Assembly: GCA_051867895.1 (NCBI GenBank) | Contig: JBJDZH010000011.1 | Location: 82,540-146,539 of the forward strand | Source of the DNA: Eubacteriales bacterium | GTDB taxonomy: Bacteria; Bacillota; Clostridia; Oscillospirales; CAG-272 | Length of the DNA: 64,000 nt | Direction: 5' to 3' | Shown: piece after piece, positions 1-64,000 of the stretch | Position numbering within the stretch: the first letter of the stretch is position 1 | How the letters are laid out: every line of letters starts with the position of its first letter | The notes under the pieces: model-generated | What the model saw: only the letters and a program-made list of their open reading frames with translations | Database searches by the model: none | Told to the model about the DNA's origin: nothing | Made by a program: the position numbers and the translations under genes

Positions 1-211
1 CAGCCAGAACCACGGCTATGCGGTCGTGCCGGATACGCTGCAAAACGGCAGCGTCCGCTTCGTCAATGCAAACGACGGCACCTGCGAGGGGATCGATTAT
101 CCGTCCCTGAACGCGTTTACCGTGCAGTTCCATCCGGAGGCATGCTCCGGACCGCAGGATACGGAATTTCTCTTTGACCGGTTCATTTCCATGATGGGAG
201 GTACGCACTGA
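1..211 (+). CDS. carA: carbamoyl-phosphate synthase small (glutaminase) subunit, C-terminal fragment; 5' end lies outside the window
   Basis: Frame 2 reads SQNHGYAVVPDT...FTVQFHPEACSGPQDTEFLFDRF, the class-I amidotransferase end of CarA. The stop at 209-211 overlaps the carB ATG (TGATG). Confidence 0.85.
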   Translation, partial: SQNHGYAVVPDTLQNGSVRFVNANDGTCEGIDYPSLNAFTVQFHPEACSGPQDTEFLFDRFISMMGGTH

Positions 212-3200
212 TGCCGCGCAATCCGGAAATCAAAAAAGTAATGGTCATCGGCTCCGGTCCCATCGTGATCGGACAGGCTGCCGAATTCGACTACGCGGGA
301 ACGCAGGCGTGCCGCGTTCTGCGCGAGGAGGGCGTCAACGTCGTTCTCGTCAATTCCAATCCTGCCACGATCATGACGGACAGCGCCATGGCGGACGAGA
401 TCTATCTGGAGCCGCTGACGGCGGAAACAGTCAAGCGTATCATCGAAAAGGAGCGCCCCGACAGCCTGCTTGCGGGACTGGGCGGACAGACCGGTCTGAC
501 GATCTCCATGCAGCTTGCACGGGAGGGCTTCCTCGATAAAATGGGCTGCCGCCTGCTCGGTACGAACGCCGAGGCGATCGACCGCGCTGAGGACAGAAAG
601 CTGTTCAAGGATACGATGGACGCGCTCGGACAGCCGACGATCCCCTCCGAGATCGCAAACGATGTGCCCCACGCGCTGGAGATCGCCGCACGGATCGGAT
701 ACCCGGTCATCATCCGCCCCGCCTTCACGCTCGGCGGCGCGGGCGGCGGCGTGGCATATACGCCCGATGAGCTGCGGGAGGTCGCTGCGGCAGGACTGGA
801 GATGTCTCCGATCACGCAGGTGCTGGTGGAGAAATACATCTACGGCTGGAAGGAGATCGAGTTTGAGGTCATGCGCGACTGTGCGGGCAACGCCATTGCC
901 GTGTGCAGCATGGAGAACTTCGACCCGGTCGGCGTCCACACCGGCGATTCCATCGTGGTCGCGCCCGCGCTGACGCTCTCCAATCAGGAATACCAGATGC
1001 TTCGCACCGCCTCGCTGCGGATCATTCAGGAGCTGAAGATCGTCGGCGGCTGCAACTGCCAGTTCGCTTTGAACCCGGACAGCATGCAGTACGCCGTCAT
1101 CGAGGTCAATCCGCGCGTCTCCCGCTCCTCTGCGCTCGCCTCCAAGGCGACGGGCTATCCGATCGCCAAAATCACGGCAAAGCTCGCGCTCGGCTACACG
1201 CTTGACGAGATCAAAAACGATATCACCGGCGTTACCTGCGCCTGCTTTGAGCCTGCGCTCGATTACGTCGTCGTCAAATTCCCGAAGTGGCCGTTCGACA
1301 AGTTTGCCGGTGCGCACCGCACGCTCGGTACACAGATGAAGGCGACGGGCGAGGTCATGGCGATCGCGCCGACCTTCGAGGCGGCGATCATGAAGGCGGT
1401 GCGCGGTGCGGAGATCTCCCTCGATACGCTGAACGCAAAACCGCTGGACAGCCGTCCGCTCCGCGAGAGACTGACAGACTGCGACGACAGGCGCCTCTTT
1501 ACCGTATTCGAGGCGATCAAGGCGGGGATGCCCGACCGGCTGATTCATGAGATCACTAAGATCGACAATTTCTTTCTGGATAAGCTCCGCAAGCTCGCGG
1601 AATATGAGGATCGCATCGCCGGCGCGGGACTGACGGAGGAGTCCTACCGGGAAGGAAAGCGCCTCGGCTATACGGACTCCGCTCTCCGGCGCATTTCCGG
1701 TGAGAGCAGCATGCCGCATGCGGACGCGTCGTATAAAATGGTCGATACCTGCGCGGCGGAGTTCCGCGCGGAAACGCCGTATTTCTATTCCGTCTACGAC
1801 CGCGAATGCGAGGCGCGCGCCTTCGCGCGTTCGGACAAGCCGCGCATCATCGTGCTCGGCTCCGGTCCCATCCGCATCGGACAGGGCATTGAGTTCGACT
1901 ATTCTTCCGTTCACTGCGTCTGGACGCTGAAAAAGCTCGGCTATGATGTTGTCATCATCAACAACAATCCCGAAACCGTCTCCACCGATTACGATACGGC
2001 GGACCGGCTGTATTTCGAGCCGCTGACGGAGGAGGACGTGATGAACGTCATCCGGGTGGAGCAGCCGATCGGCGTCGTCGTCGCGTTCGGCGGACAGACC
2101 GCCATCAAGCTGACGAAATTCCTCGACCACGCGGGGATTCCGATCCTCGGCACCTCCGCCGACGGCATCGATACCGCCGAGGACCGCGAACGATTTGACG
2201 CGCTGCTGGAGAAATTCGGCATCCGCCGCCCGCAGGGCTGCGGCGTCAAGACGACGGAGGAGGCGGTCGAGGCGGCGGCGCGCCTCGGATATCCGGTACT
2301 GCTGCGTCCTTCCTACGTAATCGGCGGACAGAACATGATGATCGTCCACAGCGAGAGCGAGGTGCGCCGCTATATGGGACGTATTCTCTCCGGCGGAATC
2401 GAGAACCCCGTGCTGGTGGACAAGTACATGAGCGGCACGGAACTGGAGGTCGACGTCATCTCCGACGGCAAGGACGTCCTGATTCCCGGCATCATGGAGC
2501 ATATCGAGCGCGCTGGCGTCCACAGCGGCGACTCCATCGCCGTCTATCCGCCCTATAATCTGACGGACAAAATGATGCAGACCGTCGCGGAGAATTCCAT
2601 GAAGCTGGCGCTCTCCCTCGGCACGAAGGGGCTTGTCAATATCCAGTACCTCATCTACGGCGGCGAGCTGTATGTCATCGAGGTCAATCCGCGCGCCTCC
2701 CGCACCGTGCCGTATATCAGCAAGGTTACCGGCGTGCCGATGGTCGATCTGGCTTCCCGCGTCATGTGCGGCGCGCCGCTCGCGGAGCTTGGATACGGCA
2801 CGGGCCTGTACCGGACGCCGCCGTACTGCGCTGTCAAGGTGCCTGTGTTCTCCTTTGAAAAGCTGACGGACGTCAACTCCAATCTCGGACCGGAGATGAA
2901 GAGCACCGGCGAGGTACTCGGCGTCGGCAAGAACATCCGTGAGGCGCTCTTCAAGGGACTGTGCGCTGCCGGCTTTAAGCTGAAATCTCCCCGCGAGTAT
3001 CCGGGCATCGGCGTTTTCATCAGCGTGGACAACCACGATCTGCCGGAGGCGGTCGGGCTCGCCAAGAAGCTCGACGATCTCGGCTACAGGCTGTATGCAA
3101 CGAAGGACACCGCCGGCATGATCGGTACGCTCGGCATTGACGCCGTATGCGTTCCCGGCGTATGCGAGAGCGGTGAGGTATTCCGCCTGCTGGAGGAAGA

Positions 3201-4245
3201 GAAGCTGGCCTGTGTCGTGTACACCGGCGCGCTGTACGACTCCACGCTGGATGACTATATCGCGCTCCACCGCCGCGCGCTGCTCTCCGGCGTCGCGTGC
3301 CTGTCGTCGCTCGACACGGCGAACGCCTTCGCGGACACGATCGCCAGCCGCTACAGCGAGCAGAATACGGAGCTGGTCGATATCACACGTCTGCGTCGTG
3401 AGCGCGGCAGACTGCATTTCTCCAAGATGCAGGGAAGTGCGGATGACTATATCTTCATCGAGAATTTCGACGGCTCGATCTCCTGCCCGGAATCGCTGTG
3501 CATTCTCATGTGCGACCGGCATTACGGCGTCGGCGCGCTCGGCATCGTTCTGATGGAGCACTCCGATGTGGCGGACGTGAAGATGCGCGTGTTCAACAGC
3601 GACGGCAGCGAGGGCAAGATGGCGGGAAACTCTATCCGCTGCGTCGGCAAGTACATCCGCGACCATGGAATCGTCGATAGGGATGAGATCACGGTCGAGA
3701 CAGCGAGCGGCATCCGCCGCCTGACGCTGTACATGCGCAACGGACTGGTTGGCTCCGCGTGCGTGGATATGGGCGCGGTCTCCCTGGCGGCGAAAGATGT
3801 CCCCTGTACGCTCGGACCGGAGCGTATCGTGAACGAGCCTGCCGTGATCGGCGGCAGAGAATACCGTATCACGTGCGTCAGCGTCGGAAATCCGCACTGC
3901 GTCGTCTTTGTCGATCGCGTGGATCCGGTGGATGTGGAGACGATCGGACCGGAGTTTGAGTATGCACCGATATTCCCGGAGCGGACGAATACGGAATTTG
4001 TGCGTGTCGTCAACCGCAATACGCTGAAAATGCGCGTCTGGGAACGCGGAAACGGGGAAACGATGGCGTGCGGCACCGGCGCGTGCGCGGCGGTCGCAGC
4101 CGCTGTGGCGAACGGTTTGTGCGAAAAGAATGAGGAAATCACAGTCAAGACGCACGGCGGCGATCTGATCGTGCGCTATACGGATGAGAGCGTTACGCTC
4201 ACTGGGAAGGCGTCCCTGGTTTACGAGGGTTATATTGAATACTGA
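211..4245 (+). CDS. carB: carbamoyl-phosphate synthase large subunit fused in frame to a C-terminal diaminopimelate-epimerase-like domain (1344 aa)
   Basis: Two ATP-grasp halves are visible (VMVIGSGPIVIGQAAEFDYAG and IIVLGSGPIRIGQGIEFDYS, IEVNPRVSRSSALASKATG, IEVNPRASRT) plus an MGS-like end. The ORF then continues about 277 aa without a stop into DapF motifs. Confidence 0.9.
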   Translation: MPRNPEIKKVMVIGSGPIVIGQAAEFDYAGTQACRVLREEGVNVVLVNSNPATIMTDSAMADEIYLEPLTAETVKRIIEKERPDSLLAGLGGQTGLTISMQLAREGFLDKMGCRLLGTNAEAIDRAEDRKLFKDTMDALGQPTIPSEIANDVPHALEIAARIGYPVIIRPAFTLGGAGGGVAYTPDELREVAAAGLEMSPITQVLVEKYIYGWKEIEFEVMRDCAGNAIAVCSMENFDPVGVHTGDSIVVAPALTLSNQEYQMLRTASLRIIQELKIVGGCNCQFALNPDSMQYAVIEVNPRVSRSSALASKATGYPIAKITAKLALGYTLDEIKNDITGVTCACFEPALDYVVVKFPKWPFDKFAGAHRTLGTQMKATGEVMAIAPTFEAAIMKAVRGAEISLDTLNAKPLDSRPLRERLTDCDDRRLFTVFEAIKAGMPDRLIHEITKIDNFFLDKLRKLAEYEDRIAGAGLTEESYREGKRLGYTDSALRRISGESSMPHADASYKMVDTCAAEFRAETPYFYSVYDRECEARAFARSDKPRIIVLGSGPIRIGQGIEFDYSSVHCVWTLKKLGYDVVIINNNPETVSTDYDTADRLYFEPLTEEDVMNVIRVEQPIGVVVAFGGQTAIKLTKFLDHAGIPILGTSADGIDTAEDRERFDALLEKFGIRRPQGCGVKTTEEAVEAAARLGYPVLLRPSYVIGGQNMMIVHSESEVRRYMGRILSGGIENPVLVDKYMSGTELEVDVISDGKDVLIPGIMEHIERAGVHSGDSIAVYPPYNLTDKMMQTVAENSMKLALSLGTKGLVNIQYLIYGGELYVIEVNPRASRTVPYISKVTGVPMVDLASRVMCGAPLAELGYGTGLYRTPPYCAVKVPVFSFEKLTDVNSNLGPEMKSTGEVLGVGKNIREALFKGLCAAGFKLKSPREYPGIGVFISVDNHDLPEAVGLAKKLDDLGYRLYATKDTAGMIGTLGIDAVCVPGVCESGEVFRLLEEEKLACVVYTGALYDSTLDDYIALHRRALLSGVACLSSLDTANAFADTIASRYSEQNTELVDITRLRRERGRLHFSKMQGSADDYIFIENFDGSISCPESLCILMCDRHYGVGALGIVLMEHSDVADVKMRVFNSDGSEGKMAGNSIRCVGKYIRDHGIVDRDEITVETASGIRRLTLYMRNGLVGSACVDMGAVSLAAKDVPCTLGPERIVNEPAVIGGREYRITCVSVGNPHCVVFVDRVDPVDVETIGPEFEYAPIFPERTNTEFVRVVNRNTLKMRVWERGNGETMACGTGACAAVAAAVANGLCEKNEEITVKTHGGDLIVRYTDESVTLTGKASLVYEGYIEY
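3412..4245 (+). other. DapF-like (diaminopimelate epimerase fold) domain inside the carB ORF
   Basis: LHFSKMQGSADDYIFIE resembles the DapF N-terminus (M.F.KMHG.GNDY/F). Both catalytic Cys contexts are present: GNSIRCVGKY (Cys codon 3640-3642) and ERGNGETMACGTGACAAVAAA (Cys codon 4078-4080). Confidence 0.8.
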
Positions 4246-4262
4246 TAACGGAGGAAAACAGT

Positions 4263-4604
4263 ATGCCATACGTTCATATCAGCACCTCGGCGGAGCTGTC
4301 CGCCGAAAAAAAGAGCGCGCTTTTGGAAAAGATCGCGCTGCTGCTCCCGATCCTGCCGGGCAAGAACCGGAACAACGCCATGGTGCAGCTCGACGGAAGC
4401 TGCTTTATGGCAATGGGCGATCCGTCGATCTCCTGCGCCTTCGCCGAGATCCGCCTGTACGGAAAGTCGCCTGCGGCGGCAAAGGAGAAATTCGCTGCGT
4501 CGCTGACGGAGCTGCTCTCCGGAGCACTCGGCGTCCCGACGGATCACGTGTATCTCAACTACTTTGAGATGGATCACTGGGGCATGAACGGAACGGTGAT
4601 CTGA
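4263..4604 (+). CDS. MIF-family tautomerase (Pro-1 tautomerase superfamily)
   Basis: GGAGG RBS 7 nt upstream. The N-terminus is MPYVHI (Pro-1 after Met). LPGKN and the C-terminal VYLNYFEMDHWGMNGTV fit the MIF-domain pattern. Confidence 0.65.
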   Translation: MPYVHISTSAELSAEKKSALLEKIALLLPILPGKNRNNAMVQLDGSCFMAMGDPSISCAFAEIRLYGKSPAAAKEKFAASLTELLSGALGVPTDHVYLNYFEMDHWGMNGTVI

Positions 4605-4631
4605 GCTTTCTCAAGGCAGTTCCCGCATCCG

Positions 4632-4685
4632 AAAAAAGCTCCGGCGCGCTGTGCAGAGCACAGCTGCGCCGGAGCATCTGTTTTG
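4632..4685. terminator. bidirectional intrinsic terminator between convergent genes
   Basis: GCTCCGGCGC (4638-4647) pairs with GCGCCGGAGC (4666-4675), with an inner GCTGTGC/GCACAGC stem. An A-tract lies upstream and a T-tract downstream. Confidence 0.65.
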
Positions 4686-4708
4686 AAAGGAGAGAATGCA
4701 GGCGCGCG

Positions 4709-5314
4709 TCAGGTGCCGAGATAGGCGATCATCAGCTTCAGCGCGCGGACGACCTCGGATATGGGCAGAAACGGTGTCCCCGCCGGGAAGCAGGCGAGCT
4801 GTGACTCGTCCGGCGGAATGTGGATAAAGCCGCAGCGAAGACGCGGGTCGTTCAGCTCCGCATAGCGCAGGAGACGGTAGAAGAGATTGTTGCAGACATA
4901 TGTACCCGCGGAGTAGGAGATTTTCGTCGGGATGCCCGCCTCGCGCAGAAGCTGGGACAGCTCGCGCAGCGGCAGACGCGAGGAGACCGATTCCGGTCCT
5001 GCGGGATCGATCTTTTCTCCGCTGAAGGTGATGCCCGCGTTGTCCGGCGCGCTGGCGGCTTTTACGTTGACGGCGGTGTTTTCCAGGGAAACGCCCTCGC
5101 GTCCCGCTGCCTGCCCGAGACAGAGGACGGCGTCCGGTTGCCAGCGGTCGAGCATTGCGTCGAGCATGTCGCCGCAGCGGTCGTAGACGACGGGAATCTC
5201 CGCACGCAGGATCTCATGCTCTCCGAGCGTGTCGGGAAGACGCCGCACCGCTTCATAGGAAGGATTTATTTTACTTTTCCCAAACGGAGCAAAACCCGTA
5301 ATCAAAAACCGCAT
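4709..5314 (-). CDS. pcp: pyroglutamyl-peptidase I (pyrrolidone-carboxylate peptidase)
   Basis: MRFLITGFAPFGKSKINPSYEAV..., GTYVCNNLFY (catalytic Cys context) and GFIHIP (His context). Confidence 0.9.
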   Translation of the reverse strand: MRFLITGFAPFGKSKINPSYEAVRRLPDTLGEHEILRAEIPVVYDRCGDMLDAMLDRWQPDAVLCLGQAAGREGVSLENTAVNVKAASAPDNAGITFSGEKIDPAGPESVSSRLPLRELSQLLREAGIPTKISYSAGTYVCNNLFYRLLRYAELNDPRLRCGFIHIPPDESQLACFPAGTPFLPISEVVRALKLMIAYLGT

Positions 5315-5353
5315 AGCAGCATCCTTTTCCGTATCTGTGAGATTTATGCTTCT

Positions 5354-5382
5354 ATTTTAGCACACGAACTGTTGTTTTTCAA
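5354..5382 (-). promoter_or_regulatory. sigma-A-type promoter for pcp
   Basis: Minus strand reads TTGAAA (5382-5377), a 17-nt spacer, then TGcTAAAAT (extended -10, hexamer 5359-5354). Confidence 0.5.
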
Positions 5383-5511
5383 CGGGATTACAGAAAAAAG
5401 ATTACCAAATTTAGGAGTTTTTTTGCGCGGTTGTGGGGCAGATGTGTCGAAAACTGGTGCAATTCTCGTCGATACGGAGTGCAAACGGAGGGAAAGAGGG
5501 GGGGATGCGCC

Positions 5512-5565
5512 AAAAACAGGCAGCGCCCGCATGAGGGGATCAATGCGGACGCTGCCTTCTTTTTG
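5512..5565 (-). terminator. intrinsic terminator after the SPFH-RHH pair
   Basis: AGGCAGCG (5518-5525) pairs with CGCTGCCT (5550-5557), with an inner CCGCAT/ATGCGG stem. The hairpin is flanked by A and T tracts. Confidence 0.6.
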
Positions 5566-5584
5566 GATGGGATAGTTGTGTGCC

Positions 5585-5788
5585 TCAGTCGTTTTTCTGC
5601 TTTTCCGCCGGGGGAAAGGCGGGCGTGTACGCGCCGTTTTTTGCGCGCTGGCGGACGCATTCCGTCAGGAGATATTCGATCTGACCGTTGACGGAACGGA
5701 AATCCTCCTCCGCCCACGCGGCCAGCGCGTCGTACAGCTTCGGTGAGAGCCGGAGCGGCACCTGCTTTTTTCCTTCCTTATCCGCCAT
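5585..5788 (-). CDS. ribbon-helix-helix (Arc/CopG-like) DNA-binding protein
   Basis: [33 protein letters not shown] is a typical RHH beta-strand plus two-helix pattern. Its ATG overlaps the upstream stop by 1 nt. Confidence 0.6.
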
Positions 5789-6807
5789 CAGTACAGGGAA
5801 CCGGAATTTACGACCGGCTGCGCGTCCTTATTGCCGCACAGCACAACAAGCAGATTCGATACCATCGCCGCTTTGCGTTCCTCGTCCAGGTGCACGATCT
5901 CCCCGTCGTGGAGCTTTTCCAGCGCCATCTCGACCATGCCGACCGCGCCGTCCACGATCATCTTGCGCGCGTCCACAACGGCGGACGCCTGCTGCCGCTG
6001 GAGCATGACGGCGGCGATCTCCGGCGCGTACGCCAGATAGGTGATGCGCGCCTCGAGAATCTCCAGCCCCGCGCACGAGATCCGCGCCTGGATCTCCTCG
6101 CGGATGCGCTCCGCGACAATCTCGCTGGAGCCGCGCAGCGAGCCTTCATCCGGTTCTCCGTCGCCGGTCGTATCGACGTTCTGCGCGACGTCGTACGGAT
6201 ACAGCCGGACAATGTTGCGCAGCGCCGCGTCGCACTGCAGCGAGAGGAATTCCTTGTAGTTGTCGACATCAAACACTGCCTTGGCGGTGTCGGCAACGCG
6301 CCAGATCACCGCGATGCCGATCTCGACCGGGTTTCCGAGGCAGTCGTTGATCTTCTGCTTATTGTTGTTCAGCGTCATGACCTTGAGTGAGATCTTCTTA
6401 TCGGCAGGCGTGACCGTCACCGAGCCGCTGGAACTGACCGTGATCGGATTTTTCGTCTCGGAGCTGACGTCGCCGCTCTGCCGCAGGGAGGTCCGCGCGG
6501 CGGGATTGACCGCTACGCAGAAGGGATTGACACAGTAGAAGCCCGCGCCCTTCAGGGTGCCGATGTAACGGCCGAACAGTGTTAGAACCAGCGCCTCCTG
6601 CGGCTTCAGAACCCGCAGACCGAGCAGCGGTATCCAGCCGGCGATCAGATACAAAAGCCCGAGAACGAACAGGACAATTCCCCCAATCGCACCGGCTTCG
6701 ATGCCGATCGCGCCCAAGATCACCGCGGCGATCGCCGCAAGAAAACCGAGAATTGTCCCGATCAGTACGCCCATACCGCTTTTTGCCTGCAAAATTTTCT
6801 CTTCCAT
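5788..6807 (-). CDS. SPFH/band-7 domain membrane protein
   Basis: N-terminal TM helices are followed by [33 protein letters not shown] and an SPFH-like core. Start chosen at MEEK (6807), with GGAGG at 6823-6819; a GTG at 6810 is also possible. Confidence 0.8.
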
Positions 6808-6899
6808 CACAATGCTTTCCTCCAATTGATTTGGTATCATTATGATATCATATCGATTTTCGCGAAGCAAGATGAAAAAACGCGAATTTACATTTTGTT

Positions 6900-6940
6900 C
6901 ATAAAATAAGGGGAGACGCTTTTATGAAAAGCGCCTCCCC
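6900..6940 (-). terminator. intrinsic terminator after the ABC exporter gene
   Basis: The GGGGAGACGCTTTT / AAAAGCGCCTCCCC hairpin is followed on the minus strand by TTATTTTAT. Confidence 0.55.
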
Positions 6941-7046
6941 GCTTCCTCAGCGAAAGCTATTCATCCGGATCCCATCCTGTGAATACACTGCCCACAGACA
7001 GTTGCTGTAGTTCAAGAGGTTTTGAAAGGGGTCCGGGGGAAATTTC

Positions 7047-9023
7047 TCATGCATTTTCCCCCGGCATCTCCCGGCATTCTTTCAGCGTCTCCCGGCACCT
7101 CTCGCGTCTTTCCTGCGCGGGCTCCCCGTCGCCGGCGTGCTCGATGTAGCGCTGCGCCTGCGTCGTGAAGAGTTCATAGTATCTGCCGTGCTGCTTCATC
7201 AGCTCGGCGTGCGTCCCTTCTTCGATCAGCCTTCCGTATTCCATGACGAGGATCTTGGAAGCCGTTGTCGCGCTGGAGAGGCGGTGGGATACGAAGATCG
7301 TCGTTTTTCCGGCTGCCAGCCGGTCGAATTCGTTGTAGATCTCCTGCTCCGCCATCGGATCCAGAGCGCTTGTCGGCTCGTCGAGAATCAGAATGTCGGA
7401 ATCGCGGTAGAACGCCCGCGCGATCGCGAGCTTCTGCCACTGCCCACCGGACAGCTCTACGCCGTTTTCTTCAAAATTGCGCATCAGAGGCGTTTCGTAG
7501 CCGTCCGGAAGCTGCGTGATAAAGGTGTCCGCATTGCTCTGCCGCGCCGCCATATGGATCGCTTCTTCATCCGCCTGGCGCTCGATGCCGCCGTAGCGGA
7601 TGTTTTCGGTAACATTCACAGCATATTTCCCGAAATCCTGGAAGATAATGCCGAAAATGCGGTACAGCTCCTCCACATCGTATTCGCGGATGTCCCGCCC
7701 GTCCAGAAGGATCACACCCTCCGTCGGATCGTACAGCCTCGTAATCAACTTGATGAGCGTCGTTTTGCCCGCTCCGTTCAGCCCGACGAGCACGACCGTC
7801 TCGCCCGCCCGAATTGTTAGATTCACATGACTGATGACGTCGCGCTGCGTGCCCGGATAACGGAAGGATACGTCCCGCAGCTCGATCGTGTGTCCGATGC
7901 CGTGAAGGGGCACGGCGGGCTCGGCGAGCGTCGGACGGATGCGCGGCTCCTCCTCCATGAAGGAGATCATGTTTTCAATAAACAGCGTCCCTTCATAGAT
8001 GGTGGCGGTCGTCGTGATGAAATTGGTCACGCCGGAGCCGATGGAGCTGAGGGCGCCGGTGTACAGCGAGTAATCGCCGACGCGCAGAAGCCCGTCGCAC
8101 ACCTGCTTGGCAATGTACAGAAACAGCACGCAGTTGACGGCGGTCCGCAGCACCGACATCAGCATATGCCACATCGTTTCGTTGACAGTCAGGCGCTTCT
8201 GCCCCTTGAAATACTTGCGGAATACCTCGTCAAAGCGTCCGATGAAGACGTCCGCAAGGTTGTAGAGCTTGATTTCCTTGACCATGTGCTGATTTGTCAC
8301 CAGACCGCCGAAGTAGTTCATCTCGCGGCGGTCGCGCGAGCGCTGGCGGATGTAATCCACATTTTTCGCACGGTAGATGAAGTTGACCGCCGCGGAGGGG
8401 ATCGCAAACAGAATGATGATGCCGGGAGCGGCGGGACTGACGCCCCACAGAATGGCGATAAAGCTGAACATGCTGATGAGCGTGCTGACGAGGCTGAAGG
8501 AGGAGTTCAGAATATCCATCGGGCGCGTGCCCGCCTCGCGGTTTGCGTTCTCCAGCTTTGCGTAGAATTCCGGCATGTCGAAGCTCGCAAGATCGACGGT
8601 TTTTGCCTTGCGCATGATTTTCAGCTTGATGTAGTGTACGACGATCTCATTGGAGATGCGGCGGATCAGATTGTTGACCGTGGTGATAATGCTGACGGTG
8701 AAATTAAAGACGAACAGCGTGACCAGAAGCGTCAGGACGGAGCGGAATACCTCCTCGCCGATATAGGCGGCGGCGAGACGGTTGAGAAGCTCCGCGCGGA
8801 TCTTGGCGCCGATGACGGGCGTTACGCCGTTGAAGACCGACATAAAGACCATCAGAAACAGCATCCACGGGCTTGCTTCCCACACGAGCGTGTACATGTA
8901 AAACAGCCGTTTGAAAAAATCGTGTGTGATGCCGCCGATATAGGCGGGCACCTCCCGGATTCTTTTCGGGTGCGGACGCCGGTACGGATTGTCAATATCC
9001 CATCTGCTGTAGTGATATGCCAT
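7047..9023 (-). CDS. ABC exporter, fused permease/ATPase (MsbA/multidrug type)
   Basis: Six-TM N-terminal half, Walker A LVGLNGAGKTTL, signature LSGGQWQKLAIARA and Walker B ILILDEPTSALD. Confidence 0.9.
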   Translation of the reverse strand: MAYHYSRWDIDNPYRRPHPKRIREVPAYIGGITHDFFKRLFYMYTLVWEASPWMLFLMVFMSVFNGVTPVIGAKIRAELLNRLAAAYIGEEVFRSVLTLLVTLFVFNFTVSIITTVNNLIRRISNEIVVHYIKLKIMRKAKTVDLASFDMPEFYAKLENANREAGTRPMDILNSSFSLVSTLISMFSFIAILWGVSPAAPGIIILFAIPSAAVNFIYRAKNVDYIRQRSRDRREMNYFGGLVTNQHMVKEIKLYNLADVFIGRFDEVFRKYFKGQKRLTVNETMWHMLMSVLRTAVNCVLFLYIAKQVCDGLLRVGDYSLYTGALSSIGSGVTNFITTTATIYEGTLFIENMISFMEEEPRIRPTLAEPAVPLHGIGHTIELRDVSFRYPGTQRDVISHVNLTIRAGETVVLVGLNGAGKTTLIKLITRLYDPTEGVILLDGRDIREYDVEELYRIFGIIFQDFGKYAVNVTENIRYGGIERQADEEAIHMAARQSNADTFITQLPDGYETPLMRNFEENGVELSGGQWQKLAIARAFYRDSDILILDEPTSALDPMAEQEIYNEFDRLAAGKTTIFVSHRLSSATTASKILVMEYGRLIEEGTHAELMKQHGRYYELFTTQAQRYIEHAGDGEPAQERRERCRETLKECREMPGENA

Positions 9024-9186
9024 GCAGGCACGCCTCCATTATTTCTAAAATGTGAATTTCTAATTTTAATTATACAGGGGGACAAAGGAAAAAGCAAGGG
9101 CTCCCGCGAAGAATCGGAGCATTGCCCAAAGAGCGGCGGAGAGCAGGGGAATCTGTGACGCTCCTTACCAAAAAATACAGCAATAT

Positions 9187-9231
9187 GCAAAAAAGCAGGT
9201 ATGCGTTTTTGGTGAAAACGTATACCTGCTT
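9187..9231 (-). terminator. intrinsic terminator
   Basis: AAGCAGGTAT (9193-9202) pairs with ATACCTGCTT (9222-9231). A T-tract follows on the minus strand (9193-9189). Confidence 0.6.
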
Positions 9232-9248
9232 GTCGGGGAGAGGGAAGA

Positions 9249-9830
9249 TCAGCCGCCGAGAGCTTCACGCTCGGCGCGGCTCAGCTTGTACGGCTCGTTG
9301 ACGACGTTCTGATCGGCGTAATGGATGACATCACGGGTAATCTCCTCGTCGCCGCAGTACATAATCAGCGTCAGATCGCTCGTTTCGGAAACGTCCACGC
9401 CGGAGAACACCAGCCGCCGGTAATTGTACATCAGCTTTTCCTCGGAGGCGGCGACGTCAGGCGTGAACTGTGCGCCCGACGCGGAATCCGTCAGCACAAA
9501 GCGGAATTCCGTTTCCTCGGGCAGATCGTTATAGGAGTAGACGCTGTCGTTATAGCGCACGGTGATCTGTACCTCGCGCGCCTGCGGCGCCCAGGCGAAG
9601 GAGTACGCCGACATATAGCCGTTCTCCGAGATCTCGCGCACGACCTTGTGCGTGAGGATCTCCGGCTCGCCGTCCGCCGCAGCGTAGGCAGCGCGCAGAG
9701 CGGGGGTGGGGATCAGGGCGGCGAGCGTCCGCTGATCCGCCGCGAAGCAGCAGCGCAGAATGAACAGCGCGTTGAGGAAAAAAATCACAAAAACGACAAG
9801 CCCCTTGGCAATGCGGCCGGCAAGCTTCAT
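9249..9830 (-). CDS. hypothetical membrane-anchored protein
   Basis: The ORF has coding-like GC3 bias and one N-terminal TM helix (GLVVFVIFFLNALFILRCCF). I recognise no family. Confidence 0.45.
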   Translation of the reverse strand: MKLAGRIAKGLVVFVIFFLNALFILRCCFAADQRTLAALIPTPALRAAYAAADGEPEILTHKVVREISENGYMSAYSFAWAPQAREVQITVRYNDSVYSYNDLPEETEFRFVLTDSASGAQFTPDVAASEEKLMYNYRRLVFSGVDVSETSDLTLIMYCGDEEITRDVIHYADQNVVNEPYKLSRAEREALGG

Positions 9831-9991
9831 AAATACCTCCGGAGTACGGCGTTATGTGCATATTGTAGCATATCCCGGGGAAAAAAACAAGTACACAGAT
9901 ACAGAGATGCGTTTTTTTGCGCGATTGCATTGACAGCGGAGCGCTTTGCCTATATAATGGATGCAGGGATTCAGTGAACACGGAGGTGCGT

Positions 9992-10528
9992 ATGCGCATT
10001 GATCTTACGCCGCTGCTGGACGGGCAGCAGTCGGAGCTGAACGTTGAGTATTCCTATACGCCCGATGCGGATGGTCCTCTTCTGCCGAAGGAGATCCATC
10101 TGCGTACGCCGGTGCATGTACGCTGCCGTGTTACCGACAGCCATGGCTATATGACGCTGACGGCTTCCGCCGCGGCGGAGTACGATACGGTGTGCGACCG
10201 CTGCCTTGCGCCGATCACGGCGCCGATCGCCGTTTCCATGGAGCGGCTGATCGCGTCGGGAACGGAGATCTCAGCGGACGGCGAGGAGGGAGACGACGGC
10301 GAGGACAGCCTTCTTGTGATGGACGGAGGCGCGGTGGAGATCGACCGCGAGCTGACCGAAACGCTTGCGCTGGAGCTGCCGCTCTATCATCTCTGCCGGG
10401 AGAATTGCCCGGGGCTGTGCCCGAAATGCGGAAAACGGCTGGCGGATGGGGATTGCGGCTGCTCATCCCAAAAAGAAATCGATCCGCGCTTCGCAATTTT
10501 GCAAAAACTACTTGAAAAGCAGGAATGA
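9992..10528 (+). CDS. yceD: YceD/DUF177 family protein (large-subunit accumulation factor)
   Basis: It lies immediately upstream of rpmF. Acidic core, C-terminal LCRENCPGLCPKCGKRLADGDCGC. GGAGG lies 5 nt upstream of ATG 9992. Confidence 0.8.
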   Translation: MRIDLTPLLDGQQSELNVEYSYTPDADGPLLPKEIHLRTPVHVRCRVTDSHGYMTLTASAAAEYDTVCDRCLAPITAPIAVSMERLIASGTEISADGEEGDDGEDSLLVMDGGAVEIDRELTETLALELPLYHLCRENCPGLCPKCGKRLADGDCGCSSQKEIDPRFAILQKLLEKQE

Positions 10529-10588
10529 ATCGTGTATAATATATCGTAGTATGCAAATTGACTACGAGTCCGTAAGGAGGTGTTCAGG

Positions 10589-10771
10589 ATGGCAGTTCCG
10601 AAGAGAAAAACATCCAAGGCGCGCAGAGACAAAAGACGTTCCAATGTCTGGAAGCTCGAGATGCCCGGCATGGTGAAGTGCCCGCACTGCGGCGAATATA
10701 ATCTCGCTCACTGCGTTTGCAAAAGCTGCGGTTACTATGACGGTAAAGAGATAATCAAAAAAGAGGCTTGA
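10589..10771 (+). CDS. rpmF: 50S ribosomal protein L32
   Basis: [17 protein letters not shown] plus CPHCG...CKSCG zinc ribbon. AGGAGG RBS. Confidence 0.95.
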
Positions 10772-10792
10772 TGCCCGGGTACAGGACCGCTT

Positions 10793-11428
10793 ATGGCGGT
10801 CTTGCGCTTTATATGGAGGAAATCTATGCGCTACTCTCCCCGTCCGTGCGACGCGCGCGCACAGCGCCTGATGTGGGCGTTCCTTGCGGCGGGCTCCGTG
10901 TGCTTCTGCCTGACGCCGCTCTGGCGGCAGGGGCGCGCAGTGTTTCAGCTCGGCGCCGTGGTGCTGATGTGCGGCGGGATCTATATCGCCGTGCGGTATA
11001 TGCTCACATCCTTCGTGTACGAGATAGCGCTGAAAAACAGCGCAGATCCAGGCGATATGCAGACGGCGCCGGCGGGCGGCGAGACGGATGTGCGGCTGCT
11101 CCCGAATTCCTCGCTGGATCTCGTTGTGCGCAAAGCGAGCGGGCAGCGCGCTGCTGTGATTGATGCATGCCTTGCGCTGGATGAGCTGGTGTATTTCGCG
11201 CCGCTTCCGCGCGAGGGCGGCAGGGAGCGTGAGCCGTACAAGCGCTATCCGGGTATGCGCGTCTACAATTATACGGCTTCCGTCGCTCCGCAGGCACAGT
11301 ATATGGCGGTCTTTGTGGACGGGGCGCAGAATGTGACCGGCGTCATTTTGGAGCCGGGAGCAGAGCTGGCGGATTTTCTGAGCGCCGCGGCGGAAAAGAA
11401 CGAGGAAGTGCGGCGGGGAGAACAGTAA
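10793..11428 (+). CDS. hypothetical membrane protein
   Basis: Two predicted TM helices (WAFLAAGSVCFCL, LGAVVLMCGGIYIAV). No recognisable family, and the start is uncertain. Confidence 0.4.
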   Translation: MAVLRFIWRKSMRYSPRPCDARAQRLMWAFLAAGSVCFCLTPLWRQGRAVFQLGAVVLMCGGIYIAVRYMLTSFVYEIALKNSADPGDMQTAPAGGETDVRLLPNSSLDLVVRKASGQRAAVIDACLALDELVYFAPLPREGGREREPYKRYPGMRVYNYTASVAPQAQYMAVFVDGAQNVTGVILEPGAELADFLSAAAEKNEEVRRGEQ

Positions 11429-11490
11429 CGCTGCGGCTGCGCTTTTTTGCGTGCCGCCATGCGTCCGGAGCCAATCCACACAGGAACAGA

Positions 11491-11536
11491 ACTGCCCATG
11501 CAGCAGACGGGTGAATGCGGCATGGGCAGTTTTGTT
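11491..11536 (+). terminator. intrinsic terminator
   Basis: CTGCCCATGC (11492-11501) pairs with GCATGGGCAG (11520-11529) and is followed by TTTTGTT. Confidence 0.65.
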
Positions 11537-11635
11537 ATGTCCCGCCGAAGTGTTGTATCCTGCCGGGAATATAATACTCTCCCATTTATAACAAAAAATT
11601 ACTTTTGCTTCGCGAATAAAATGAGCCCCTTCCCA

Positions 11636-11664
11636 TTGACACATACCCTCATTTGTGATAGAAT
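11636..11664 (+). promoter_or_regulatory. sigma-A-type promoter of the capsule/EPS operon
   Basis: TTGACA (11636-11641), a 17-nt spacer, then TGaTAGAAT (hexamer 11659-11664). Confidence 0.5.
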
Positions 11665-11902
11665 TTTTGATGAATCCGTATGTCTATACAGGCGCTTCTC
11701 CTTTTTCCCGGTCCGGAACCGGAAACAGTCCGGTGCAAAACGATCTTATTATATATATAACCAATATAGCCGGAGGGGCATGCCGTTTTTTCCCTGCTGG
11801 GGATACGGCTGGTACAGCCGCCACGGTAGGATGCCGGATATGCCGCGGTGCGCGGCTGTCCTGCGCACGTGTTCCCATATCACAGTAAAGGTCTGTTCGC
11901 TT

Positions 11903-13810
11903 ATGAAACGCAAGCTCGAGCTTTATCTTATTGATTTTTCTATTACTGCGGGTGTTTACTTCGCTGTATGTCTTTTGATCTTCTTTTGGAACGGAGCGGA
12001 TCCCGGACTTGCCCGCCTCGCGGCGGAAGCGCTTTTCGCCGCCGTTTTTTATTGTGCTTTTGCCGCTCTCTGCAAGGTCAACACCGTGATCTGGCGGTAT
12101 TCCTCTGAGAAGGACTATCTGTACATCTTCTGCGTGTCCCTGCTTTCCGGATTATGCAGCTTCCTTGTCTTCCGTCTTCTCCCCGGTTCCGCGGTGTCCG
12201 TTCTTTACAGTCTCGTCGCGCTGGTGCTGTGCTCCTGTGCGCTCACCTTCTCGCGCATTGTCTACCGTATCCTTGTGACCCGGAGAGTTTCCCGCGATGA
12301 GGAAAACGGGAAGCGCCTGCTCATTATCGGGGCGGGCAACGCGGGCTCCCGGATGCTCAACGAGATCCGCATGGCGCCGAACTGCACGCTGAAGCCAATC
12401 GGCTTCGCCGACGACGACGTCCAGAAGCTCAATCGCAGGATCGGCGGCATTCCGGTGCTCGGCACGGTTGCCGGCATTCAGGATATCTGCCGGGACAAGG
12501 CGATCGATCTGATCTACATCGCCATACCGTCCATCACGAACGAACGCCGCTCGCAGATCCTCAGCGAATGCCTCAAAACGGACTGCGCGGTAAAAACGCT
12601 TCCGATCGTTCCGGAGATCAACGACAGCCGGAATCTCATCGGCAGCCTGCGCGATATTACCCCGGAGGAGCTGCTCGGACGGGAACCGATCCAGGTAGCG
12701 GACGAGGACATCCTCGGCTTCATCAGCGGGAAGAATGTTCTCATCACAGGCGGCGGCGGCTCGATCGGATCGGAGATCTGCCGGCAGATCGCGGCCAAAG
12801 CGCCCCGGCGCCTCGTGATCGTGGACGTGTATGAAAACAACGCGTATGCCATCCAGCAGGAGCTGATCTGCCGGTACGGCGATTCGCTGAATCTTGAGGT
12901 CTATATCACGACCGTGTGTGATTTCAGGAAGCTGAATGCCATATTTGCTAAGGAAACGCCTGATATCGTCATTCATGCCGCCGCGCATAAGCACGTTCCC
13001 CTGATGGAGGTCGTGCCGGATGAGGCGGTGAAAAACAATATCTTCGGTACGCTCAACACCGTGCATGCCGCCATCGACAACAAGGTCGGCAGGATGGTCC
13101 TTATTTCCACGGACAAGGCGGTCAACCCCACCAACATCATGGGCGCGACCAAGCGCGTATGCGAAATGATTATCCAGTATGCCAATACGCTCACCCAGGA
13201 CACGACCTTTACCGCCGTGCGCTTCGGAAACGTCCTCGGCTCCAACGGTTCTGTGATTCCTTTGTTCAAAAATCAGATCGAGTCCCGCCATGACGTGACA
13301 GTGACGCATCCGGACATGATTCGCTATTTCATGACGATATCCGAAGCAAGCCAGCTCGTGCTTACCGCAAGCGCCATGGCAAAGGGCGGGGAGATCTTTG
13401 TTCTCGATATGGGAGAGCCGGTCAAAATTGACGACCTTGCCAAGAATATGATCCGCCTCTCCGGCCTTACGCTTGGGAAGGATATCAACATCAAATACAT
13501 CGGTCTCCGCCCCGGCGAGAAGCTCTTTGAGGAGCTGCTTCTCAGCGAGGAGGGCACACAGAAAACGGTGAACAAGAAGATCTATATCGGGAAAACGATC
13601 CCGATGGATTACCGCGTGTTTGAGAAGCAGCTGGAGGAATTGCGCGGAGTCGCCGAAAGCGGGGACTCCCGGCTCGTTGAGGAGGAGCTTATGAAAATGG
13701 TTCCCACCTTTCACAGAAGACAAAGTCATGCTGCGTCCGACGCCGCCCGTCCTTCCGCACGCGTGTCCGCCCGGCAGACGCCCTCCGTCGCCGCCGCCAT
13801 GATGCAGTGA
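11903..13810 (+). CDS. membrane-bound polysaccharide biosynthesis protein, CapD/PglF/WbpM-type UDP-sugar 4,6-dehydratase
   Basis: Start chosen at MKRKLELYLIDF. N-terminal TM helices are followed by two Rossmann motifs (LLIIGAGNAGSRM and VLITGGGGSIGSEI) and STDKAVNPTNIMGATKR. Confidence 0.85.
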   Translation: MKRKLELYLIDFSITAGVYFAVCLLIFFWNGADPGLARLAAEALFAAVFYCAFAALCKVNTVIWRYSSEKDYLYIFCVSLLSGLCSFLVFRLLPGSAVSVLYSLVALVLCSCALTFSRIVYRILVTRRVSRDEENGKRLLIIGAGNAGSRMLNEIRMAPNCTLKPIGFADDDVQKLNRRIGGIPVLGTVAGIQDICRDKAIDLIYIAIPSITNERRSQILSECLKTDCAVKTLPIVPEINDSRNLIGSLRDITPEELLGREPIQVADEDILGFISGKNVLITGGGGSIGSEICRQIAAKAPRRLVIVDVYENNAYAIQQELICRYGDSLNLEVYITTVCDFRKLNAIFAKETPDIVIHAAAHKHVPLMEVVPDEAVKNNIFGTLNTVHAAIDNKVGRMVLISTDKAVNPTNIMGATKRVCEMIIQYANTLTQDTTFTAVRFGNVLGSNGSVIPLFKNQIESRHDVTVTHPDMIRYFMTISEASQLVLTASAMAKGGEIFVLDMGEPVKIDDLAKNMIRLSGLTLGKDINIKYIGLRPGEKLFEELLLSEEGTQKTVNKKIYIGKTIPMDYRVFEKQLEELRGVAESGDSRLVEEELMKMVPTFHRRQSHAASDAARPSARVSARQTPSVAAAMMQ

Positions 13811-13811
13811 T

Positions 13812-14540
13812 ATGTACGACATCCACTGCCACATTCTCCCGGGCATTGACGACGGAGCGCGCTTTATGGAGGAATCGATCAGTATGGCGCTCGGAGCGTC
13901 CGGGGAGGCGACCAAAGGGATCATCTGCACGCCGCACGTTTTCTCCGAATCTCCGTATGAGGTGCGGGAGGTTCTCACCCGGCTTTGCAGCCTGAGACAG
14001 GCGGCGGAGGAAGCCGGGATCCCTGTGGAACTGTACGCCGGACAGGAGATTCTGCTCGGGGAAAACTATCGCGAGGTGCCGCAGATGCTGCTTTCCGGCG
14101 GGCTTCTGACGCTGGCGGATTCGGGGTATGTACTGATCGAATTTGCACCGCACGAGGAGTATGAGCTGATAGAGCAGAAAACAGCTTTCCTCGCGTCGCG
14201 CGGGTTTGCTCCGGTCATAGCGCATCCGGAACGGTACCGGATGGCACAGGAGCCGGAAAACCTGCTCCGCCTGAAACAAGCAGGCGCGCTGCTACAGCTC
14301 AACAAGGGAAGCCTCAAGGGACGCTTCGGACGCGCAGCGCAGGAAGCGGCGCATTTCCTTCTGGAGAAAAGAGCGGCGGATTTTCTGGCGAGCGACGCGC
14401 ACAGCCCGTATGTGCGCACTCCGCTGATGCGCGAGACGGGAGAGGCGGTCGCCGCGATGTACTCCGTCGGCTATGCGCGCCTTCTGCTGGAGGAAAATCC
14501 GCTCCGCGTCCTGAAAAACCTGCGGATCGCTCCCCGGTGA
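13812..14540 (+). CDS. cpsB: PHP-family protein-tyrosine phosphatase (CpsB/YwqE type)
   Basis: MYDIHCHILPGIDDGA N-terminus, then TPH... and SDAHS metal-binding motifs. Confidence 0.85.
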   Translation: MYDIHCHILPGIDDGARFMEESISMALGASGEATKGIICTPHVFSESPYEVREVLTRLCSLRQAAEEAGIPVELYAGQEILLGENYREVPQMLLSGGLLTLADSGYVLIEFAPHEEYELIEQKTAFLASRGFAPVIAHPERYRMAQEPENLLRLKQAGALLQLNKGSLKGRFGRAAQEAAHFLLEKRAADFLASDAHSPYVRTPLMRETGEAVAAMYSVGYARLLLEENPLRVLKNLRIAPR

Positions 14541-14740
14541 AGCCGGGAATGCACGGCGGTTCCCCGGCAGTATCCTTTCGCCCGCTTTTTTGCGCCGAGC
14601 GCGTTTGTGCGTGAAGGATTATAATCCAACTTGAAATACAGTCGTCATCCTCACGCGAAAGAGACTGCCCTGTGCCGGACAGGATCTTTCAAACATTATT
14701 CGTCCGCGCCCTCCGCGCCGGACGCTGGAGATGCCTTCCG

Positions 14741-15556
14741 ATGAAGATCCTTCGTTTATGTACGACTATTTTGTTTCTTTTGGTTCTCTGCGCTTTTGTG
14801 GTGTTCAATCTCCGGCAGCTGCGCATGGACAAGACCTATCCGGAGATCACCATCGACGGGGAGGTGCTGGAAGTGAGCCTGACCGCCGACCGTGCGGAGC
14901 TCATGACCGGAGTCACTGCTTACGACGAAAAGGACGGCGATATTACCGACAAAGTTATCATAGAATCGATCTCCCGCTTTACGGAGAAGGGCGTATCCAT
15001 TGTCCGCTACGCCGTCTGCGACAACGATGACCACGCGGTCTCCGCCCAGCGGAAGATCCGCTATAAGGATTACGAAAGTCCGCGTTTTACGCTCTCATCC
15101 TCGCTTGTTTTCAGCATGTCGGAGAACATTTATATCCGCTATATCCTGGGCGCGGAGGATTCCATCGACGGCGATATCAGCCGCAAAGTCATTATCACTG
15201 CCTCCGACTACAACGCACAGTCCAACGGCGTCTACTACATCTCGGCGAAGGTCACAAACAGCAAGGGCGACAAGATCTCCATCCTGCTTCCTATTTATAT
15301 TGAAGAAAAAAGCCTTTCCGCCCCCAGAATCGAGCTGGAAAGCTATCTGACCTATCTGCATGTGGGGGAGGAGATCGATCTGAGCGGTAACGTTCTCTCC
15401 GCCGTTGACAGCGACGGGACGGATATCCGGGAACGCGTGCAGATCGATACGGATTTCGATCCGGCGCATCCTGGGCAGTACGAGGCGCATTACCGCTGTA
15501 CCGACGCGCTCGGACGCACAGGGCATGAGATTCTCACGATCATTGTGGAAGAGTAA
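14741..15556 (+). CDS. membrane-anchored protein with about three Ig-like (DUF5011/HYR-like) repeats
   Basis: N-terminal TM helix (ILRLCTTILFLLVLCAFVVF). A D-GD-I-t/s-KV motif recurs (EKDGDITDKVII, SIDGDISRKVII) with a looser third copy (DSDGTDIRERVQI). Confidence 0.5.
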   Translation: MKILRLCTTILFLLVLCAFVVFNLRQLRMDKTYPEITIDGEVLEVSLTADRAELMTGVTAYDEKDGDITDKVIIESISRFTEKGVSIVRYAVCDNDDHAVSAQRKIRYKDYESPRFTLSSSLVFSMSENIYIRYILGAEDSIDGDISRKVIITASDYNAQSNGVYYISAKVTNSKGDKISILLPIYIEEKSLSAPRIELESYLTYLHVGEEIDLSGNVLSAVDSDGTDIRERVQIDTDFDPAHPGQYEAHYRCTDALGRTGHEILTIIVEE

Positions 15557-15610
15557 TACGGCGCGCCCGGCATTGTCCGGAGCCCCGTTTCATGAAAAAA
15601 AGGACCGAAC

Positions 15611-17104
15611 ATGAGCAGTAATACCGGAAACACCGGCAGCAAAAGCAGTTTTCATATAGAGCCGTACAGCCTGATGCGGGATATTGCGATGAATTTCTGG
15701 GTCGTGATTCTCTCTGCGCTGATCGGCATGATGGGCGTGTTCATCTGGAGCCGGGGAATGTACGTGCCGCAGTATACGAGCACCGCGACGCTCCTCGTCA
15801 ACATGAAGAATTCCGCCTCCTATACCTATACCAATCTTGCCACCTCCTCTGAGATCGCGCAGATCTATACGGACGTTTTGGTGCAGCCGATCGTCCGGGA
15901 GCGCGCGGCGGAAAGCCTCGGCATGCCTTCCTTTGACGGAAAGGTCAGCAGCGCTGTTTTGCCCGACACGAATATCTTTACCGTTTCCGTGACCTCCTCC
16001 TCTCCGGAGGTTTCCTACAGCGAGCTCTGCGCGGTGCTGGAGGTGTATCCCGCCGTTGCCGATACGATCTTTCAGGATTCCGTCGTGGAGATCATGCGCT
16101 CCCCCAACCTGCCGACCCGTCCTTCCAACACGATCGACGGAAGAAACGGCGTGCTTGTTGTGCTCATGCTTGCCGCTCTGGCGCTCGGCCTGATCGTGCT
16201 CCTCTCCGTCACGCGGGATACCGTGAAGGATGAGACGGACTTCCGCTGCAAGGTGGACGCGAAGCTGTTCGGCACCGTTCTGCACCAGCGGGAATACGGC
16301 TCTCTGCGCGAGCTGTTCACCCGGAAAAAAATGCCGCTTCTGATTACGGACGCCCGGACCGGTTTTCTGTTTACCGAAAGTTATCAGAAAATGGCGACCA
16401 AATTCGAGTACTTCAAACGGGTGGAGGGCAGCAGCATTTTCCTCATTACCAGCGTGGCGGAGAATGAGGGTAAATCCACAACAGCGTCCAACCTCGCGCT
16501 TGCCCTCGCGGGCAGGGGCAGCCGTGTCCTGTTGGTGGATATGGACTACAAAAAGCCCGCGATCCAGCATATTTTCGGACTGACTCCTCCCGAAAAGACG
16601 GATTTCACCGTCGTGCTGACGGGAAAGACGGCGGTCGAGGACTTCCGCTTTACGCAGTATCGAGATACGACGCTCCGCCTTGCTCTGAACGCCCGGCCGC
16701 ATGAGGATTATGTCCGATGGATCCACACCCCCGCCGTTTCCGCCGCTTTCCGGTATCTTGCGGAGCATTCCTTTGATTATATCCTCATCGACACGCCGCC
16801 GCTTGCCGTCTCCGCCGATGTGATGCCGCTTTCCGATATCGCGGATAAAACGCTTCTCGTCGTGCGGACGGACCGCGACTATACTGCGGATATCAACGAT
16901 GCCGTCCTCTCCTTTCGCGAAAATAAGAACGGCGCGTCATTTGCCGGCTGCATCCTGAACGACGTCCATCGTGAGTTCTCCCTACTCGGGCAGTTCGGCG
17001 CCGACGAATCCGGGAAAAGCGGCGCATATTACGGCTATTCCGGAAAGTATTCCAAGTATTCCGAGTATTCCAAATATTCCGGGTACTCCGACTACCACAA
17101 ATAA
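15611..17104 (+). CDS. Wzz-domain / BY-kinase fusion (polysaccharide co-polymerase tyrosine autokinase), copy 1
   Basis: Two TM helices flank a Wzz-like loop. Walker A is ENEGKSTTASNLA, A' is LLVDMDYKKP and B is YILIDTPP. The C-terminal Tyr cluster is YYGYSGKYSKYSEYSKYSGYSDY. Confidence 0.85.
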   Translation: MSSNTGNTGSKSSFHIEPYSLMRDIAMNFWVVILSALIGMMGVFIWSRGMYVPQYTSTATLLVNMKNSASYTYTNLATSSEIAQIYTDVLVQPIVRERAAESLGMPSFDGKVSSAVLPDTNIFTVSVTSSSPEVSYSELCAVLEVYPAVADTIFQDSVVEIMRSPNLPTRPSNTIDGRNGVLVVLMLAALALGLIVLLSVTRDTVKDETDFRCKVDAKLFGTVLHQREYGSLRELFTRKKMPLLITDARTGFLFTESYQKMATKFEYFKRVEGSSIFLITSVAENEGKSTTASNLALALAGRGSRVLLVDMDYKKPAIQHIFGLTPPEKTDFTVVLTGKTAVEDFRFTQYRDTTLRLALNARPHEDYVRWIHTPAVSAAFRYLAEHSFDYILIDTPPLAVSADVMPLSDIADKTLLVVRTDRDYTADINDAVLSFRENKNGASFAGCILNDVHREFSLLGQFGADESGKSGAYYGYSGKYSKYSEYSKYSGYSDYHK

Positions 17105-17107
17105 GAA

Positions 17108-18604
17108 ATGGCAGAGCCTATGAACGATAAGAACACACAGCCGCCGCTCAAAACCGAAGAGGAGAGCGAGGGCGTTTCCATCCGACCGTTTCTGGAGGCG
17201 ATCCTCCGGTTCTGGTATGTGATCCTGATCCTGGCGCTCCTCGGCGGCGCTCTCATGTTCTGCAGAAGCTATGCCCGCTACACGCCGGTGTATCAGTCCT
17301 CCGTCACCTTTACCGTCCATACGCAGGAGATCAGCTCCTCCGGGATCGGCATGACGTCGTATTCCTTCGCGTATAACCGCGCGACCGCCAAGCAGCTTTC
17401 CTCCACTTTCCCGAATATCATCAAAAGCAACATCCTGCAGGATATCCTCTGCAATGATCTCGGGATGTCGTACCTTCCCGTGTCGCTGTCCGCCGCTTCC
17501 GTCGCCGGCACGAATATGTTTACTATTACGGCAAAGGGAAACGATCCGCAGCTCACCTACGACGTGCTGCAGTCCGTTATCCGGAACTATCCCGCCGTGG
17601 CGGATTACGTTATCGGAAACACGGAGCTTGTAATTCTCAGCGCTCCCGAGATCCCGACGGAGCCGTCCAATGTACGCGGTTCCCGCTCCCAGTTTCTGAA
17701 GGGCGCCGTCGCCGGCGTTCTCCTCGGGCTTCTGTGGGCGCTGGTCTATGCGATTCTGCGCCATACGGTGAACACGCGCACCGACATCCGGCAGAAGCTC
17801 GGGCAGAAGTGCGTCGGCGTGCTGCCGCGGGTCAGCTTCAAAAAATACGGAAAGGATGTCAGCCGCAGCGTAACGGTTACGAATCCTCTGGTCGGCGACG
17901 GCTACCGCGAGGCGGTCCGCGCCCTTCGCAATACTGTCCTGAAATCCGCCTCGAATGGCAGCAAGGTCATCATGGTTACCAGTACGGCTCCCTCCGAGGG
18001 AAAAACGACGACAGCCGTCAATCTTGCCCTGTCGATTGCCGCGATGAAGAAAAACGTAATCCTCGTCGACGCGGACATGAGAAGCCCGAGTGTCCGGAAA
18101 ACACTCGGCGTCAAGCCGCTTGAATTCGATCCCTCCGACCGGCAGATCGTGAAGATCGCGCGCTTCAGCTTTCCGGATGACGTCTCGCTGTCCGTGATGA
18201 ATTTCAATACCGCCCGCTTTCGGCTGTGGAACATCGCGCGGCACGACAATCTCAGCTCCGTTTTTGCGATCCTGCGCAAAAACTATGATTTCGTGATCGT
18301 CGATACCTCTCCCGTCGGGTTGACTTCCGAGGCAGCCGTCGTTGGGAGCGTCTCCGACTGCGCGCTCCTTGTCGTAAGGCAGGATACCGTGCGTACCAAC
18401 CGCATCTGCGCCTCCATCGACAGTATGCAGTCGTCGGACGTGAAGCTGCTCGGCTGCGTTCTCAACGACGCGTCGGAAAGCGCCCTCGGCGGTCATGGCT
18501 ACGGCTACGGCTACGGATATAAATACGGTTACGGGTATCACTACGGCTACGGCTATAGAAGCAAGTACGGCTACGGTTCGGCGTCCGGCGGAAAGACGGA
18601 GTGA
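17108..18604 (+). CDS. Wzz-domain / BY-kinase fusion, copy 2
   Basis: Same architecture as copy 1. Walker A is PSEGKTTTAVNLA, A' is ILVDADMRSP and B is FVIVDTSP. The C-terminal GY-repeat tail is GYGYGYGYKYGYGYHYGYGYRSKYGYG. Confidence 0.85.
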   Translation: MAEPMNDKNTQPPLKTEEESEGVSIRPFLEAILRFWYVILILALLGGALMFCRSYARYTPVYQSSVTFTVHTQEISSSGIGMTSYSFAYNRATAKQLSSTFPNIIKSNILQDILCNDLGMSYLPVSLSAASVAGTNMFTITAKGNDPQLTYDVLQSVIRNYPAVADYVIGNTELVILSAPEIPTEPSNVRGSRSQFLKGAVAGVLLGLLWALVYAILRHTVNTRTDIRQKLGQKCVGVLPRVSFKKYGKDVSRSVTVTNPLVGDGYREAVRALRNTVLKSASNGSKVIMVTSTAPSEGKTTTAVNLALSIAAMKKNVILVDADMRSPSVRKTLGVKPLEFDPSDRQIVKIARFSFPDDVSLSVMNFNTARFRLWNIARHDNLSSVFAILRKNYDFVIVDTSPVGLTSEAAVVGSVSDCALLVVRQDTVRTNRICASIDSMQSSDVKLLGCVLNDASESALGGHGYGYGYGYKYGYGYHYGYGYRSKYGYGSASGGKTE

Positions 18605-18623
18605 ATCCTGGAGCGGGGCATCC

Positions 18624-19097
18624 ATGCATAGAGATCAGGCATCCGAAAATAAAGACAGGGTTCTCACAGACGGCGAGCTTTTGACGCTTTTGCAGGACTC
18701 CGGGGGAGAAATCCGGCTTGCCGTCACCGGCTCCAGCATGGCGCCGCTTTTGAAAAACGGAAAAACGACGGTCGTGCTGTCCGGCAGTTTTACGCCCTCC
18801 CGCGGCAGGATCCTGCTGTACCGTCGGGCGGACGGCTCTCTGCTTCTCCATCGCGTGAGAAAGGTACGCCGGGACGGCTGTCTACTCATGAACGGCGATG
18901 CGCAGTCCTGGTGCGAGACGATCCGCCCCGAACAGGCGGTCGCAGCAGTGGTCGGTATCGATTTCGGAAAAGGAAGAATCAAATACAACGATCCGCTGCT
19001 TTGCGCGTGGGATTTTCTGTGGTACTTTACCCGCCCCGTGCGCCCGCAGCTGTTTCGTTTTTTCGGCAGGATTCGCAAGAGAAGCGAAGGAGATTGA
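18624..19097 (+). CDS. S24/S26-family (signal-peptidase/LexA-like) serine peptidase
   Basis: GSSMAPLL (nucleophile Ser context), LLHRVRKV (candidate Lys) and MNGD. Start chosen at MHRDQ (18624); the longer ORF overlaps the preceding gene. Confidence 0.6.
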   Translation: MHRDQASENKDRVLTDGELLTLLQDSGGEIRLAVTGSSMAPLLKNGKTTVVLSGSFTPSRGRILLYRRADGSLLLHRVRKVRRDGCLLMNGDAQSWCETIRPEQAVAAVVGIDFGKGRIKYNDPLLCAWDFLWYFTRPVRPQLFRFFGRIRKRSEGD

Positions 19098-19099
19098 AA

Positions 19100-20401
19100 T
19101 TGTCAGAAAAAAGCACAAAAAAGAAGCTGTCGCGCGGGAAGATCGTTCTGATCGCGGCGGCGGTGCTGTTATTGCTTATACTGATCCCCGCGGCGGTCAT
19201 CGTGGGGCGGCTTTGGGTAAATTACAGCACGCTTTCCTATGAAAAACACCGTCCGGTCGAACGGACGGACGAATACATCATGCCAGACTATCCCGACGTT
19301 ATCCCCGGCGCGCCGGACGCGCCGCCGGAGGACAGCTCTCTGCCCGCCGGAACGGAACCGCCGGAGACTGTGCCGCCCGCGGAGACAACGGGAGCGGCGG
19401 AAACGACGGAGCCGCCGGAAACAACGGAACCTCCGGAGACGACGGCGCCCCCGCCGCCGGCAACCTCCGGAACAGAGGCGCCCGCGACGAATCCGCCCGA
19501 AACGCTTCCCCCTGTAATCAACGATCCGCCGGGAACCTCGGCCCCCTATACGCCGCCGTCCAATCCCGACGCGTCCTTTGCCAATTCTGACAGAATCGTC
19601 AGCGTGTACGGAAAAACGCCAATCTACAAAGTCACGCAGAAGGACAAGAATGTCAAGAATATTCTCGTGCTGGGCACTGATTCACGCGACGTTACGACGG
19701 ACCGGGGACGGAGCGACACCATGATTATCGTTTCGTACAATTCCGAGAAGGGAACGGTGAAACTGACATCGCTTTTGCGCGACTCCCTGGTACCGATCGA
19801 GGGCTATGACTGGAACCGCATCAATACCGCCTACTTCTTTGGCGGCGTCGGACTCGCGGTGAATACGGTCAATCAGATCTATGATCTGGATATTCAGGAT
19901 TTTGTCGTGATCGACCTTAACGGAGCGGCGGATTTCATCGACTATATCGGCGGAGTCGACGTCACCCTCACCGCGGCGGAGGCGGAGCTGTACAGCGCTT
20001 ATACCGGCAGGAAGATTTCTGCCGGACTGAATCATATGGACTCCACGCTCGCCATGCTGCATATGCGGAACCGCAGCTCTGACAACGATTTCGGACGGAC
20101 AAGACGGCAGCGGGACGTGATTTCGGCAATTGCCGCGAAACTCATCAGTGAAAAATCCGTGTCGGAAATATACGATATCACCAATTACGCGTTTTCGCTC
20201 ATCAAAACGAATATTTCCGCCACATCGCTGGTCTCCCTTGCCGCCTCGGTTCTCTCCCATGGCGCATCCCTGAAGATTGAGACTGCCAACGTGCCGTTCA
20301 GCGACGCCTATCAGTTTGCCTGGTACAAGGGTATGTCCATCATTTCCTTTGATTTGCAGGACGCCGCGAAACGGCTCGGCGAGTTCCTGTACGATTCCTG
20401 A
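19100..20401 (+). CDS. LytR-CpsA-Psr (LCP) family glycopolymer ligase
   Basis: TTG start 7 nt after AAGGAG. TM anchor, a Pro/Thr/Glu-rich linker (TEPPETVPPAETTGAAETTEPPETTEPPETT), and the LCP core ILVLGTDSRDVTTDRGRSDTMIIVSY...LLRDSLVPI. Confidence 0.85.
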   Translation: MSEKSTKKKLSRGKIVLIAAAVLLLLILIPAAVIVGRLWVNYSTLSYEKHRPVERTDEYIMPDYPDVIPGAPDAPPEDSSLPAGTEPPETVPPAETTGAAETTEPPETTEPPETTAPPPPATSGTEAPATNPPETLPPVINDPPGTSAPYTPPSNPDASFANSDRIVSVYGKTPIYKVTQKDKNVKNILVLGTDSRDVTTDRGRSDTMIIVSYNSEKGTVKLTSLLRDSLVPIEGYDWNRINTAYFFGGVGLAVNTVNQIYDLDIQDFVVIDLNGAADFIDYIGGVDVTLTAAEAELYSAYTGRKISAGLNHMDSTLAMLHMRNRSSDNDFGRTRRQRDVISAIAAKLISEKSVSEIYDITNYAFSLIKTNISATSLVSLAASVLSHGASLKIETANVPFSDAYQFAWYKGMSIISFDLQDAAKRLGEFLYDS

Positions 20402-20407
20402 AGTCAT

Positions 20408-20450
20408 CCCCCCGCGTCCGGCTTTGCCGGACGCGGGGGGGTGTGTTTTT
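20408..20450 (+). terminator. strong intrinsic terminator ending the capsule operon
   Basis: CCCCCCGCGTCCGG / CCGGACGCGGGGGG stem with a 4-5 nt loop, followed by GTGTGTTTTT. Confidence 0.8.
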
Positions 20451-20571
20451 ATCCATTTTTCCGGGGACGGATTCCTGTTTCGCGTTTCCGCCTGCGTGCT
20501 TTTGGCGCTTCCCGTCAGCGCCAGAACGGACGGAAACGGTGGAAATATTATGAAAAACTGATGCTTTCTAC

Positions 20572-20600
20572 TTGCAAATACAAACGTTCTGTGCTACAAT
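20572..20600 (+). promoter_or_regulatory. sigma-A-type promoter of the RRE/peptide/rSAM operon
   Basis: TTGCAA (20572-20577), a 17-nt spacer, then TGcTACAAT (hexamer 20595-20600), in an AT-rich island. Confidence 0.5.
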
Positions 20601-20791
20601 AATCTATGAATATATATACTGCCGTATTGTTTCCCTCACCGGGACAGACGCTGCGCGATGGGAAGCGAAAGCGGCGGGAATCTCCGTCCGGCAGAAAGGT
20701 GGAATTTGGCTTGATGAATCAGCAGCTTCGTGCGGGACCGCAGTCTGCAGCACTCTGGCCTCCTGATTCCCTTTTTCAGGAAACCAGAGCG

Positions 20792-21139
20792 ATGACGGAC
20801 GGTGAGTTATACCAATATCTCAAGGACAGCCCCGCGCCTGCGGCACGGCTCCGTTACCGGATCCGGGACGGATACTGCGTGCGTGATTTCTGCGGCGAAA
20901 CCCTTGTGATCCCCGTCAGCGGAGAAGCGATCGCCGGACAGCAGATGGCGATCCTGAGCCCGGGCGGCAGGCTTCTCTGGGACAGGCTGCAAAGCGCGCA
21001 GACCTTTGCGGATCTGCTGCTTGCCCTGCTCAGCGAATACGAGGTCGAGCGGGAAACCGCCGCGGCGGATATCCATGAATTTCTCTCAGAGCTGGATTCT
21101 CATAAATATCTGATGGTTGAAAAGGAGCCGGAAAGATGA
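20792..21139 (+). CDS. PqqD-family protein (RiPP recognition element-type peptide chaperone)
   Basis: RYRIRDGYCVRDFCGETLVIPVSGEAIAGQQMAILSPGGRLLWDRLQSAQTFADLLLALLSEYEVERETAAADIHEFLSELDSHKYL fits the PF05402 pattern. The start is uncertain; in-frame ATGs also occur at 20714 and 20606. Confidence 0.8.
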   Translation: MTDGELYQYLKDSPAPAARLRYRIRDGYCVRDFCGETLVIPVSGEAIAGQQMAILSPGGRLLWDRLQSAQTFADLLLALLSEYEVERETAAADIHEFLSELDSHKYLMVEKEPER

Positions 21140-24100
21140 AGAAACGTTTCTGTGCAATACTGATGACTGCCGCCACACTGTTTGCGGCGCTGCCCACGGT
21201 CAGTTTACCGGCGCGCGCGGCAACAGTCTACAGTGACAGCGACGCAGAATATGTATCTCTGCCTGTCACCATCCGCGACTACGCGGGCGACGGCATGCTG
21301 TTTGAGTGGAACGAGCTGGGTAATACCGGCGATCAGACAATCGGCGGCTCCACCGTGCTTCCCATTGTGAAGCATACCACGCAGGCAGGCGGCGGCGCGT
21401 ATACTGCCACGGCGGGCGACGGCTATGTCCGCTATACGTCTACCTCCACTGGTATATACATCACCTATACGATAAGCGGCGGCTATACCCGTACCCAGAT
21501 GCGCTATGCTGTGGTGAAATACCGCACTAATGGTGGTTATACTTCTCAGCCTACCATCGGTCATCGGTGGAACAATGGCGGAAACAATAATTATGTGAAT
21601 TTCCCGACAGACGGATACAATCAGCCTGAGTTCAAGACTGTCATCAAAGATTTGGGAGAGGGCAGCGATACAGTATCGCATGTGACCATCTATCCCCGTC
21701 TCGCTTCCGGCAACTATATCGATATCGCGGAGATCGCGTTTTTCTCCAGTTTGTCGGATGCGAATAGCTATGCCAGCGGTACGGTAACAGGCGGCGATGT
21801 CTACCATCACGGCAGCACAAGGGGCTACGGTCTGCTGCAGACTGTTGCTGCGGATCATTTCAACGATTTGACGGACAGTGCCGCTATCTCCGGCACGACG
21901 CTTACGGAGAACGGCACATGGAACTCTGCGGAGGTAACGACCAGTACCACCACGCTGAACAGCGGTGCGCTCCAGACACTGTACGGCTGCTATGTCCGTA
22001 CCGATCTGGTTGAGCCGAAGCTGGGCGCCAACGGCAAGCCTGTCTATACCGAGGCGGCTGTCGCCTATCTGGCAAACTATATGGCGAAGACGCTTCCTGT
22101 GGCATGGCAGAATGTCGACGGCACCTACAATATGTGGTACGTCATGGGTACCAAGCTCTTTAACGACAGCAATGTTTTTGTGGGCACGGGCGGCACCGCC
22201 ACCAGAGACCTGGCGACCGTTCTGCGCAGCATCATCACCGGCGGTCTCGGCAGCTACGCGGAGACAAAGGCAAAAACGCTCAGTCAGGTCACGGACTGCA
22301 CCACTTATTTTGACGCGGCATATTTCCTGCTGCACAACACCTTTACGGACAATCCCGGCTACGGCGTGACGGTGCCCGAATACCGGACCGTCAATCTGGT
22401 CAAGAAAACGGTGGACGGAAAGTCCTATTACGTTTACAATTCCGCCTTTGACGGCACGGTATATGACACGACAAACGGCGTGATCTACAATTCGCAGACG
22501 GATACCATCACGACCCGGGAAGGTACTACATACGTTCGCGGCAATTTGCAGCCGGAGAGCCGCTTTGACCCGATCGGCGCACTCGGCAGCGGTGCGTACT
22601 ACGGCTTGAACGGCAACCCATACGTAAGTATTGTCGGGAATGCCAGTGTGCTCAACTATTACAACAAAACCAACTACAACCTGACCCTCGAAGGACACGC
22701 CCAGTTTATCTTCTACGAGGATGACGATCTGTACTTCAACTTCACCGGCGACGACGACGTGTACCTGTACATCAACGGTGTGCGCGTGCTGGACATGGGC
22801 GGCGCGCACGCGATCTCGAAGTGCGGCATCTCTCTGAATAGTGTCAAGGATCTCTGCGGTCTGAAGGACGGCGAGGTGTACGACTTCGACTTCTTCTACA
22901 TGGAGCGGCACGGTACCGCTGCGAACTTCGGTTTGGAGACCAATATCAAGATCGTGGATCCGTCCATGCTGACCAAAAAGAACGCGTACCAGAAGGGAAC
23001 GAACGTCGGAAACTTCGGATACGTCGATCCGAGCATTCCTGTGTCCTATGGATTTGCACTGACCAATAACGGCGAAGCGAAAATTGAGGAGCTGACCTTC
23101 CGGGATAACGACATCGGTGTATATCTGACGAAGGATGCCATCGCTCTGAACAGCGAGACCAACATCCTGCAGCTTTCCGCCCGGGTGACCGATAAGGACG
23201 GCAAGGAGAAAGTCTCCTATGCCGCCGGGAATCTGACGGAGGATATCCTGAAGCAGCTGCTGCTCGCGGGACTGGAGATCGGAGATACCATTGAGATCGC
23301 CGGCTTCCAGTATACGATCCCCACTGCCGCGTGGACGGATGAAAAATTCACGAACACGGTTTACACAACGGCGATCTCCTATGGCAACAACGCTTCGCAC
23401 CGGACGCTGAACGGACTTGCCTCCTGCACCGTGCAGCAGCAGGAGTATTCTTTTGAGCATCTCCACTTCTATGAATGGGTGGGTAAAGGCGTGACTGTCA
23501 CAAAGGATGAGCTGATCGCCGCCGTAATACAGGCGGGCGTTGCGAATCCGGGCACGACTGTCCAGCTCTGCTCTCCCTCCGGCAATACGAGCGATGCGGG
23601 TATCAATCCCCGCGCCGCGTATACGGAAGGCGGCGGTATCAAGTACACCGGCGTTGTGACCGGCGCGGACACGTATTACTATAAGGTAGGCATTTACGGT
23701 CCCGTCGCCGTCACGATATACAGCTACGACGTGGCGGACAATGTGTACGTTCTGGACTACGGTCTGCCGGTGGAGCTGAACGGTCAGGATTTCGGCCTGC
23801 TTGTCAATGATACGCTGACGCTCATCGACAATCCCTATGCGACTACTGCGAGTACGGTGGGCATTACCAGCTCAACCACCAACTACGGCATGTTCAGCTG
23901 GAATGCGCCGTCGCTGAAATATACCCTGACCAACTTCATGAATGGTGAGGATAACGCACTTGTCACCGTGCAGGTGCTTGAGAACGGCGCGACAGAGCTG
24001 ACAAAGGCCACCGGTGTGCTGATGGAGGAGACGGTGCGTGTCATTCCCGCCAATGTGGTGTACTATGAGGACGATTTCGCCGGCATTACCTATATCGGCA

Positions 24101-25692
24101 CGGATAAGAACGGCTGGGTGCAGTACCGCTCCGAGGATTCATACGGTAATGAACAGAGCGCGGATCAGGACAGCTCCTACGGCTCCGATCCGAACTATGC
24201 AGCGGACAAGAAAACGACCTACACGACGCTGACGCTGGATACCAGCAACCTGAACACGTTCCAGACGGACGCCATCAACTACCTGAACAGTTATCTCGGA
24301 CTGATCGAAGGCGACGCCTCCAACGGAACGCTCAGCGGACTGGTCGTTAAGGAAACGGAGGATGTCCTGAGCTTTGAGTTCTGTGGTACCGGCTTTGAGA
24401 TTGTCAGCCGCACGACTCAGTACGATTACGCTGTCGTCTCCGTCAAGGTGGAGCGCAGGAACGCGGATGGCACCTATACCGTTGTCCGGCAGTTCCCGGT
24501 CATCACCGAAAGCAAGGGCGGCGATCTGTATCAGGTGCCGATCATCTCTGTCACCGGTCTGGAGCGCTCCGCGTACCGGGTCACGCTGAGTGCCTTCGGC
24601 AGCACGGCTACCAAAACGCGCGTACTCTATATCGACGGTGTACGCATCTATGAGCCGATCCAGGGACTGGACGAGGTGCGCTATTACAACGCGGACGAAC
24701 AGAATGCGGTATTCCTTGAGGTCAAGTCCCTGATCCAGAATGGTCAGGCGATTTATGCGGATATCTCTGATACGGACGGCGGCACAATTCTCGGGTCCGG
24801 CACGACGGTAATCGAAACGACGGACGATAGCGGATTGGTGTTGAGGAAAGCAACGAGCGTCGATGAGTACATGACATTCGGACCGAACAACGAACTGTAT
24901 CTGAACGGTTTTTTCACTACGCCAGTTCTTGCACTGTACCTTTATCCCGACAGCACGGTACCGGAGAGCGCCCGCACCGTTGAGATCGGCGCGCATCGCA
25001 AGGCAGATTCGTTATTCTACGACAATAGTCCTGCCACTCTTGTGTATGGCAGCACGGCAGCGGACATTCTGGAAATGACGCACGTGTATACCGTTTCCAG
25101 CGGGACGGAGCAGTATTATGAACTGAACGTAGAGAATCTTGTCCAGGATGAAAAAAACCGCTACCTGCTTCTGGTCGGCACGAACGAAAAAGAGGCCTCG
25201 AGTTTGAAATCACTGGCGCTGACGAACCTGAAGGTCAGCGGCTACAGCGTCAGACTGGTCGAGCCGGAGACAGCGGATGCCGCCGCGGCGAACGACCTCG
25301 CTGCAAGTCCGGCTGTGGCTGCCGTCATGTCCCTGCGCAGTCTCAGAGCCGCCTCGATGCCGAAGCCCGAGGAGCCTGTCGTTCCGGTGAATGAAAATCT
25401 GACGGTCACCTCTGCGGCTTTGATGGCGGACAACGTTGTTTCCGGCAAGTTTGCGATAGCTGCGGTTAAGGCAGGCGCGGACGCCGTGAAGCTGACGGTA
25501 GTGGACGCCGCCGGCAATGAAGTGGAGCTCGCCCGCAGCGCCTCAACGACAAAGGATGGTGTAGTCACCTTCCAGGCGATGTGGAAGGTCACCGGCAGCC
25601 GCGGTGATGTGCTTCGCTTTACTGTTCGCGTCTATGATGCAGACGGACTCGCCTCCGTCAATACGATGGACGTCACCGTCACGATCAAATAA
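21136..25692 (+). CDS. 1518-aa secreted protein with fibro-slime/PA14-like domain
   Basis: Signal peptide MKKRFCAILMTAATLFAALPTVSLPARA. The fibro-slime motif is FNFTGDDDVYLYINGVRVLDMGGAHA...DFDFFYMERHGTAANFGLETNI (about 22678-22950). AAAGGAG RBS, and the ATG overlaps the PqqD stop (ATGA). Confidence 0.75.
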   Translation: MKKRFCAILMTAATLFAALPTVSLPARAATVYSDSDAEYVSLPVTIRDYAGDGMLFEWNELGNTGDQTIGGSTVLPIVKHTTQAGGGAYTATAGDGYVRYTSTSTGIYITYTISGGYTRTQMRYAVVKYRTNGGYTSQPTIGHRWNNGGNNNYVNFPTDGYNQPEFKTVIKDLGEGSDTVSHVTIYPRLASGNYIDIAEIAFFSSLSDANSYASGTVTGGDVYHHGSTRGYGLLQTVAADHFNDLTDSAAISGTTLTENGTWNSAEVTTSTTTLNSGALQTLYGCYVRTDLVEPKLGANGKPVYTEAAVAYLANYMAKTLPVAWQNVDGTYNMWYVMGTKLFNDSNVFVGTGGTATRDLATVLRSIITGGLGSYAETKAKTLSQVTDCTTYFDAAYFLLHNTFTDNPGYGVTVPEYRTVNLVKKTVDGKSYYVYNSAFDGTVYDTTNGVIYNSQTDTITTREGTTYVRGNLQPESRFDPIGALGSGAYYGLNGNPYVSIVGNASVLNYYNKTNYNLTLEGHAQFIFYEDDDLYFNFTGDDDVYLYINGVRVLDMGGAHAISKCGISLNSVKDLCGLKDGEVYDFDFFYMERHGTAANFGLETNIKIVDPSMLTKKNAYQKGTNVGNFGYVDPSIPVSYGFALTNNGEAKIEELTFRDNDIGVYLTKDAIALNSETNILQLSARVTDKDGKEKVSYAAGNLTEDILKQLLLAGLEIGDTIEIAGFQYTIPTAAWTDEKFTNTVYTTAISYGNNASHRTLNGLASCTVQQQEYSFEHLHFYEWVGKGVTVTKDELIAAVIQAGVANPGTTVQLCSPSGNTSDAGINPRAAYTEGGGIKYTGVVTGADTYYYKVGIYGPVAVTIYSYDVADNVYVLDYGLPVELNGQDFGLLVNDTLTLIDNPYATTASTVGITSSTTNYGMFSWNAPSLKYTLTNFMNGEDNALVTVQVLENGATELTKATGVLMEETVRVIPANVVYYEDDFAGITYIGTDKNGWVQYRSEDSYGNEQSADQDSSYGSDPNYAADKKTTYTTLTLDTSNLNTFQTDAINYLNSYLGLIEGDASNGTLSGLVVKETEDVLSFEFCGTGFEIVSRTTQYDYAVVSVKVERRNADGTYTVVRQFPVITESKGGDLYQVPIISVTGLERSAYRVTLSAFGSTATKTRVLYIDGVRIYEPIQGLDEVRYYNADEQNAVFLEVKSLIQNGQAIYADISDTDGGTILGSGTTVIETTDDSGLVLRKATSVDEYMTFGPNNELYLNGFFTTPVLALYLYPDSTVPESARTVEIGAHRKADSLFYDNSPATLVYGSTAADILEMTHVYTVSSGTEQYYELNVENLVQDEKNRYLLLVGTNEKEASSLKSLALTNLKVSGYSVRLVEPETADAAAANDLAASPAVAAVMSLRSLRAASMPKPEEPVVPVNENLTVTSAALMADNVVSGKFAIAAVKAGADAVKLTVVDAAGNEVELARSASTTKDGVVTFQAMWKVTGSRGDVLRFTVRVYDADGLASVNTMDVTVTIK

Positions 25693-25704
25693 GGAGCGCG
25701 GAAT

Positions 25705-25923
25705 ATGAAAAAGCCATACAGCAAACCGCAGATTGCAGTGGAGACCGTCCGGCTCGACCATCCGGTCGCAGGCGGATGCATCGCGGATTTTGAGGATGTG
25801 AACGCTCTTGTGGGGATGGGCTACTTCGGGGACGATATGGGTTGTAAAACGGAGTGGATCGACAACGGCAACCACGATACCATCTGCTATCACAGCAATG
25901 TTCAGGTTGCGTTTCTCTCCTGA
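25705..25923 (+). CDS. 72-aa Cys-containing small protein; candidate RiPP precursor
   Basis: AAGGAG lies 7 nt upstream. The sequence is MKKPYSKPQIAVETVRLDHPVAGGCIADFEDVNALVGMGYFGDDMGCKTEWIDNGNHDTICYHSNVQVAFLS. It sits 9 nt from the next gene and carries YxxPxI, GG, three Cys and a C-terminal Ser. Confidence 0.5.
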   Translation: MKKPYSKPQIAVETVRLDHPVAGGCIADFEDVNALVGMGYFGDDMGCKTEWIDNGNHDTICYHSNVQVAFLS

Positions 25924-25931
25924 CCGGAACC

Positions 25932-26759
25932 ATGGCGGTGTTTGAAGCGGAGCTGCAGATCGCCGGGATGACCTTCCGCATAGACGCCCCCTTCCGCATC
26001 ACTCTGCCGGAGTCCTTCCGTCCGTTTCAGCGGACGGAAGGAGCGTCCGGCGAAATTGACTGTCAGATCACGGTTCATGTCGGCAGCATGTCGGATTTTG
26101 CCGTCAGAAATACGGATATCGTGCAGAAGTACCACTGGAGAGACGCGGAATATGTCGTGCGGGTGGAGTCCCCAGGACGCCCGGACGAGATCCGCCTCTT
26201 TATTCCCGAGGCGTACGCGGAGAGCTTTGCGCGCAGCGCGAACTGGCTTCTCTACCTCGCGCCGGAGCGTGCGCTTCTGCGCGGAGGACGGATCGTTCTG
26301 CACGCGTCGGCGGTCGTCCGGAACGGGCAGGCGGTCGTTTTCACTGCGCCGTCCGGCGGGGGCAAATCCACGCAGGCGCAGCTGTGGCAGAAGTACCTTC
26401 ATGCCGAGCCGATGAACGGGGACAAGATCGTTCTCTATGCGGCGGGGGACGCCCTGATCGCCAGCGGAAGCCCGATTGCGGGCAGCTCCGGGATCTATCG
26501 GGATCTGCAGGCGCCGGTGCGGACCATCGTCCGCCTGGAGAAAGCGCCGTTCAACCGGCTCACGCCGCTGTCCGCGCGCGAGTCACTTCTGCTTCTCTAC
26601 GGAGAGGCGGTAAAGAGCCGCTGGGACGAACGCTTCAATCAGAGACTGCTCTCCGCTCTGGAACCCATGACCGCTCTGACCGAGTATTACAGATTTTCCT
26701 GCCTTCCGGAGCCGAGCGCGGCTGACTGCCTGCTTCGCCGGATAGAGAACCCTTCATAA
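25932..26759 (+). CDS. HPr-kinase-like P-loop protein (HprK C-terminal-domain homologue)
   Basis: LHASAVVRNGQAVVFTAPSGGGKSTQAQLW, with the P-loop at 26349-26372. No clear RBS, so the start is uncertain. Confidence 0.65.
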   Translation: MAVFEAELQIAGMTFRIDAPFRITLPESFRPFQRTEGASGEIDCQITVHVGSMSDFAVRNTDIVQKYHWRDAEYVVRVESPGRPDEIRLFIPEAYAESFARSANWLLYLAPERALLRGGRIVLHASAVVRNGQAVVFTAPSGGGKSTQAQLWQKYLHAEPMNGDKIVLYAAGDALIASGSPIAGSSGIYRDLQAPVRTIVRLEKAPFNRLTPLSARESLLLLYGEAVKSRWDERFNQRLLSALEPMTALTEYYRFSCLPEPSAADCLLRRIENPS

Positions 26760-26794
26760 ACCGGAATTCAAAATTGAATTGAGGACAATTGACC

Positions 26795-29281
26795 ATGAGA
26801 AGGAATCAAAGATTACGCCGGCTTCTGACCCTTGTTCTGGCAGTGCTCTTTGCCGCGGCGCCGCTGCCGGTGTGCGCGCAAAGCAGCGCCGGCTGGGCGT
26901 TTGCCTCCGACACGGAGATCTATTGGGTGCAAACGGACGATTCACAGTACACGAACGAAGATCTGCGTGCGCAGGTGCAGCTCTTTGCACAGGAGCTGCA
27001 GGCAAAGAACCTGACGGCGTCCGTGCCGGGCATTACCTATGGCGTGCAGTCGGCGGCGGGCGATCATGATATCGTCCTGATTCTGGATTCCTCTCTCGGG
27101 ATCGCCGCCGAGGGCTTCCGCCTGGAAATCAGCGGTGGGCAGCTTCTGGTGAACGCCTCCGACGCGGATGGGCTGTTTTACGGCTGCCGCTTTGTCGAGC
27201 AGACCCTTCTGACCGGACGGGATCTGAGCCAGGTGTGCGGCGTTGTGAACAGCCCGGATTATCCGGAACGGGCGTTTTTCCTGGACTGCGGACGCAAGTA
27301 TTATTCTCCCGAATGGATCAAGAATATGATCCGGGAGATGTCCTGGTCGAATATGAACGCCATCTACCTCCATTTCTCGGAGGAAATGGGCTTCCGCCTG
27401 GAGAGCAAGACCTATCCATGGCTGGCAGGCGGCGACAACACGCTCTGCGTCGGTGGGGCGAGCGCAGCGGACGCGGATGAGAACAACAAGTACATCACAC
27501 AGGAAGAAATGCGTGAGATCGCAGAGGTCGCGCGGCTGTACCATGTGGAGATCATTCCCTCGCTGGACAGCCCAGGGCATATGAACTATGCCGTCAAAAA
27601 ATACAATGCGGTAAACGGCTCCGATATCGGGAACTATTTCCACTATAACGGGAAAACTGCCATCGTTCAGGGATCCGGTACGGAGACGGCGCAGAAGAGC
27701 TATTCCCGCGGCATCGACATTTCCAATCCGGAGGCGCGCACGTTCGCGCAGAACCTGTACCGGGAATATGCCGCGTTCTTTGCTGAGCTTGGCTGTACCA
27801 AGTTTGACATCGGCGGCGATGAGCTTCTCGGTTGGGGTTCTGCGGTTGTCTCCACCTCATCCGTGTCCAGGTGGCAGCAGCTGGATCATTGGAAAACCTA
27901 CGCGCAGCAGAGAAGCGGAAGCAGCAAAGCCGTCGCCTACGACGCGTTCATGTATTATATGAACGATATCTACGATATCGTCAAAGGCTATGGCTACACC
28001 TCCATCCGCATGTGGAACGACGACGCGCTCCGTACTGCGGATACCGGCTGGAATCAGGTCGTCACCCTGAACGAGGGGTTTGAGATCCAGTACTGGACGC
28101 CAACCGCTAACAACAGCAAAAACAACATCAATTCCTATCTGAACGCCGGATACGACGTCTACAACTTTCTGAATTCCTATAACTACTATGTACTCGGAAA
28201 GGTACACGATGGAACCGGCGATTATCCGGGCTGCACGCCGGAGCGCATCTACATGAACTGGGCGCCGAATATCTTCACTCCGTATGGCGGGAGCGCCGCC
28301 GATACGTCGATCACCGATACGCGTGTCAAAGGCAGTGCTTTCTGCGTCTGGTGCGATCAGCCCAAGACGGAGGGCGAAGTTGTCGTACGGGCAACCGTTC
28401 TGCCGCGCCTGCGCGCCAACGGCGCCAAGGCGTGGGACGCCGATCTGCAAAGTTCACTTTCCTACAGCGACTGGTATGCCCGTCAGGAGAAACTCGGCGA
28501 CGCGCCCGCCAATCTGCCCGCAGCGCCGGAAATTCAGGTGTACATATCACCTGACCTGACGGCATTGAAGAAGGCTGTCGCCGAATATGAGAGCATGGAC
28601 GGCGCCCTGTATACGGAGGAGAGCTTCGCGCTGTATACGGAAGCAGCCGAAACGGGAAAAACGGTTCTGAACAGCAAGAGACCGACGCAGGAACAGGCGG
28701 ATGCCGCGACCTCCGCACTTGAGGCAGCAAAGGCAGCGCTGCGTCTCTCTACCAGCATCGATTATGCGGCGCTGGACGCAGAGCTTGCCGCCTTTGACGC
28801 TGTGAGTGCCGCAGATTATACTGCGGAGACATACACCGCCTACAAGGTGATGGCGGAGAGCGCGCGCCTGCTGCGCAGCCGCACGGATGCGACTCAGGAA
28901 GAGATCGATGCGGTGGCGGACCGTCTCGCTTATCTGAAAAAGCAGCTTCGTGCTGTCGACGCAATCACCGGTGAGAACTGCATTCTGTCATTTGCCTCGA
29001 TGTCTTCCTATGCGATGCGTGGCAAGGTCTTTATCTTTGCCGTCACTGTCCTGACGGATGCCGAAATCGATCACTTCGAGATATATGACGAGGCAGGAAG
29101 CCGTGTTGATATCTGTTACGCAATCTGGAATAAAGTGAATCCGAGAACGCCCGAAAAGCGGAGTGTTCAGATTCGCGTCCGCGCGGAGGTTTTCGGGCAG
29201 CATACCTACACCGTCTACGCGATTCGCGCGGATGGAACGCGTTCTCCCGACATGAAGTCACTGACAGTACTGGTCAAGTAA
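26795..29281 (+). CDS. secreted GH20 beta-N-acetylhexosaminidase with C-terminal helical (FIVAR-like) repeats and an Ig-like end
   Basis: Signal peptide MRRNQRLRRLLTLVLAVLFAAAPLPVCAQS. ERAFFLDCGRKYY, IIPSLDSPGHMNY, and the catalytic pair in FDIGGDELLGW (D-E codons 27818-27823). Confidence 0.85.
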   Translation: MRRNQRLRRLLTLVLAVLFAAAPLPVCAQSSAGWAFASDTEIYWVQTDDSQYTNEDLRAQVQLFAQELQAKNLTASVPGITYGVQSAAGDHDIVLILDSSLGIAAEGFRLEISGGQLLVNASDADGLFYGCRFVEQTLLTGRDLSQVCGVVNSPDYPERAFFLDCGRKYYSPEWIKNMIREMSWSNMNAIYLHFSEEMGFRLESKTYPWLAGGDNTLCVGGASAADADENNKYITQEEMREIAEVARLYHVEIIPSLDSPGHMNYAVKKYNAVNGSDIGNYFHYNGKTAIVQGSGTETAQKSYSRGIDISNPEARTFAQNLYREYAAFFAELGCTKFDIGGDELLGWGSAVVSTSSVSRWQQLDHWKTYAQQRSGSSKAVAYDAFMYYMNDIYDIVKGYGYTSIRMWNDDALRTADTGWNQVVTLNEGFEIQYWTPTANNSKNNINSYLNAGYDVYNFLNSYNYYVLGKVHDGTGDYPGCTPERIYMNWAPNIFTPYGGSAADTSITDTRVKGSAFCVWCDQPKTEGEVVVRATVLPRLRANGAKAWDADLQSSLSYSDWYARQEKLGDAPANLPAAPEIQVYISPDLTALKKAVAEYESMDGALYTEESFALYTEAAETGKTVLNSKRPTQEQADAATSALEAAKAALRLSTSIDYAALDAELAAFDAVSAADYTAETYTAYKVMAESARLLRSRTDATQEEIDAVADRLAYLKKQLRAVDAITGENCILSFASMSSYAMRGKVFIFAVTVLTDAEIDHFEIYDEAGSRVDICYAIWNKVNPRTPEKRSVQIRVRAEVFGQHTYTVYAIRADGTRSPDMKSLTVLVK

Positions 29282-29296
29282 ACGGGTAAATCGAAA

Positions 29297-29330
29297 GCGG
29301 GCTTCCATCAGCCGATGGAGGTCCGCTTTT
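29297..29330 (+). terminator. intrinsic terminator/attenuator-like hairpin directly upstream of the rSAM RBS
   Basis: A 13-bp stem, GCGGGCTTCCATC / GATGGAGGTCCGC (two G-U pairs), with a 4-nt loop and then TTTT. GGAGG lies at 29333-29337 and the ATG at 29344. Confidence 0.55.
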
Positions 29331-29343
29331 CCGGAGGAGCAGT

Positions 29344-30432
29344 ATGGAACTGAAAAGCTACATATTTCACAAAGGTGCAGCCCGTCATATTCCGGTCAGC
29401 GGGACGTTTGAGCTGACGCCCCGGTGTAACCTGCAATGCGAAATGTGCTATATCCGCATGAGCTCCGCTGAACAGAAGGAGGCGGGACGTGAGCGGACGG
29501 CGGACGAATGGATCGCGCTGGGCAGAGAAGCGGTGGATGCGGGCATGGTCTATCTGCTGCTGACAGGGGGAGAGCCGCTGCTCCGTGCAGATTTTCCGCA
29601 GATCTACCGTGAACTGGCGAAGATGGGGGTCGTGCTTTCCCTGAATACGAACGGAACACTCCTGACGGACGGGATTCTCGAATGCCTCTGCGAGCATCCG
29701 CCGGAAAAGGTGAACGTCACCCTGTACGGTGCGTCCGCCGCAACGTATGAAAAAGTCTGCGGAAGCGCAGCCGCCTTTTCACGCGCATCGGACGCGGTCC
29801 GCAGAATGAAACAGGCGGGAATTCCCGTTTTCATCAATACCACCTTCACGAAGAACAACGCCTCTGATATGGAGGATATCGTTTCGTTTGCCCGGGAAGT
29901 CAAGGCGCCCATCCGCATGACGAGCTATGTTTTTCCTCCAGTCCGCTGCGCCCGGGAGGCAAAAACGGACTGCCTGCTCCCGCCTGATGCATACGGCGCT
30001 TTGGCGGCGCGGTTCGATCTTCTTACCTTAGATGCGGAGCAGAAAAAGCGGCGCAGACAGACGATTGACCATATTATGGGAAATATGGAGCCCCCCCCCG
30101 CAGATGAGAAAAGCAGGGCATCGTCCTGCATGGCGGGGAGAGGGGCATTCTGGATCACGTGGGACGGAAAGCTGCTGCCCTGCGGTATGCTGCCTGCCTC
30201 AGCGGTGGAGCTGGGGAACAGTACTTTCCGTGAAGCATGGGAGCGCCTGCCGCACGTCATGAACCGGATACAGTTACCCGTCGAATGCAGCACCTGCCGC
30301 GCGAGGCGGATATGTTCGGTGTGTGTTGCGGTGACGCAGAACGCAGAGGGCGATCCCTCCGTGCCTCCGAGGGATCTGTGCAGGTACGCACAGTCCTATT
30401 TGTCCGGCTTCCTGAAAAGCGGGGAGCGGTAG
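29344..30432 (+). CDS. radical SAM enzyme with C-terminal SPASM domain
   Basis: CNLQCEMC (29425-29448), GGEPLL, SSCMAGRGAFWITWDGKLLPCG and CSTCRARRICSVC (30286-30324). Confidence 0.9.
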   Translation: MELKSYIFHKGAARHIPVSGTFELTPRCNLQCEMCYIRMSSAEQKEAGRERTADEWIALGREAVDAGMVYLLLTGGEPLLRADFPQIYRELAKMGVVLSLNTNGTLLTDGILECLCEHPPEKVNVTLYGASAATYEKVCGSAAAFSRASDAVRRMKQAGIPVFINTTFTKNNASDMEDIVSFAREVKAPIRMTSYVFPPVRCAREAKTDCLLPPDAYGALAARFDLLTLDAEQKKRRRQTIDHIMGNMEPPPADEKSRASSCMAGRGAFWITWDGKLLPCGMLPASAVELGNSTFREAWERLPHVMNRIQLPVECSTCRARRICSVCVAVTQNAEGDPSVPPRDLCRYAQSYLSGFLKSGER

Positions 30433-30486
30433 GAAGCGAGTCCATCCGGAAGCCGGGAAGTGAACGGAGTCCATATATCCTGCGGT

Positions 30487-31698
30487 TTATGGTATGATGT
30501 CGTACAGCTTCAAAAGCTCAATGCGCTCTTTGCCCAGCCGGAGAGAGTCTGCGGCACTGTTGTTCTGGTGGGCGCACATTTCGGATGCGTAGTGGAAAAT
30601 GCGCTGCGCCCAGGCAACCGGCAGCAGAACCGGATGCTTTTTCAGATACACATACTTTTTCTCCATGTACGCACGCCCGGGGAAAACGGAACGAAGAACG
30701 CCGCGGCGTTTCCCTGTGCGGCTGGAATTCACAGCGTTCAGCGTGACAGTCGAGGAATGGAGACGTGCCTCGTCGGAGTGACCGTATATTCCGCCGGCAA
30801 ATACATCGTGCAAAAGCGGCTCAATGGAAACGTGCGGCTTTTCCCATGGCGCCGGGAGCGAAATGTTCATGCCGAGCGCAGTGCGGTCGATTTCAAATAC
30901 AGCGGCTGCAAAGGTTGCGGCGTGTACGCTATCACACTGGCTGTGCAGCAGAGTCCAGTCAATCCGGTCGTAATAGGCATGCGCCCAGAGACCGATGTCA
31001 TAGAACTGCCGAAGACCTACACCGGACAGGACGAAATGCTTGTAGGCGTGCAGCAGAAGATAGAGCAGATGCTCGTGAGGCTGCATGGTCAGATAACCGC
31101 TGATCTCCTCACAGCCGGCGGGGAGGTGCGCAAAGAAACGGTTGATCTCGTTATGCGCGTCTTCGGAGAAATCAAACAGACGCCGGTGCAGTTCGATATA
31201 AAGTGGACTGCCTTCCTTTTTATAGGAGATTTCATCTGCATCCTCCAGCTGCTGCGGAGGGCAGGCAGTATGGAGTCCGTTTTCGAGAAGGACGGCGTGG
31301 CACATGCTGAATTCGGCGTCGGGGATGAAGAGGTCGTCGTCTGCGCTGATACGGTGATCCGGAAGCGGATAGAGACGGCTGCAAAGCTGCCCCTTCACCA
31401 CAATGGGGTGGAGCCCGGCGGCACGCAGTTTCCGGTACAGCGCCGAAAATTCCGCCGCACGGACAGCCTGCGTCAGCACCTGTCCGATCACCTGTCGTTT
31501 TACCGCGGCGAAAAGGGCTGCGTTAGCCTGGGCGGCGTCTGTTTCTCGTACAGTCTCAAAGACGATCGGCAAGAGCCTTTGCTGATCGGCAAGCGCAAAG
31601 ACGGACGGATAATCCGCCCCGGCGGGAGACGCGGACGTGCCCTGCACTGCGGCACGCATGATCGCCAAAAGATCGCTTTCAGTCTGTGTGAGACTCAT
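30487..31698 (-). CDS. PF14907-type (NTP_transf_5) putative nucleotidyltransferase
   Basis: LHPIVVKGQLCSRLYPLPDHRISADDDLFIPDAEF...YIELHRRLF matches the family's lKG..l...Yp....R...DiDllv ... veLH pattern. Confidence 0.7.
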   Translation of the reverse strand: MSLTQTESDLLAIMRAAVQGTSASPAGADYPSVFALADQQRLLPIVFETVRETDAAQANAALFAAVKRQVIGQVLTQAVRAAEFSALYRKLRAAGLHPIVVKGQLCSRLYPLPDHRISADDDLFIPDAEFSMCHAVLLENGLHTACPPQQLEDADEISYKKEGSPLYIELHRRLFDFSEDAHNEINRFFAHLPAGCEEISGYLTMQPHEHLLYLLLHAYKHFVLSGVGLRQFYDIGLWAHAYYDRIDWTLLHSQCDSVHAATFAAAVFEIDRTALGMNISLPAPWEKPHVSIEPLLHDVFAGGIYGHSDEARLHSSTVTLNAVNSSRTGKRRGVLRSVFPGRAYMEKKYVYLKKHPVLLPVAWAQRIFHYASEMCAHQNNSAADSLRLGKERIELLKLYDIIP

Positions 31699-31814
31699 GG
31701 TCGGTTGCAGTCACCTTTTCTTTGTATTTTCGGGCGGAGAAGAGATTGAAAAGCACTTCCCCTTTACGCCCGGAGGTTTGCCGCCGAGCGGAGGAGACAC
31801 AAAGCATCTACCTC

Positions 31815-31843
31815 ATTATACCACTCGCTGCCGCAAACTACAA
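31815..31843 (-). promoter_or_regulatory. sigma-A-type promoter for the nucleotidyltransferase gene
   Basis: Minus strand reads TTGTAG (31843-31838), a 17-nt spacer, then TGgTATAAT (hexamer 31820-31815). Confidence 0.5.
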
Positions 31844-31993
31844 GATTCCCTGAAAAGAAGCCGCTGTGTTTTTTCTCCGAATGCGGCAGCCGGGCGGATT
31901 GGAGTGGAAAATGTGAAGCCGCGCCCAAGGGGAAGGGAGCTTTGGGGCGAGGGATGGAGATGCATGGGCTTCGGGAGCTTTGTGACGAAGCGG

Positions 31994-33934
31994 TCAGGAC
32001 GGCGATACGTCCTTTTTCAATTCTTCCTCTTCCTCATAGAGCTGCATCAGGCGATCCTCCGCGGTGATCCGCTCGTCATCGAGTTCGGCTGCTCGCTTAT
32101 AGTCGGAGGCGGCAGAACCGAACAGCTCGTCCTGTATCTCGGCAAGGCGTTTTTCCAGCGCGTCGATCTCCTGCCCGATCGTCGCCTTACGTTTTTCTCT
32201 CTGGCGGAGGCGGGCGGCTTCCTGCTTGCGTGCGAGATACAGCTCCTTGCCTGCGGACTGCTTTTCGTCCTCCGTCTCCGCCGGCGCGCTTCCGTCCCGG
32301 CGCGCACGGTCGGCAAGATAGTCCTCGTAGCCTCCGCGGAAATCGAGAGCGCCTTCCGACGAGATTGCAAGGATGCGCGTCGCCAACTTCGCGGTGAAAT
32401 AGCGGTCGTGCGAGACGGCGATGATGGTGCCGTCGAAGCCGGAGAGAGCGGTTTCCAGCGCTTCGCGCGACTGGATATCGAGATGGTTCGTCGGCTCGTC
32501 GAGAATCAGCAGATTCATGCGGGATAGGATCAGCTTCGCCAGCGTCAGACGCGCGCGTTCTCCGCCGCTCAGCACCGATACCGTTTTTTCGATATCATCA
32601 CCGCGGAACAGAAAGAGCGCGAGCGTATTGCGGATCTCTGTCTGGGTCAGGGTCGGGTAGGTGCTCCACAGCTCCTCCAGCACGGTGTTTTCAGGGGTCA
32701 GGTTCTGGTTTTCCTGATCGTAGTAACCGACGGTTACGTTGTAGCCGAACTCGATCTTCCCGGCGTCCGGCGTCAGCTTGCCGAGCAGCAGCTTGATGAG
32801 CGTGGATTTCCCGCAGCCGTTCGGACCGAGGATGAACAGCCGGTCTCTCTTTTTGACTTCGAAATTCAGATCGGTAAACAGCGTTTTATTGGGAAAGGAT
32901 TTGGCGAGGCGGCGCACGGAGAGGACGTCGTTGCCGCTCTCCCCCGATTCCGTGAAAGAGAAGCGGATGGACTTGGGAAGATCCGCCGGGCGCTCAACTT
33001 TTTCCATGCGCGCCAGTGCTTTCTCACGGCTTTCCGCCGCAATAATGTTGCGCTCGCGGTTCCATGCGCGCTGCTGTGCGATATATGCTTCCTGCCGGGC
33101 GATTTCTTTTTGCTGAAGCGCGTACTTCTTTTCCTGCGCTGCGCGGTCCTCCGCTTTCAGACGCAGGTATTCAGTGTAGGGGGCACGGTACAGCTTTGCT
33201 GTGTGATTTTCGATGTCCAGCGTTTTATTCGTCACCCGGTCGAGAAAATAGCGATCGTGGCTTACGAGCAGCAGCGTCTTTTTGTAGCCTGCCAGATGTT
33301 CCTCCAGCCAGACCATGGTGTCCGTGTCAAGATGGTTCGTCGGCTCGTCGAGAAGAAGAATGTCCGGCTCGCGGGAGAGCAGGCGCGCGAGCGCCAGCCG
33401 GGTCCGCTGTCCACCGCTCAGCTTTTCGATCGGCATAGTATGGAATTCCTCGGCGAAGCCGAGACGGATGAGAAAGCTGCGGCAGCGGGATTTATAGTGG
33501 AGTCCGCCGTCCTCGGCGAAACGCGCGTTCAGAGAGGCAAATTCCGAGCTCAGGCGGGAAAGCTCGTCTCCCTGCGCATGCGGCAGGAGCGCCTCGATCT
33601 GCGCAAGGCGCGCCTCCATGCGGCAAAGCTCCGGGAACGCGGCGTACATCTGCCCGAGAACCGTTTCACTGACCGGGGAGCCGTCCGTACCCCGCAGGAT
33701 ATGGAAGGCGTCGTCCTGTTCCAGCATGCCGACCGTTTTGTCCTTCGCAATATAGACTGCGCCGTCGTCCGGGGTGTATTCGCCGGTGATGAGGCGCATC
33801 AGAGTCGATTTACCGCTGCCGTTGACGCCGACGATGGCAAGGCGGTCGCCGTCCTCGAGCGAAAATGTGACGCCGGAGAGGATCTCCCGCACGCCGATTC
33901 TGTAGGATAGATTGGATGTGCTGATGGATATCAT
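31994..33934 (-). CDS. ABC-F family ATPase (two NBDs, no TM domain, C-terminal coiled coil)
   Basis: Walker A motifs VGVNGSGKSTL and LGPNGCGKSTL, two LSGG signatures (LSGGQRTRLALA, LSGGERARLTLA), an inter-domain linker and a charged C-terminal extension. Confidence 0.9.
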   Translation of the reverse strand: MISISTSNLSYRIGVREILSGVTFSLEDGDRLAIVGVNGSGKSTLMRLITGEYTPDDGAVYIAKDKTVGMLEQDDAFHILRGTDGSPVSETVLGQMYAAFPELCRMEARLAQIEALLPHAQGDELSRLSSEFASLNARFAEDGGLHYKSRCRSFLIRLGFAEEFHTMPIEKLSGGQRTRLALARLLSREPDILLLDEPTNHLDTDTMVWLEEHLAGYKKTLLLVSHDRYFLDRVTNKTLDIENHTAKLYRAPYTEYLRLKAEDRAAQEKKYALQQKEIARQEAYIAQQRAWNRERNIIAAESREKALARMEKVERPADLPKSIRFSFTESGESGNDVLSVRRLAKSFPNKTLFTDLNFEVKKRDRLFILGPNGCGKSTLIKLLLGKLTPDAGKIEFGYNVTVGYYDQENQNLTPENTVLEELWSTYPTLTQTEIRNTLALFLFRGDDIEKTVSVLSGGERARLTLAKLILSRMNLLILDEPTNHLDIQSREALETALSGFDGTIIAVSHDRYFTAKLATRILAISSEGALDFRGGYEDYLADRARRDGSAPAETEDEKQSAGKELYLARKQEAARLRQREKRKATIGQEIDALEKRLAEIQDELFGSAASDYKRAAELDDERITAEDRLMQLYEEEEELKKDVSPS

Positions 33935-34003
33935 GTCCGTACCTTTCGAGGTTTCATAAAAGCAGGGCAGATCCAGTCTGCCCTGTTGTGTTTGGTTGTT
34001 CGT

Positions 34004-34756
34004 TCAGAGCGCTGCCGGGGCGGGAATGTCGACCGCCTCGCCGAGCGCCTGCCCGACGGGGAGCGGAATGACAAGGGAAGCACGTCGGTCATAAGGTGTC
34101 GGCGTCCGGTTCAGTATGACGAGCGACCTGCCGTGAAAATACCGGACAAGCCCGGCGGCGGGATATACGGAGAGGGAGGTGCCTCCGATGAGGAGTGTAT
34201 CTGCCGCCATGACGGCGTTCAGCGCGGCGCTGAGGCAGTCCTCGTCCAGCGGCTCCTCATACAGAACGACATCCGGCTTGACGATGCCTCCGCAGTCGGG
34301 ACAGCGGGGGATACCATCTGCCGACAGGACGAAGGAGAGCGGGAAAAAGCGTCCGCACTGCATACAGTAATTGCGGTGGACGGAGCCGTGCAGCTCGAAC
34401 ACCTGTTTGCTGCCCGCCGCCTGATGCAGCCCGTCGACGTTCTGCGTGATAACGGCGGTGAGACGTCCCTGCGCTTCCAGCTTTGCCAGGGCAAAGTGGG
34501 CGCGGTTCGGGCGCGCGTCGGGATAGAGCAGATGCTGCCGGTAGAAATCAAAAAACTCGGCGGGATGAGAAAGGAAAAAGGAGTGGCTCAGAATTTCCTC
34601 CGGAGGAATGCGCGCGGTGCGGTTCTGATAGATGCCGTTTGCCGAGCGAAAATCGGGAATGCCGCTTTCCGTGGAAACGCCCGCTCCTCCGAAGAAAACG
34701 ATATTGTTTGCCTGCGCCAGAGTATCGCGCAGGGCGCGGAGTATAGTGTCTTCCAT
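34004..34756 (-). CDS. cobB: NAD-dependent protein deacylase (Sir2 family)
   Basis: GAGVSTESGIPDFRS, TQNVDGLH, and zinc Cys pairs CMQCG and CPDCGG. Confidence 0.9.
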   Translation of the reverse strand: MEDTILRALRDTLAQANNIVFFGGAGVSTESGIPDFRSANGIYQNRTARIPPEEILSHSFFLSHPAEFFDFYRQHLLYPDARPNRAHFALAKLEAQGRLTAVITQNVDGLHQAAGSKQVFELHGSVHRNYCMQCGRFFPLSFVLSADGIPRCPDCGGIVKPDVVLYEEPLDEDCLSAALNAVMAADTLLIGGTSLSVYPAAGLVRYFHGRSLVILNRTPTPYDRRASLVIPLPVGQALGEAVDIPAPAAL

Positions 34757-34798
34757 ATGGTCTGGTTTACTCTCCGGAAAGGGTGATAGCAGGAGCGC

Positions 34799-35794
34799 TC
34801 AACGGCGTCCTGCGCCGCCGCCGCGGGTGAAGCCGCCTGCACCGCCGCGCGAGCCACCGGAGAATCCGCCGGGACGTGAGCCGCCTGAGAATCCACCGGG
34901 GCGTGAGCCGCCGGGGTATCCGCCGGGGCGTGAGCCGCCTGAGAATCCACCGGGGTATCCGCCGGGACGAGGAGCGCTCGGGCGCTGTCCGGGAGGCGGG
35001 CTGCTCGGACGGGGACGCGGAGGCATATTGTATGGACGCGGATAAATGGTAGCGTAGCGCCTTCTGCGCCTTCTGCGTCCGTAACCGCCGCCTCCGCCGA
35101 AACCGGAGAACACAGCGATCAGAAGAATGACGATCACGATCACGATCGCCCATATGAGGATGCCGGCGCTGCTGCTGTCACGCCGGGCGGGCGATTCTTC
35201 ACCAGTCTGAGGTGTCTGCGTGTAGCTGCCGGAGGTTCCGTCCCACTCAGGGAGGGAGATGGAGTAGATCCTCTCGAACTGCGCGATCAGTTCATCAAAG
35301 ATCAGGCGAACGCCGGCGTCGTAGTTTCCCCGGGCAAAATCAGGCTCCAGGTAGCTGTTGAGCAGCAGCTTGAGGGTGCCGCTCGGCAGCAGCTCCTCCA
35401 GCCCTTTTCCCTGCATGATCCAGTAGTCGTCCTCGCCGATGGAGAGCAGGAGCAGGATGCCGTTGTTCTTTTCCGCGGAGCCGATGTTCCATTTGTTGAA
35501 CATTGCCTGTGCGTAATCCTTGATATCGAGTGTGCCGGTCGTTTTCACGCAGGCGACGACAAGCTGTGCGCCGCACAAATCAAACAGCGCGTCGTTTTGG
35601 GAGACAATATAGCTTTCCGTATCCGAATGGAGCACGTCTGCTTCATCCAGAACATAAAAACTGTCGGACGGTTCGGGAATCAGGGCGTCCGTGTCGGATT
35701 TCCCGCCGCAGCCGGCGAAAACGGACAGTGGCAGAAAAAGCAGAAGAAGCATTGCGGCGACGCGGAGACAACGGTGTTTTTTCAAAACGATCAT
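34799..35794 (-). CDS. TPM-domain lipoprotein with TM segment and Gly/Pro/Arg-rich tail
   Basis: Lipobox LSVFAGCGG. TPM-like FYVLDEADVLHSDTESYI...GAQLVVACV...NNGILLLLSIGEDDYWI. The tail is GGSRPGGYPGGSRPGGFSGGSRPGGFSGG. Confidence 0.7.
   Translation of the reverse strand: MIVLKKHRCLRVAAMLLLLFLPLSVFAGCGGKSDTDALIPEPSDSFYVLDEADVLHSDTESYIVSQNDALFDLCGAQLVVACVKTTGTLDIKDYAQAMFNKWNIGSAEKNNGILLLLSIGEDDYWIMQGKGLEELLPSGTLKLLLNSYLEPDFARGNYDAGVRLIFDELIAQFERIYSISLPEWDGTSGSYTQTPQTGEESPARRDSSSAGILIWAIVIVIVILLIAVFSGFGGGGGYGRRRRRRRYATIYPRPYNMPPRPRPSSPPPGQRPSAPRPGGYPGGFSGGSRPGGYPGGSRPGGFSGGSRPGGFSGGSRGGAGGFTRGGGAGRR
34850..34970 (-). repeat. imperfect in-frame tandem repeats (27-30 bp) encoding GGSRPGG(F/Y)(S/P) units; coordinates approximate
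   Basis: GTGAGCCGCCTGAGAATCCACCGGGG recurs at about 34876 and 34930 with related copies in between. Confidence 0.6.
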
Positions 35795-35841
35795 CCTTAT
35801 TATTTATCCGGCGGAGCCGGTGAAGCTCAGGGTGGGGCGGA

Positions 35842-36390
35842 TCAGCCGCCGAAGGTGACGGCGGGAATCCGCTTTCCGCCGCGCACGAATACAGACGCGG
35901 GGAAGGAGCTGACGGCGCGGTTGTATTTTTCAGCGAGCGCGGCATACTCCTCGTTGGCGCTCAGCCGCGCCTGTGTGGACTGCATCTCGTAAAAATAGGC
36001 GGTGGCGGAGTTTTTCTGCGCGTCGGGCAGCGTCTCGTCAAGGGACAGTCTGTAATACATCGCGGAGCAGGCGCGGAACAATTCGTCGCGCCGGTCGGTG
36101 AAGCCGAGAGGGGAATCCAGCGCTGCGCGGAAGTTTTCCAGCGTGCCGCTGTAGCCGTCGTCGCTGCCGTACCTCGCCGTATAGATGGCGTACAGATTCT
36201 GCGCGTAGTCGGCGTATTTCTGCAAATCGGTCTTTACGGTGCCGTAGCGGTCGGAGCCGGAGGCATAGGTTTTGACAAGGCTCCGTTCCAGAGAGCCGAC
36301 AGAGCGGTTGACGCCGAAGACGAGAGACAATAGGATCACGGCGATCATGATGACGACCGCCGCTGTCCGGTTGTATTTGATGAATTTCAT
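35842..36390 (-). CDS. LemA-like membrane-anchored protein (distant)
   Basis: N-terminal TM helix, the C-terminal YNRAVSSFPASVF motif typical of LemA ends, and adjacency to a TPM gene. The central region is divergent. Confidence 0.45.
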   Translation of the reverse strand: MKFIKYNRTAAVVIMIAVILLSLVFGVNRSVGSLERSLVKTYASGSDRYGTVKTDLQKYADYAQNLYAIYTARYGSDDGYSGTLENFRAALDSPLGFTDRRDELFRACSAMYYRLSLDETLPDAQKNSATAYFYEMQSTQARLSANEEYAALAEKYNRAVSSFPASVFVRGGKRIPAVTFGG

Positions 36391-36393
36391 GCC

Positions 36394-37554
36394 TTACTGC
36401 TTAATGTTCAGGAGCTTCGTCTTCAGCTCGTTCTCGATGCGTCCGAGTTCCGCTTCCGCCGCGCGGCGCTTCTCGCGTCCCTCGGTCTGGATCTGCTGGA
36501 CTTCGTCGAGCGTATTGATGAGCTCCTGGTTCGTATGGGTGAGCGTCTCGATATCGATGATGCCGCGCTCTGCCTCGCGTGCGACGTTGACGGTCGTCTG
36601 GTGGAGCTTTTCGGCGTTCTTTTTCAGCATTTCGTTTGTCATGTCGGTGACGGCGCGCTGTGCTTCCAGCGCCTGCTGAGAATGGGCGAGACCAAGCGCG
36701 ATCACCATCTGGCTCTTCCAGAGCGGGATGGTGTTTACGATCGTGGACTGGATTTTTTCGCTCATCAGCGTATCGTTGTTCTGAACGAGGCGGATCTGCG
36801 GCGCCATCTGGATCGAGACCATGCGCGTCAGCTCCAGATCGTAGATCTTCTTCTCAAAGCGATCGCACATGGCGGCGAAATCGTTCGCTTTCTGCGCATC
36901 CTCCGGCAGGCCGGACGCCTCTGCCTTTTTCTTCAGCTCGACGAGCGTCGTCGAGCGTTCCTTCTCAAGCTTCTGCTTGCCGGCGAGGATGTACATGGAC
37001 AATTCCTTGAAGTAGGTCAGGTTTGTCTCATACATCTTGTCGAGCGTCGCGACGTCCTTGAGCAGCGTGACCTGATGATTTTCCAGTACCGAAACGATGT
37101 TGTTTACGCTGACCTCCGCCTTGTCGTACTTCGCCTTCATGACGTTGATGTTCTTCTGCGTCTTGCGGAAGAAAGAGAAGAAGCCCTTGTCCTCTGCGTC
37201 CGTGTTGAAGGATTTCAGCTCGCCGACAAGATTGGCTACCATGTCGCCCACCTCGCCGAAGTCCTTGGTGCGGACGTTCTGGAGTGCGGCGTCGGAGAAA
37301 TTGGCGATCTTCTGCTGCGTACCCGCGCCGTACTGGAGCACGGTGGCAGTATCGGTGATGTCGATCTTCTCGGAAAATTCGCTGACAGCTTTCTTCTCAG
37401 CGTCGGTGAGCTGCGCTTCTGCCAGCTTGACGACATCCTCGGCTGTGGTGGTATTGACGGCGGGGGCTTCCGCCGCTGCGCTTGCTGCCGCGGCGCTCTG
37501 CGCGCCGAACGGATCGAGCGTAAGATTGATTTCAGGTGTATCGTTTGCTGCCAT
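36394..37554 (-). CDS. TelA-family toxic-anion-resistance protein
   Basis: DITDTATVLQYGAGTQQKIANFSD...RTKDFGEVGDMVANLVGELKSF followed by long coiled helices, consistent with TelA/YceH. Confidence 0.8.
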   Translation of the reverse strand: MAANDTPEINLTLDPFGAQSAAAASAAAEAPAVNTTTAEDVVKLAEAQLTDAEKKAVSEFSEKIDITDTATVLQYGAGTQQKIANFSDAALQNVRTKDFGEVGDMVANLVGELKSFNTDAEDKGFFSFFRKTQKNINVMKAKYDKAEVSVNNIVSVLENHQVTLLKDVATLDKMYETNLTYFKELSMYILAGKQKLEKERSTTLVELKKKAEASGLPEDAQKANDFAAMCDRFEKKIYDLELTRMVSIQMAPQIRLVQNNDTLMSEKIQSTIVNTIPLWKSQMVIALGLAHSQQALEAQRAVTDMTNEMLKKNAEKLHQTTVNVAREAERGIIDIETLTHTNQELINTLDEVQQIQTEGREKRRAAEAELGRIENELKTKLLNIKQ

Positions 37555-37694
37555 GTCAGAGTCCTCCGTAATCAGTGAATATAAAAATAGTATAATAAAT
37601 GAAGGGAATCCGTGTACATGTGTCTGGGGATATCAGACGGCGGAGAGGGGAATCCGGTAAAAGAAGGCATCCTGCGGCTGCCGTTTAATGTCCC

Positions 37695-38378
37695 TTATTT
37701 CAGGTTATCCCGCGCCAGCATCGTTTCCAGCACCGTGATATCGGTGGAGACGTCCAGTGCATCGTCCGCATAAAGCGCGTCCAACTGATGGTGGAAGGAG
37801 GTGTTGATTTGGGCGAGAGCCCCCTCGATGGCGGTGATGGTCTCCGAAATGTTGGCTCCGTCCGCATCCTGCGCAGTCACGGCGGCGTATTTGGCTGCCA
37901 GCTTCCGTGTCGTCGGCAGGTAATAGTTGAGAAAACGGCGGATCCGCGGCAGATCGTCCGGTGATTCCAGAATCGACGACTGAATCTTCGCGCAGGTCTC
38001 CTCGATCTCTGCCATAACGGCGGCGGTCTGCGGCTTTCTGCCGGCGATCTTTTCCCGCGCGGCGCGGAGATCGTCCCGTGCGTCTGCAATGGCGCGGGCC
38101 ATGGCATCCAGATCGTCATTGCCGACGTAGAACGGCAGCTCGACCAGGCGCGTTTCCTTCGGGAGAAGGCGCGCGGTCAGAATCGCGGCGGCGGCGGAGA
38201 CGAGTGCGATCAGCACAAGGTGGAACGGGCGGTACATCGGGAGCGCGAGCGCAGCGATCAGCCACACGGCGGAAGCTGCCCAGAAGGGAAGCGCCGGCTT
38301 GACGGGCTCCTCGCGGTATTTTCGGCCGTCCTTTTCGATGATTTTGTCCTTTGCGGGAACATCGTTTTTATGACTCAT
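37695..38378 (-). CDS. XpaC-like (5-bromo-4-chloroindolyl phosphate hydrolysis family) membrane protein
   Basis: Two N-terminal TM helices and then a helical domain. These proteins are usually paired with TelA genes. Confidence 0.5.
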   Translation of the reverse strand: MSHKNDVPAKDKIIEKDGRKYREEPVKPALPFWAASAVWLIAALALPMYRPFHLVLIALVSAAAAILTARLLPKETRLVELPFYVGNDDLDAMARAIADARDDLRAAREKIAGRKPQTAAVMAEIEETCAKIQSSILESPDDLPRIRRFLNYYLPTTRKLAAKYAAVTAQDADGANISETITAIEGALAQINTSFHHQLDALYADDALDVSTDITVLETMLARDNLK

Positions 38379-39213
38379 CCGTATCTTCCTTTCCTTGCGC
38401 CGGCTGTGCGGTGCTCATAGCCTCCGGGTTCTTTTGCAGAGAGAAAACGCGGGCAGCGGCAAAGAGGGCGACTGAGAGGGAAACGGCGCTGTCTGTCAGG
38501 GAAAAACCGTGTCCGAGCGTGTCATGCAGCGCAATGACGAGATGGGAGCCGCCGACGGCGGTACACAGCACAAAGCAGAGCAGAGCGAAAAACAGATAGC
38601 TCGGCGACTGCGTCCGTCCGAGTGCGACGCGCGCTTCGCCGGTGAAAAACAGCGCCATGGAGAGATACATCATCAGATCGTATGATTTGACAGGCGCGTT
38701 CATGCCGTACTCGCCGCTGAAATAGGCAGCCAGAACAGAGAAAAATGCATACAGGATCGGGAGAAGGGAGAGAAACGCGAAAGCTGCGGTCCCTGACGCT
38801 TTCTCCGAGTTCAGCAGGAGAAAGTACGCGGCGGATACCGCCATCAGGGCGAGACGCACAATCGAGAGGGGAGACAGAGGCTCGCCGGCGGAGGCGCGGA
38901 TGGACCAGATAAACGAGGCAAGGAGCAAAAATGCAGTCAGCGTAGAGGCAAAGGCTGCGGTGCCCGACGGCGGGGCGGGTGAAAGACGGCAGCGGGCACA
39001 GGCGCACAGGATTCCCGCGGCAGCGGCGGTGAGCGCGCCGGCAACGCACAGGAGCGCGGCGGCGGCGGCAGGGACGGAGCCGGCGGTAAAGTGGCGCAGC
39101 GCGGTGTCGTAGGTCTGTGTCAGCGCCAGATACAGACAGACGGCAGACGACAGTGCAAACACGGCTGCGGCTGCCAGACAAAGCCGCGGCGCGGCTTTCC
39201 GGAAAGCGGGCAT
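38368..39213 (-). CDS. hypothetical polytopic membrane protein
   Basis: About 8 hydrophobic helices. Start chosen at MPAFRK, with GGAGGA 8 nt upstream. The stop overlaps the XpaC-like start by 11 nt. Confidence 0.45.
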   Translation of the reverse strand: MPAFRKAAPRLCLAAAAVFALSSAVCLYLALTQTYDTALRHFTAGSVPAAAAALLCVAGALTAAAAGILCACARCRLSPAPPSGTAAFASTLTAFLLLASFIWSIRASAGEPLSPLSIVRLALMAVSAAYFLLLNSEKASGTAAFAFLSLLPILYAFFSVLAAYFSGEYGMNAPVKSYDLMMYLSMALFFTGEARVALGRTQSPSYLFFALLCFVLCTAVGGSHLVIALHDTLGHGFSLTDSAVSLSVALFAAARVFSLQKNPEAMSTAQPAQGKEDTDES

Positions 39214-39453
39214 ACGGGGTTCCTCCATCCGGCGTTCCGCACGTGGGCGGAGCGCGAATAAACGTACATATACATTATAATACCACAAATGCGGTGTACA
39301 CGCAAGGGATGCATGCAATTTTGTTGGAATTTCCCTGTGCGATGGGTCGCGTGCGGCGGCGGCAGCAGTAGTTTTGTGGCGATTCGCACAAAAGAAAAGA
39401 GGGTAATGACGAAAAAAATCTACGGAAATTATGAGAAAAATCTCTTAAAACTG

Positions 39454-39482
39454 TTGATGTACCAAAAAATCTGTAGTATAAT
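39454..39482 (+). promoter_or_regulatory. sigma-A-type promoter of the S10 ribosomal operon
   Basis: TTGATG (39454-39459), a 17-nt spacer, then TATAAT (39477-39482), in an AT-rich island. Confidence 0.55.
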
Positions 39483-39741
39483 ATATAGGCTTGATGTGCG
39501 ATGAAGCGGGAGGTTGCCGCAGCCTGGCGCTGCTGCTCCGGGCGGCGGGGAATTTCCGTGGAGTATGTCCGATTCAATCGGGCGAAAGGAAGCACGCAGG
39601 CGTTCTGATTTTTTCTGGATTCCGGTTTTGCGGCGGTTATGCTGGCTGCTGCGGACCCGGCTTCTTTCAGGAGAAAAAGGAAACGCCCGGGCACGTGTTC
39701 CCGCGCCTCAAAGACAAAATCTATACAGGAGGCAGTACAAA

Positions 39742-40056
39742 GTGGCAGGCAATGAAAAGATCCGTGTGAGACTGAAGAGCTATGAGCACACCCTCATTGA
39801 TTCGGCGGCTGAAAAGATCGTCGAGATCGCCAAGAGAAACGGCGCTGAGGTCTCCGGTCCGATTCCGCTTCCGACTGAGAAGCAGGTCGTCACCATCCTT
39901 CGCGCAGTCCATAAGTATAAGGACAGCCGCGAGCAGTTTGAGCAGAGAACCCACAAGAGACTGATTGAGATCCGCCGCCCGTCCCAGAAGACGGTCGAGG
40001 CTCTCATGAGTGTCGAGCTCCCCGCCGGCGTGGACATCGATCTTCAGCTGAACTGA
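39742..40056 (+). CDS. rpsJ: 30S ribosomal protein S10
   Basis: GTG start 9 nt after [23 protein letters not shown]...GPIPLPTEK...RTHKRLIEI. Confidence 0.95.
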
Positions 40057-40219
40057 GGTTGTCCCGCTGCATAAGCCATCACCCCACCGTGCAGAGCGAT
40101 AAACCGCGCGGCTGTGCTGCGCGGCATGCTTGATGACGGCAAGGTCATGTTGACGCCCGCCGTACGGCTTGCGGCAATCCCTGGACGCCAACCAATAACC
40201 TTATCAGGAGGAAAAACAA

Positions 40220-40852
40220 ATGAAAAAAGGAATCATCGGCAAGAAGCTGGGCATGACCCAGATCTTCGACGAGAACGGCAACGTGATCCCGGTAACGGTG
40301 ATCGAGGCCGGTCCCTGCACGGTCGTGCAGAAGAAGACGGTCGAGAACGACGGCTACAGCGCCGTGCAGCTCGGCTTTGAGGACGTCAGCGAAAAGCGCC
40401 TGACGAAGCCTGCCGCGGGTCACTTCAAGAAGGCCGGCGTGCAGATGAAGAGACATCTCAAGGAGTTCCGCCTTGAGGGAGCAGCGGATCTGAATCCGGG
40501 CGACGTGATCGCCGCCGATACCTTCGCCGCAGGCGATAAGGTCGACATTACAGGGATCACGAAGGGCCGCGGATACACCGGCTCCATCAAGAGATGGAAT
40601 CACCACATCCTGAGAATGACGCACGGTACCGGTCCGATCCACCGTCAGCCCGGCTCCATGGGCGCAAACTCCACCCCGTCCCGCATCTATAAGAACAAGA
40701 AGATGGCAGGTCAGTACGGCAACGAGCAGGTCACAATCCTGAATCTTGAAGTAGTTAAAGTAGACGCTGAGAAGAATATCATCGCGGTTAAGGGCGCCGT
40801 TCCCGGCTCCCGCGGCGGCATTGTGTTCCTTCGCAACAGCGTGAAAGCATAA
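40220..40852 (+). CDS. rplC: 50S ribosomal protein L3
   Basis: [33 protein letters not shown]... Confidence 0.97.
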
Positions 40853-40870
40853 TCGGAAGGAGGAAGTACA

Positions 40871-41497
40871 ATGCCAGAAATTAAGGTTGTCAATATGGCA
40901 GGCGCTGAGGTCGGAACCATGACTCTTTCCGACACGGTGTTCGCGTCCGAGGTGAACGGCGCTGTCCTCCATGCGGCAGTGAAATCCTACCTCGCAAACC
41001 AGAGACAGGGCACGCAGTCCACACTGACGCGCACTGAGGTCTCCGGAGGCGGCAGAAAGCCGTGGAGACAGAAGGGTACCGGACGCGCCCGTCAGGGCTC
41101 CACCCGTTCTCCGCAGTGGACGCACGGCGGCGTGGCGCTCGGTCCGAAGCCGCGCTCCTACAGCTTCAAGCTGAACCGCAAGGTGCGCCGCCTCGCCCTG
41201 TTCGGCGCTCTCTCCTCCAAGGTCGCGGGCGGCGAGATGATCGTCGTCGATAAGATCGCGACGGAGGAATACAAGACGAAGACCATGGCGGCGATGCTCA
41301 AGGCGATCGGCGCGTCCAAAAAGACGCTCGTCGTTCTCCCGGAGGCGGACGCGAAGGTCATCGGCAGCTTTGCCAATATCCCGGGCGTTAAGACGACGCT
41401 CTGCAGCACGCTGAGCGTATACGACATTCTGAACTGCGACTCCTTCGTCGCCGCGAAGGACGCCGTTGCGAAGATCGAGGAGGTGTACGCGAAATGA
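40871..41497 (+). CDS. rplD: 50S ribosomal protein L4
   Basis: ...RQGTQSTLTRTEVSGGGRKPWRQKGTGRARQGS... Confidence 0.97.
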   Translation: MPEIKVVNMAGAEVGTMTLSDTVFASEVNGAVLHAAVKSYLANQRQGTQSTLTRTEVSGGGRKPWRQKGTGRARQGSTRSPQWTHGGVALGPKPRSYSFKLNRKVRRLALFGALSSKVAGGEMIVVDKIATEEYKTKTMAAMLKAIGASKKTLVVLPEADAKVIGSFANIPGVKTTLCSTLSVYDILNCDSFVAAKDAVAKIEEVYAK

Positions 41498-41787
41498 AGT
41501 TCGCTCAGGACATCATCATAAAGCCGCTCATCACCGAGAAGAGCATGGACGGCATCGCCGACAAGAAGTACGCCTTCCGGGTCGCGAAGGACGCGACAAA
41601 GCCGGAGATCGCTCATGCGGTCGAGGAGCTGTTTGGCGTGAAAGTCGATTCCGTCAATACCATCAACATGAAGAGAAAGCCCAAAAGACTCCGCTATCAG
41701 ACCGGCTACACCGCCGCGTGGAAAAAGGCCATCGTTACCCTGAAGGCCGACTCCAAGCCGATCGAGTTCTTTGAGGGACTGAACTGA
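41494..41787 (+). CDS. rplW: 50S ribosomal protein L23
   Basis: [11 protein letters not shown]...[15 protein letters not shown]; 4-nt overlap with rplD. Confidence 0.95.
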
Positions 41788-41803
41788 GAGGAGGAGAGAT
41801 AAC

Positions 41804-42634
<831 letters not shown>

Positions 42635-42651
42635 GGAAGGAGGCACCGTAA

Positions 42652-42933
42652 ATGAGCAGAAGCTTGAAAAAAGCACCCTTTGTAGAAGCGAAGCTGTATG
42701 CACGCATCTGCGCCATGAACGAAAAGGGCGAGAAGAAGGTACTCAAGACATGGTCCCGTTCTTCCACAATTTTCCCGGAATTCGTGGGTCATACGATCGC
42801 GGTTCACGACGGCAGAAAGCATATCCCGGTGTACGTCACGGAGGATATGGTCGGTCATAAGCTCGGAGAGTTCGCGCCTACCCGCACGTTCAAGGGACAT
42901 GCCGGCTCCAAAACATCCAACAACGGTAACTGA
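42652..42933 (+). CDS. rpsS: 30S ribosomal protein S19
   Basis: [11 protein letters not shown]...[36 protein letters not shown]. Confidence 0.97.
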
Positions 42934-42960
42934 TTCGCAAAGGGAGGTTAAAAGATAACA

Positions 42961-43296
42961 ATGGAAGCAAGAGCTACTGAAAGCTTCATCCGCATCTCCC
43001 CTCGCAAGGTCAAGGTCGTCCTCGATCTGATCCGTGGCAAGGACGCCGCTGTTGCAGCCGGTATTCTGAAGAATACGCGCAAAGCTGCCTGCGAGCCCCT
43101 GATCAAGCTCCTTGACCGCGTCGTGGCAGACGCTGAGAATAATTTCCACATGGATCCCGAGAAGCTCGTCGTCTCGGAGTGCTATGTGACCCCCGGCATG
43201 ACGCTGAAGAGAATGATGCCCCGCGGCAAAGGCTCGGGCGACAGGATCCTGAAGCGCACAAGCCACATTACCATGACGGTAAAAGAGAAAGAATAA
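42961..43296 (+). CDS. rplV: 50S ribosomal protein L22
   Basis: [17 protein letters not shown]...[22 protein letters not shown]. Confidence 0.95.
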
Positions 43297-43312
43297 AGAG
43301 GGAGGCTGGAAT

Positions 43313-44224
43313 ATGGGACAGAAGGTGAATCCGCACGGTCTGCGTGTCGGAGTAATCAAAAACTGGGACTCCAGATGGTACGCCAGCGACGAGAAGTTCG
43401 GCGATACCCTTGTCTCGGATTATAAAGTAAGAGAATACCTCAAGAAAAAGCTCATGGACGCCGGCATCCCGAAGATCGAGATCGAGCGCGACAACGCCGG
43501 CAAGGCGCGTGTGTTCATCCACTGCGCAAAGCCGGGCATGGTCATCGGCAAGGGCGGCGCCGAGATCGATAAGCTCAAGCTGGAGCTTGAGAAAATGATG
43601 GGTACCACCGTGGCGGTCAACGTCATCGAGGTCAAGCCGGTCGATATGTGTGCACAGCTCGTTGCCGAGTCCATCGCGTCTCAGCTTGAGCGCCGCATCT
43701 CCTTCCGCCGCGCTATGAAGCAGGCGATCGGACGTACCATGCGCCTCGGCGCCAAGGGCATCAAGATCAACCTGAACGGACGTCTCGCCGGTGCGGAAAT
43801 CGCACGGACCGAGCATTACCATGAAGGCACGATCCCGCTGCAGACGCTGCGCGCGGACATCGACTACGGCTTCGCGGAAGCCAACACTACCTACGGCAAG
43901 ATCGGCGTAAAGGTCTGGATCTACAAGGGCGAGGTCCTCTCTGAGGTTGCCCGCACGCAGACCGGCGCATCGGCCGCCGCTGAGGACAAGAAGAGATTCG
44001 CCGACAAGCGCGAGCGCCGCGACAGACGTCCCGGTGATCGCCGCGACGGCGGACGGAATTTCGGCGACAGACGCCAGGGCGACCGCCGCGACGGCGGACG
44101 GAATTTCGGCGACAGACGCCAGAATGCCGACCGTCCGATGCGCTCCGACCGTCCGATGCGCGCTCCGGCCGCTCCCGCTGCTCCCGCAGCACCGAAGGAA
44201 TCTACAGAAGGGGGCGCTAACTGA
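43313..44224 (+). CDS. rpsC: 30S ribosomal protein S3 with a roughly 90-aa Arg/Asp/Gly-rich C-terminal extension
   Basis: [24 protein letters not shown]...[14 protein letters not shown] forms the S3 core (about 215 aa). A tail follows: ...[36 protein letters not shown]...[11 protein letters not shown]. Confidence 0.95.
44033..44122 (+). repeat. 2 x 45-bp in-frame tandem repeat within the rpsC 3' extension
   Basis: Copies at 44033-44077 and 44078-44122 differ at 2 nt, and each encodes [16 protein letters not shown] short GACCGTCCGATGCGC duplicate follows. Confidence 0.9.
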
Positions 44225-44226
44225 TT

Positions 44227-44658
44227 ATGTTGATGCCTAAGAGAGTCAAATACAGACGCGTCCAGAGAGGACGCCTGAAGGGTCGCGCCAGCCGCGGCAA
44301 CAAGATCACGAACGGTACCTACGGTCTCGTTGCTCTCGAGCCCGCATGGATCACCTCCAACCAGATCGAAGCCGCCCGTATCGCTATGACCCGCTATACC
44401 AAGCGCGGCGGTCAGGTCTGGATCAAGATCTTCCCGGATAAGCCGATCACCGAAAAGCCGGCTGAAACCCGAATGGGTTCCGGTAAGGGTTCTCCCGAGT
44501 ACTGGGTCGCCGTCGTCAAGCCGGGCAGAGTCCTGTTTGAGATGGGCGACGTCACCGAGGAGACCGCAAAGGAAGCAATGCGTCTCGCAATGCACAAGCT
44601 CCCGATCAAGTGCCGTTTCGCAACCCGGGAGCAGCTCGACAAAGAAGTGGAGGGATAA
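44227..44658 (+). CDS. rplP: 50S ribosomal protein L16
   Basis: [19 protein letters not shown]... Confidence 0.97.
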
Positions 44659-44661
44659 GCT

Positions 44662-44850
44662 GTGAAGGCTACTGAGATTAAAAAGATGTCGGACGCTGAG
44701 CTGGACGCAAAGCTGAAGGAGCTCAAGAGCGAGCTCTTCAACCTGCGCTTCCAGCACGCGATCAACCAGCTTGACAACCCCCACAAGATCACGGACGTGA
44801 AAAAGGATATCGCCCGCGTGATGACGGTCATCCGCGAGAAGAACGCTTAA
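44662..44850 (+). CDS. rpmC: 50S ribosomal protein L29
   Basis: GTG start. ...[24 protein letters not shown]... Confidence 0.93.
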
Positions 44851-44864
44851 GGGGGCACTGAGAG

Positions 44865-45125
44865 ATGGAAGAAACCCGTAACCTGAGAAAGACCAGAGTG
44901 GGCAAGGTTGTCTCCAACAAGATGGATAAGTGCATCACGATCGCCATCGCGGACAACGTCAAGCACCCCACCTACGGCAAGATCATCAAGCGTACCACGA
45001 AGATCCACGCGCGCGATGAGAAGAACGAGTGCGGCATCGGAGATACCGTCGAGGTCATGGAGACCAGACCGCTCTCCAAGACGATCCGCTGGAGACTCGT
45101 CCAGATCATCGAAAAAGCGAAATAA
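44865..45125 (+). CDS. rpsQ: 30S ribosomal protein S17
   Basis: [21 protein letters not shown]...[19 protein letters not shown]... Confidence 0.95.
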
Positions 45126-45190
45126 GGATGAAAATCCTCATCCGTACGTCAAAGAACGTACGCAAATCATAATCAGGAGGACATGCTAAA

Positions 45191-45559
45191 GTGATTCAGC
45201 AGCAGTCATTGATGACCGTTGCCGACAACACGGGTGCCAAAGAGCTTATGTGCATCCGCGTGCTGGGCGGCAGCGGAAGACGATATGCGAACATCGGCGA
45301 CGTTGTTGTCTGCGCCGTGAAGAAAGCGGCTCCGGGCGGCGTTGTGAAAAAAGGCGATGTCGTAAAGGCTGTAATCGTTCGCAGCGTGATGGGCCTTCGC
45401 CGCGCGGATGGCTCCTATATCAAGTTCGACGAAAATGCAGCAGTCATTATCGGAGACGATAAAAACCCGAAGGGAACCCGTATTTTCGGGCCGGTCGCCC
45501 GCGAACTCCGCGAGCACGACTACACGAAGATCCTGTCCCTCGCACCGGAAGTTCTGTAA
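45191..45559 (+). CDS. rplN: 50S ribosomal protein L14
   Basis: GTG start. [27 protein letters not shown]... Confidence 0.97.
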
Positions 45560-45571
45560 GGAGGAGAAGCA

Positions 45572-45889
45572 ATGGCAAACAATATGCATGTAAAGAAAGA
45601 CGATCTTGTCATCGTGATCTCCGGCAACTCGAAGGGCGTCAAAGGCAAGGTTCTTGAGGTTTCCCCCAAGGAGGGCAAGGTCATTGTCGCCGGCGCCAAT
45701 AAGGTGAAGAAGCACGTCAAACCGAAGGCGCAGGGACAGCAGGGAAGCATCGTTGAGACCGAGGGCGCCATCTACGCCTCCAAGGTCCAGCTCTTCTGCG
45801 AGAAGTGCGGCAAGCAGACCAGAGCTGCCCACAAGATCGAAGACGGCAAGAAAATCCGTGTCTGCGCCAAATGCGGCGCCGCACTGTAA
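45572..45889 (+). CDS. rplX: 50S ribosomal protein L24
   Basis: HVKKDDLVIVISGNSKGVKGKVLEV (KOW motif). Confidence 0.95.
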   Translation: MANNMHVKKDDLVIVISGNSKGVKGKVLEVSPKEGKVIVAGANKVKKHVKPKAQGQQGSIVETEGAIYASKVQLFCEKCGKQTRAAHKIEDGKKIRVCAKCGAAL

Positions 45890-45905
45890 GGCGGAGGTGT
45901 GAGCA

Positions 45906-46448
45906 ATGGCAGCAAGACTGAACAAGTTTTATAAGGACGAAGTCGCTCCGGCTCTCATGAAGAAGTTCGAGTACAAGAGTGTCATGCAGATCCCGAAGAT
46001 CGACAAGGTCGTCATCAACGTCGGCGCAGGCGAAGCAAGAGAAAACGCCAAGGCGATCGACAGCATCATGGCGGATATCGCCCTCATCTCCGGTCAGAAG
46101 CCCGTTCCGACCTACGCGAAGAAGTCCGTCGCTAACTTCAAGGTCCGCGAGGGCATGAAGATCGGCGTCAAGGTGACGCTCCGCGGCGAGAAGATGTACG
46201 AGTTCCTCGACCGCCTCTTCAACTTCGCACTCCCGCGCGTCCGCGACTTCAAGGGTATCAATCCGGACGCCTTCGACGGCCGCGGCAACTACGCCCTCGG
46301 CCTCAAGGAACAGCTGATTTTCCCCGAAATCGAGTACGATAAGGTCGACAAGATCCGCGGTATGGACATCGCGATCGTTACGACCGCAAAGACCGATGCA
46401 GAAGCAAAAGAGCTGCTCACCATGATGGGCGCTCCGTTTGCGAAATAA
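45906..46448 (+). CDS. rplE: 50S ribosomal protein L5
   Basis: ...[18 protein letters not shown]...[13 protein letters not shown]... Confidence 0.97.
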
Positions 46449-46463
46449 GGGGAGGAGAAGAAT

Positions 46464-46649
46464 ATGGCAAAGACATCCATGATCCTGAAGCAGCAGAAAG
46501 AGCAGAAATACTCCACCCGCGAGTATAACCGCTGCAAGATCTGCGGTCGCCCGCATGCCTACCTCCGTAAGTACGGCATCTGCCGTATCTGCTTCCGCGA
46601 GCTGGCGTACAAGGGCGAAATTCCCGGCGTAAAAAAGGCAAGCTGGTAA
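46464..46649 (+). CDS. rpsZ: 30S ribosomal protein S14 type Z (zinc-binding, 61 aa)
   Basis: [46 protein letters not shown]. Confidence 0.95.
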
Positions 46650-46789
46650 TCCGCACGCCGCCGCGCCGGTCCGCCGGCGCAAATCGTTCCGCACCGAAAG
46701 GAAACAGAGGGCTGTTTAACCATCGGTGAGCGGCCGCGCATACGCACGGCAGCAAGAATAATGTACTTGCATGACAGGAGGAAAAAACT

Positions 46790-47188
46790 ATGCAGATATC
46801 AGACGTTATCGCCGATATGCTCACCCGCGTGAGAAACGCAAGCAACGCACGCCATGAAACCGTTGATATTCCCGCGTCCAACATGAAGAAGGCCATTGCA
46901 GACATCCTTCTCGCCGAGGGCTATATCAAGGGCGTCCAGATCATCGAGGACGGCAAGCAGGGCATCATCCGCATCACCCTGAAGTACGAAGCCGGCAAGC
47001 AGAAGGTTATTCACGGCCTGCGCCGCGTGTCCAAGCCCGGTCTCCGCATCTACTCGAACTATGAGGATATGCCGAAGGTCATGAACGGTCTCGGCATCGC
47101 GATCGTGTCTACCTCGAAGGGCATCATGACCGACAAGGCTGCAAGACGCGAAAAAGTCGGCGGCGAGATTCTCGCCTTTGTCTGGTAA
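46790..47188 (+). CDS. rpsH: 30S ribosomal protein S8
   Basis: [13 protein letters not shown]...[14 protein letters not shown]...GGEILAFVW. Confidence 0.97.
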
Positions 47189-47206
47189 GAGAGAGGAGAG
47201 AGTGCA

Positions 47207-47746
47207 ATGTCAAGAATAGGAAGAGAACCGATCGCGATTCCCGCCGGTGTCGAAGTGACGGTCGGCGAGAACAACGCAGTTACCGTGAAGGGTCCGAAGG
47301 GCACCCTCCACTACACGTTCCCGGCACAGCTTACCATCGCAAACGAGGCAGGCGTCCTGCATGTCACCCGCCCGGACGACGAGCAGGAAACCAGAGCTAT
47401 CCACGGCACGACCCGAGCGCTGCTGAACGATATGGTGATCGGCGTGACAAGCGGCTTTGAAAAGAAGCTCGAGATCAACGGCGTCGGCTACCGCGCACAG
47501 AAGTCCGGCAAGACCCTGACGCTCAACCTCGGTCACTCCCACCCGATCGTCTTTGAGGAAAGCGCGGACGTCACTTTCGACGTTCCGGATTCCAACACGG
47601 TCATCGTCAAGGGTGCCGATAAGCAGAAAGTCGGTCAGATGGCTGCCGTCATCCGCTCTCAGAGACCGCCGGAGCCGTACCTCGGTAAGGGCGTCAAGTA
47701 CAGCTATGAGCGCATCCGCCGTAAGGCAGGCAAGGCCGGTAAATAA
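47207..47746 (+). CDS. rplF: 50S ribosomal protein L6
   Basis: MSRIGREPIAIPAGVEV...PEPYLGKGVKY. Confidence 0.97.
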   Translation: MSRIGREPIAIPAGVEVTVGENNAVTVKGPKGTLHYTFPAQLTIANEAGVLHVTRPDDEQETRAIHGTTRALLNDMVIGVTSGFEKKLEINGVGYRAQKSGKTLTLNLGHSHPIVFEESADVTFDVPDSNTVIVKGADKQKVGQMAAVIRSQRPPEPYLGKGVKYSYERIRRKAGKAGK

Positions 47747-47764
47747 GGAAAGGAGACGTAAGCC

Positions 47765-48124
47765 ATGGTCGCAAAGAAAGATAAAAACGCGCAGCGCAAG
47801 AAGAGACACCTCCGCGTCCGCTCCAAGATCAGCGGTTCTGCTGAGCGTCCCCGCCTCGCTGTGTATCGTTCCAACAAGAACATCTACGCGCAGATCATCG
47901 ACGACGTGCAGGGCGCAACGCTTGTCTCCGCTTCTTCTCTCGAGGCTGGCTTCGAGGGTATCGGATCGAACAAGGAAGCTGCCAGAAAGGTCGGCAAGAT
48001 GGTCGCTGAGCGCGCAATCCAGAAGGGCATCGAGCAGGTCGTATTTGACCGCGGCGGTTATATCTATCACGGACGTGTATCGGAGCTGGCTGAAGGCGCA
48101 AGAGAAGGCGGTCTGAAATTCTGA
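47765..48124 (+). CDS. rplR: 50S ribosomal protein L18
   Basis: ...[20 protein letters not shown]...[13 protein letters not shown]. Confidence 0.96.
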
Positions 48125-48222
48125 TCCCGCAGGGACAGAATTTCTCCCGCTTCCGCCTCAGACAGAAGGCCGGTTTGTACACTGTTTAATTCAAAAAATT
48201 AAACATTCATAGGAGAAAAAGA

Positions 48223-48726
48223 ATGGCAAAAAGATTTGACCCCTCGACCGTTGAGCTTCAGGAAAAGCTCGTGGTCGTGAACCGTGTATCCAAGACCGTC
48301 AAGGGCGGCCGTATCCAGCGCTTCGCAGCACTCATGGTAGTGGGCGACGGCAACGGTCACGTCGGTTACGGTCTCGGCAAGGCTGCCGAGGTTCCGGAAG
48401 CGATCCGCAAAGGAATCGAAGACGCAAAGAAAAATATGATCGAGGTATCGCTCTACGGCACCACGATCCCGCATGACGTTCTCGGCGAGTACGGAGCAGG
48501 CTCCGTTCTTCTGAGACCTGCCTCCGAAGGTACCGGCATCATCGCGGGCAAGACGGTCCGCGCGATCGTCGAGCTTGCAGGCGTTAAGAACATCCGCGCC
48601 AAGAGCCTCCGTTCCAACAATCCGACGAACGTCGTAAAGGCAACCTTTGAAGCACTGAAGGCACTCCGTACGGTCGACGAGGTCGCGAAGACCCGTGGCA
48701 TCGGTGCCGACAAGGTGCTCGGCTGA
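48223..48726 (+). CDS. rpsE: 30S ribosomal protein S5
   Basis: ...[38 protein letters not shown]... Confidence 0.97.
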
Positions 48727-48736
48727 GGAGGACACC

Positions 48737-48916
48737 ATGGAAAACGTGAAAGTAACGCTCGTTAAAAGTCTGATCGGCGCCAAGCCGAATCAGAAGGCAA
48801 CGGCAGCATCCCTGGGGCTTCGCAAGATCGGCGACACGATCGTCCATGCCGACTCCACCGTGCTCGCAGGCAAGGTGAAGATCCTTGCGCATCTTGTAAC
48901 CGTGGAGAAGGCATAA
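48737..48916 (+). CDS. rpmD: 50S ribosomal protein L30
   Basis: Start at MENVKVTLVKS, 5 nt after GAGGAGGA. ...LGLRKIGDTIVH. Confidence 0.92.
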   Translation: MENVKVTLVKSLIGAKPNQKATAASLGLRKIGDTIVHADSTVLAGKVKILAHLVTVEKA

Positions 48917-48971
48917 CGCCCTCCGGCAGCACATCCTACATTTCTTGATTTCATAGAAGGAGGACTCATCC

Positions 48972-49412
48972 ATGAAGCTCCATGAACTTTCCCCGGCGGA
49001 AGGCTCTGTCAAGCCGGTATGGCGCAAAGGCAGAGGCGCAGGCTCCGGCAACGGCAAAACGGCAGGCAAGGGCCATAAGGGTCAGAATGCCCGTTCCGGC
49101 GGCGGCGTCCGTCCCGGATTTGAGGGCGGTCAGCTTCCGCTTTACAGAAAGCTCCCCAAAAGAGGTTTCAACAATAAATTCGCAAAGAGCTACGCGATCG
49201 TAAACGTGAGCGCGCTCAACAAGTTCAACGACGGCGATACGGTGAACCTGGCAACCCTGCTCGAGACTGGTCTGGTCACAAAGCCCGGCTGCGGTCTGAA
49301 GGTGCTTGGCAACGGCGATCTTTCCAAAAAACTTACCGTTGAGGCTGCGGTCTTTTCAGCAAGCGCCAAAGAAAAGATAGAAGCGGCTGGTGGAAAGACC
49401 GAGGTGATCTGA
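48972..49412 (+). CDS. rplO: 50S ribosomal protein L15
   Basis: [12 protein letters not shown]...[35 protein letters not shown]. Confidence 0.97.
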
Positions 49413-49413
49413 G

Positions 49414-50703
49414 GTGTTCAAGACTTTTGTGAATGCCTGGAAGCTGGCGGATCTGCGCAAAAAGATGCTTTTTACGCTGATGATCGTCCTGCTGTACAGA
49501 GTCGGTGTTGCGATCCCGATCCCGTATCTGGATTCCAATATGCTCAGCTCCTACATGGCGCTGACAGACGGCTCCATCTTCCAGTACCTGAACATTCTGT
49601 CCGGTAACGCATTTTCACAGGCCACACTCTTCGCACTCGGTGTATCTCCCTATATCACCGCTTCCATCGTGATCCAGCTTCTGACGATCGCGATCCCCGC
49701 CCTCGAAGAGATGGCGAAGGAGGGTCAGGACGGTCAGAAGAAGATCAACCAGATCACCCGCTATGTTACAGTCGCGCTCAGCCTGATCACCGCGTTCGGT
49801 TATTATATGCTGCTGCGCAACAACGGCGTGCTGATCGACAACGGCGTGTTCCCTGCCATCGTTATCATCGCTTCCTACTGCGCAGGCGCTTCCCTGATTA
49901 TGTGGCTGGCTGAAAAGGTGAATGAGTTCGGTATCGGCAACGGTATCTCGATCATCCTCTTCGCCAACATCGTTTCCCGCGCCCCGCAGCTGCTCAGCTC
50001 CTTCTGGCGTTACCTCACCAACGGCAAGGTTACCGGTCCGATCATCGCGATCGTCTCCCTGATTATCGGTCTCGCCATGGTCACGTTCATTGTCTTCATG
50101 CAGGACAGCGAACGCCGCCTGCCAATCCAGTACGCCAAAAAGGTCGTCGGACGCAAGATGTACGGCGGTCAGAGCTCCACGCTCCCGCTCAAGCTCACGA
50201 TGACCGGCGTTATGCCGATCATCTTCGCAAACTCGATCGTTACCATCCCCGCAACGATCGCTCTGTTCTTCCCGACGCCGAGCGAGGGCTCCTTCTGGGA
50301 TAAGTTTCTCAACGCCTTCAGCTCCGGCTCCTGGCTGTATGCTGTCCTTACGTTCGTTCTGATTATCGCGTTCGCGTATTTCTATACCGCGATCACGTTC
50401 AATCCGATCGAGGTGGCAAACAACCTTAAGAAGAACGGCGGCTTCATCCCCGGCATCCGCCCCGGCAAGCCTACCGCAGATTATATCATGAAGATCCTGA
50501 ACCGCATCACCCTGATCGGCGCGATCTGCCTTGGTATCATCTCCGTCGTCCCCATGATCGCCAATATCCTGGCGAAGGGAACGCTCAGCGAGCTTGCCTT
50601 CAGCGGTAACTCCATCATCATCGTGGTCGGCGTAATTCTCGAAACGACGCGCGAGCTCGAATCCCAGATGACGCTGCGTCACTACAAGGGATTCCTTGAG
50701 TGA
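49414..50703 (+). CDS. secY: preprotein translocase subunit SecY
   Basis: GTG start. ...IPIPYLD..., LFALGVSPYITASIVIQLL, ten TM helices and operon position. Confidence 0.96.
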   Translation: MFKTFVNAWKLADLRKKMLFTLMIVLLYRVGVAIPIPYLDSNMLSSYMALTDGSIFQYLNILSGNAFSQATLFALGVSPYITASIVIQLLTIAIPALEEMAKEGQDGQKKINQITRYVTVALSLITAFGYYMLLRNNGVLIDNGVFPAIVIIASYCAGASLIMWLAEKVNEFGIGNGISIILFANIVSRAPQLLSSFWRYLTNGKVTGPIIAIVSLIIGLAMVTFIVFMQDSERRLPIQYAKKVVGRKMYGGQSSTLPLKLTMTGVMPIIFANSIVTIPATIALFFPTPSEGSFWDKFLNAFSSGSWLYAVLTFVLIIAFAYFYTAITFNPIEVANNLKKNGGFIPGIRPGKPTADYIMKILNRITLIGAICLGIISVVPMIANILAKGTLSELAFSGNSIIIVVGVILETTRELESQMTLRHYKGFLE

Positions 50704-50757
50704 GCCGCCTGTGGGATCCGGCACGCCGAAACTGAAAGAGCAAACGAGGTGTGGAAT

Positions 50758-51414
50758 ATGAAGCGTACTCTGAAACTCATTCTCCTCGGCGCCCCCGGCG
50801 CCGGAAAGGGAACGCAGGCGGAGAAGATCTCCGCGGCGTTCGCAATTCCCGCTATCTCTACCGGCGCGATCATCCGCGAGGCGATCGCGTCCGGTACCGA
50901 GCTGGGCAAAAGCGCCCAAAGCTATATCGGCCGCGGCGCGCTCGTCCCTGATGAGGTCGTCATCGGACTCGTGCGCGACCGGCTTGCGTCAGACGATTGC
51001 AGAAACGGATATATTCTGGACGGCTTCCCGCGCACGGTCCCGCAGGCGGAGGCTCTCGAGAAGATGGGCGCCGGCATCACCGACGTTCTCAGCATCGAGG
51101 TCAGCGACGAGCGGATCATCGAGCGCATGAGCGGACGCCGCGTCTGCAAAAAATGCGGCGCAACGTATCACGTCCTTTACAACCCTTCCTCCCGCGGCGA
51201 CCGGTGCGGAGTATGCGGTGAGCCGCTTACTATCCGTTCTGACGACGCCCCGGACGTTGTGCGCTCCCGCCTCGCGGTGTACCACGCACAGACGGAGCCG
51301 CTGAAGGCTTTCTATGAAAAGAAGGGGCTGCTGCGTACGGTCGAGGGACAGGAGAAACTCGAGGACACCACTGCGCTCACATTCCGCGCCCTCGGCGCCG
51401 CCGAGAAAATCTGA
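50758..51414 (+). CDS. adk: adenylate kinase (zinc-lid type)
   Basis: LILLGAPGAGKGTQAE, ILDGFPRT, and lid CKKCGATYH...CGVCGE. Confidence 0.96.
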   Translation: MKRTLKLILLGAPGAGKGTQAEKISAAFAIPAISTGAIIREAIASGTELGKSAQSYIGRGALVPDEVVIGLVRDRLASDDCRNGYILDGFPRTVPQAEALEKMGAGITDVLSIEVSDERIIERMSGRRVCKKCGATYHVLYNPSSRGDRCGVCGEPLTIRSDDAPDVVRSRLAVYHAQTEPLKAFYEKKGLLRTVEGQEKLEDTTALTFRALGAAEKI

Positions 51415-51432
51415 AAGAATCCAGGCAGCATC

Positions 51433-52185
51433 ATGATTTTTGTGAAGAATCCCGAACAGATCCGGCTGATGAAGGTCGCCGGCCGCATTACGGGGGAAGC
51501 GCTCGCGCTTGCAGGTGAAATGGTGCGCGAAGGCGTCACTACGGCACAGCTCGACGACTGCATCCGCCACCATATTGAAAAATGCGGCGCGCGTCCTTCC
51601 TTCCTCGGGTACGGCGGATTTCCTGCCAGCGCATGCATCAGTGTGAACGACGAGGTCATCCACGGCATTCCGTCCCACACCCGCGTGCTTCAGGAGGGCG
51701 ACATCGTCAAGATCGACGTCGGTGCTTTCATCGGCGGCTTCCATGGCGACAGCGCCAACACCTTTCCCGTTGGACACGTCAGTGAGGAGGCTGCCAGGCT
51801 GATCGAGGCGACGCGGGAGAGCTTCTACCGCGCGATTGAGGCAGCAGGCAAGCCGGGCGCGCGCGTCGGCGATATCGGCGCCTCGGTGGACGGCTACGTC
51901 CGCAGCTTCGGCTTCTCCACCGTGAAGAAATACGTCGGTCACGGCGTCGGGCATGAGCTTCATGAGGATCCCAGCGTCCCGAATTACGGCACGCCCGGTC
52001 ACGGCGTCCGCCTGTGCACCGGCATGGTGATCGCCATCGAACCGATGGTGAACGCCGGCGGTGCAGACGTGCGGGAGCTGCCGGATGGCTGGACCGTGAA
52101 AACAGCAGACGGATCGCTCTCCGCGCATTATGAGCATACGGTTGCTCTTACTCCGGACGGCGTGATTCTGCTGACGAAGGTCTGA
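51433..52185 (+). CDS. map: type I methionine aminopeptidase
   Basis: ...VIHGIPS...[10 protein letters not shown]...HGDSANTF...[10 protein letters not shown]...IAIEPM. Confidence 0.96.
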
Positions 52186-52228
52186 GTCCGCATCCGCGGA
52201 AGCGGATGCCAGAGAGGAGGAGATTTTT

Positions 52229-52447
52229 CTGCCGAAAGACGATATAATCGAATTTGAGGGAACCGTAGTCGAGGTTCTTCCCAATGCAACCTTCAAGGTC
52301 AAGCTTCCGAACGATATGATCGTAACCGCCCATATCTCCGGAAAGCTTCGCATGAACTATATCCGAATTCTGCTCGGCGACAAGGTGACGGTCGAGGTGT
52401 CCATCTACGACCCCACGAAGGGCAGAATCACCTGGCGAAGCAAGTAA
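52229..52447 (+). CDS. infA: translation initiation factor IF-1 (apparent CTG start; absent from the supplied ORF track)
   Basis: Translation reads (L/M)[76 protein letters not shown] lies at 52216-52220, 8 nt upstream of the CTG. There is no in-frame ATG, GTG or TTG near the N-terminus. Confidence 0.85.
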
Positions 52448-52482
52448 GCTGAGCCGCATACTTCTGAAAGGTGGTATAAGTC

Positions 52483-52596
52483 TTGAAAGTAAAGCCTTCC
52501 GTGAAAAAAATCTGCGACAAGTGCAAGATCATCAAGAGAAACGGCCACGTAATGGTCATCTGTGAGAATCCGAAGCACAAGCAGAGACAGGGCTGA
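52483..52596 (+). CDS. rpmJ: 50S ribosomal protein L36 (TTG start; below the ORF-track size cut-off)
   Basis: (M)[47 protein letters not shown]. Confidence 0.93.
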
Positions 52597-52654
52597 TATT
52601 TCAGCCGCGCGTCCCAGGACGCATCCATACAAACCATAAAGAGGTGAAAAAACA

Positions 52655-53023
52655 ATGGCTCGTATATCCGGTGTCGATATTCCGAATTCCAAACGCGTCG
52701 AGATCGCTCTGACCTATATCTACGGAATCGGTCTGAAGAGCTCCCGCGATATCCTTGCGAAGACCGGCATCAACCCCGATACCCGCGCAAAGGATCTGAC
52801 CGAGGACGATATCGCAAAGCTCCGTGACGAGATCGAAAACCACTACACCGTGGAGGGTGAGCTCCGCCGCGAGGTCGCTATGAATATCAAGCGCCTCGTT
52901 GAGACGAACTGCTACCGCGGGATCCGCCACAGAAAAGGTCTCCCGGTACGCGGACAGCGCACCAAGACGAACGCGAGAACCAGAAAGGGTCCCGCGAAGA
53001 CGATCGCTAACAAGAAGAAGTAA
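52655..53023 (+). CDS. rpsM: 30S ribosomal protein S13
   Basis: [26 protein letters not shown]... Confidence 0.97.
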
Positions 53024-53040
53024 AGGAGTGAGCAAACTTC

Positions 53041-53442
53041 ATGGCTAAGGCAACCACGACAAAAAAAGTCATCAAAAAACGCCGCGAGCGCAAAAATATT
53101 GAAAAAGGTACGGCGCATATCAGCTCCACCTTCAACAATACGATCGTGACGATCACGGACACGGCAGGAAACGCCGTGAGCTGGGCCTCTGCCGGCGAGA
53201 TGGGCTTCAAGGGCTCCCGTAAGTCGACCCCGTACGCCGCACAGACCGCCGCCGACGTCGCCGCCAAGGCAGCAGTCGAGCACGGCATGAAGACCGTCGA
53301 GGTGTTCGTGAAGGGTCCCGGACCGGGACGTGAATCCGCTATCCGCGCACTGCAGGCAGCCGGACTTGACATCACCCTGATCCGCGACGTTACCCCGATC
53401 CCCCACAACGGCTGCCGCCCTCCGAAGCGCAGACGTGTATAA
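53041..53442 (+). CDS. rpsK: 30S ribosomal protein S11
   Basis: ...[20 protein letters not shown]...[17 protein letters not shown]. Confidence 0.97.
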
Positions 53443-53467
53443 GGAAAACAAGGAGGAATAACCAGAT

Positions 53468-54094
53468 ATGGCAAGATATACAGGTCCTTCCTGCAAGCTC
53501 TGCCGCAGAGAAGGTAAAAAGCTCTTTCTGAAGGGCGACCGCTGCCTGAGCGATAAGTGCGCCGTCTCCAAGCGTTCCGGCGTGCCGGGACCGCATGCGC
53601 AGGCGCGCAAGACCGTAAAGGAATACGGACTTCAGCACAGAGAAAAGATGACCGCCCGCCGCTACTACGGCGTTCTCGAGAATCAGTTCAAGTCCTACTA
53701 TGTCAAAGCCGATAAGCAGGAAGGCGTCGCCGGTGAGAACCTTCTGAGCCTGCTTGAGCGCCGTCTCGACAACGTGGTGTACAGAATGGGTCTCGCCAGC
53801 AGCCGCAAGGAAGCGCGTCAGCTGATCCGCCACGCACATTTCACGCTGAACGGCAAGAAGGTGGACGTTCCCTCCATCATCCTGAAGGTCGGCGACGTGA
53901 TCGCACTGAAGGAAAAATCCCGTTCTTCCGAGAAATTCAAGGCTCTCGCTGAGGAGATGCAGGCAGTCATCACGCCGAAGTGGCTTGAGGTCGACCGTGA
54001 CAACTTCAGCTGCAAGGTCATCGCCATTCCGCAGAGAGACGATATCGACTTCCCGTTCGAGGAACAGCTTATCATCGAGCTCTATTCCAAGTAA
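53468..54094 (+). CDS. rpsD: 30S ribosomal protein S4
   Basis: MARYTGPSCKLCRREGKKLFLKGDRC... plus the S4 RNA-binding domain LERRLDNVVYRMGLASSRKEARQLIRHAHF. Confidence 0.97.
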   Translation: MARYTGPSCKLCRREGKKLFLKGDRCLSDKCAVSKRSGVPGPHAQARKTVKEYGLQHREKMTARRYYGVLENQFKSYYVKADKQEGVAGENLLSLLERRLDNVVYRMGLASSRKEARQLIRHAHFTLNGKKVDVPSIILKVGDVIALKEKSRSSEKFKALAEEMQAVITPKWLEVDRDNFSCKVIAIPQRDDIDFPFEEQLIIELYSK

Positions 54095-54247
54095 TAACCT
54101 GCCGGCAGCTTAGGATTCCTGCGGCAGGCGCCCCGAAGGGCGAGGCGTTTGTTTTCCGGATCCAAAGCGAAATTCAACCCGGCAAAAATCCGTCTGCCAG
54201 GCAAATGTGTGGATTTGCATACAAGATTAAACGGAGGGTTATTATTC

Positions 54248-55219
54248 ATGATTGAAATAGAAAAGCCGAATATTACGACTGTGAATCTGTCAGAGGACGG
54301 CAGGAACGGCAAGTTCATTATCGACCCCCTTGAGAGAGGATACGGGGTGACCCTCGGAAACTCCCTCCGCCGCGTACTTCTGAGTTCCCTCCCGGGCGTC
54401 GCCGTCACCTCCATCAAAATTGACGGCGTGCTGCATGAGATTTCAACGATCACCGGAGTAAAGGAGGACGTCTGCGAGATCGTCCTGAACGTCAAGGGCA
54501 TCACCGCCAAGCTGCATACCGATGCGCCGAAGCTGGTGACCATCGATATGACGGGACCGTGCGAAGTCACAGCAGGGGACATCAAGCCGGACGCCGATAT
54601 TGAAATCCTGAATCCTGAGCTTCACATCGCAACGCTCGGCGAAAATGTTCGTTTCTATATGGAGCTTACCTTCGACCACGGCCGCGGGTATATCTCCCAG
54701 GAAAAGAACAAGCAGCTCTTCGTCGCTGCGAATCAGGGTATCTCTGCGCCGATCGGAACCATATTCACCGATTCGATCTACACCCCGGTTTACAATGTAA
54801 ACTATACGGTGGAGAATACGCGCGTCGGTTCGAATACGGATTACGATAAGCTGACGCTGGAGGTGCTGACGAACGGCACAATTTCCGCAAAGGAAGCGAT
54901 TTCACTCGGAGCCAAGATACTCAACGAGCATCTCAATTTGTTCGTCGATCTTTCCGACGAAGCAAAGAACGCTGAAATCATGGTCGAGCGCGAGGAAACC
55001 ATAAAGGAAAAAGTCCTTGAGATGACCATTGAGGAGCTTGACATGTCCGTGCGCAGCTTCAACTGCCTGAAGCGCGCGGGCATTGACACGGTTGAGGATT
55101 TGACAAACCGCACCGAGGAAGATATGATTAAGGTCAGAAATCTCGGCAAGAAATCGCTGGAAGAAGTGATTCTCAAACTCCATTCGCTCGGTCTCGATCT
55201 GAAGAAAGAGGAAGAGTGA
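54248..55219 (+). CDS. rpoA: DNA-directed RNA polymerase alpha subunit
   Basis: Start at MIEIEKPN. ...[24 protein letters not shown]...; C-terminal domain [19 protein letters not shown]. Confidence 0.96.
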
Positions 55220-55266
55220 ACCGCGCCAACGGGCGCATTCAATTAAGCAAAGGAGGACATGTACAA

Positions 55267-55650
55267 ATGCCCGGTACCAGAAAACTCGGCAGACCGACTG
55301 CGCACAGAAACGCAATGCTCCGCGGTCTTGTCACGTATCTGATAGAGAACGGCTCCATCGAGACGACGCTCACGCGCGCAAAGGAAGTGCGCTGCATCAC
55401 GGAGAAGATGGTCACGCTCGCTAAAAAGAACACTCTCGCAACCCGCCGCGCCGCGCTTGCCTACATCACGAAGGAGGACGCTGTCACGAAGCTGTTCAGC
55501 GTCATCGCTCCGAAGTATGCGGATGTGAACGGCGGCTACACCCAGATCTATAAACTCGGACCGCGCCGCGGCGACGGCGCCGAGATGGCTCTTATCCGCT
55601 TTGTGGAGAAGGAAGCTCCCAAGACGGAAGAAGCCAAACCGGAAAAGTAA
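55267..55650 (+). CDS. rplQ: 50S ribosomal protein L17
   Basis: Start at [32 protein letters not shown]. Confidence 0.95.
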
Positions 55651-55661
55651 TAAACCTACCG

Positions 55662-55696
55662 AAAGGACGGCGTACGCGCCGTCCTTTCTCCTTTTC
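55662..55696 (+). terminator. intrinsic terminator ending the ribosomal superoperon
   Basis: AGGACGGCG / CGCCGTCCT stem (55664-55685) followed by TTCTCCTTTT. Confidence 0.75.
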
Positions 55697-55833
55697 TCCG
55701 GGCGGCATACTCCTGCACAGCCAGCGTCAGAGATATCGCCGGCGGATTCCGGGACGGCGGAATAGCCTCCGCGGCATTGACAACCGCGAAAAAACGGGGT
55801 ATACTTATTCCGGAGAAGGAAAGGAGATCGCCT

Positions 55834-56973
55834 ATGCGTTCACAGTATTCCCCTGAGCGGGTGTCCTATACGGACGCTCAGACAGGCGCTTCCGTTGTAC
55901 GGCTGACCGGATGGCGCGCCGCCAGCAATCATTTGTATTTCACAAACAACTGCTTCTACGATCACGGACGGTCCATTGTCTTTGAAAGCGACCGCGGCAA
56001 CGCACAGAATCTGTTTTCGCTTGCGCTGGACACCGGCGAGATCGAACAGCTGACCGATCTGCCCGTCCTGCCGTATCCGAAGAATTATGGACTGCTCGAA
56101 TCTTATGTCGACGCGACAGGCGCCCAGTGCTGCTTCTTCGCGGGCGACACGCTCTATCTGCTGGATATCGCCAAAAAGGAAACGCGCCCCATTTACCGCA
56201 TGCCGGAGGGCTTCTTTCACCATATCACGAGCATTTCCGCCGACGGAAAGTATGTGTATACTTCCATCTACGAGAGCACTGCGGACCGCCTCGGCGGAAG
56301 CGATCTGCAGGCGATCGCCGATGCGAAGCCGCTGAGCCGGATCCTCCGTATTGCAGCGGACGGAAGCGGCGCGGAGACCGTCTGGGAGGAGCATGCCTTC
56401 ATTGCGCATGTCAACGCTTCGCCGACCGATCCGAACCTTCTTACCTTCTGCCACGAAGGACGCTGGAATCTTGTGGATCACCGACTCTGGCTTCTGGATC
56501 TGCGCACGCGCACACCTGTGCGGCTCCATGTCTGCCGGTCGGGCGAATCCATCGGGCATGAATACTGGTATGCCGACGGAAAACGCATCGGCTATCACGG
56601 AAGCGCAGACGGACAGTGGCAGCTCGGCGTTGTGAACGCCGACGGCAGCGGCGACCATGCATGGCTCTTCCCGTTCCATACCGGTCATATTTTCTCGCTG
56701 GATGAACGCCTGATCGTCGGAGACGGAGGACGGGACGGCAGATACATCCGCGTCTGGCAGCTCGGGGAAAACGGCTATGAGCCGCCCCGCGCGCTATGCC
56801 TGCACAACTGCTCCTTCCGCCGCCAGCGCGCCCATGTACATCCGCGCCTGACGCCGGACGGAAAGGCCGTTCTGTATACCTCGGACGAGACCGGCTACGA
56901 GCAGCTTTACCTTGTCCGGCTCCCGGACGATATCGCCGCGCTGCCGCCGCTTGATACGCTTGTAAACATATGA
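55834..56973 (+). CDS. ogl: oligogalacturonate lyase (PL22 family, beta-propeller)
   Basis: YTDAQTGASVVRLT..., LTFCHEGRWNLVDHRLWLLD, GHEYWYADG and AHVHPRLTPDGKAVLYTSDETGYEQLYLVRLPDD parallel the Ogl family blocks. AAAGGAG RBS. Confidence 0.8.
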   Translation: MRSQYSPERVSYTDAQTGASVVRLTGWRAASNHLYFTNNCFYDHGRSIVFESDRGNAQNLFSLALDTGEIEQLTDLPVLPYPKNYGLLESYVDATGAQCCFFAGDTLYLLDIAKKETRPIYRMPEGFFHHITSISADGKYVYTSIYESTADRLGGSDLQAIADAKPLSRILRIAADGSGAETVWEEHAFIAHVNASPTDPNLLTFCHEGRWNLVDHRLWLLDLRTRTPVRLHVCRSGESIGHEYWYADGKRIGYHGSADGQWQLGVVNADGSGDHAWLFPFHTGHIFSLDERLIVGDGGRDGRYIRVWQLGENGYEPPRALCLHNCSFRRQRAHVHPRLTPDGKAVLYTSDETGYEQLYLVRLPDDIAALPPLDTLVNI

Positions 56974-57072
56974 TCGGAGTGCGGCGGGCGCCGGGAAATC
57001 CGTTTGAATAAGCTAACCATTTTCGCCCCGACGCTTTTCCCCCTTTCCGACAGAAATAATGGAGAAGACGAC

Positions 57073-58122
57073 ATGATTTTCAAGAACGCCGATCTGTTCA
57101 ATATCTGCGATATGCCGCCCGCTGCGGACGGACGCGGCGGGTATGACCTTTTCCGTCTGCCGCCTGAGACGCGCGCGGAGGCGGAGGAGAATCTGCGCGT
57201 GCGCACCTCGCACTTTCTGTGCGGCGCGGAGATCCGGTTTGTCATCCGTTCCGGTACGGCGAGGGTGACGCTCCGCACCGCGTCCGCGCGCCCGGAGGAC
57301 GCGCCTCCCGCCTACGGGCAGCTTGTTACCTATTACGGCGGCATCCAGAGCGGCTGGCAGACAGCGTTCTACCGCTATACCGATCAGCCAACGACGCTCG
57401 AGATCGCGCCGCCCACCAATCTGGCAGAGCTGGAAAAGCTGACGCTCCTGAACGGGTATCCGTACGCGCCGTGCGTCGTGCGGCTGCTGTTTCCCAACGC
57501 GCCCGCTGTTCTGCTCGATATCGAGGGCGATATCCGCCCGCCGGAGGAGGAGGAGCTTCCCACGCTGCGCGGTCTGATGTACGGCTCCTCCATTACGCAC
57601 GGCAGCCTCGCGCTGGTGGCGAACAACTTTATCCCGGCGGCGCTCGGACGGCGGCTGCGCGCGGATATCTGCAATCTGGGCTTTGCCGGCTCGTGCAGGC
57701 TGGAGAAATCGGTGGCGGATTACATTGCATCGCGCACCGACTGTGATTTCTTTCTCTCAGAGCTTGGCATCAACGTCCTTGGCATGCCGCTTGACGAGTT
57801 TGACCGCCGCGTGCGGTACTATATCAACACCGCCGCGCAGGCGCACACGGGGAAATATTTTGTCGTGACGGATATCTTCTACTGCGGCTCCGATCTGAAG
57901 GATCACGCATGGGTGAACTCCTACCGCGATATTGTGCGCACGGCTGCCGCGGAGAGCGGCTGTGCGAACGTGCATTATGTGAACGGTCTGGAGCTGCTTT
58001 CCTCCTCCGCCGGTCTGTCCGCCGATATGACCCATCCGAATGTCGACGGCATGGCGGAGATCGTCCGGAATCTGGGCGACGCGCTGGACAGAATCATGGC
58101 GTGTTCCCCGGAGGACGCATAA
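57073..58122 (+). CDS. SGNH/GDSL-type esterase with N-terminal beta-sandwich-like domain
   Basis: MYGSSITHG (block I Ser), GINVLG, and DMTHPN (block V Asp-x-x-His). Confidence 0.6.
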   Translation: MIFKNADLFNICDMPPAADGRGGYDLFRLPPETRAEAEENLRVRTSHFLCGAEIRFVIRSGTARVTLRTASARPEDAPPAYGQLVTYYGGIQSGWQTAFYRYTDQPTTLEIAPPTNLAELEKLTLLNGYPYAPCVVRLLFPNAPAVLLDIEGDIRPPEEEELPTLRGLMYGSSITHGSLALVANNFIPAALGRRLRADICNLGFAGSCRLEKSVADYIASRTDCDFFLSELGINVLGMPLDEFDRRVRYYINTAAQAHTGKYFVVTDIFYCGSDLKDHAWVNSYRDIVRTAAAESGCANVHYVNGLELLSSSAGLSADMTHPNVDGMAEIVRNLGDALDRIMACSPEDA

Positions 58123-58194
58123 GCCGCCGTCCGCGCGCCACTGGCGGATGAGGTTGACACTGCTTTCAAAAACTATATACGGAGGAACATAAAC

Positions 58195-58845
58195 ATGAAA
58201 CTCTTTATTGACACAGCAAACGTGGAGGACATACGCGCGGCAGCCGAGCTCGGCGTTATCTGCGGCGTTACCACGAATCCTTCCCTGATCGCCCGCGAAG
58301 AAAAGGATTTTGTTAGCGTGATTACGGAGATCACATCGATCGTGGACGGTCCCATCAGCGCCGAGGTTGTCGCAGCGGACGCGGATGGCATGGTGACCGA
58401 AGCCCACAAGCTGGCAGCGATCCATAAAAATATCGTCGTCAAGATTCCCATGACTGCCGAAGGTCTCAAGGCGGCGCACCGCCTCAGCGCGGAGGGGATC
58501 CACACCAATGTGACACTGGTTTTCAGCGCGGCGCAGGCGCTTCTGGCGGCAAGAGCGGGCGCGTCCTACGTCAGCCCCTTCGTCGGCAGACTGGACGATG
58601 TATCCAGCAACGGTATGTCTCTGGTCAGCGATATCTCCTCGATCTTCCGCATGCACGGCATTTCAACGGAGATCATCGCTGCGAGCATCCGCGGACCGCA
58701 GGATGTGACGGACGCGGCGAAGGCAGGCGCGAACATCGCGACCGTTCCGTATAAGGTGATCCTGCAAATGCTGCACCATCCGCTCACGGATAACGGCATT
58801 GAACGCTTCAACCGTGACTGGGCTGCCGCATTCGGCACCAAATAA
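58195..58845 (+). CDS. transaldolase / fructose-6-phosphate aldolase (short TalC/Fsa type)
   Basis: [14 protein letters not shown]...GVTTNPSL..., VVKIPMT (Schiff-base Lys) and SPFVGRLDD. Confidence 0.92.
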
Positions 58846-58857
58846 GCACGCTTTCCG

Positions 58858-58901
58858 AAAAAGGACCGTCCGGACATGTACGCTCCGGACGGTCCTTTTT
58901 A
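58858..58901. terminator. bidirectional intrinsic terminator
   Basis: AGGACCGTCCGG (58862-58873) pairs with CCGGACGGTCCT (58885-58896). Flanked by AAAAA and TTTTT, between convergent genes. Confidence 0.8.
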
Positions 58902-59114
58902 TATACATCTGGGATAAGGCTTGCGCTCATCGGTCAGACCGAGAATATAATCGGTGGACGTACCAAAATACAGCGCAAGACGGATCAGCAGCGTGAGCGG
59001 CAGCTGCCGCTGACCGTTTTCATACTGCGAGTAGGTGCTCTGCCGGATATGAAGATACTCCGCCAGGGCTTTTTGTGTGGTGTCGCTGTCCTCCCGGATA
59101 TCGCGCAGACGCAT
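58899..59114 (-). CDS. XRE-family helix-turn-helix transcriptional regulator
   Basis: TQKALAEYLHIRQSTYSQYENGQRQLPLTLLIRLALYFGTSTDYILG. Start chosen at ATG 59114, 8 nt after AAAGGAG. Confidence 0.85.
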   Translation of the reverse strand: MRLRDIREDSDTTQKALAEYLHIRQSTYSQYENGQRQLPLTLLIRLALYFGTSTDYILGLTDERKPYPRCI

Positions 59115-59144
59115 GTGGTTCACTCCTTTCCGGAATAATTATAA

Positions 59145-59188
59145 ATATCACAAAATGAGATATTGACAAATATCACATTTTGTGATAT
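59145..59188. promoter_or_regulatory. two tandem palindromic operators (likely XRE regulator sites)
   Basis: O1 is ATATCACAaaaTGAGATAT (59145-59163, one mismatch). O2 is ATATCACAtttTGTGATAT (59170-59188, perfect 8+3+8). Confidence 0.6.
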
Positions 59189-59191
59189 CAT
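59163..59191 (+). promoter_or_regulatory. sigma-A-type promoter of the TM2-domain gene, overlapped by the operators
   Basis: TTGACA (59163-59168), a 17-nt spacer, then TGaTATCAT (hexamer 59186-59191). Confidence 0.55.
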
Positions 59192-59234
59192 AAGCAAAAA
59201 AGAACCGGCATATACAGTCGGGAGGGAGGACATC

Positions 59235-59663
59235 ATGGAAAACGAAGCCTTGGAAAACACCCGGGCGCAGGAGCAGCAGGCGCCGGAAAGCGCGCAGCCA
59301 ACGAAATTCTGCAAGAATTGCGGGGGAAAAATCGCAGAGAAGGCGGTCATTTGTCCGCTGTGCGGCTGTCAGGTGGAGGAGCTGAAAAGCAGCGACGCCG
59401 CACAGCCGCAGATCGTCATCAACAATGCGAACAGCAACGTCAATCAGAACAGCATTGTGGGCGCGGCAGGCGGACGGATGCGGAACAAATGGACGGCAGT
59501 GCTGCTCTGTCTGTTTCTCGGCGGGCTCGGCGCGCATAAATTCTATGAAGGGAAGATCGGCATGGGTATTCTGTATCTGTTTACTCTGGGACTGTGCGGG
59601 ATCGGAACGCTCATCGATTTCATCGTGCTGCTGCTCAAGCCGAATCCGTATTGGGTCGCCTGA
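59235..59663 (+). CDS. zinc-ribbon + TM2-domain membrane protein
   Basis: FCKNCGGKI...CPLCGC, then WTAVLLCLFLGGLGAHKFYEGKIGMGILYLFTLGLCGIGTLIDFI (TM2 signature). GGGAGGGAGG RBS. Confidence 0.8.
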   Translation: MENEALENTRAQEQQAPESAQPTKFCKNCGGKIAEKAVICPLCGCQVEELKSSDAAQPQIVINNANSNVNQNSIVGAAGGRMRNKWTAVLLCLFLGGLGAHKFYEGKIGMGILYLFTLGLCGIGTLIDFIVLLLKPNPYWVA

Positions 59664-59875
59664 TAAAAACAGCGTCACGCGGCAGAACGCGCCGCACAGA
59701 AACCACGGGAGCCACAACCTATGGCAAACGGAGTCATTGCGCGGCGGCGGGGCAGCTTGTTGCACAAGCTGCCCCGCCGCTGTTTGCTCTCTCCCCGCGT
59801 TCGGCGTTCCGCCCTCCTGCTTTACGCAGGCGAGCGCGCAGGCGTGAAAAAAACATATTTTTTTCAAAAAAAGGA

Positions 59876-59904
59876 TTGCAATTTTCCCCCGGATATGATA
59901 TACT
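59876..59904 (+). promoter_or_regulatory. sigma-A-type promoter for the tRNA gene
   Basis: TTGCAA (59876-59881), a 17-nt spacer, then TGaTATACT (hexamer 59899-59904), about 24 nt before the tRNA 5' end. Confidence 0.55.
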
Positions 59905-59927
59905 GTTACAGTCTTCCGGGGGCATAG

Positions 59928-60003
59928 CTCAGCTGGGAGAGCGATGCGTTCGCAACGCATAGGTCATGGGTTCGAATCCCACTGTCTCCACCAAAAATTC
60001 CGA
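59928..60003 (+). tRNA. tRNA-Ala (anticodon CGC), CCA encoded
   Basis: 76 nt. Acceptor GGGGGCA/TGTCTCC includes G3:U70. D-arm GCTCAGCTGGGAGAGC, anticodon stem-loop ATGCG-TTCGCAA-CGCAT, T-arm GGGTTCGAATCCC. Confidence 0.93.
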
Positions 60004-60036
60004 ATGCCAAAGCATTCGGAATTTTTACTTATTTCC
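60004..60036 (+). terminator. intrinsic terminator after the tRNA
   Basis: TTCCGAATGC (60008-60017) pairs with GCATTCGGAA (60022-60031), followed by TTTT. Confidence 0.8.
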
Positions 60037-60219
60037 TATTCCACGCTTCACTGAATCCGTGTATCCGGGATTTTGGGAAGTGACGGATAATAGCTGATTG
60101 TGAAGAAGGTGTGGCGTCCCTTCACGGACGGTCAAAATGAGCGGTATCTGCAGCACTGCGATGGCTGGATATCACTTGGTACGCGCCACGCAAAGGATAC
60201 CATCATGGCTTCGGCATTA

Positions 60220-60255
60220 TAAAAAGAACGGCTGTGGGCGCAGCCGTTCTTTTTT
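60220..60255. terminator. bidirectional intrinsic terminator (ends the TetR-ABC operon on the minus strand)
   Basis: AGAACGGCTG (60225-60234) pairs with CAGCCGTTCT (60241-60250). Flanked by AAAAA and TTTTT. Confidence 0.75.
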
Positions 60256-60305
60256 CGTATATTCTATTCCGCCGACGCGTCGTCCGCCGGCTTTCGCGCT
60301 CCGTC

Positions 60306-61904
60306 TTACAGTTCGGCGAAAATGCGGCTGCCGCTTTTCTTGAGCCAGAGATACAGCGCGGTGGAGAGCGCCGCCGTCACAAGGGAAGCGGCGGCAAGAT
60401 AGGCCGGCGCGCCGATTCTCCAACCGATCGCCATATATATGCCTGCCAGAGCGATGGCGTAAGCCCAGCCGCCGAGCAGCCCGATCATGACGTTTATGCT
60501 CTGCTTGATGGGCACCAGCTCGTTCGTCCAGGTGAGATTCGGCATCCGGACGCCGAGAAACAGGTTCAGGCAGGCGGAGAAGAACGTATACAGAAGCGCC
60601 GTGAGGATCAGAAGAAGCGCGTCGAGCGGCTGACCGGGGAGAAGGAATGCAGCGCAGCACGCGCAGAACAGCGCCGGGATCCCGGTCAGAAGCAGCTGCA
60701 CGGACAGCTTGGCGCGCAGAGCCTGCCACGGCGTGACGGGCAGCGACTGCGAAAGCCAGAGATTTTTTCCCTCCAGGGATACGGACGGAGCCGCCATGTC
60801 GTTCATGGAAGCGACCATGCATACGGCGGCGCACAGCAGTACCGCCGTGCATCCCGGACGTGTGCCGAGCACCTCATCCAGTAGGAGGACGAGGTTCTTG
60901 CCCTGCAGCAGAAGAAGTACGCCGCAGACCGGCAAAAGCAGCGTGCCGAGACCGCAGTTGAGCATGTAGTTGGGGCTGGCGGTGAAGCGCCCGAACTCCT
61001 TTGTGAGCAGGGCGGCAGAGACGCTTTTCTGGCGCGCCGCCGTTTCCTTATAGCGCGTTTTGGACGCAGCGCCGCTGGAGGTCGCGATGCGGATAAAGCT
61101 GCGCGAGAGGATCCGCCATGTCAGGACGAACAGCGCCGCCGTGGCGGCGGTGAGGATCAGCATGGCAAGCCAGTCGCCCTCCCCGATGCGTCCGAACAGG
61201 TACAGCGGATAGGCGGCCCCCTTGATTTTCTCGCCGTACACGGCGGCGTTGGCGATCAGCTCGGCGATCAGGGACTGCGCCTTGAAATAGAAGAGATAGT
61301 ACGCAGCGAGGAAAAGCAGGGACACGAGCACCGTGATGAAGCTCTTGTTTTTCAGCCGGAGGCTGATTCTGGCGACGACCCAGCCGAGAATACAGGACAG
61401 GATCAGAACGATCACGGAGATGAGGAACACGAGAAGAAGCGAGCCGATGAACGCAGCGGCGCTCAGGGGAACGCTGATCCAGTATACGATGACGGCGGGC
61501 AGGATCACCACTGCGGAGTACAGCAGTCCGATCAGATAGACGCTCAGAAGGCGGGAGATCATGATATAGCGCACCGGGATCGGCAGAGAGAGGAGAAAAT
61601 CGTTGTCCTTTGCCAGATAGAGTCCGGAGTAGGTGCTGAACACGCTGCCGAACACGCCGAGGAGAACGGCGAGCAGTCCCATCAGCGAAAAATACAGCCA
61701 TCCCATCCCAGTACAGACAAGCGCTTCGCACAGGGAGACGGACAGAAGGGCGAACATGCCGCCCAGAACGCCCACCATCAGGAATGCATACATGCAGAAC
61801 AGCAGCACGGTCGAGAGGGAGGAGCGCTTCTGATTCTTTTTCGCGTCGTAGAAGTAGGCGCGGAAGATCTCGGTCAGCTGCTTTTTAATCAGAGCTTTCA
61901 GCAT
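60306..61904 (-). CDS. putative ABC exporter permease (multi-TM, ABC_export/ABC-2-like)
   Basis: About 12 hydrophobic helices. The start overlaps the ATPase gene stop by 7 nt. Confidence 0.6.
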   Translation of the reverse strand: MLKALIKKQLTEIFRAYFYDAKKNQKRSSLSTVLLFCMYAFLMVGVLGGMFALLSVSLCEALVCTGMGWLYFSLMGLLAVLLGVFGSVFSTYSGLYLAKDNDFLLSLPIPVRYIMISRLLSVYLIGLLYSAVVILPAVIVYWISVPLSAAAFIGSLLLVFLISVIVLILSCILGWVVARISLRLKNKSFITVLVSLLFLAAYYLFYFKAQSLIAELIANAAVYGEKIKGAAYPLYLFGRIGEGDWLAMLILTAATAALFVLTWRILSRSFIRIATSSGAASKTRYKETAARQKSVSAALLTKEFGRFTASPNYMLNCGLGTLLLPVCGVLLLLQGKNLVLLLDEVLGTRPGCTAVLLCAAVCMVASMNDMAAPSVSLEGKNLWLSQSLPVTPWQALRAKLSVQLLLTGIPALFCACCAAFLLPGQPLDALLLILTALLYTFFSACLNLFLGVRMPNLTWTNELVPIKQSINVMIGLLGGWAYAIALAGIYMAIGWRIGAPAYLAAASLVTAALSTALYLWLKKSGSRIFAEL

Positions 61905-62611
61905 GCGTCTCCCTCCAGCTCCAGAAAGACCTCCTCAAGGCTGTCGTCTCCCTTGACCTCCTCCATCGTGCCGGAGCGGATCAGTTTGCCGCCCTTGATG
62001 ATCGCCACCTTGTCGCATAGCTTTTCCGCCACCTCCAGCACATGGGTGGAGAAGAAGATCGCGCCGCCCTCGGAGCACAGCTCCCGCATCATGCCCTTGA
62101 GAAGGTGGGACGCCTTCGGGTCCAGCCCGACGAACGGCTCATCCATGATAATCAGCCGCGGAGCGTGGATCCACGCGGAGATGATCGCCAGCTTCTGCTT
62201 CATGCCGTGGGAGTAGGCGGCGATGGGCTGCGCGAGATCGTCTGTCAGCTCAAACAGATCCGCATAGCGGCGGATGCGTTCCTGCCGCTCCGCTGCGCCG
62301 ACGCCGAAGATGTCGGCGATGAAGTTCAGGTAGCGGATGCCGGTCATGAAGTCATACAGATCGGGATTGTCGGGGATATAGGCGAGCTGGCGCTTGTAGG
62401 CGAGGGGATCCGCCTGAACGGACACGCCGCCGATCGTAATCTCCCCGGCGTCGAACTGCAGGATGCCGACGGCGGCCTTCAGCGTCGTCGTCTTGCCCGC
62501 GCCGTTGTGTCCGATGAAGCCGTAGATCTCGCCCGGCGCGATGTGCAGGCTCAGATCGTCTACCGCTTTCTTTTCACCGTAGGTTTTGGTCAGGTGTTGA
62601 ATGTTCAGCAT
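61898..62611 (-). CDS. ABC transporter ATP-binding protein
   Basis: Start at MLNIQHLTKTYG. Walker A GHNGAGKTTTL, signature SHGMKQKLAI, Walker B LIIMDEPFVGLD. Confidence 0.9.
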   Translation of the reverse strand: MLNIQHLTKTYGEKKAVDDLSLHIAPGEIYGFIGHNGAGKTTTLKAAVGILQFDAGEITIGGVSVQADPLAYKRQLAYIPDNPDLYDFMTGIRYLNFIADIFGVGAAERQERIRRYADLFELTDDLAQPIAAYSHGMKQKLAIISAWIHAPRLIIMDEPFVGLDPKASHLLKGMMRELCSEGGAIFFSTHVLEVAEKLCDKVAIIKGGKLIRSGTMEEVKGDDSLEEVFLELEGDAC

Positions 62612-62675
62612 GTTGCTTTCTCCTTTTTCCGCCCGCAGGCGGCTGACAGTTCTGAAATCACAGGATATGCGCGGG

Positions 62676-63293
62676 TCACGTGTTTGTTTTTCCGAGCGGG
62701 TCAAAAAGCGTGGGAAGGTCCGCGTCTCCCCGGTGCAGCTGGTACATCACGGCGGAGAACTCCCGGCTGAGCATCTGCGAAAGCTCCTGCTCCGAGAAGC
62801 GGCACATGCCGCTCGCGCACAGCACGGCGAGACCGTAGGTGTAGATCCACACCTGCTGGAACAGCGTCCGCGCCTCCGTCTCGCTCAGCGCGTAATCCCG
62901 GCGGAGCACGTCGATGCAGAGCGGAGCGGTGGAGCCGAGGGAGACGAATACGTCTTCAAAGCGCGTCGCGCCCCGGTGCTCCCGCATGAACAGAAACTGA
63001 AAGAGCTTCGGGCAGTCCCGGGCGAACAGAAGCATCCGCAGACCGTACTGCTTGAAGACGGGCGTGCTATGTTCCGCTTCCCGTATACAGGCTTCATAGC
63101 GCGTCATGGCGGCGGCGCGGACTGCGTCCGTCAGCTCCTCCATGTTTTTGAAGACGGTGAAGATCGGCCGGGCGGAGCTGCCGAGTCGCTGTCCGAGACT
63201 GCGCGTGGTCAGCGCGCCGATCCCTTCCTCGCTGATGAGGGACAGCGCGGCGTCGATGACTTCTTCCCGCGTGAATTTCGGCTTCGGTGGCAT
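62676..63293 (-). CDS. TetR/AcrR-family transcriptional regulator
   Basis: Start at MPPKPKFTREEVIDAALSLISEEGIGALTTRSLGQRLGSSARPIFTVFKN (TetR HTH). Confidence 0.85.
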   Translation of the reverse strand: MPPKPKFTREEVIDAALSLISEEGIGALTTRSLGQRLGSSARPIFTVFKNMEELTDAVRAAAMTRYEACIREAEHSTPVFKQYGLRMLLFARDCPKLFQFLFMREHRGATRFEDVFVSLGSTAPLCIDVLRRDYALSETEARTLFQQVWIYTYGLAVLCASGMCRFSEQELSQMLSREFSAVMYQLHRGDADLPTLFDPLGKTNT

Positions 63294-63504
63294 TCGGTTC
63301 TTTCCTTTTTGTTTCGTATCAGTTGTTATGTACCGTGCGTTCTGCATCGGATGATTTTACTGTACCACAGAACAAAGCGTTTGTCAATGGTCTGTCGCAT
63401 ACGGACGAAAAAACGACGGCAAAAAACGCGGAGGATCCGCCAAGGGAGCCCCCGCGTCGTGCGGCAGGTATATACGCTTTGCGCTCCGGCGCAGTCCTGA
63501 CCTG

Positions 63505-64000
63505 TTACGGGCGCTCCGGCGCGGCAGCGGCGCACAGCGGCAGCTCCGTCATGCGCAGCTTGGCGCAGCCGTACGGATACAGTACCGTCGTCTGCGGCGG
63601 ACTGAGCGGCTCGCCGCCGGCGGGGAGCGCGGCGGCAACGCTGTCGTAGCCGTCCTCATATTCCCATGCGACGCGGCACAGCGGCGCCGTGAGCGTCAGG
63701 CTGGGCTTCCGGGAAGAGAACGGGATGCCGTCCCCCGCCGTCTCGCACACCTGAAGCGTCTCCCCCGCGAAGCCGAAGCGCCACTCCGAGCGCGGATACA
63801 GCTCATAGTCGCAAAAGGGGAATTTCCGTTCCACGCCGTCTTTCACATATTCATGCTTTTTGTATTCCGCTTCCACCGGCACGGAGAACAGAAGCGGACC
63901 GTATTCGGCGCAGTACAGACCGGACGGACGGCGCGTCAGATGCGCGTCCCCGTGCAGCCGGAGGACGAAGGATTCGCGTCCGTTCCACGTTTTGCGCATC
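63505..64000 (-). CDS. C-terminal fragment of a GH127/DUF1680-like glycoside hydrolase (5' end outside the window)
   Basis: The ORF is open to the window edge. The C-terminal ...TVLYPYGCAKLRMTELP resembles the family's conserved end. This is a recognition-level call only. Confidence 0.45.
   Translation of the reverse strand, partial: MRKTWNGRESFVLRLHGDAHLTRRPSGLYCAEYGPLLFSVPVEAEYKKHEYVKDGVERKFPFCDYELYPRSEWRFGFAGETLQVCETAGDGIPFSSRKPSLTLTAPLCRVAWEYEDGYDSVAAALPAGGEPLSPPQTTVLYPYGCAKLRMTELPLCAAAAPERP

Follow-up and report, generated by a model that had tools for sequence, protein, structure and literature searches.

A gene for a 72-aa peptide, found within a 64,000-nt stretch of DNA from a member of the Eubacteriales (contig JBJDZH010000011.1; the whole stretch is hereafter called the window), is real and under strong purifying selection, and it is strictly co-located with genes for a kinase, a radical SAM (rSAM) enzyme, an RRE and a giant secreted protein. 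On sequence evidence, we consider it probable that the gene encodes a precursor, the substrate on which an uncharacterised modification cassette of RiPP type acts in gut and rumen Clostridia. This assignment is supported by a family of small, conserved members, by pN values far below pS, by the absence of a confidently predicted fold and by the recurrence of the cassette from locus to locus, and it is weighed below against readings in which the peptide serves the giant protein or is a lasso precursor.

A conserved family of small peptides

The reading frame opens with the ATG at 25705, closes with the TGA at 25921-25923 and specifies the product MKKPYSKPQIAVETVRLDHPVAGGCIADFEDVNALVGMGYFGDDMGCKTEWIDNGNHDTICYHSNVQVAFLS. 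Its size alone would be meaningless, because 145 ORFs of at least 40 aa occur within 19 kb of the G+C-rich window DNA. A chance ORF was ruled out by the conservation among homologues together with pN/pS, and the same ORF is independently called as a gene in public assemblies. The gene sits in the middle of an operon, 3' of the 4.6-kb gene for the giant protein, and inspection of the window sequence revealed neither a promoter of its own nor a terminator 3' of it. An earlier, sequence-only reading of this DNA had placed the AAGGAG motif 7 nt before the ATG and the end of the ORF 9 nt before the HprK-like gene; both distances are in fact 8 nt, the second counted from the stop codon to the kinase ATG at 25932. 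The overlap between AAGGAG and the TAA of the preceding gene suggests that translation of the giant and the peptide may be coupled. Coordinates are collected in Table 1.

Table 1 Features of the peptide cassette and its flanks in the window (numbered from the first nucleotide of the window)
Feature	Position	Strand	Remarks
S24/S26-like peptidase (GSSMAP motif)	18624..19097	+	PF00717, 21.5 bits, just under cutoff; upstream transcription unit
Terminator-like hairpin	20405..20443	+	18-bp stem, 15 G-C pairs, T tail; divides cps/LCP genes from cassette
Promoter-like site	20572..20600		3' of the terminator-like hairpin
Discrete PqqD-like RRE	20792..21139	+	First operon gene; PF05402, E=5.5e-11; called gene in public assemblies
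Secreted PA14-domain giant protein	21136..25692	+	1518 aa; ends 12 nt before the peptide ATG
Private C-terminal Ig-like domain of giant	25393..25689	+	~100 aa (giant residues 1420-1518); no curated model above cutoff
AAGGAG ribosome-binding site	25691..25696	+	8 nt 5' of the peptide ATG; overlaps giant-protein TAA (25690-25692)
Precursor-like peptide gene	25705..25923	+	72 aa, stop codon included; conserved family, purifying selection, called gene
Putative leader, residues 1-24, MKKPYSKPQIAVETVRLDHPVAGG	25705..25776	+	Conserved N-terminal positions; alternative boundary between I21 and A22
Y5-x-x-P8-x-I10	25717..25734	+	Lasso-type YxxPxL RRE-recognition motif; Y5 and P8 invariant
Cys25, first conserved Cys	25777..25779	+	C in 111/113 and 105/105 sequences
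Cys47, second conserved Cys	25843..25845	+	C in 111/113 and 105/105 sequences
D58-T-I-C61-Y62-H63 motif	25876..25893	+	Holds invariant third Cys, C61, at 25885-25887
Terminal Ser72	25918..25920	+	Candidate phosphorylation site; S in 113/113 and 105/105 aligned sequences
HprK/ScmC-like P-loop kinase	25932..26759	+	Weak TIGR04249 ScmC and TIGR04352 HprK_rel_A matches
Secreted GH20 beta-N-acetylhexosaminidase-like protein, FIVAR domain	26795..29281	+	Called gene in public assemblies
Ig-like domain common to giant, at GH20 C-terminus	28982..29278	+	E=4.7e-27, local HMM
rSAM/SPASM enzyme	29344..30432	+	PF04055, E=4.8e-25; weak SPASM match, 17.6 bits
PF14907 (NTP_transf_5) nucleotidyltransferase	30487..31698	-	E=2.3e-37; convergent with operon; accessory

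Sequence searches returned 28 close homologues, each of 72-76 aa, and more distant relatives amounting to 142 cluster representatives at 50% identity. A search with the family profile gave 306 matches, with more than 300 clusters at 90% identity; all members are small proteins (53-122 aa). P0034, a 3806-aa protein carrying 29 profile matches, was discarded as a false positive, being an unrelated tandem-repeat protein. In the family alignment, M1, K2, Y5, K7, P8, E13, L17, I21 and A22 vary little or not at all, whereas the central stretch is hypervariable. The positions on which the sequence-only reading had staked its proposal are indeed conserved: among 113 diverse members Y5, P8, C61 and the terminal Ser never change, and C25 and C47 scarcely do. 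A set of 105 sequences likewise keeps Y5 and P8 throughout, and A22 and Y62 show little or no variation across these 105-113 members. Position 10 of the RRE motif is I, V or L. Around the third Cys, C61 is found in 113/113 members, Y62 in 111/113, H63 in 95/113 and D58 in 83/113, and the last residue is Ser in 248 of 257 family members.

The translation shows YSKPQI at residues 5-10, G23-G24 (25771-25776) immediately before C25 and Ser as the final residue, just as that reading had described; its Cys positions 25 and 47 were also right, and the third, given as 62, is residue 61. The Gly-Gly pair is lineage-specific, with G23 in only 13 and G24 in 35 of the 113 members, and what persists near the boundary is I21-A22-x-[G/S/N/A]-C25. 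The proposal of a leader ending at Gly-Gly thus holds in so far as the boundary would lie within residues 21-25, and fails for the site itself. A double-glycine leader with C39-type export was rejected on these counts, the ABC exporters of loci L001 and L028 having no C39 domain. A lipoprotein or Sec signal, to which the lipobox-like MKK...AGG-C pattern might point, was likewise set aside, since residues 9-22, with conserved E13 and D18, appear to offer no hydrophobic core.

Among orthologues, mean pN/pS was 0.31/0.84 over codons 1-41 and 0.11/0.72 over the final 15; synonymous sites are saturated and non-synonymous change is low. The median charge is +3 over the N-terminal 12 residues and -8 over the remainder. 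Two AlphaFold2 runs yielded no confident globular fold (pLDDT 63 and pTM 0.36 with 105 sequences), the single helix spanning residues 29-37, and this absence of a confident fold fits a peptide that serves as an enzyme substrate. Pfam and NCBIfam scans of the 113 members returned noise only, and a profile of 105 members matched nothing in the PDB at E<=10, QHNDH gamma subunits included. The family is covered by no Pfam, NCBIfam or PDB entry.

The enzymes, the giant protein and their genomic setting

The neighbours named in the sequence-only reading were borne out by profile searches: a PF05402 PqqD protein, a Radical_SAM protein with a SPASM-type Cys motif, a kinase matching HprK and a PF14907 protein. 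The best NCBIfam match of the PqqD-like protein is lasso_PqqD_Bac (30 bits against a cutoff of 80). When its single sequence was compared with the PDB, the kinase gave P-loop hits only; a profile of its family found HprK/P as the best match (2qmh and 1jb1, E=5e-4), and both the P-loop SGGGKST and D164, which aligns to the Asp of the 'ADD' motif in the catalytic region of HprK, are invariant in that family. Kinase orthologues in other loci match PF27840 ScmC. The translation of the rSAM gene contains CNLQCEMC at residues 28-35 and the SPASM-type C-terminal motif CX12GX4C...CX2CX5CX2C...C. Its best PDB matches are SkfB and PqqE, and every NCBIfam match falls below cutoff, with the heme enzyme AhbD on top, PapB at 67 bits against 340 and SkfB at 65 against 300. 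The enzyme has no N-terminal RRE of its own, which makes sense of a separate PqqD protein.

In ~20 independent loci, the peptide gene begins 11-22 nt 3' of a giant-protein gene, once overlapping it, and all loci examined have a giant gene as the direct 5' neighbour of the peptide gene. This coupling to the giant had gone unmentioned in the sequence-only reading. The same ~20 loci provide what that reading had called for, small orthologous ORFs beside homologues of the RRE, rSAM and HprK-like genes. The order giant-peptide-ScmC/HprK-like-rSAM, with PqqD nearby, recurs in the window and in L001, L004, L006, L012-L017, L019-L025 and L028; the near-universal kinase gene directly follows the peptide gene in nearly all loci, and the rSAM gene comes after it. 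Searching in reverse, from the giant-protein side, recovered the same cassette with a family peptide. Locus L020 contains two giant-peptide pairs and one enzyme set, and L018 reads giant-peptide-giant, with no enzymes on its 12.5-kb contig. Next to the cassette lie capsule or EPS genes in the window and in L001, L017, L019, L021, L025 and L028. The hosts are gut and rumen Clostridia. Butyricicoccus porcorum BB10 was the only cultured carrier found, and its locus is decayed: the giant is reduced to a C-terminal fragment, the GH20 gene is broken, and PqqD and rSAM are absent.

The giants carry Sec signal peptides and the peptide has none; no LPXTG signal was detected in any giant examined. GH20 is kept in the close clade and is replaced by GH2 in L017. 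Both the giant and the cassette GH20 end in an Ig-like domain of ~100 aa that was absent from all remaining ORFs of the window and the loci, and for this reason the product of the peptide gene may be a partner of these two proteins. Three giants are without the domain (those of L017 and L018 and the second giant of L020). A region of 300-500 aa common to the giants was dismissed as a system-specific module, as it also matches generic DUF5979/DUF7601 surface-protein stalks; the system-specific part of the giants is the terminal 100-aa domain.

Further genes accompany the cassette in some lineages. The S24-like peptidase, a candidate leader peptidase, is an accessory component; L001, L024 and L028 have orthologues beside PqqD or the nucleotidyltransferase, L024 having the peptidase and no nucleotidyltransferase. 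Orthologues of the nucleotidyltransferase, which matched nothing among PDB sequences, were found in L001 and L028 only, as was an ABC exporter with ABC_membrane and ABC_tran domains. Peptidase, nucleotidyltransferase and exporter are absent within 10 kb of the cassette in most loci.

A proposed pathway and the competing readings

In the reading that we prefer, the basic, conserved N-terminal part of the peptide (residues 1 to about 21 or 24, with Y5-x-x-P8-x-I10) would be a leader bound by the discrete PqqD-like RRE, by analogy with lasso B1 systems, and the RRE would present an acidic core of ~48-51 residues to the two enzymes encoded just downstream. The rSAM/SPASM enzyme would act on Cys25, Cys47 and Cys61, most likely to form intramolecular thioether-type cross-links, and the HprK-like kinase would phosphorylate the side chain of Ser72, in the manner of PadeK and PsmK on lasso precursors. 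In the window and some other lineages, the PF14907 nucleotidyltransferase could then add a sugar to the Ser phosphate, as PsmN might suggest, and the S24-like peptidase could cut the leader off near I21-A22-G23-G24-C25. The ABC exporter would complete the set in L001 and L028. There is biochemical precedent for several of these steps. With few demands on the rest of the sequence, HprK-type kinases phosphorylate lasso precursors at the C-terminal Ser, and PsmN is needed for the addition of hexose to that Ser phosphate in pseudomycoidin. The RRE BsfB1 speeds up the kinase BsfK, and the motif that the RRE recognises, YxxPxL, lies at positions -17 to -12 of lasso leaders (PMC10368454).

Several observations count against a precursor. 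The rSAM enzyme belongs to no curated peptide-maturase family above cutoff, a position in mid-operon without its own promoter or terminator is unusual for a RiPP precursor gene, and conservation of the last 15 residues on a par with the leader is not typical of RiPP cores. A Cys3His metal site is another possible reading of C25, C47, C61 and H63, and in L018 the giant-peptide-giant arrangement comes with no enzymes on the 12.5-kb contig. With no peptidase or exporter within 10 kb, most loci offer no candidate enzyme for leader removal or export.

The same modifications could end in a different product. Here the matured peptide would be a dedicated partner of the giants, either a cross-linked small subunit or a tether that joins them via the Ig-like domain to capsule or wall, and not a free antimicrobial or signal; we hold this to be possible, if rather unlikely. 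It agrees with the preferred reading on every biosynthetic step and differs only in the role of the product. The invariable closeness of peptide and giant genes and, in the window, a Shine-Dalgarno sequence overlapping the giant stop codon speak for it, as do the single enzyme set for two giant-peptide pairs in L020, the terminal domain confined to giant and GH20, the giants' want of an LPXTG signal and the capsule/EPS genes beside the window cassette and several others. QhpC offers a precedent, in which a leader-dependent rSAM enzyme makes three Cys thioethers, the leader is cut, and ABC export and assembly with large subunits follow. Against this, the peptide profile found no match in the PDB, not even among QHNDH gamma subunits, and only L001 and L028 have an exporter. 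The terminal domain is missing from three giants, the close clade has two domain-bearing proteins to one peptide, and the internal stalk common to the giants is of the generic DUF5979/DUF7601 type. The more specific proposal is that the peptide is the working part of an unrecognised system serving the giants: cross-linked, phosphorylated (in some lineages phosphoglycosylated) on the terminal Ser, freed of its leader and exported, it would join or bind the Ig-like domain, either as a cross-linked small subunit or to tether the giants to capsule or wall independently of sortase. This is a shade less likely again.

It is improbable that the peptide is an unmodified accessory protein of the giant (a Cys3-His metal chaperone, an inhibitor or an immunity-like factor) while the enzymes act elsewhere, for example on the giant before export. 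Anaerobic sulfatase-maturing enzymes are a precedent for modifying a protein before it is exported. Tight gene pairing, conservation at both ends of the peptide and a metal site that C25, C47, C61 and H63 might provide would all suit such a protein, and many longer members have DxDxDG-like acidic inserts that resemble Ca-binding loops. In 18 of the 113 members, however, H63 gives way to Y, N, F or Q, and no confident fold is predicted. PqqD-type RREs bind short leaders, and the invariant Y5 and P8 fit the lasso RRE motif; an invariant C-terminal Ser beside an HprK-type kinase has direct biochemical precedent; and the Sec signal peptides are on the giants, not on the peptide. That the peptide is a lasso precursor of the paeninodin/pseudomycoidin type is scarcely credible and, for practical purposes, refuted. 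The YxxPxI motif, a discrete PqqD with lasso_PqqD_Bac as its best NCBIfam match, the HprK-like kinase, the PF14907 nucleotidyltransferase and the C-terminal Ser all recall such systems, and with Y at -17 the core would start at the invariant A22, which in the window makes D28 core position 7 and E30 core position 9. Yet neither an asparagine-synthetase-like cyclase nor a transglutaminase-like B2 protease was found among the ~20 loci and the window ORFs examined. An rSAM/SPASM enzyme stands in place of the lasso enzymes, the core would measure ~48-51 residues, and acidic residues at core positions 7-9 are confined to the window clade and are not family-wide.

If the preferred precursor reading is true, the cassettes would define a new and widespread RiPP-like family of gut and rumen Clostridia (142 clusters at 50% identity, over 300 at 90%), in which an HprK-type Ser kinase and an RRE and leader motif of lasso type are united with a Cys-acting rSAM/SPASM enzyme, modules previously known apart. 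It would also supply a concrete substrate for a large group of orphan HprK/ScmC-like proteins. The pairing with giants and the private domain, often beside capsule loci, raise the prospect that in abundant, poorly studied gut anaerobes modified peptides may anchor surface enzymes or act as their subunits.

Comparison with known systems

Literature searches for the gene combination of the cassette found no paper describing it; the closest systems each resemble a part of it. SynChlorMet (Scm) and HPr-rel-A cassettes co-encode an HprK-related P-loop protein with rSAM/SPASM and PqqD-family proteins. Of the Pfam and NCBIfam labels, ScmC suits the cassette kinase best, but the scores lie far under the equivalog cutoffs (24.4 bits against 125 for TIGR04249 ScmC, 87.5 against 400 for TIGR04250 ScmE and 74.5 against 400 for TIGR04251 ScmF), and the Scm systems belong to different phyla. 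Our literature searches found no description, for Scm cassettes, of coupling to a giant protein or of a peptide family with a C-terminal Ser.

Among the phosphorylated or phosphoglycosylated lasso peptides of Firmicutes, the paeninodin (PadeA/PadeK), pseudomycoidin (PsmA/PsmK/PsmN) and Bsf systems likewise have a discrete PqqD-type RRE and a YxxPxL-type leader motif. Phosphorylated lasso systems also share an HprK-family kinase and an invariant C-terminal Ser in the precursor, with a nucleotidyltransferase in some clusters and an ABC exporter in some. Where lasso systems have a cyclase and a B2 protease, this cassette has an rSAM/SPASM enzyme and three Cys, an S24-like peptidase replacing the transglutaminase-like one in some loci; the core would be ~50 residues long instead of 15-25, and the peptide gene is embedded behind that of a giant secreted protein. 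The sactipeptide and ranthipeptide systems (PapA/PapB, SkfA/SkfB) are similar in their SPASM-type rSAM enzyme and in the RRE-mediated leader recognition and Cys-containing acidic core that are proposed here. Their RRE is fused to the rSAM enzyme, whereas here it is a separate protein; no curated maturase family (PapB, SkfB, StsB or others) was matched above cutoff, the kinase is an obligatory neighbour, and no existing model covers the precursor family.

QhpC, the gamma subunit of quinohemoprotein amine dehydrogenase, is a small, mostly coil protein with an N-terminal leader, encoded beside large partners. Its multiple Cys are cross-linked in the cytoplasm by the leader-dependent rSAM/SPASM enzyme QhpD, and the leader is cut before export, with QhpE as the protease and QhpF as the ABC exporter. 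The present peptide, small and predicted to be mostly coil, with a putative leader, three Cys and a gene beside that of a large protein, appears QhpC-like in outline. The two differ in that they have no sequence similarity, that the cassette contains neither the QhpG tryptophylquinone machinery nor a subtilisin-like QhpE, and that the proposed partner here is a giant glycosidase/adhesin-like surface protein of Gram-positive anaerobes.

The ORF and its family

The ORF runs from the ATG at 25705 to the TGA at 25921-25923 and encodes a 72-aa product, MKKPYSKPQIAVETVRLDHPVAGGCIADFEDVNALVGMGYFGDDMGCKTEWIDNGNHDTICYHSNVQVAFLS. It is present much as the sequence-only reading had described it, with YSKPQI at residues 5-10, G23-G24 directly preceding C25, and Ser72 as the last residue. 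That observation is confirmed overall, with minor changes: the third Cys is at position 61 rather than 62, AAGGAG lies 8 nt rather than 7 nt before the ATG, and the gap between the stop and the next gene (ATG at 25932) is 8 nt rather than 9 nt. An ORF of such size is no evidence alone, because 19 kb of this G+C-rich DNA contain 145 ORFs with 40 aa or more. The same ORF is annotated as a gene by public gene callers.

A search of 5.8 billion proteins returned 28 close homologues of 72-76 aa (49-94% identity), and their alignment shows no variation at M1-Y5, K7, P8, I10, C25, C47, T59-N65 and S72. Searching 1.84 billion cluster representatives with a profile gave 142 small proteins, and 306 proteins in the 90% clusters matched the family profile. 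Y5, P8, C61 and S72 are invariant across 113 diverse members, and M1, Y5, P8, A22, C25, C47, C61, Y62 and S72 in a second set of 105. The terminal Ser occurs in 248 of 257 members, and most have three or four Cys. Residues 1-12 form a basic stretch (median charge +3), the remainder being acidic (median -8). Nine orthologous genes, compared with one another, have saturated synonymous sites and little non-synonymous change, with a mean pN/pS of 0.31/0.84 over codons 1-41 and 0.11/0.72 over the last 15 codons. The ORF is thus a real, conserved gene. No Pfam or NCBIfam model matched any of the 113 members, and the family profile had no match in the PDB.

One protein among the 142, P0034 (3806 aa), was rejected as a false positive. 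It is a giant protein of tandem repeats with a unit of ~120 aa (...NNVDDAPVA...EDVESIITLGYTDADSDLA.SC...), matches the middle part of the peptide profile weakly at 29 places, and was judged unrelated. In many longer members (P0042-P0072 and others) the stretch from the second Cys to the CYH motif includes a DxDxDGxxD-like acidic insert that resembles a calcium-binding loop; in the window peptide this insert is short (W51-I-D-N-G-N-H-D58).

Gene order in the window and in other loci

Features of the window and of homologous loci in other genomes (L-numbers)
Feature	Position	Remark
Capsule/exopolysaccharide genes beside cassette	window 11447-20401; L001 1-702; L017 1795-3326; L019 12482-20282; L021 1-190; L025 1-2749; L028 17121-18241	
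S24-like peptidase	window 18624-19097	upstream unit, among capsule genes
Terminator-like hairpin, strong	window 20405-20443	5' of cassette; divides capsule unit from cassette
Promoter-like site	window 20572-20600	5' of cassette
PqqD	window 20792-21139	PF05402, E=5.5e-11
Giant secreted PA14 protein	window 21136-25692	1518 aa
Private Ig-like domain, ~100 aa	window 25393-25689; 28982-29278	in giant PA14 protein; in GH20
AAGGAG	window 25691-25696	overlaps TAA of upstream gene, 8 nt before ATG
HprK/ScmC-like protein	window 25932-26759	
Secreted GH20	window 26795-29281	
Radical SAM/SPASM enzyme (rSAM)	window 29344-30432	
PF14907 nucleotidyltransferase	window 30487-31698	convergent with cassette
Single-pass membrane protein	L020 12303-12863; L021 12277-12993; L022 12318-13085; L023 12164-12898	
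270-300-aa protein	L024 11268-12179; L028 11630-12439; L020 19590-20267	

Homologous loci were collected by exact-protein look-ups, by a scan of genomes and by a reverse look-up from a giant homologue. Orthologous small ORFs lie beside RRE, rSAM and HprK-like homologues in close and distant loci alike, in keeping with the sequence-only reading. The close clade, comprising MAGs of Faecousia, Oscillospiraceae, Ruminococcus and Lachnospiraceae, keeps the order PqqD - giant - peptide - kinase - GH20 - rSAM. Distant members retain giant - peptide - ScmC-like - rSAM with PqqD nearby, and other features vary: the giant is of PA14, GH88/Big_2, DUF7601 or lipase_3 type, and GH20 is lost or has GH2 in its place. 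The giant stop lies 11-22 nt from the peptide start, and in L017 the genes overlap. The fullest version, from the reverse look-up with giant homologue P0333, reads PqqD - giant - 89-aa family peptide - ScmC - uncharacterised - rSAM - PF14907 - S24 - ABC exporter - CpsB. Separate lineages (window, L001, L024, L028) have the nucleotidyltransferase, S24 peptidase and ABC exporter again; in most loci they were not found within 10 kb, and no enzymes were found on the short contig of L018.

L020 has two giant-peptide pairs (2957-9979/10001-10267 and 13281-19184/19200-19451) and one enzyme set, a single ScmC-rSAM set; its peptides differ strongly in the middle and keep the leader, CYH motif and terminal Ser. 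The only cultured carrier found, Butyricicoccus porcorum BB10 (L011, 9237-14100), has a decayed locus: the giant is reduced to a 246-aa C-terminal fragment, an insertion interrupts GH20, the genes for peptide and kinase remain intact, and PqqD and rSAM were not found within 10 kb. Two further conserved, uncharacterised proteins recur in distant cassettes: between rSAM and PqqD a single-pass membrane protein that has an acidic linker and ends in a domain of ~110 aa, and between ScmC and rSAM a protein of 270-300 aa; the window has a homologue of neither. Elsewhere in the window, a 1344-aa ORF (211-4245, +) joins a carbamoyl-phosphate synthase large chain to a C-terminal diaminopimelate epimerase domain (residues ~1222-1337). 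This is either a fusion of an unusual kind or a pair of genes with no stop codon between them.

A candidate modification pathway

The cassette is built like a RiPP pathway, with a precursor whose leader is conserved, a separately encoded RRE, an rSAM/SPASM enzyme and a tailoring kinase; fuller versions also have another tailoring enzyme together with a peptidase and an exporter. From its single sequence the kinase can be assigned only weakly; a 12-orthologue profile has HPr kinase/phosphorylase (2qmh, 1jb1) as its best PDB match, and the orthologues all keep the P-loop and the Asp that aligns with the HprK 'ADD' region. The rSAM begins directly at its CxxxCxxC motif, without an RRE of its own, and its C-terminal Cys motif is complete. 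It reaches the cutoff of no curated family, and its best PDB matches are SkfB and PqqE.

The leader motif of the peptide, Y-x-x-P-x-[I/L/V], matches the one at positions -17 to -12 to which lasso B1 RREs bind, and the RRE of the Bsf system additionally speeds up an HprK-type kinase (PMC10368454). HprK-type kinases phosphorylate lasso precursors on the C-terminal Ser, and PsmN, an uncharacterised nucleotidyltransferase, is needed for adding hexose to the Ser phosphate. From the leader motif and the Bsf and PsmN precedents we infer four steps: PqqD would bind residues ~1-21, the kinase would phosphorylate Ser72, the rSAM would cross-link C25, C47 and C61, and, in the window, the PF14907 enzyme and S24-like peptidase would act further. 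Comparative data, as far as they reach, support the interpretation offered by the sequence-only reading in its motif residues and neighbours; its Gly-Gly leader/core junction falls away, as G23 occurs in 13 and G24 in 35 of 113 members. The conserved junction is I21-A22-x-[G/S/N/A]-C25. The leader could end at I21|A22, the lasso register, with the invariant Ala as first core residue, or at A22|G23 or G24|C25, with small residues at -3 and -1. Even when given 105 sequences, AlphaFold2 predicted no fold with confidence (pLDDT 63, pTM 0.36), which would suit a substrate peptide but is no proof of one.

Possible link to the giant proteins and comparison with known systems

Several features are at odds with a standard RiPP. 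The precursor gene lies in mid-operon, directly 3' of a 4.6-kb gene, and the last 15 residues of the peptide are conserved as strongly as the leader. A giant secreted protein accompanies every family member examined. Giants and cassette GH20s share a ~100-aa domain at the extreme C-terminus, to which Pfam and NCBIfam gave only sub-threshold Ig-like matches. A local HMM of this domain found one match per protein, always terminal, and none in any other ORF of the window or loci, a result that is partly circular because some of the sequences found had been used to build the HMM. The domain ends exactly at the C-terminus (...YTV.AYD.DG..S.....V.V.[K/R]), also in L001, L004, L006, L012-L016, L019-L025 and L028. 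LPXTG was found in none of the giants. Capsule or EPS genes adjoin the cassette in at least seven loci, with CapD, CpsB, Wzz/CpsD-like, LCP, glycosyltransferase, EpsG and KpsF/KdsC-like types; those around the window's S24-like peptidase are CapD-like, CpsB, two Wzz/CpsD-like and one LCP gene. Three or four giants are missing the terminal domain (L017 9950-10020; L018 3150-3247 and 7400-7504; L020 19080-19184). Both L018 giants and the second L020 giant end in a Pro/Glu/Thr-rich linker and a short amphipathic helix (e.g. ...LFSSFVSSLFGSIARLFGN), and the L017 giant in an acid-rich tail.

Operon position, C-terminal conservation, giant pairing, the terminal domain, the lack of LPXTG and the capsule flanks together suggest a product that works with the giant proteins, a reading that we consider rather unlikely and that has its biosynthetic steps in common with the main explanation. 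Its nearest precedent would be QhpC, the gamma subunit of quinohemoprotein amine dehydrogenase, which bears a leader and is cross-linked by an rSAM; QhpC has no sequence relation to the peptide. A RiPP-type precursor remains our main explanation. A lasso peptide is ruled out because the core is not short and neither a cyclase nor a B2 protease was found among the window ORFs examined or in about 20 loci. Assignment to the Scm cassette or to any curated rSAM maturase family was likewise rejected because the scores fall far below the cutoffs. A literature search found no paper describing this gene combination, which resembles a thioether-type rSAM module added to the tailoring module of lasso systems such as paeninodin and pseudomycoidin.
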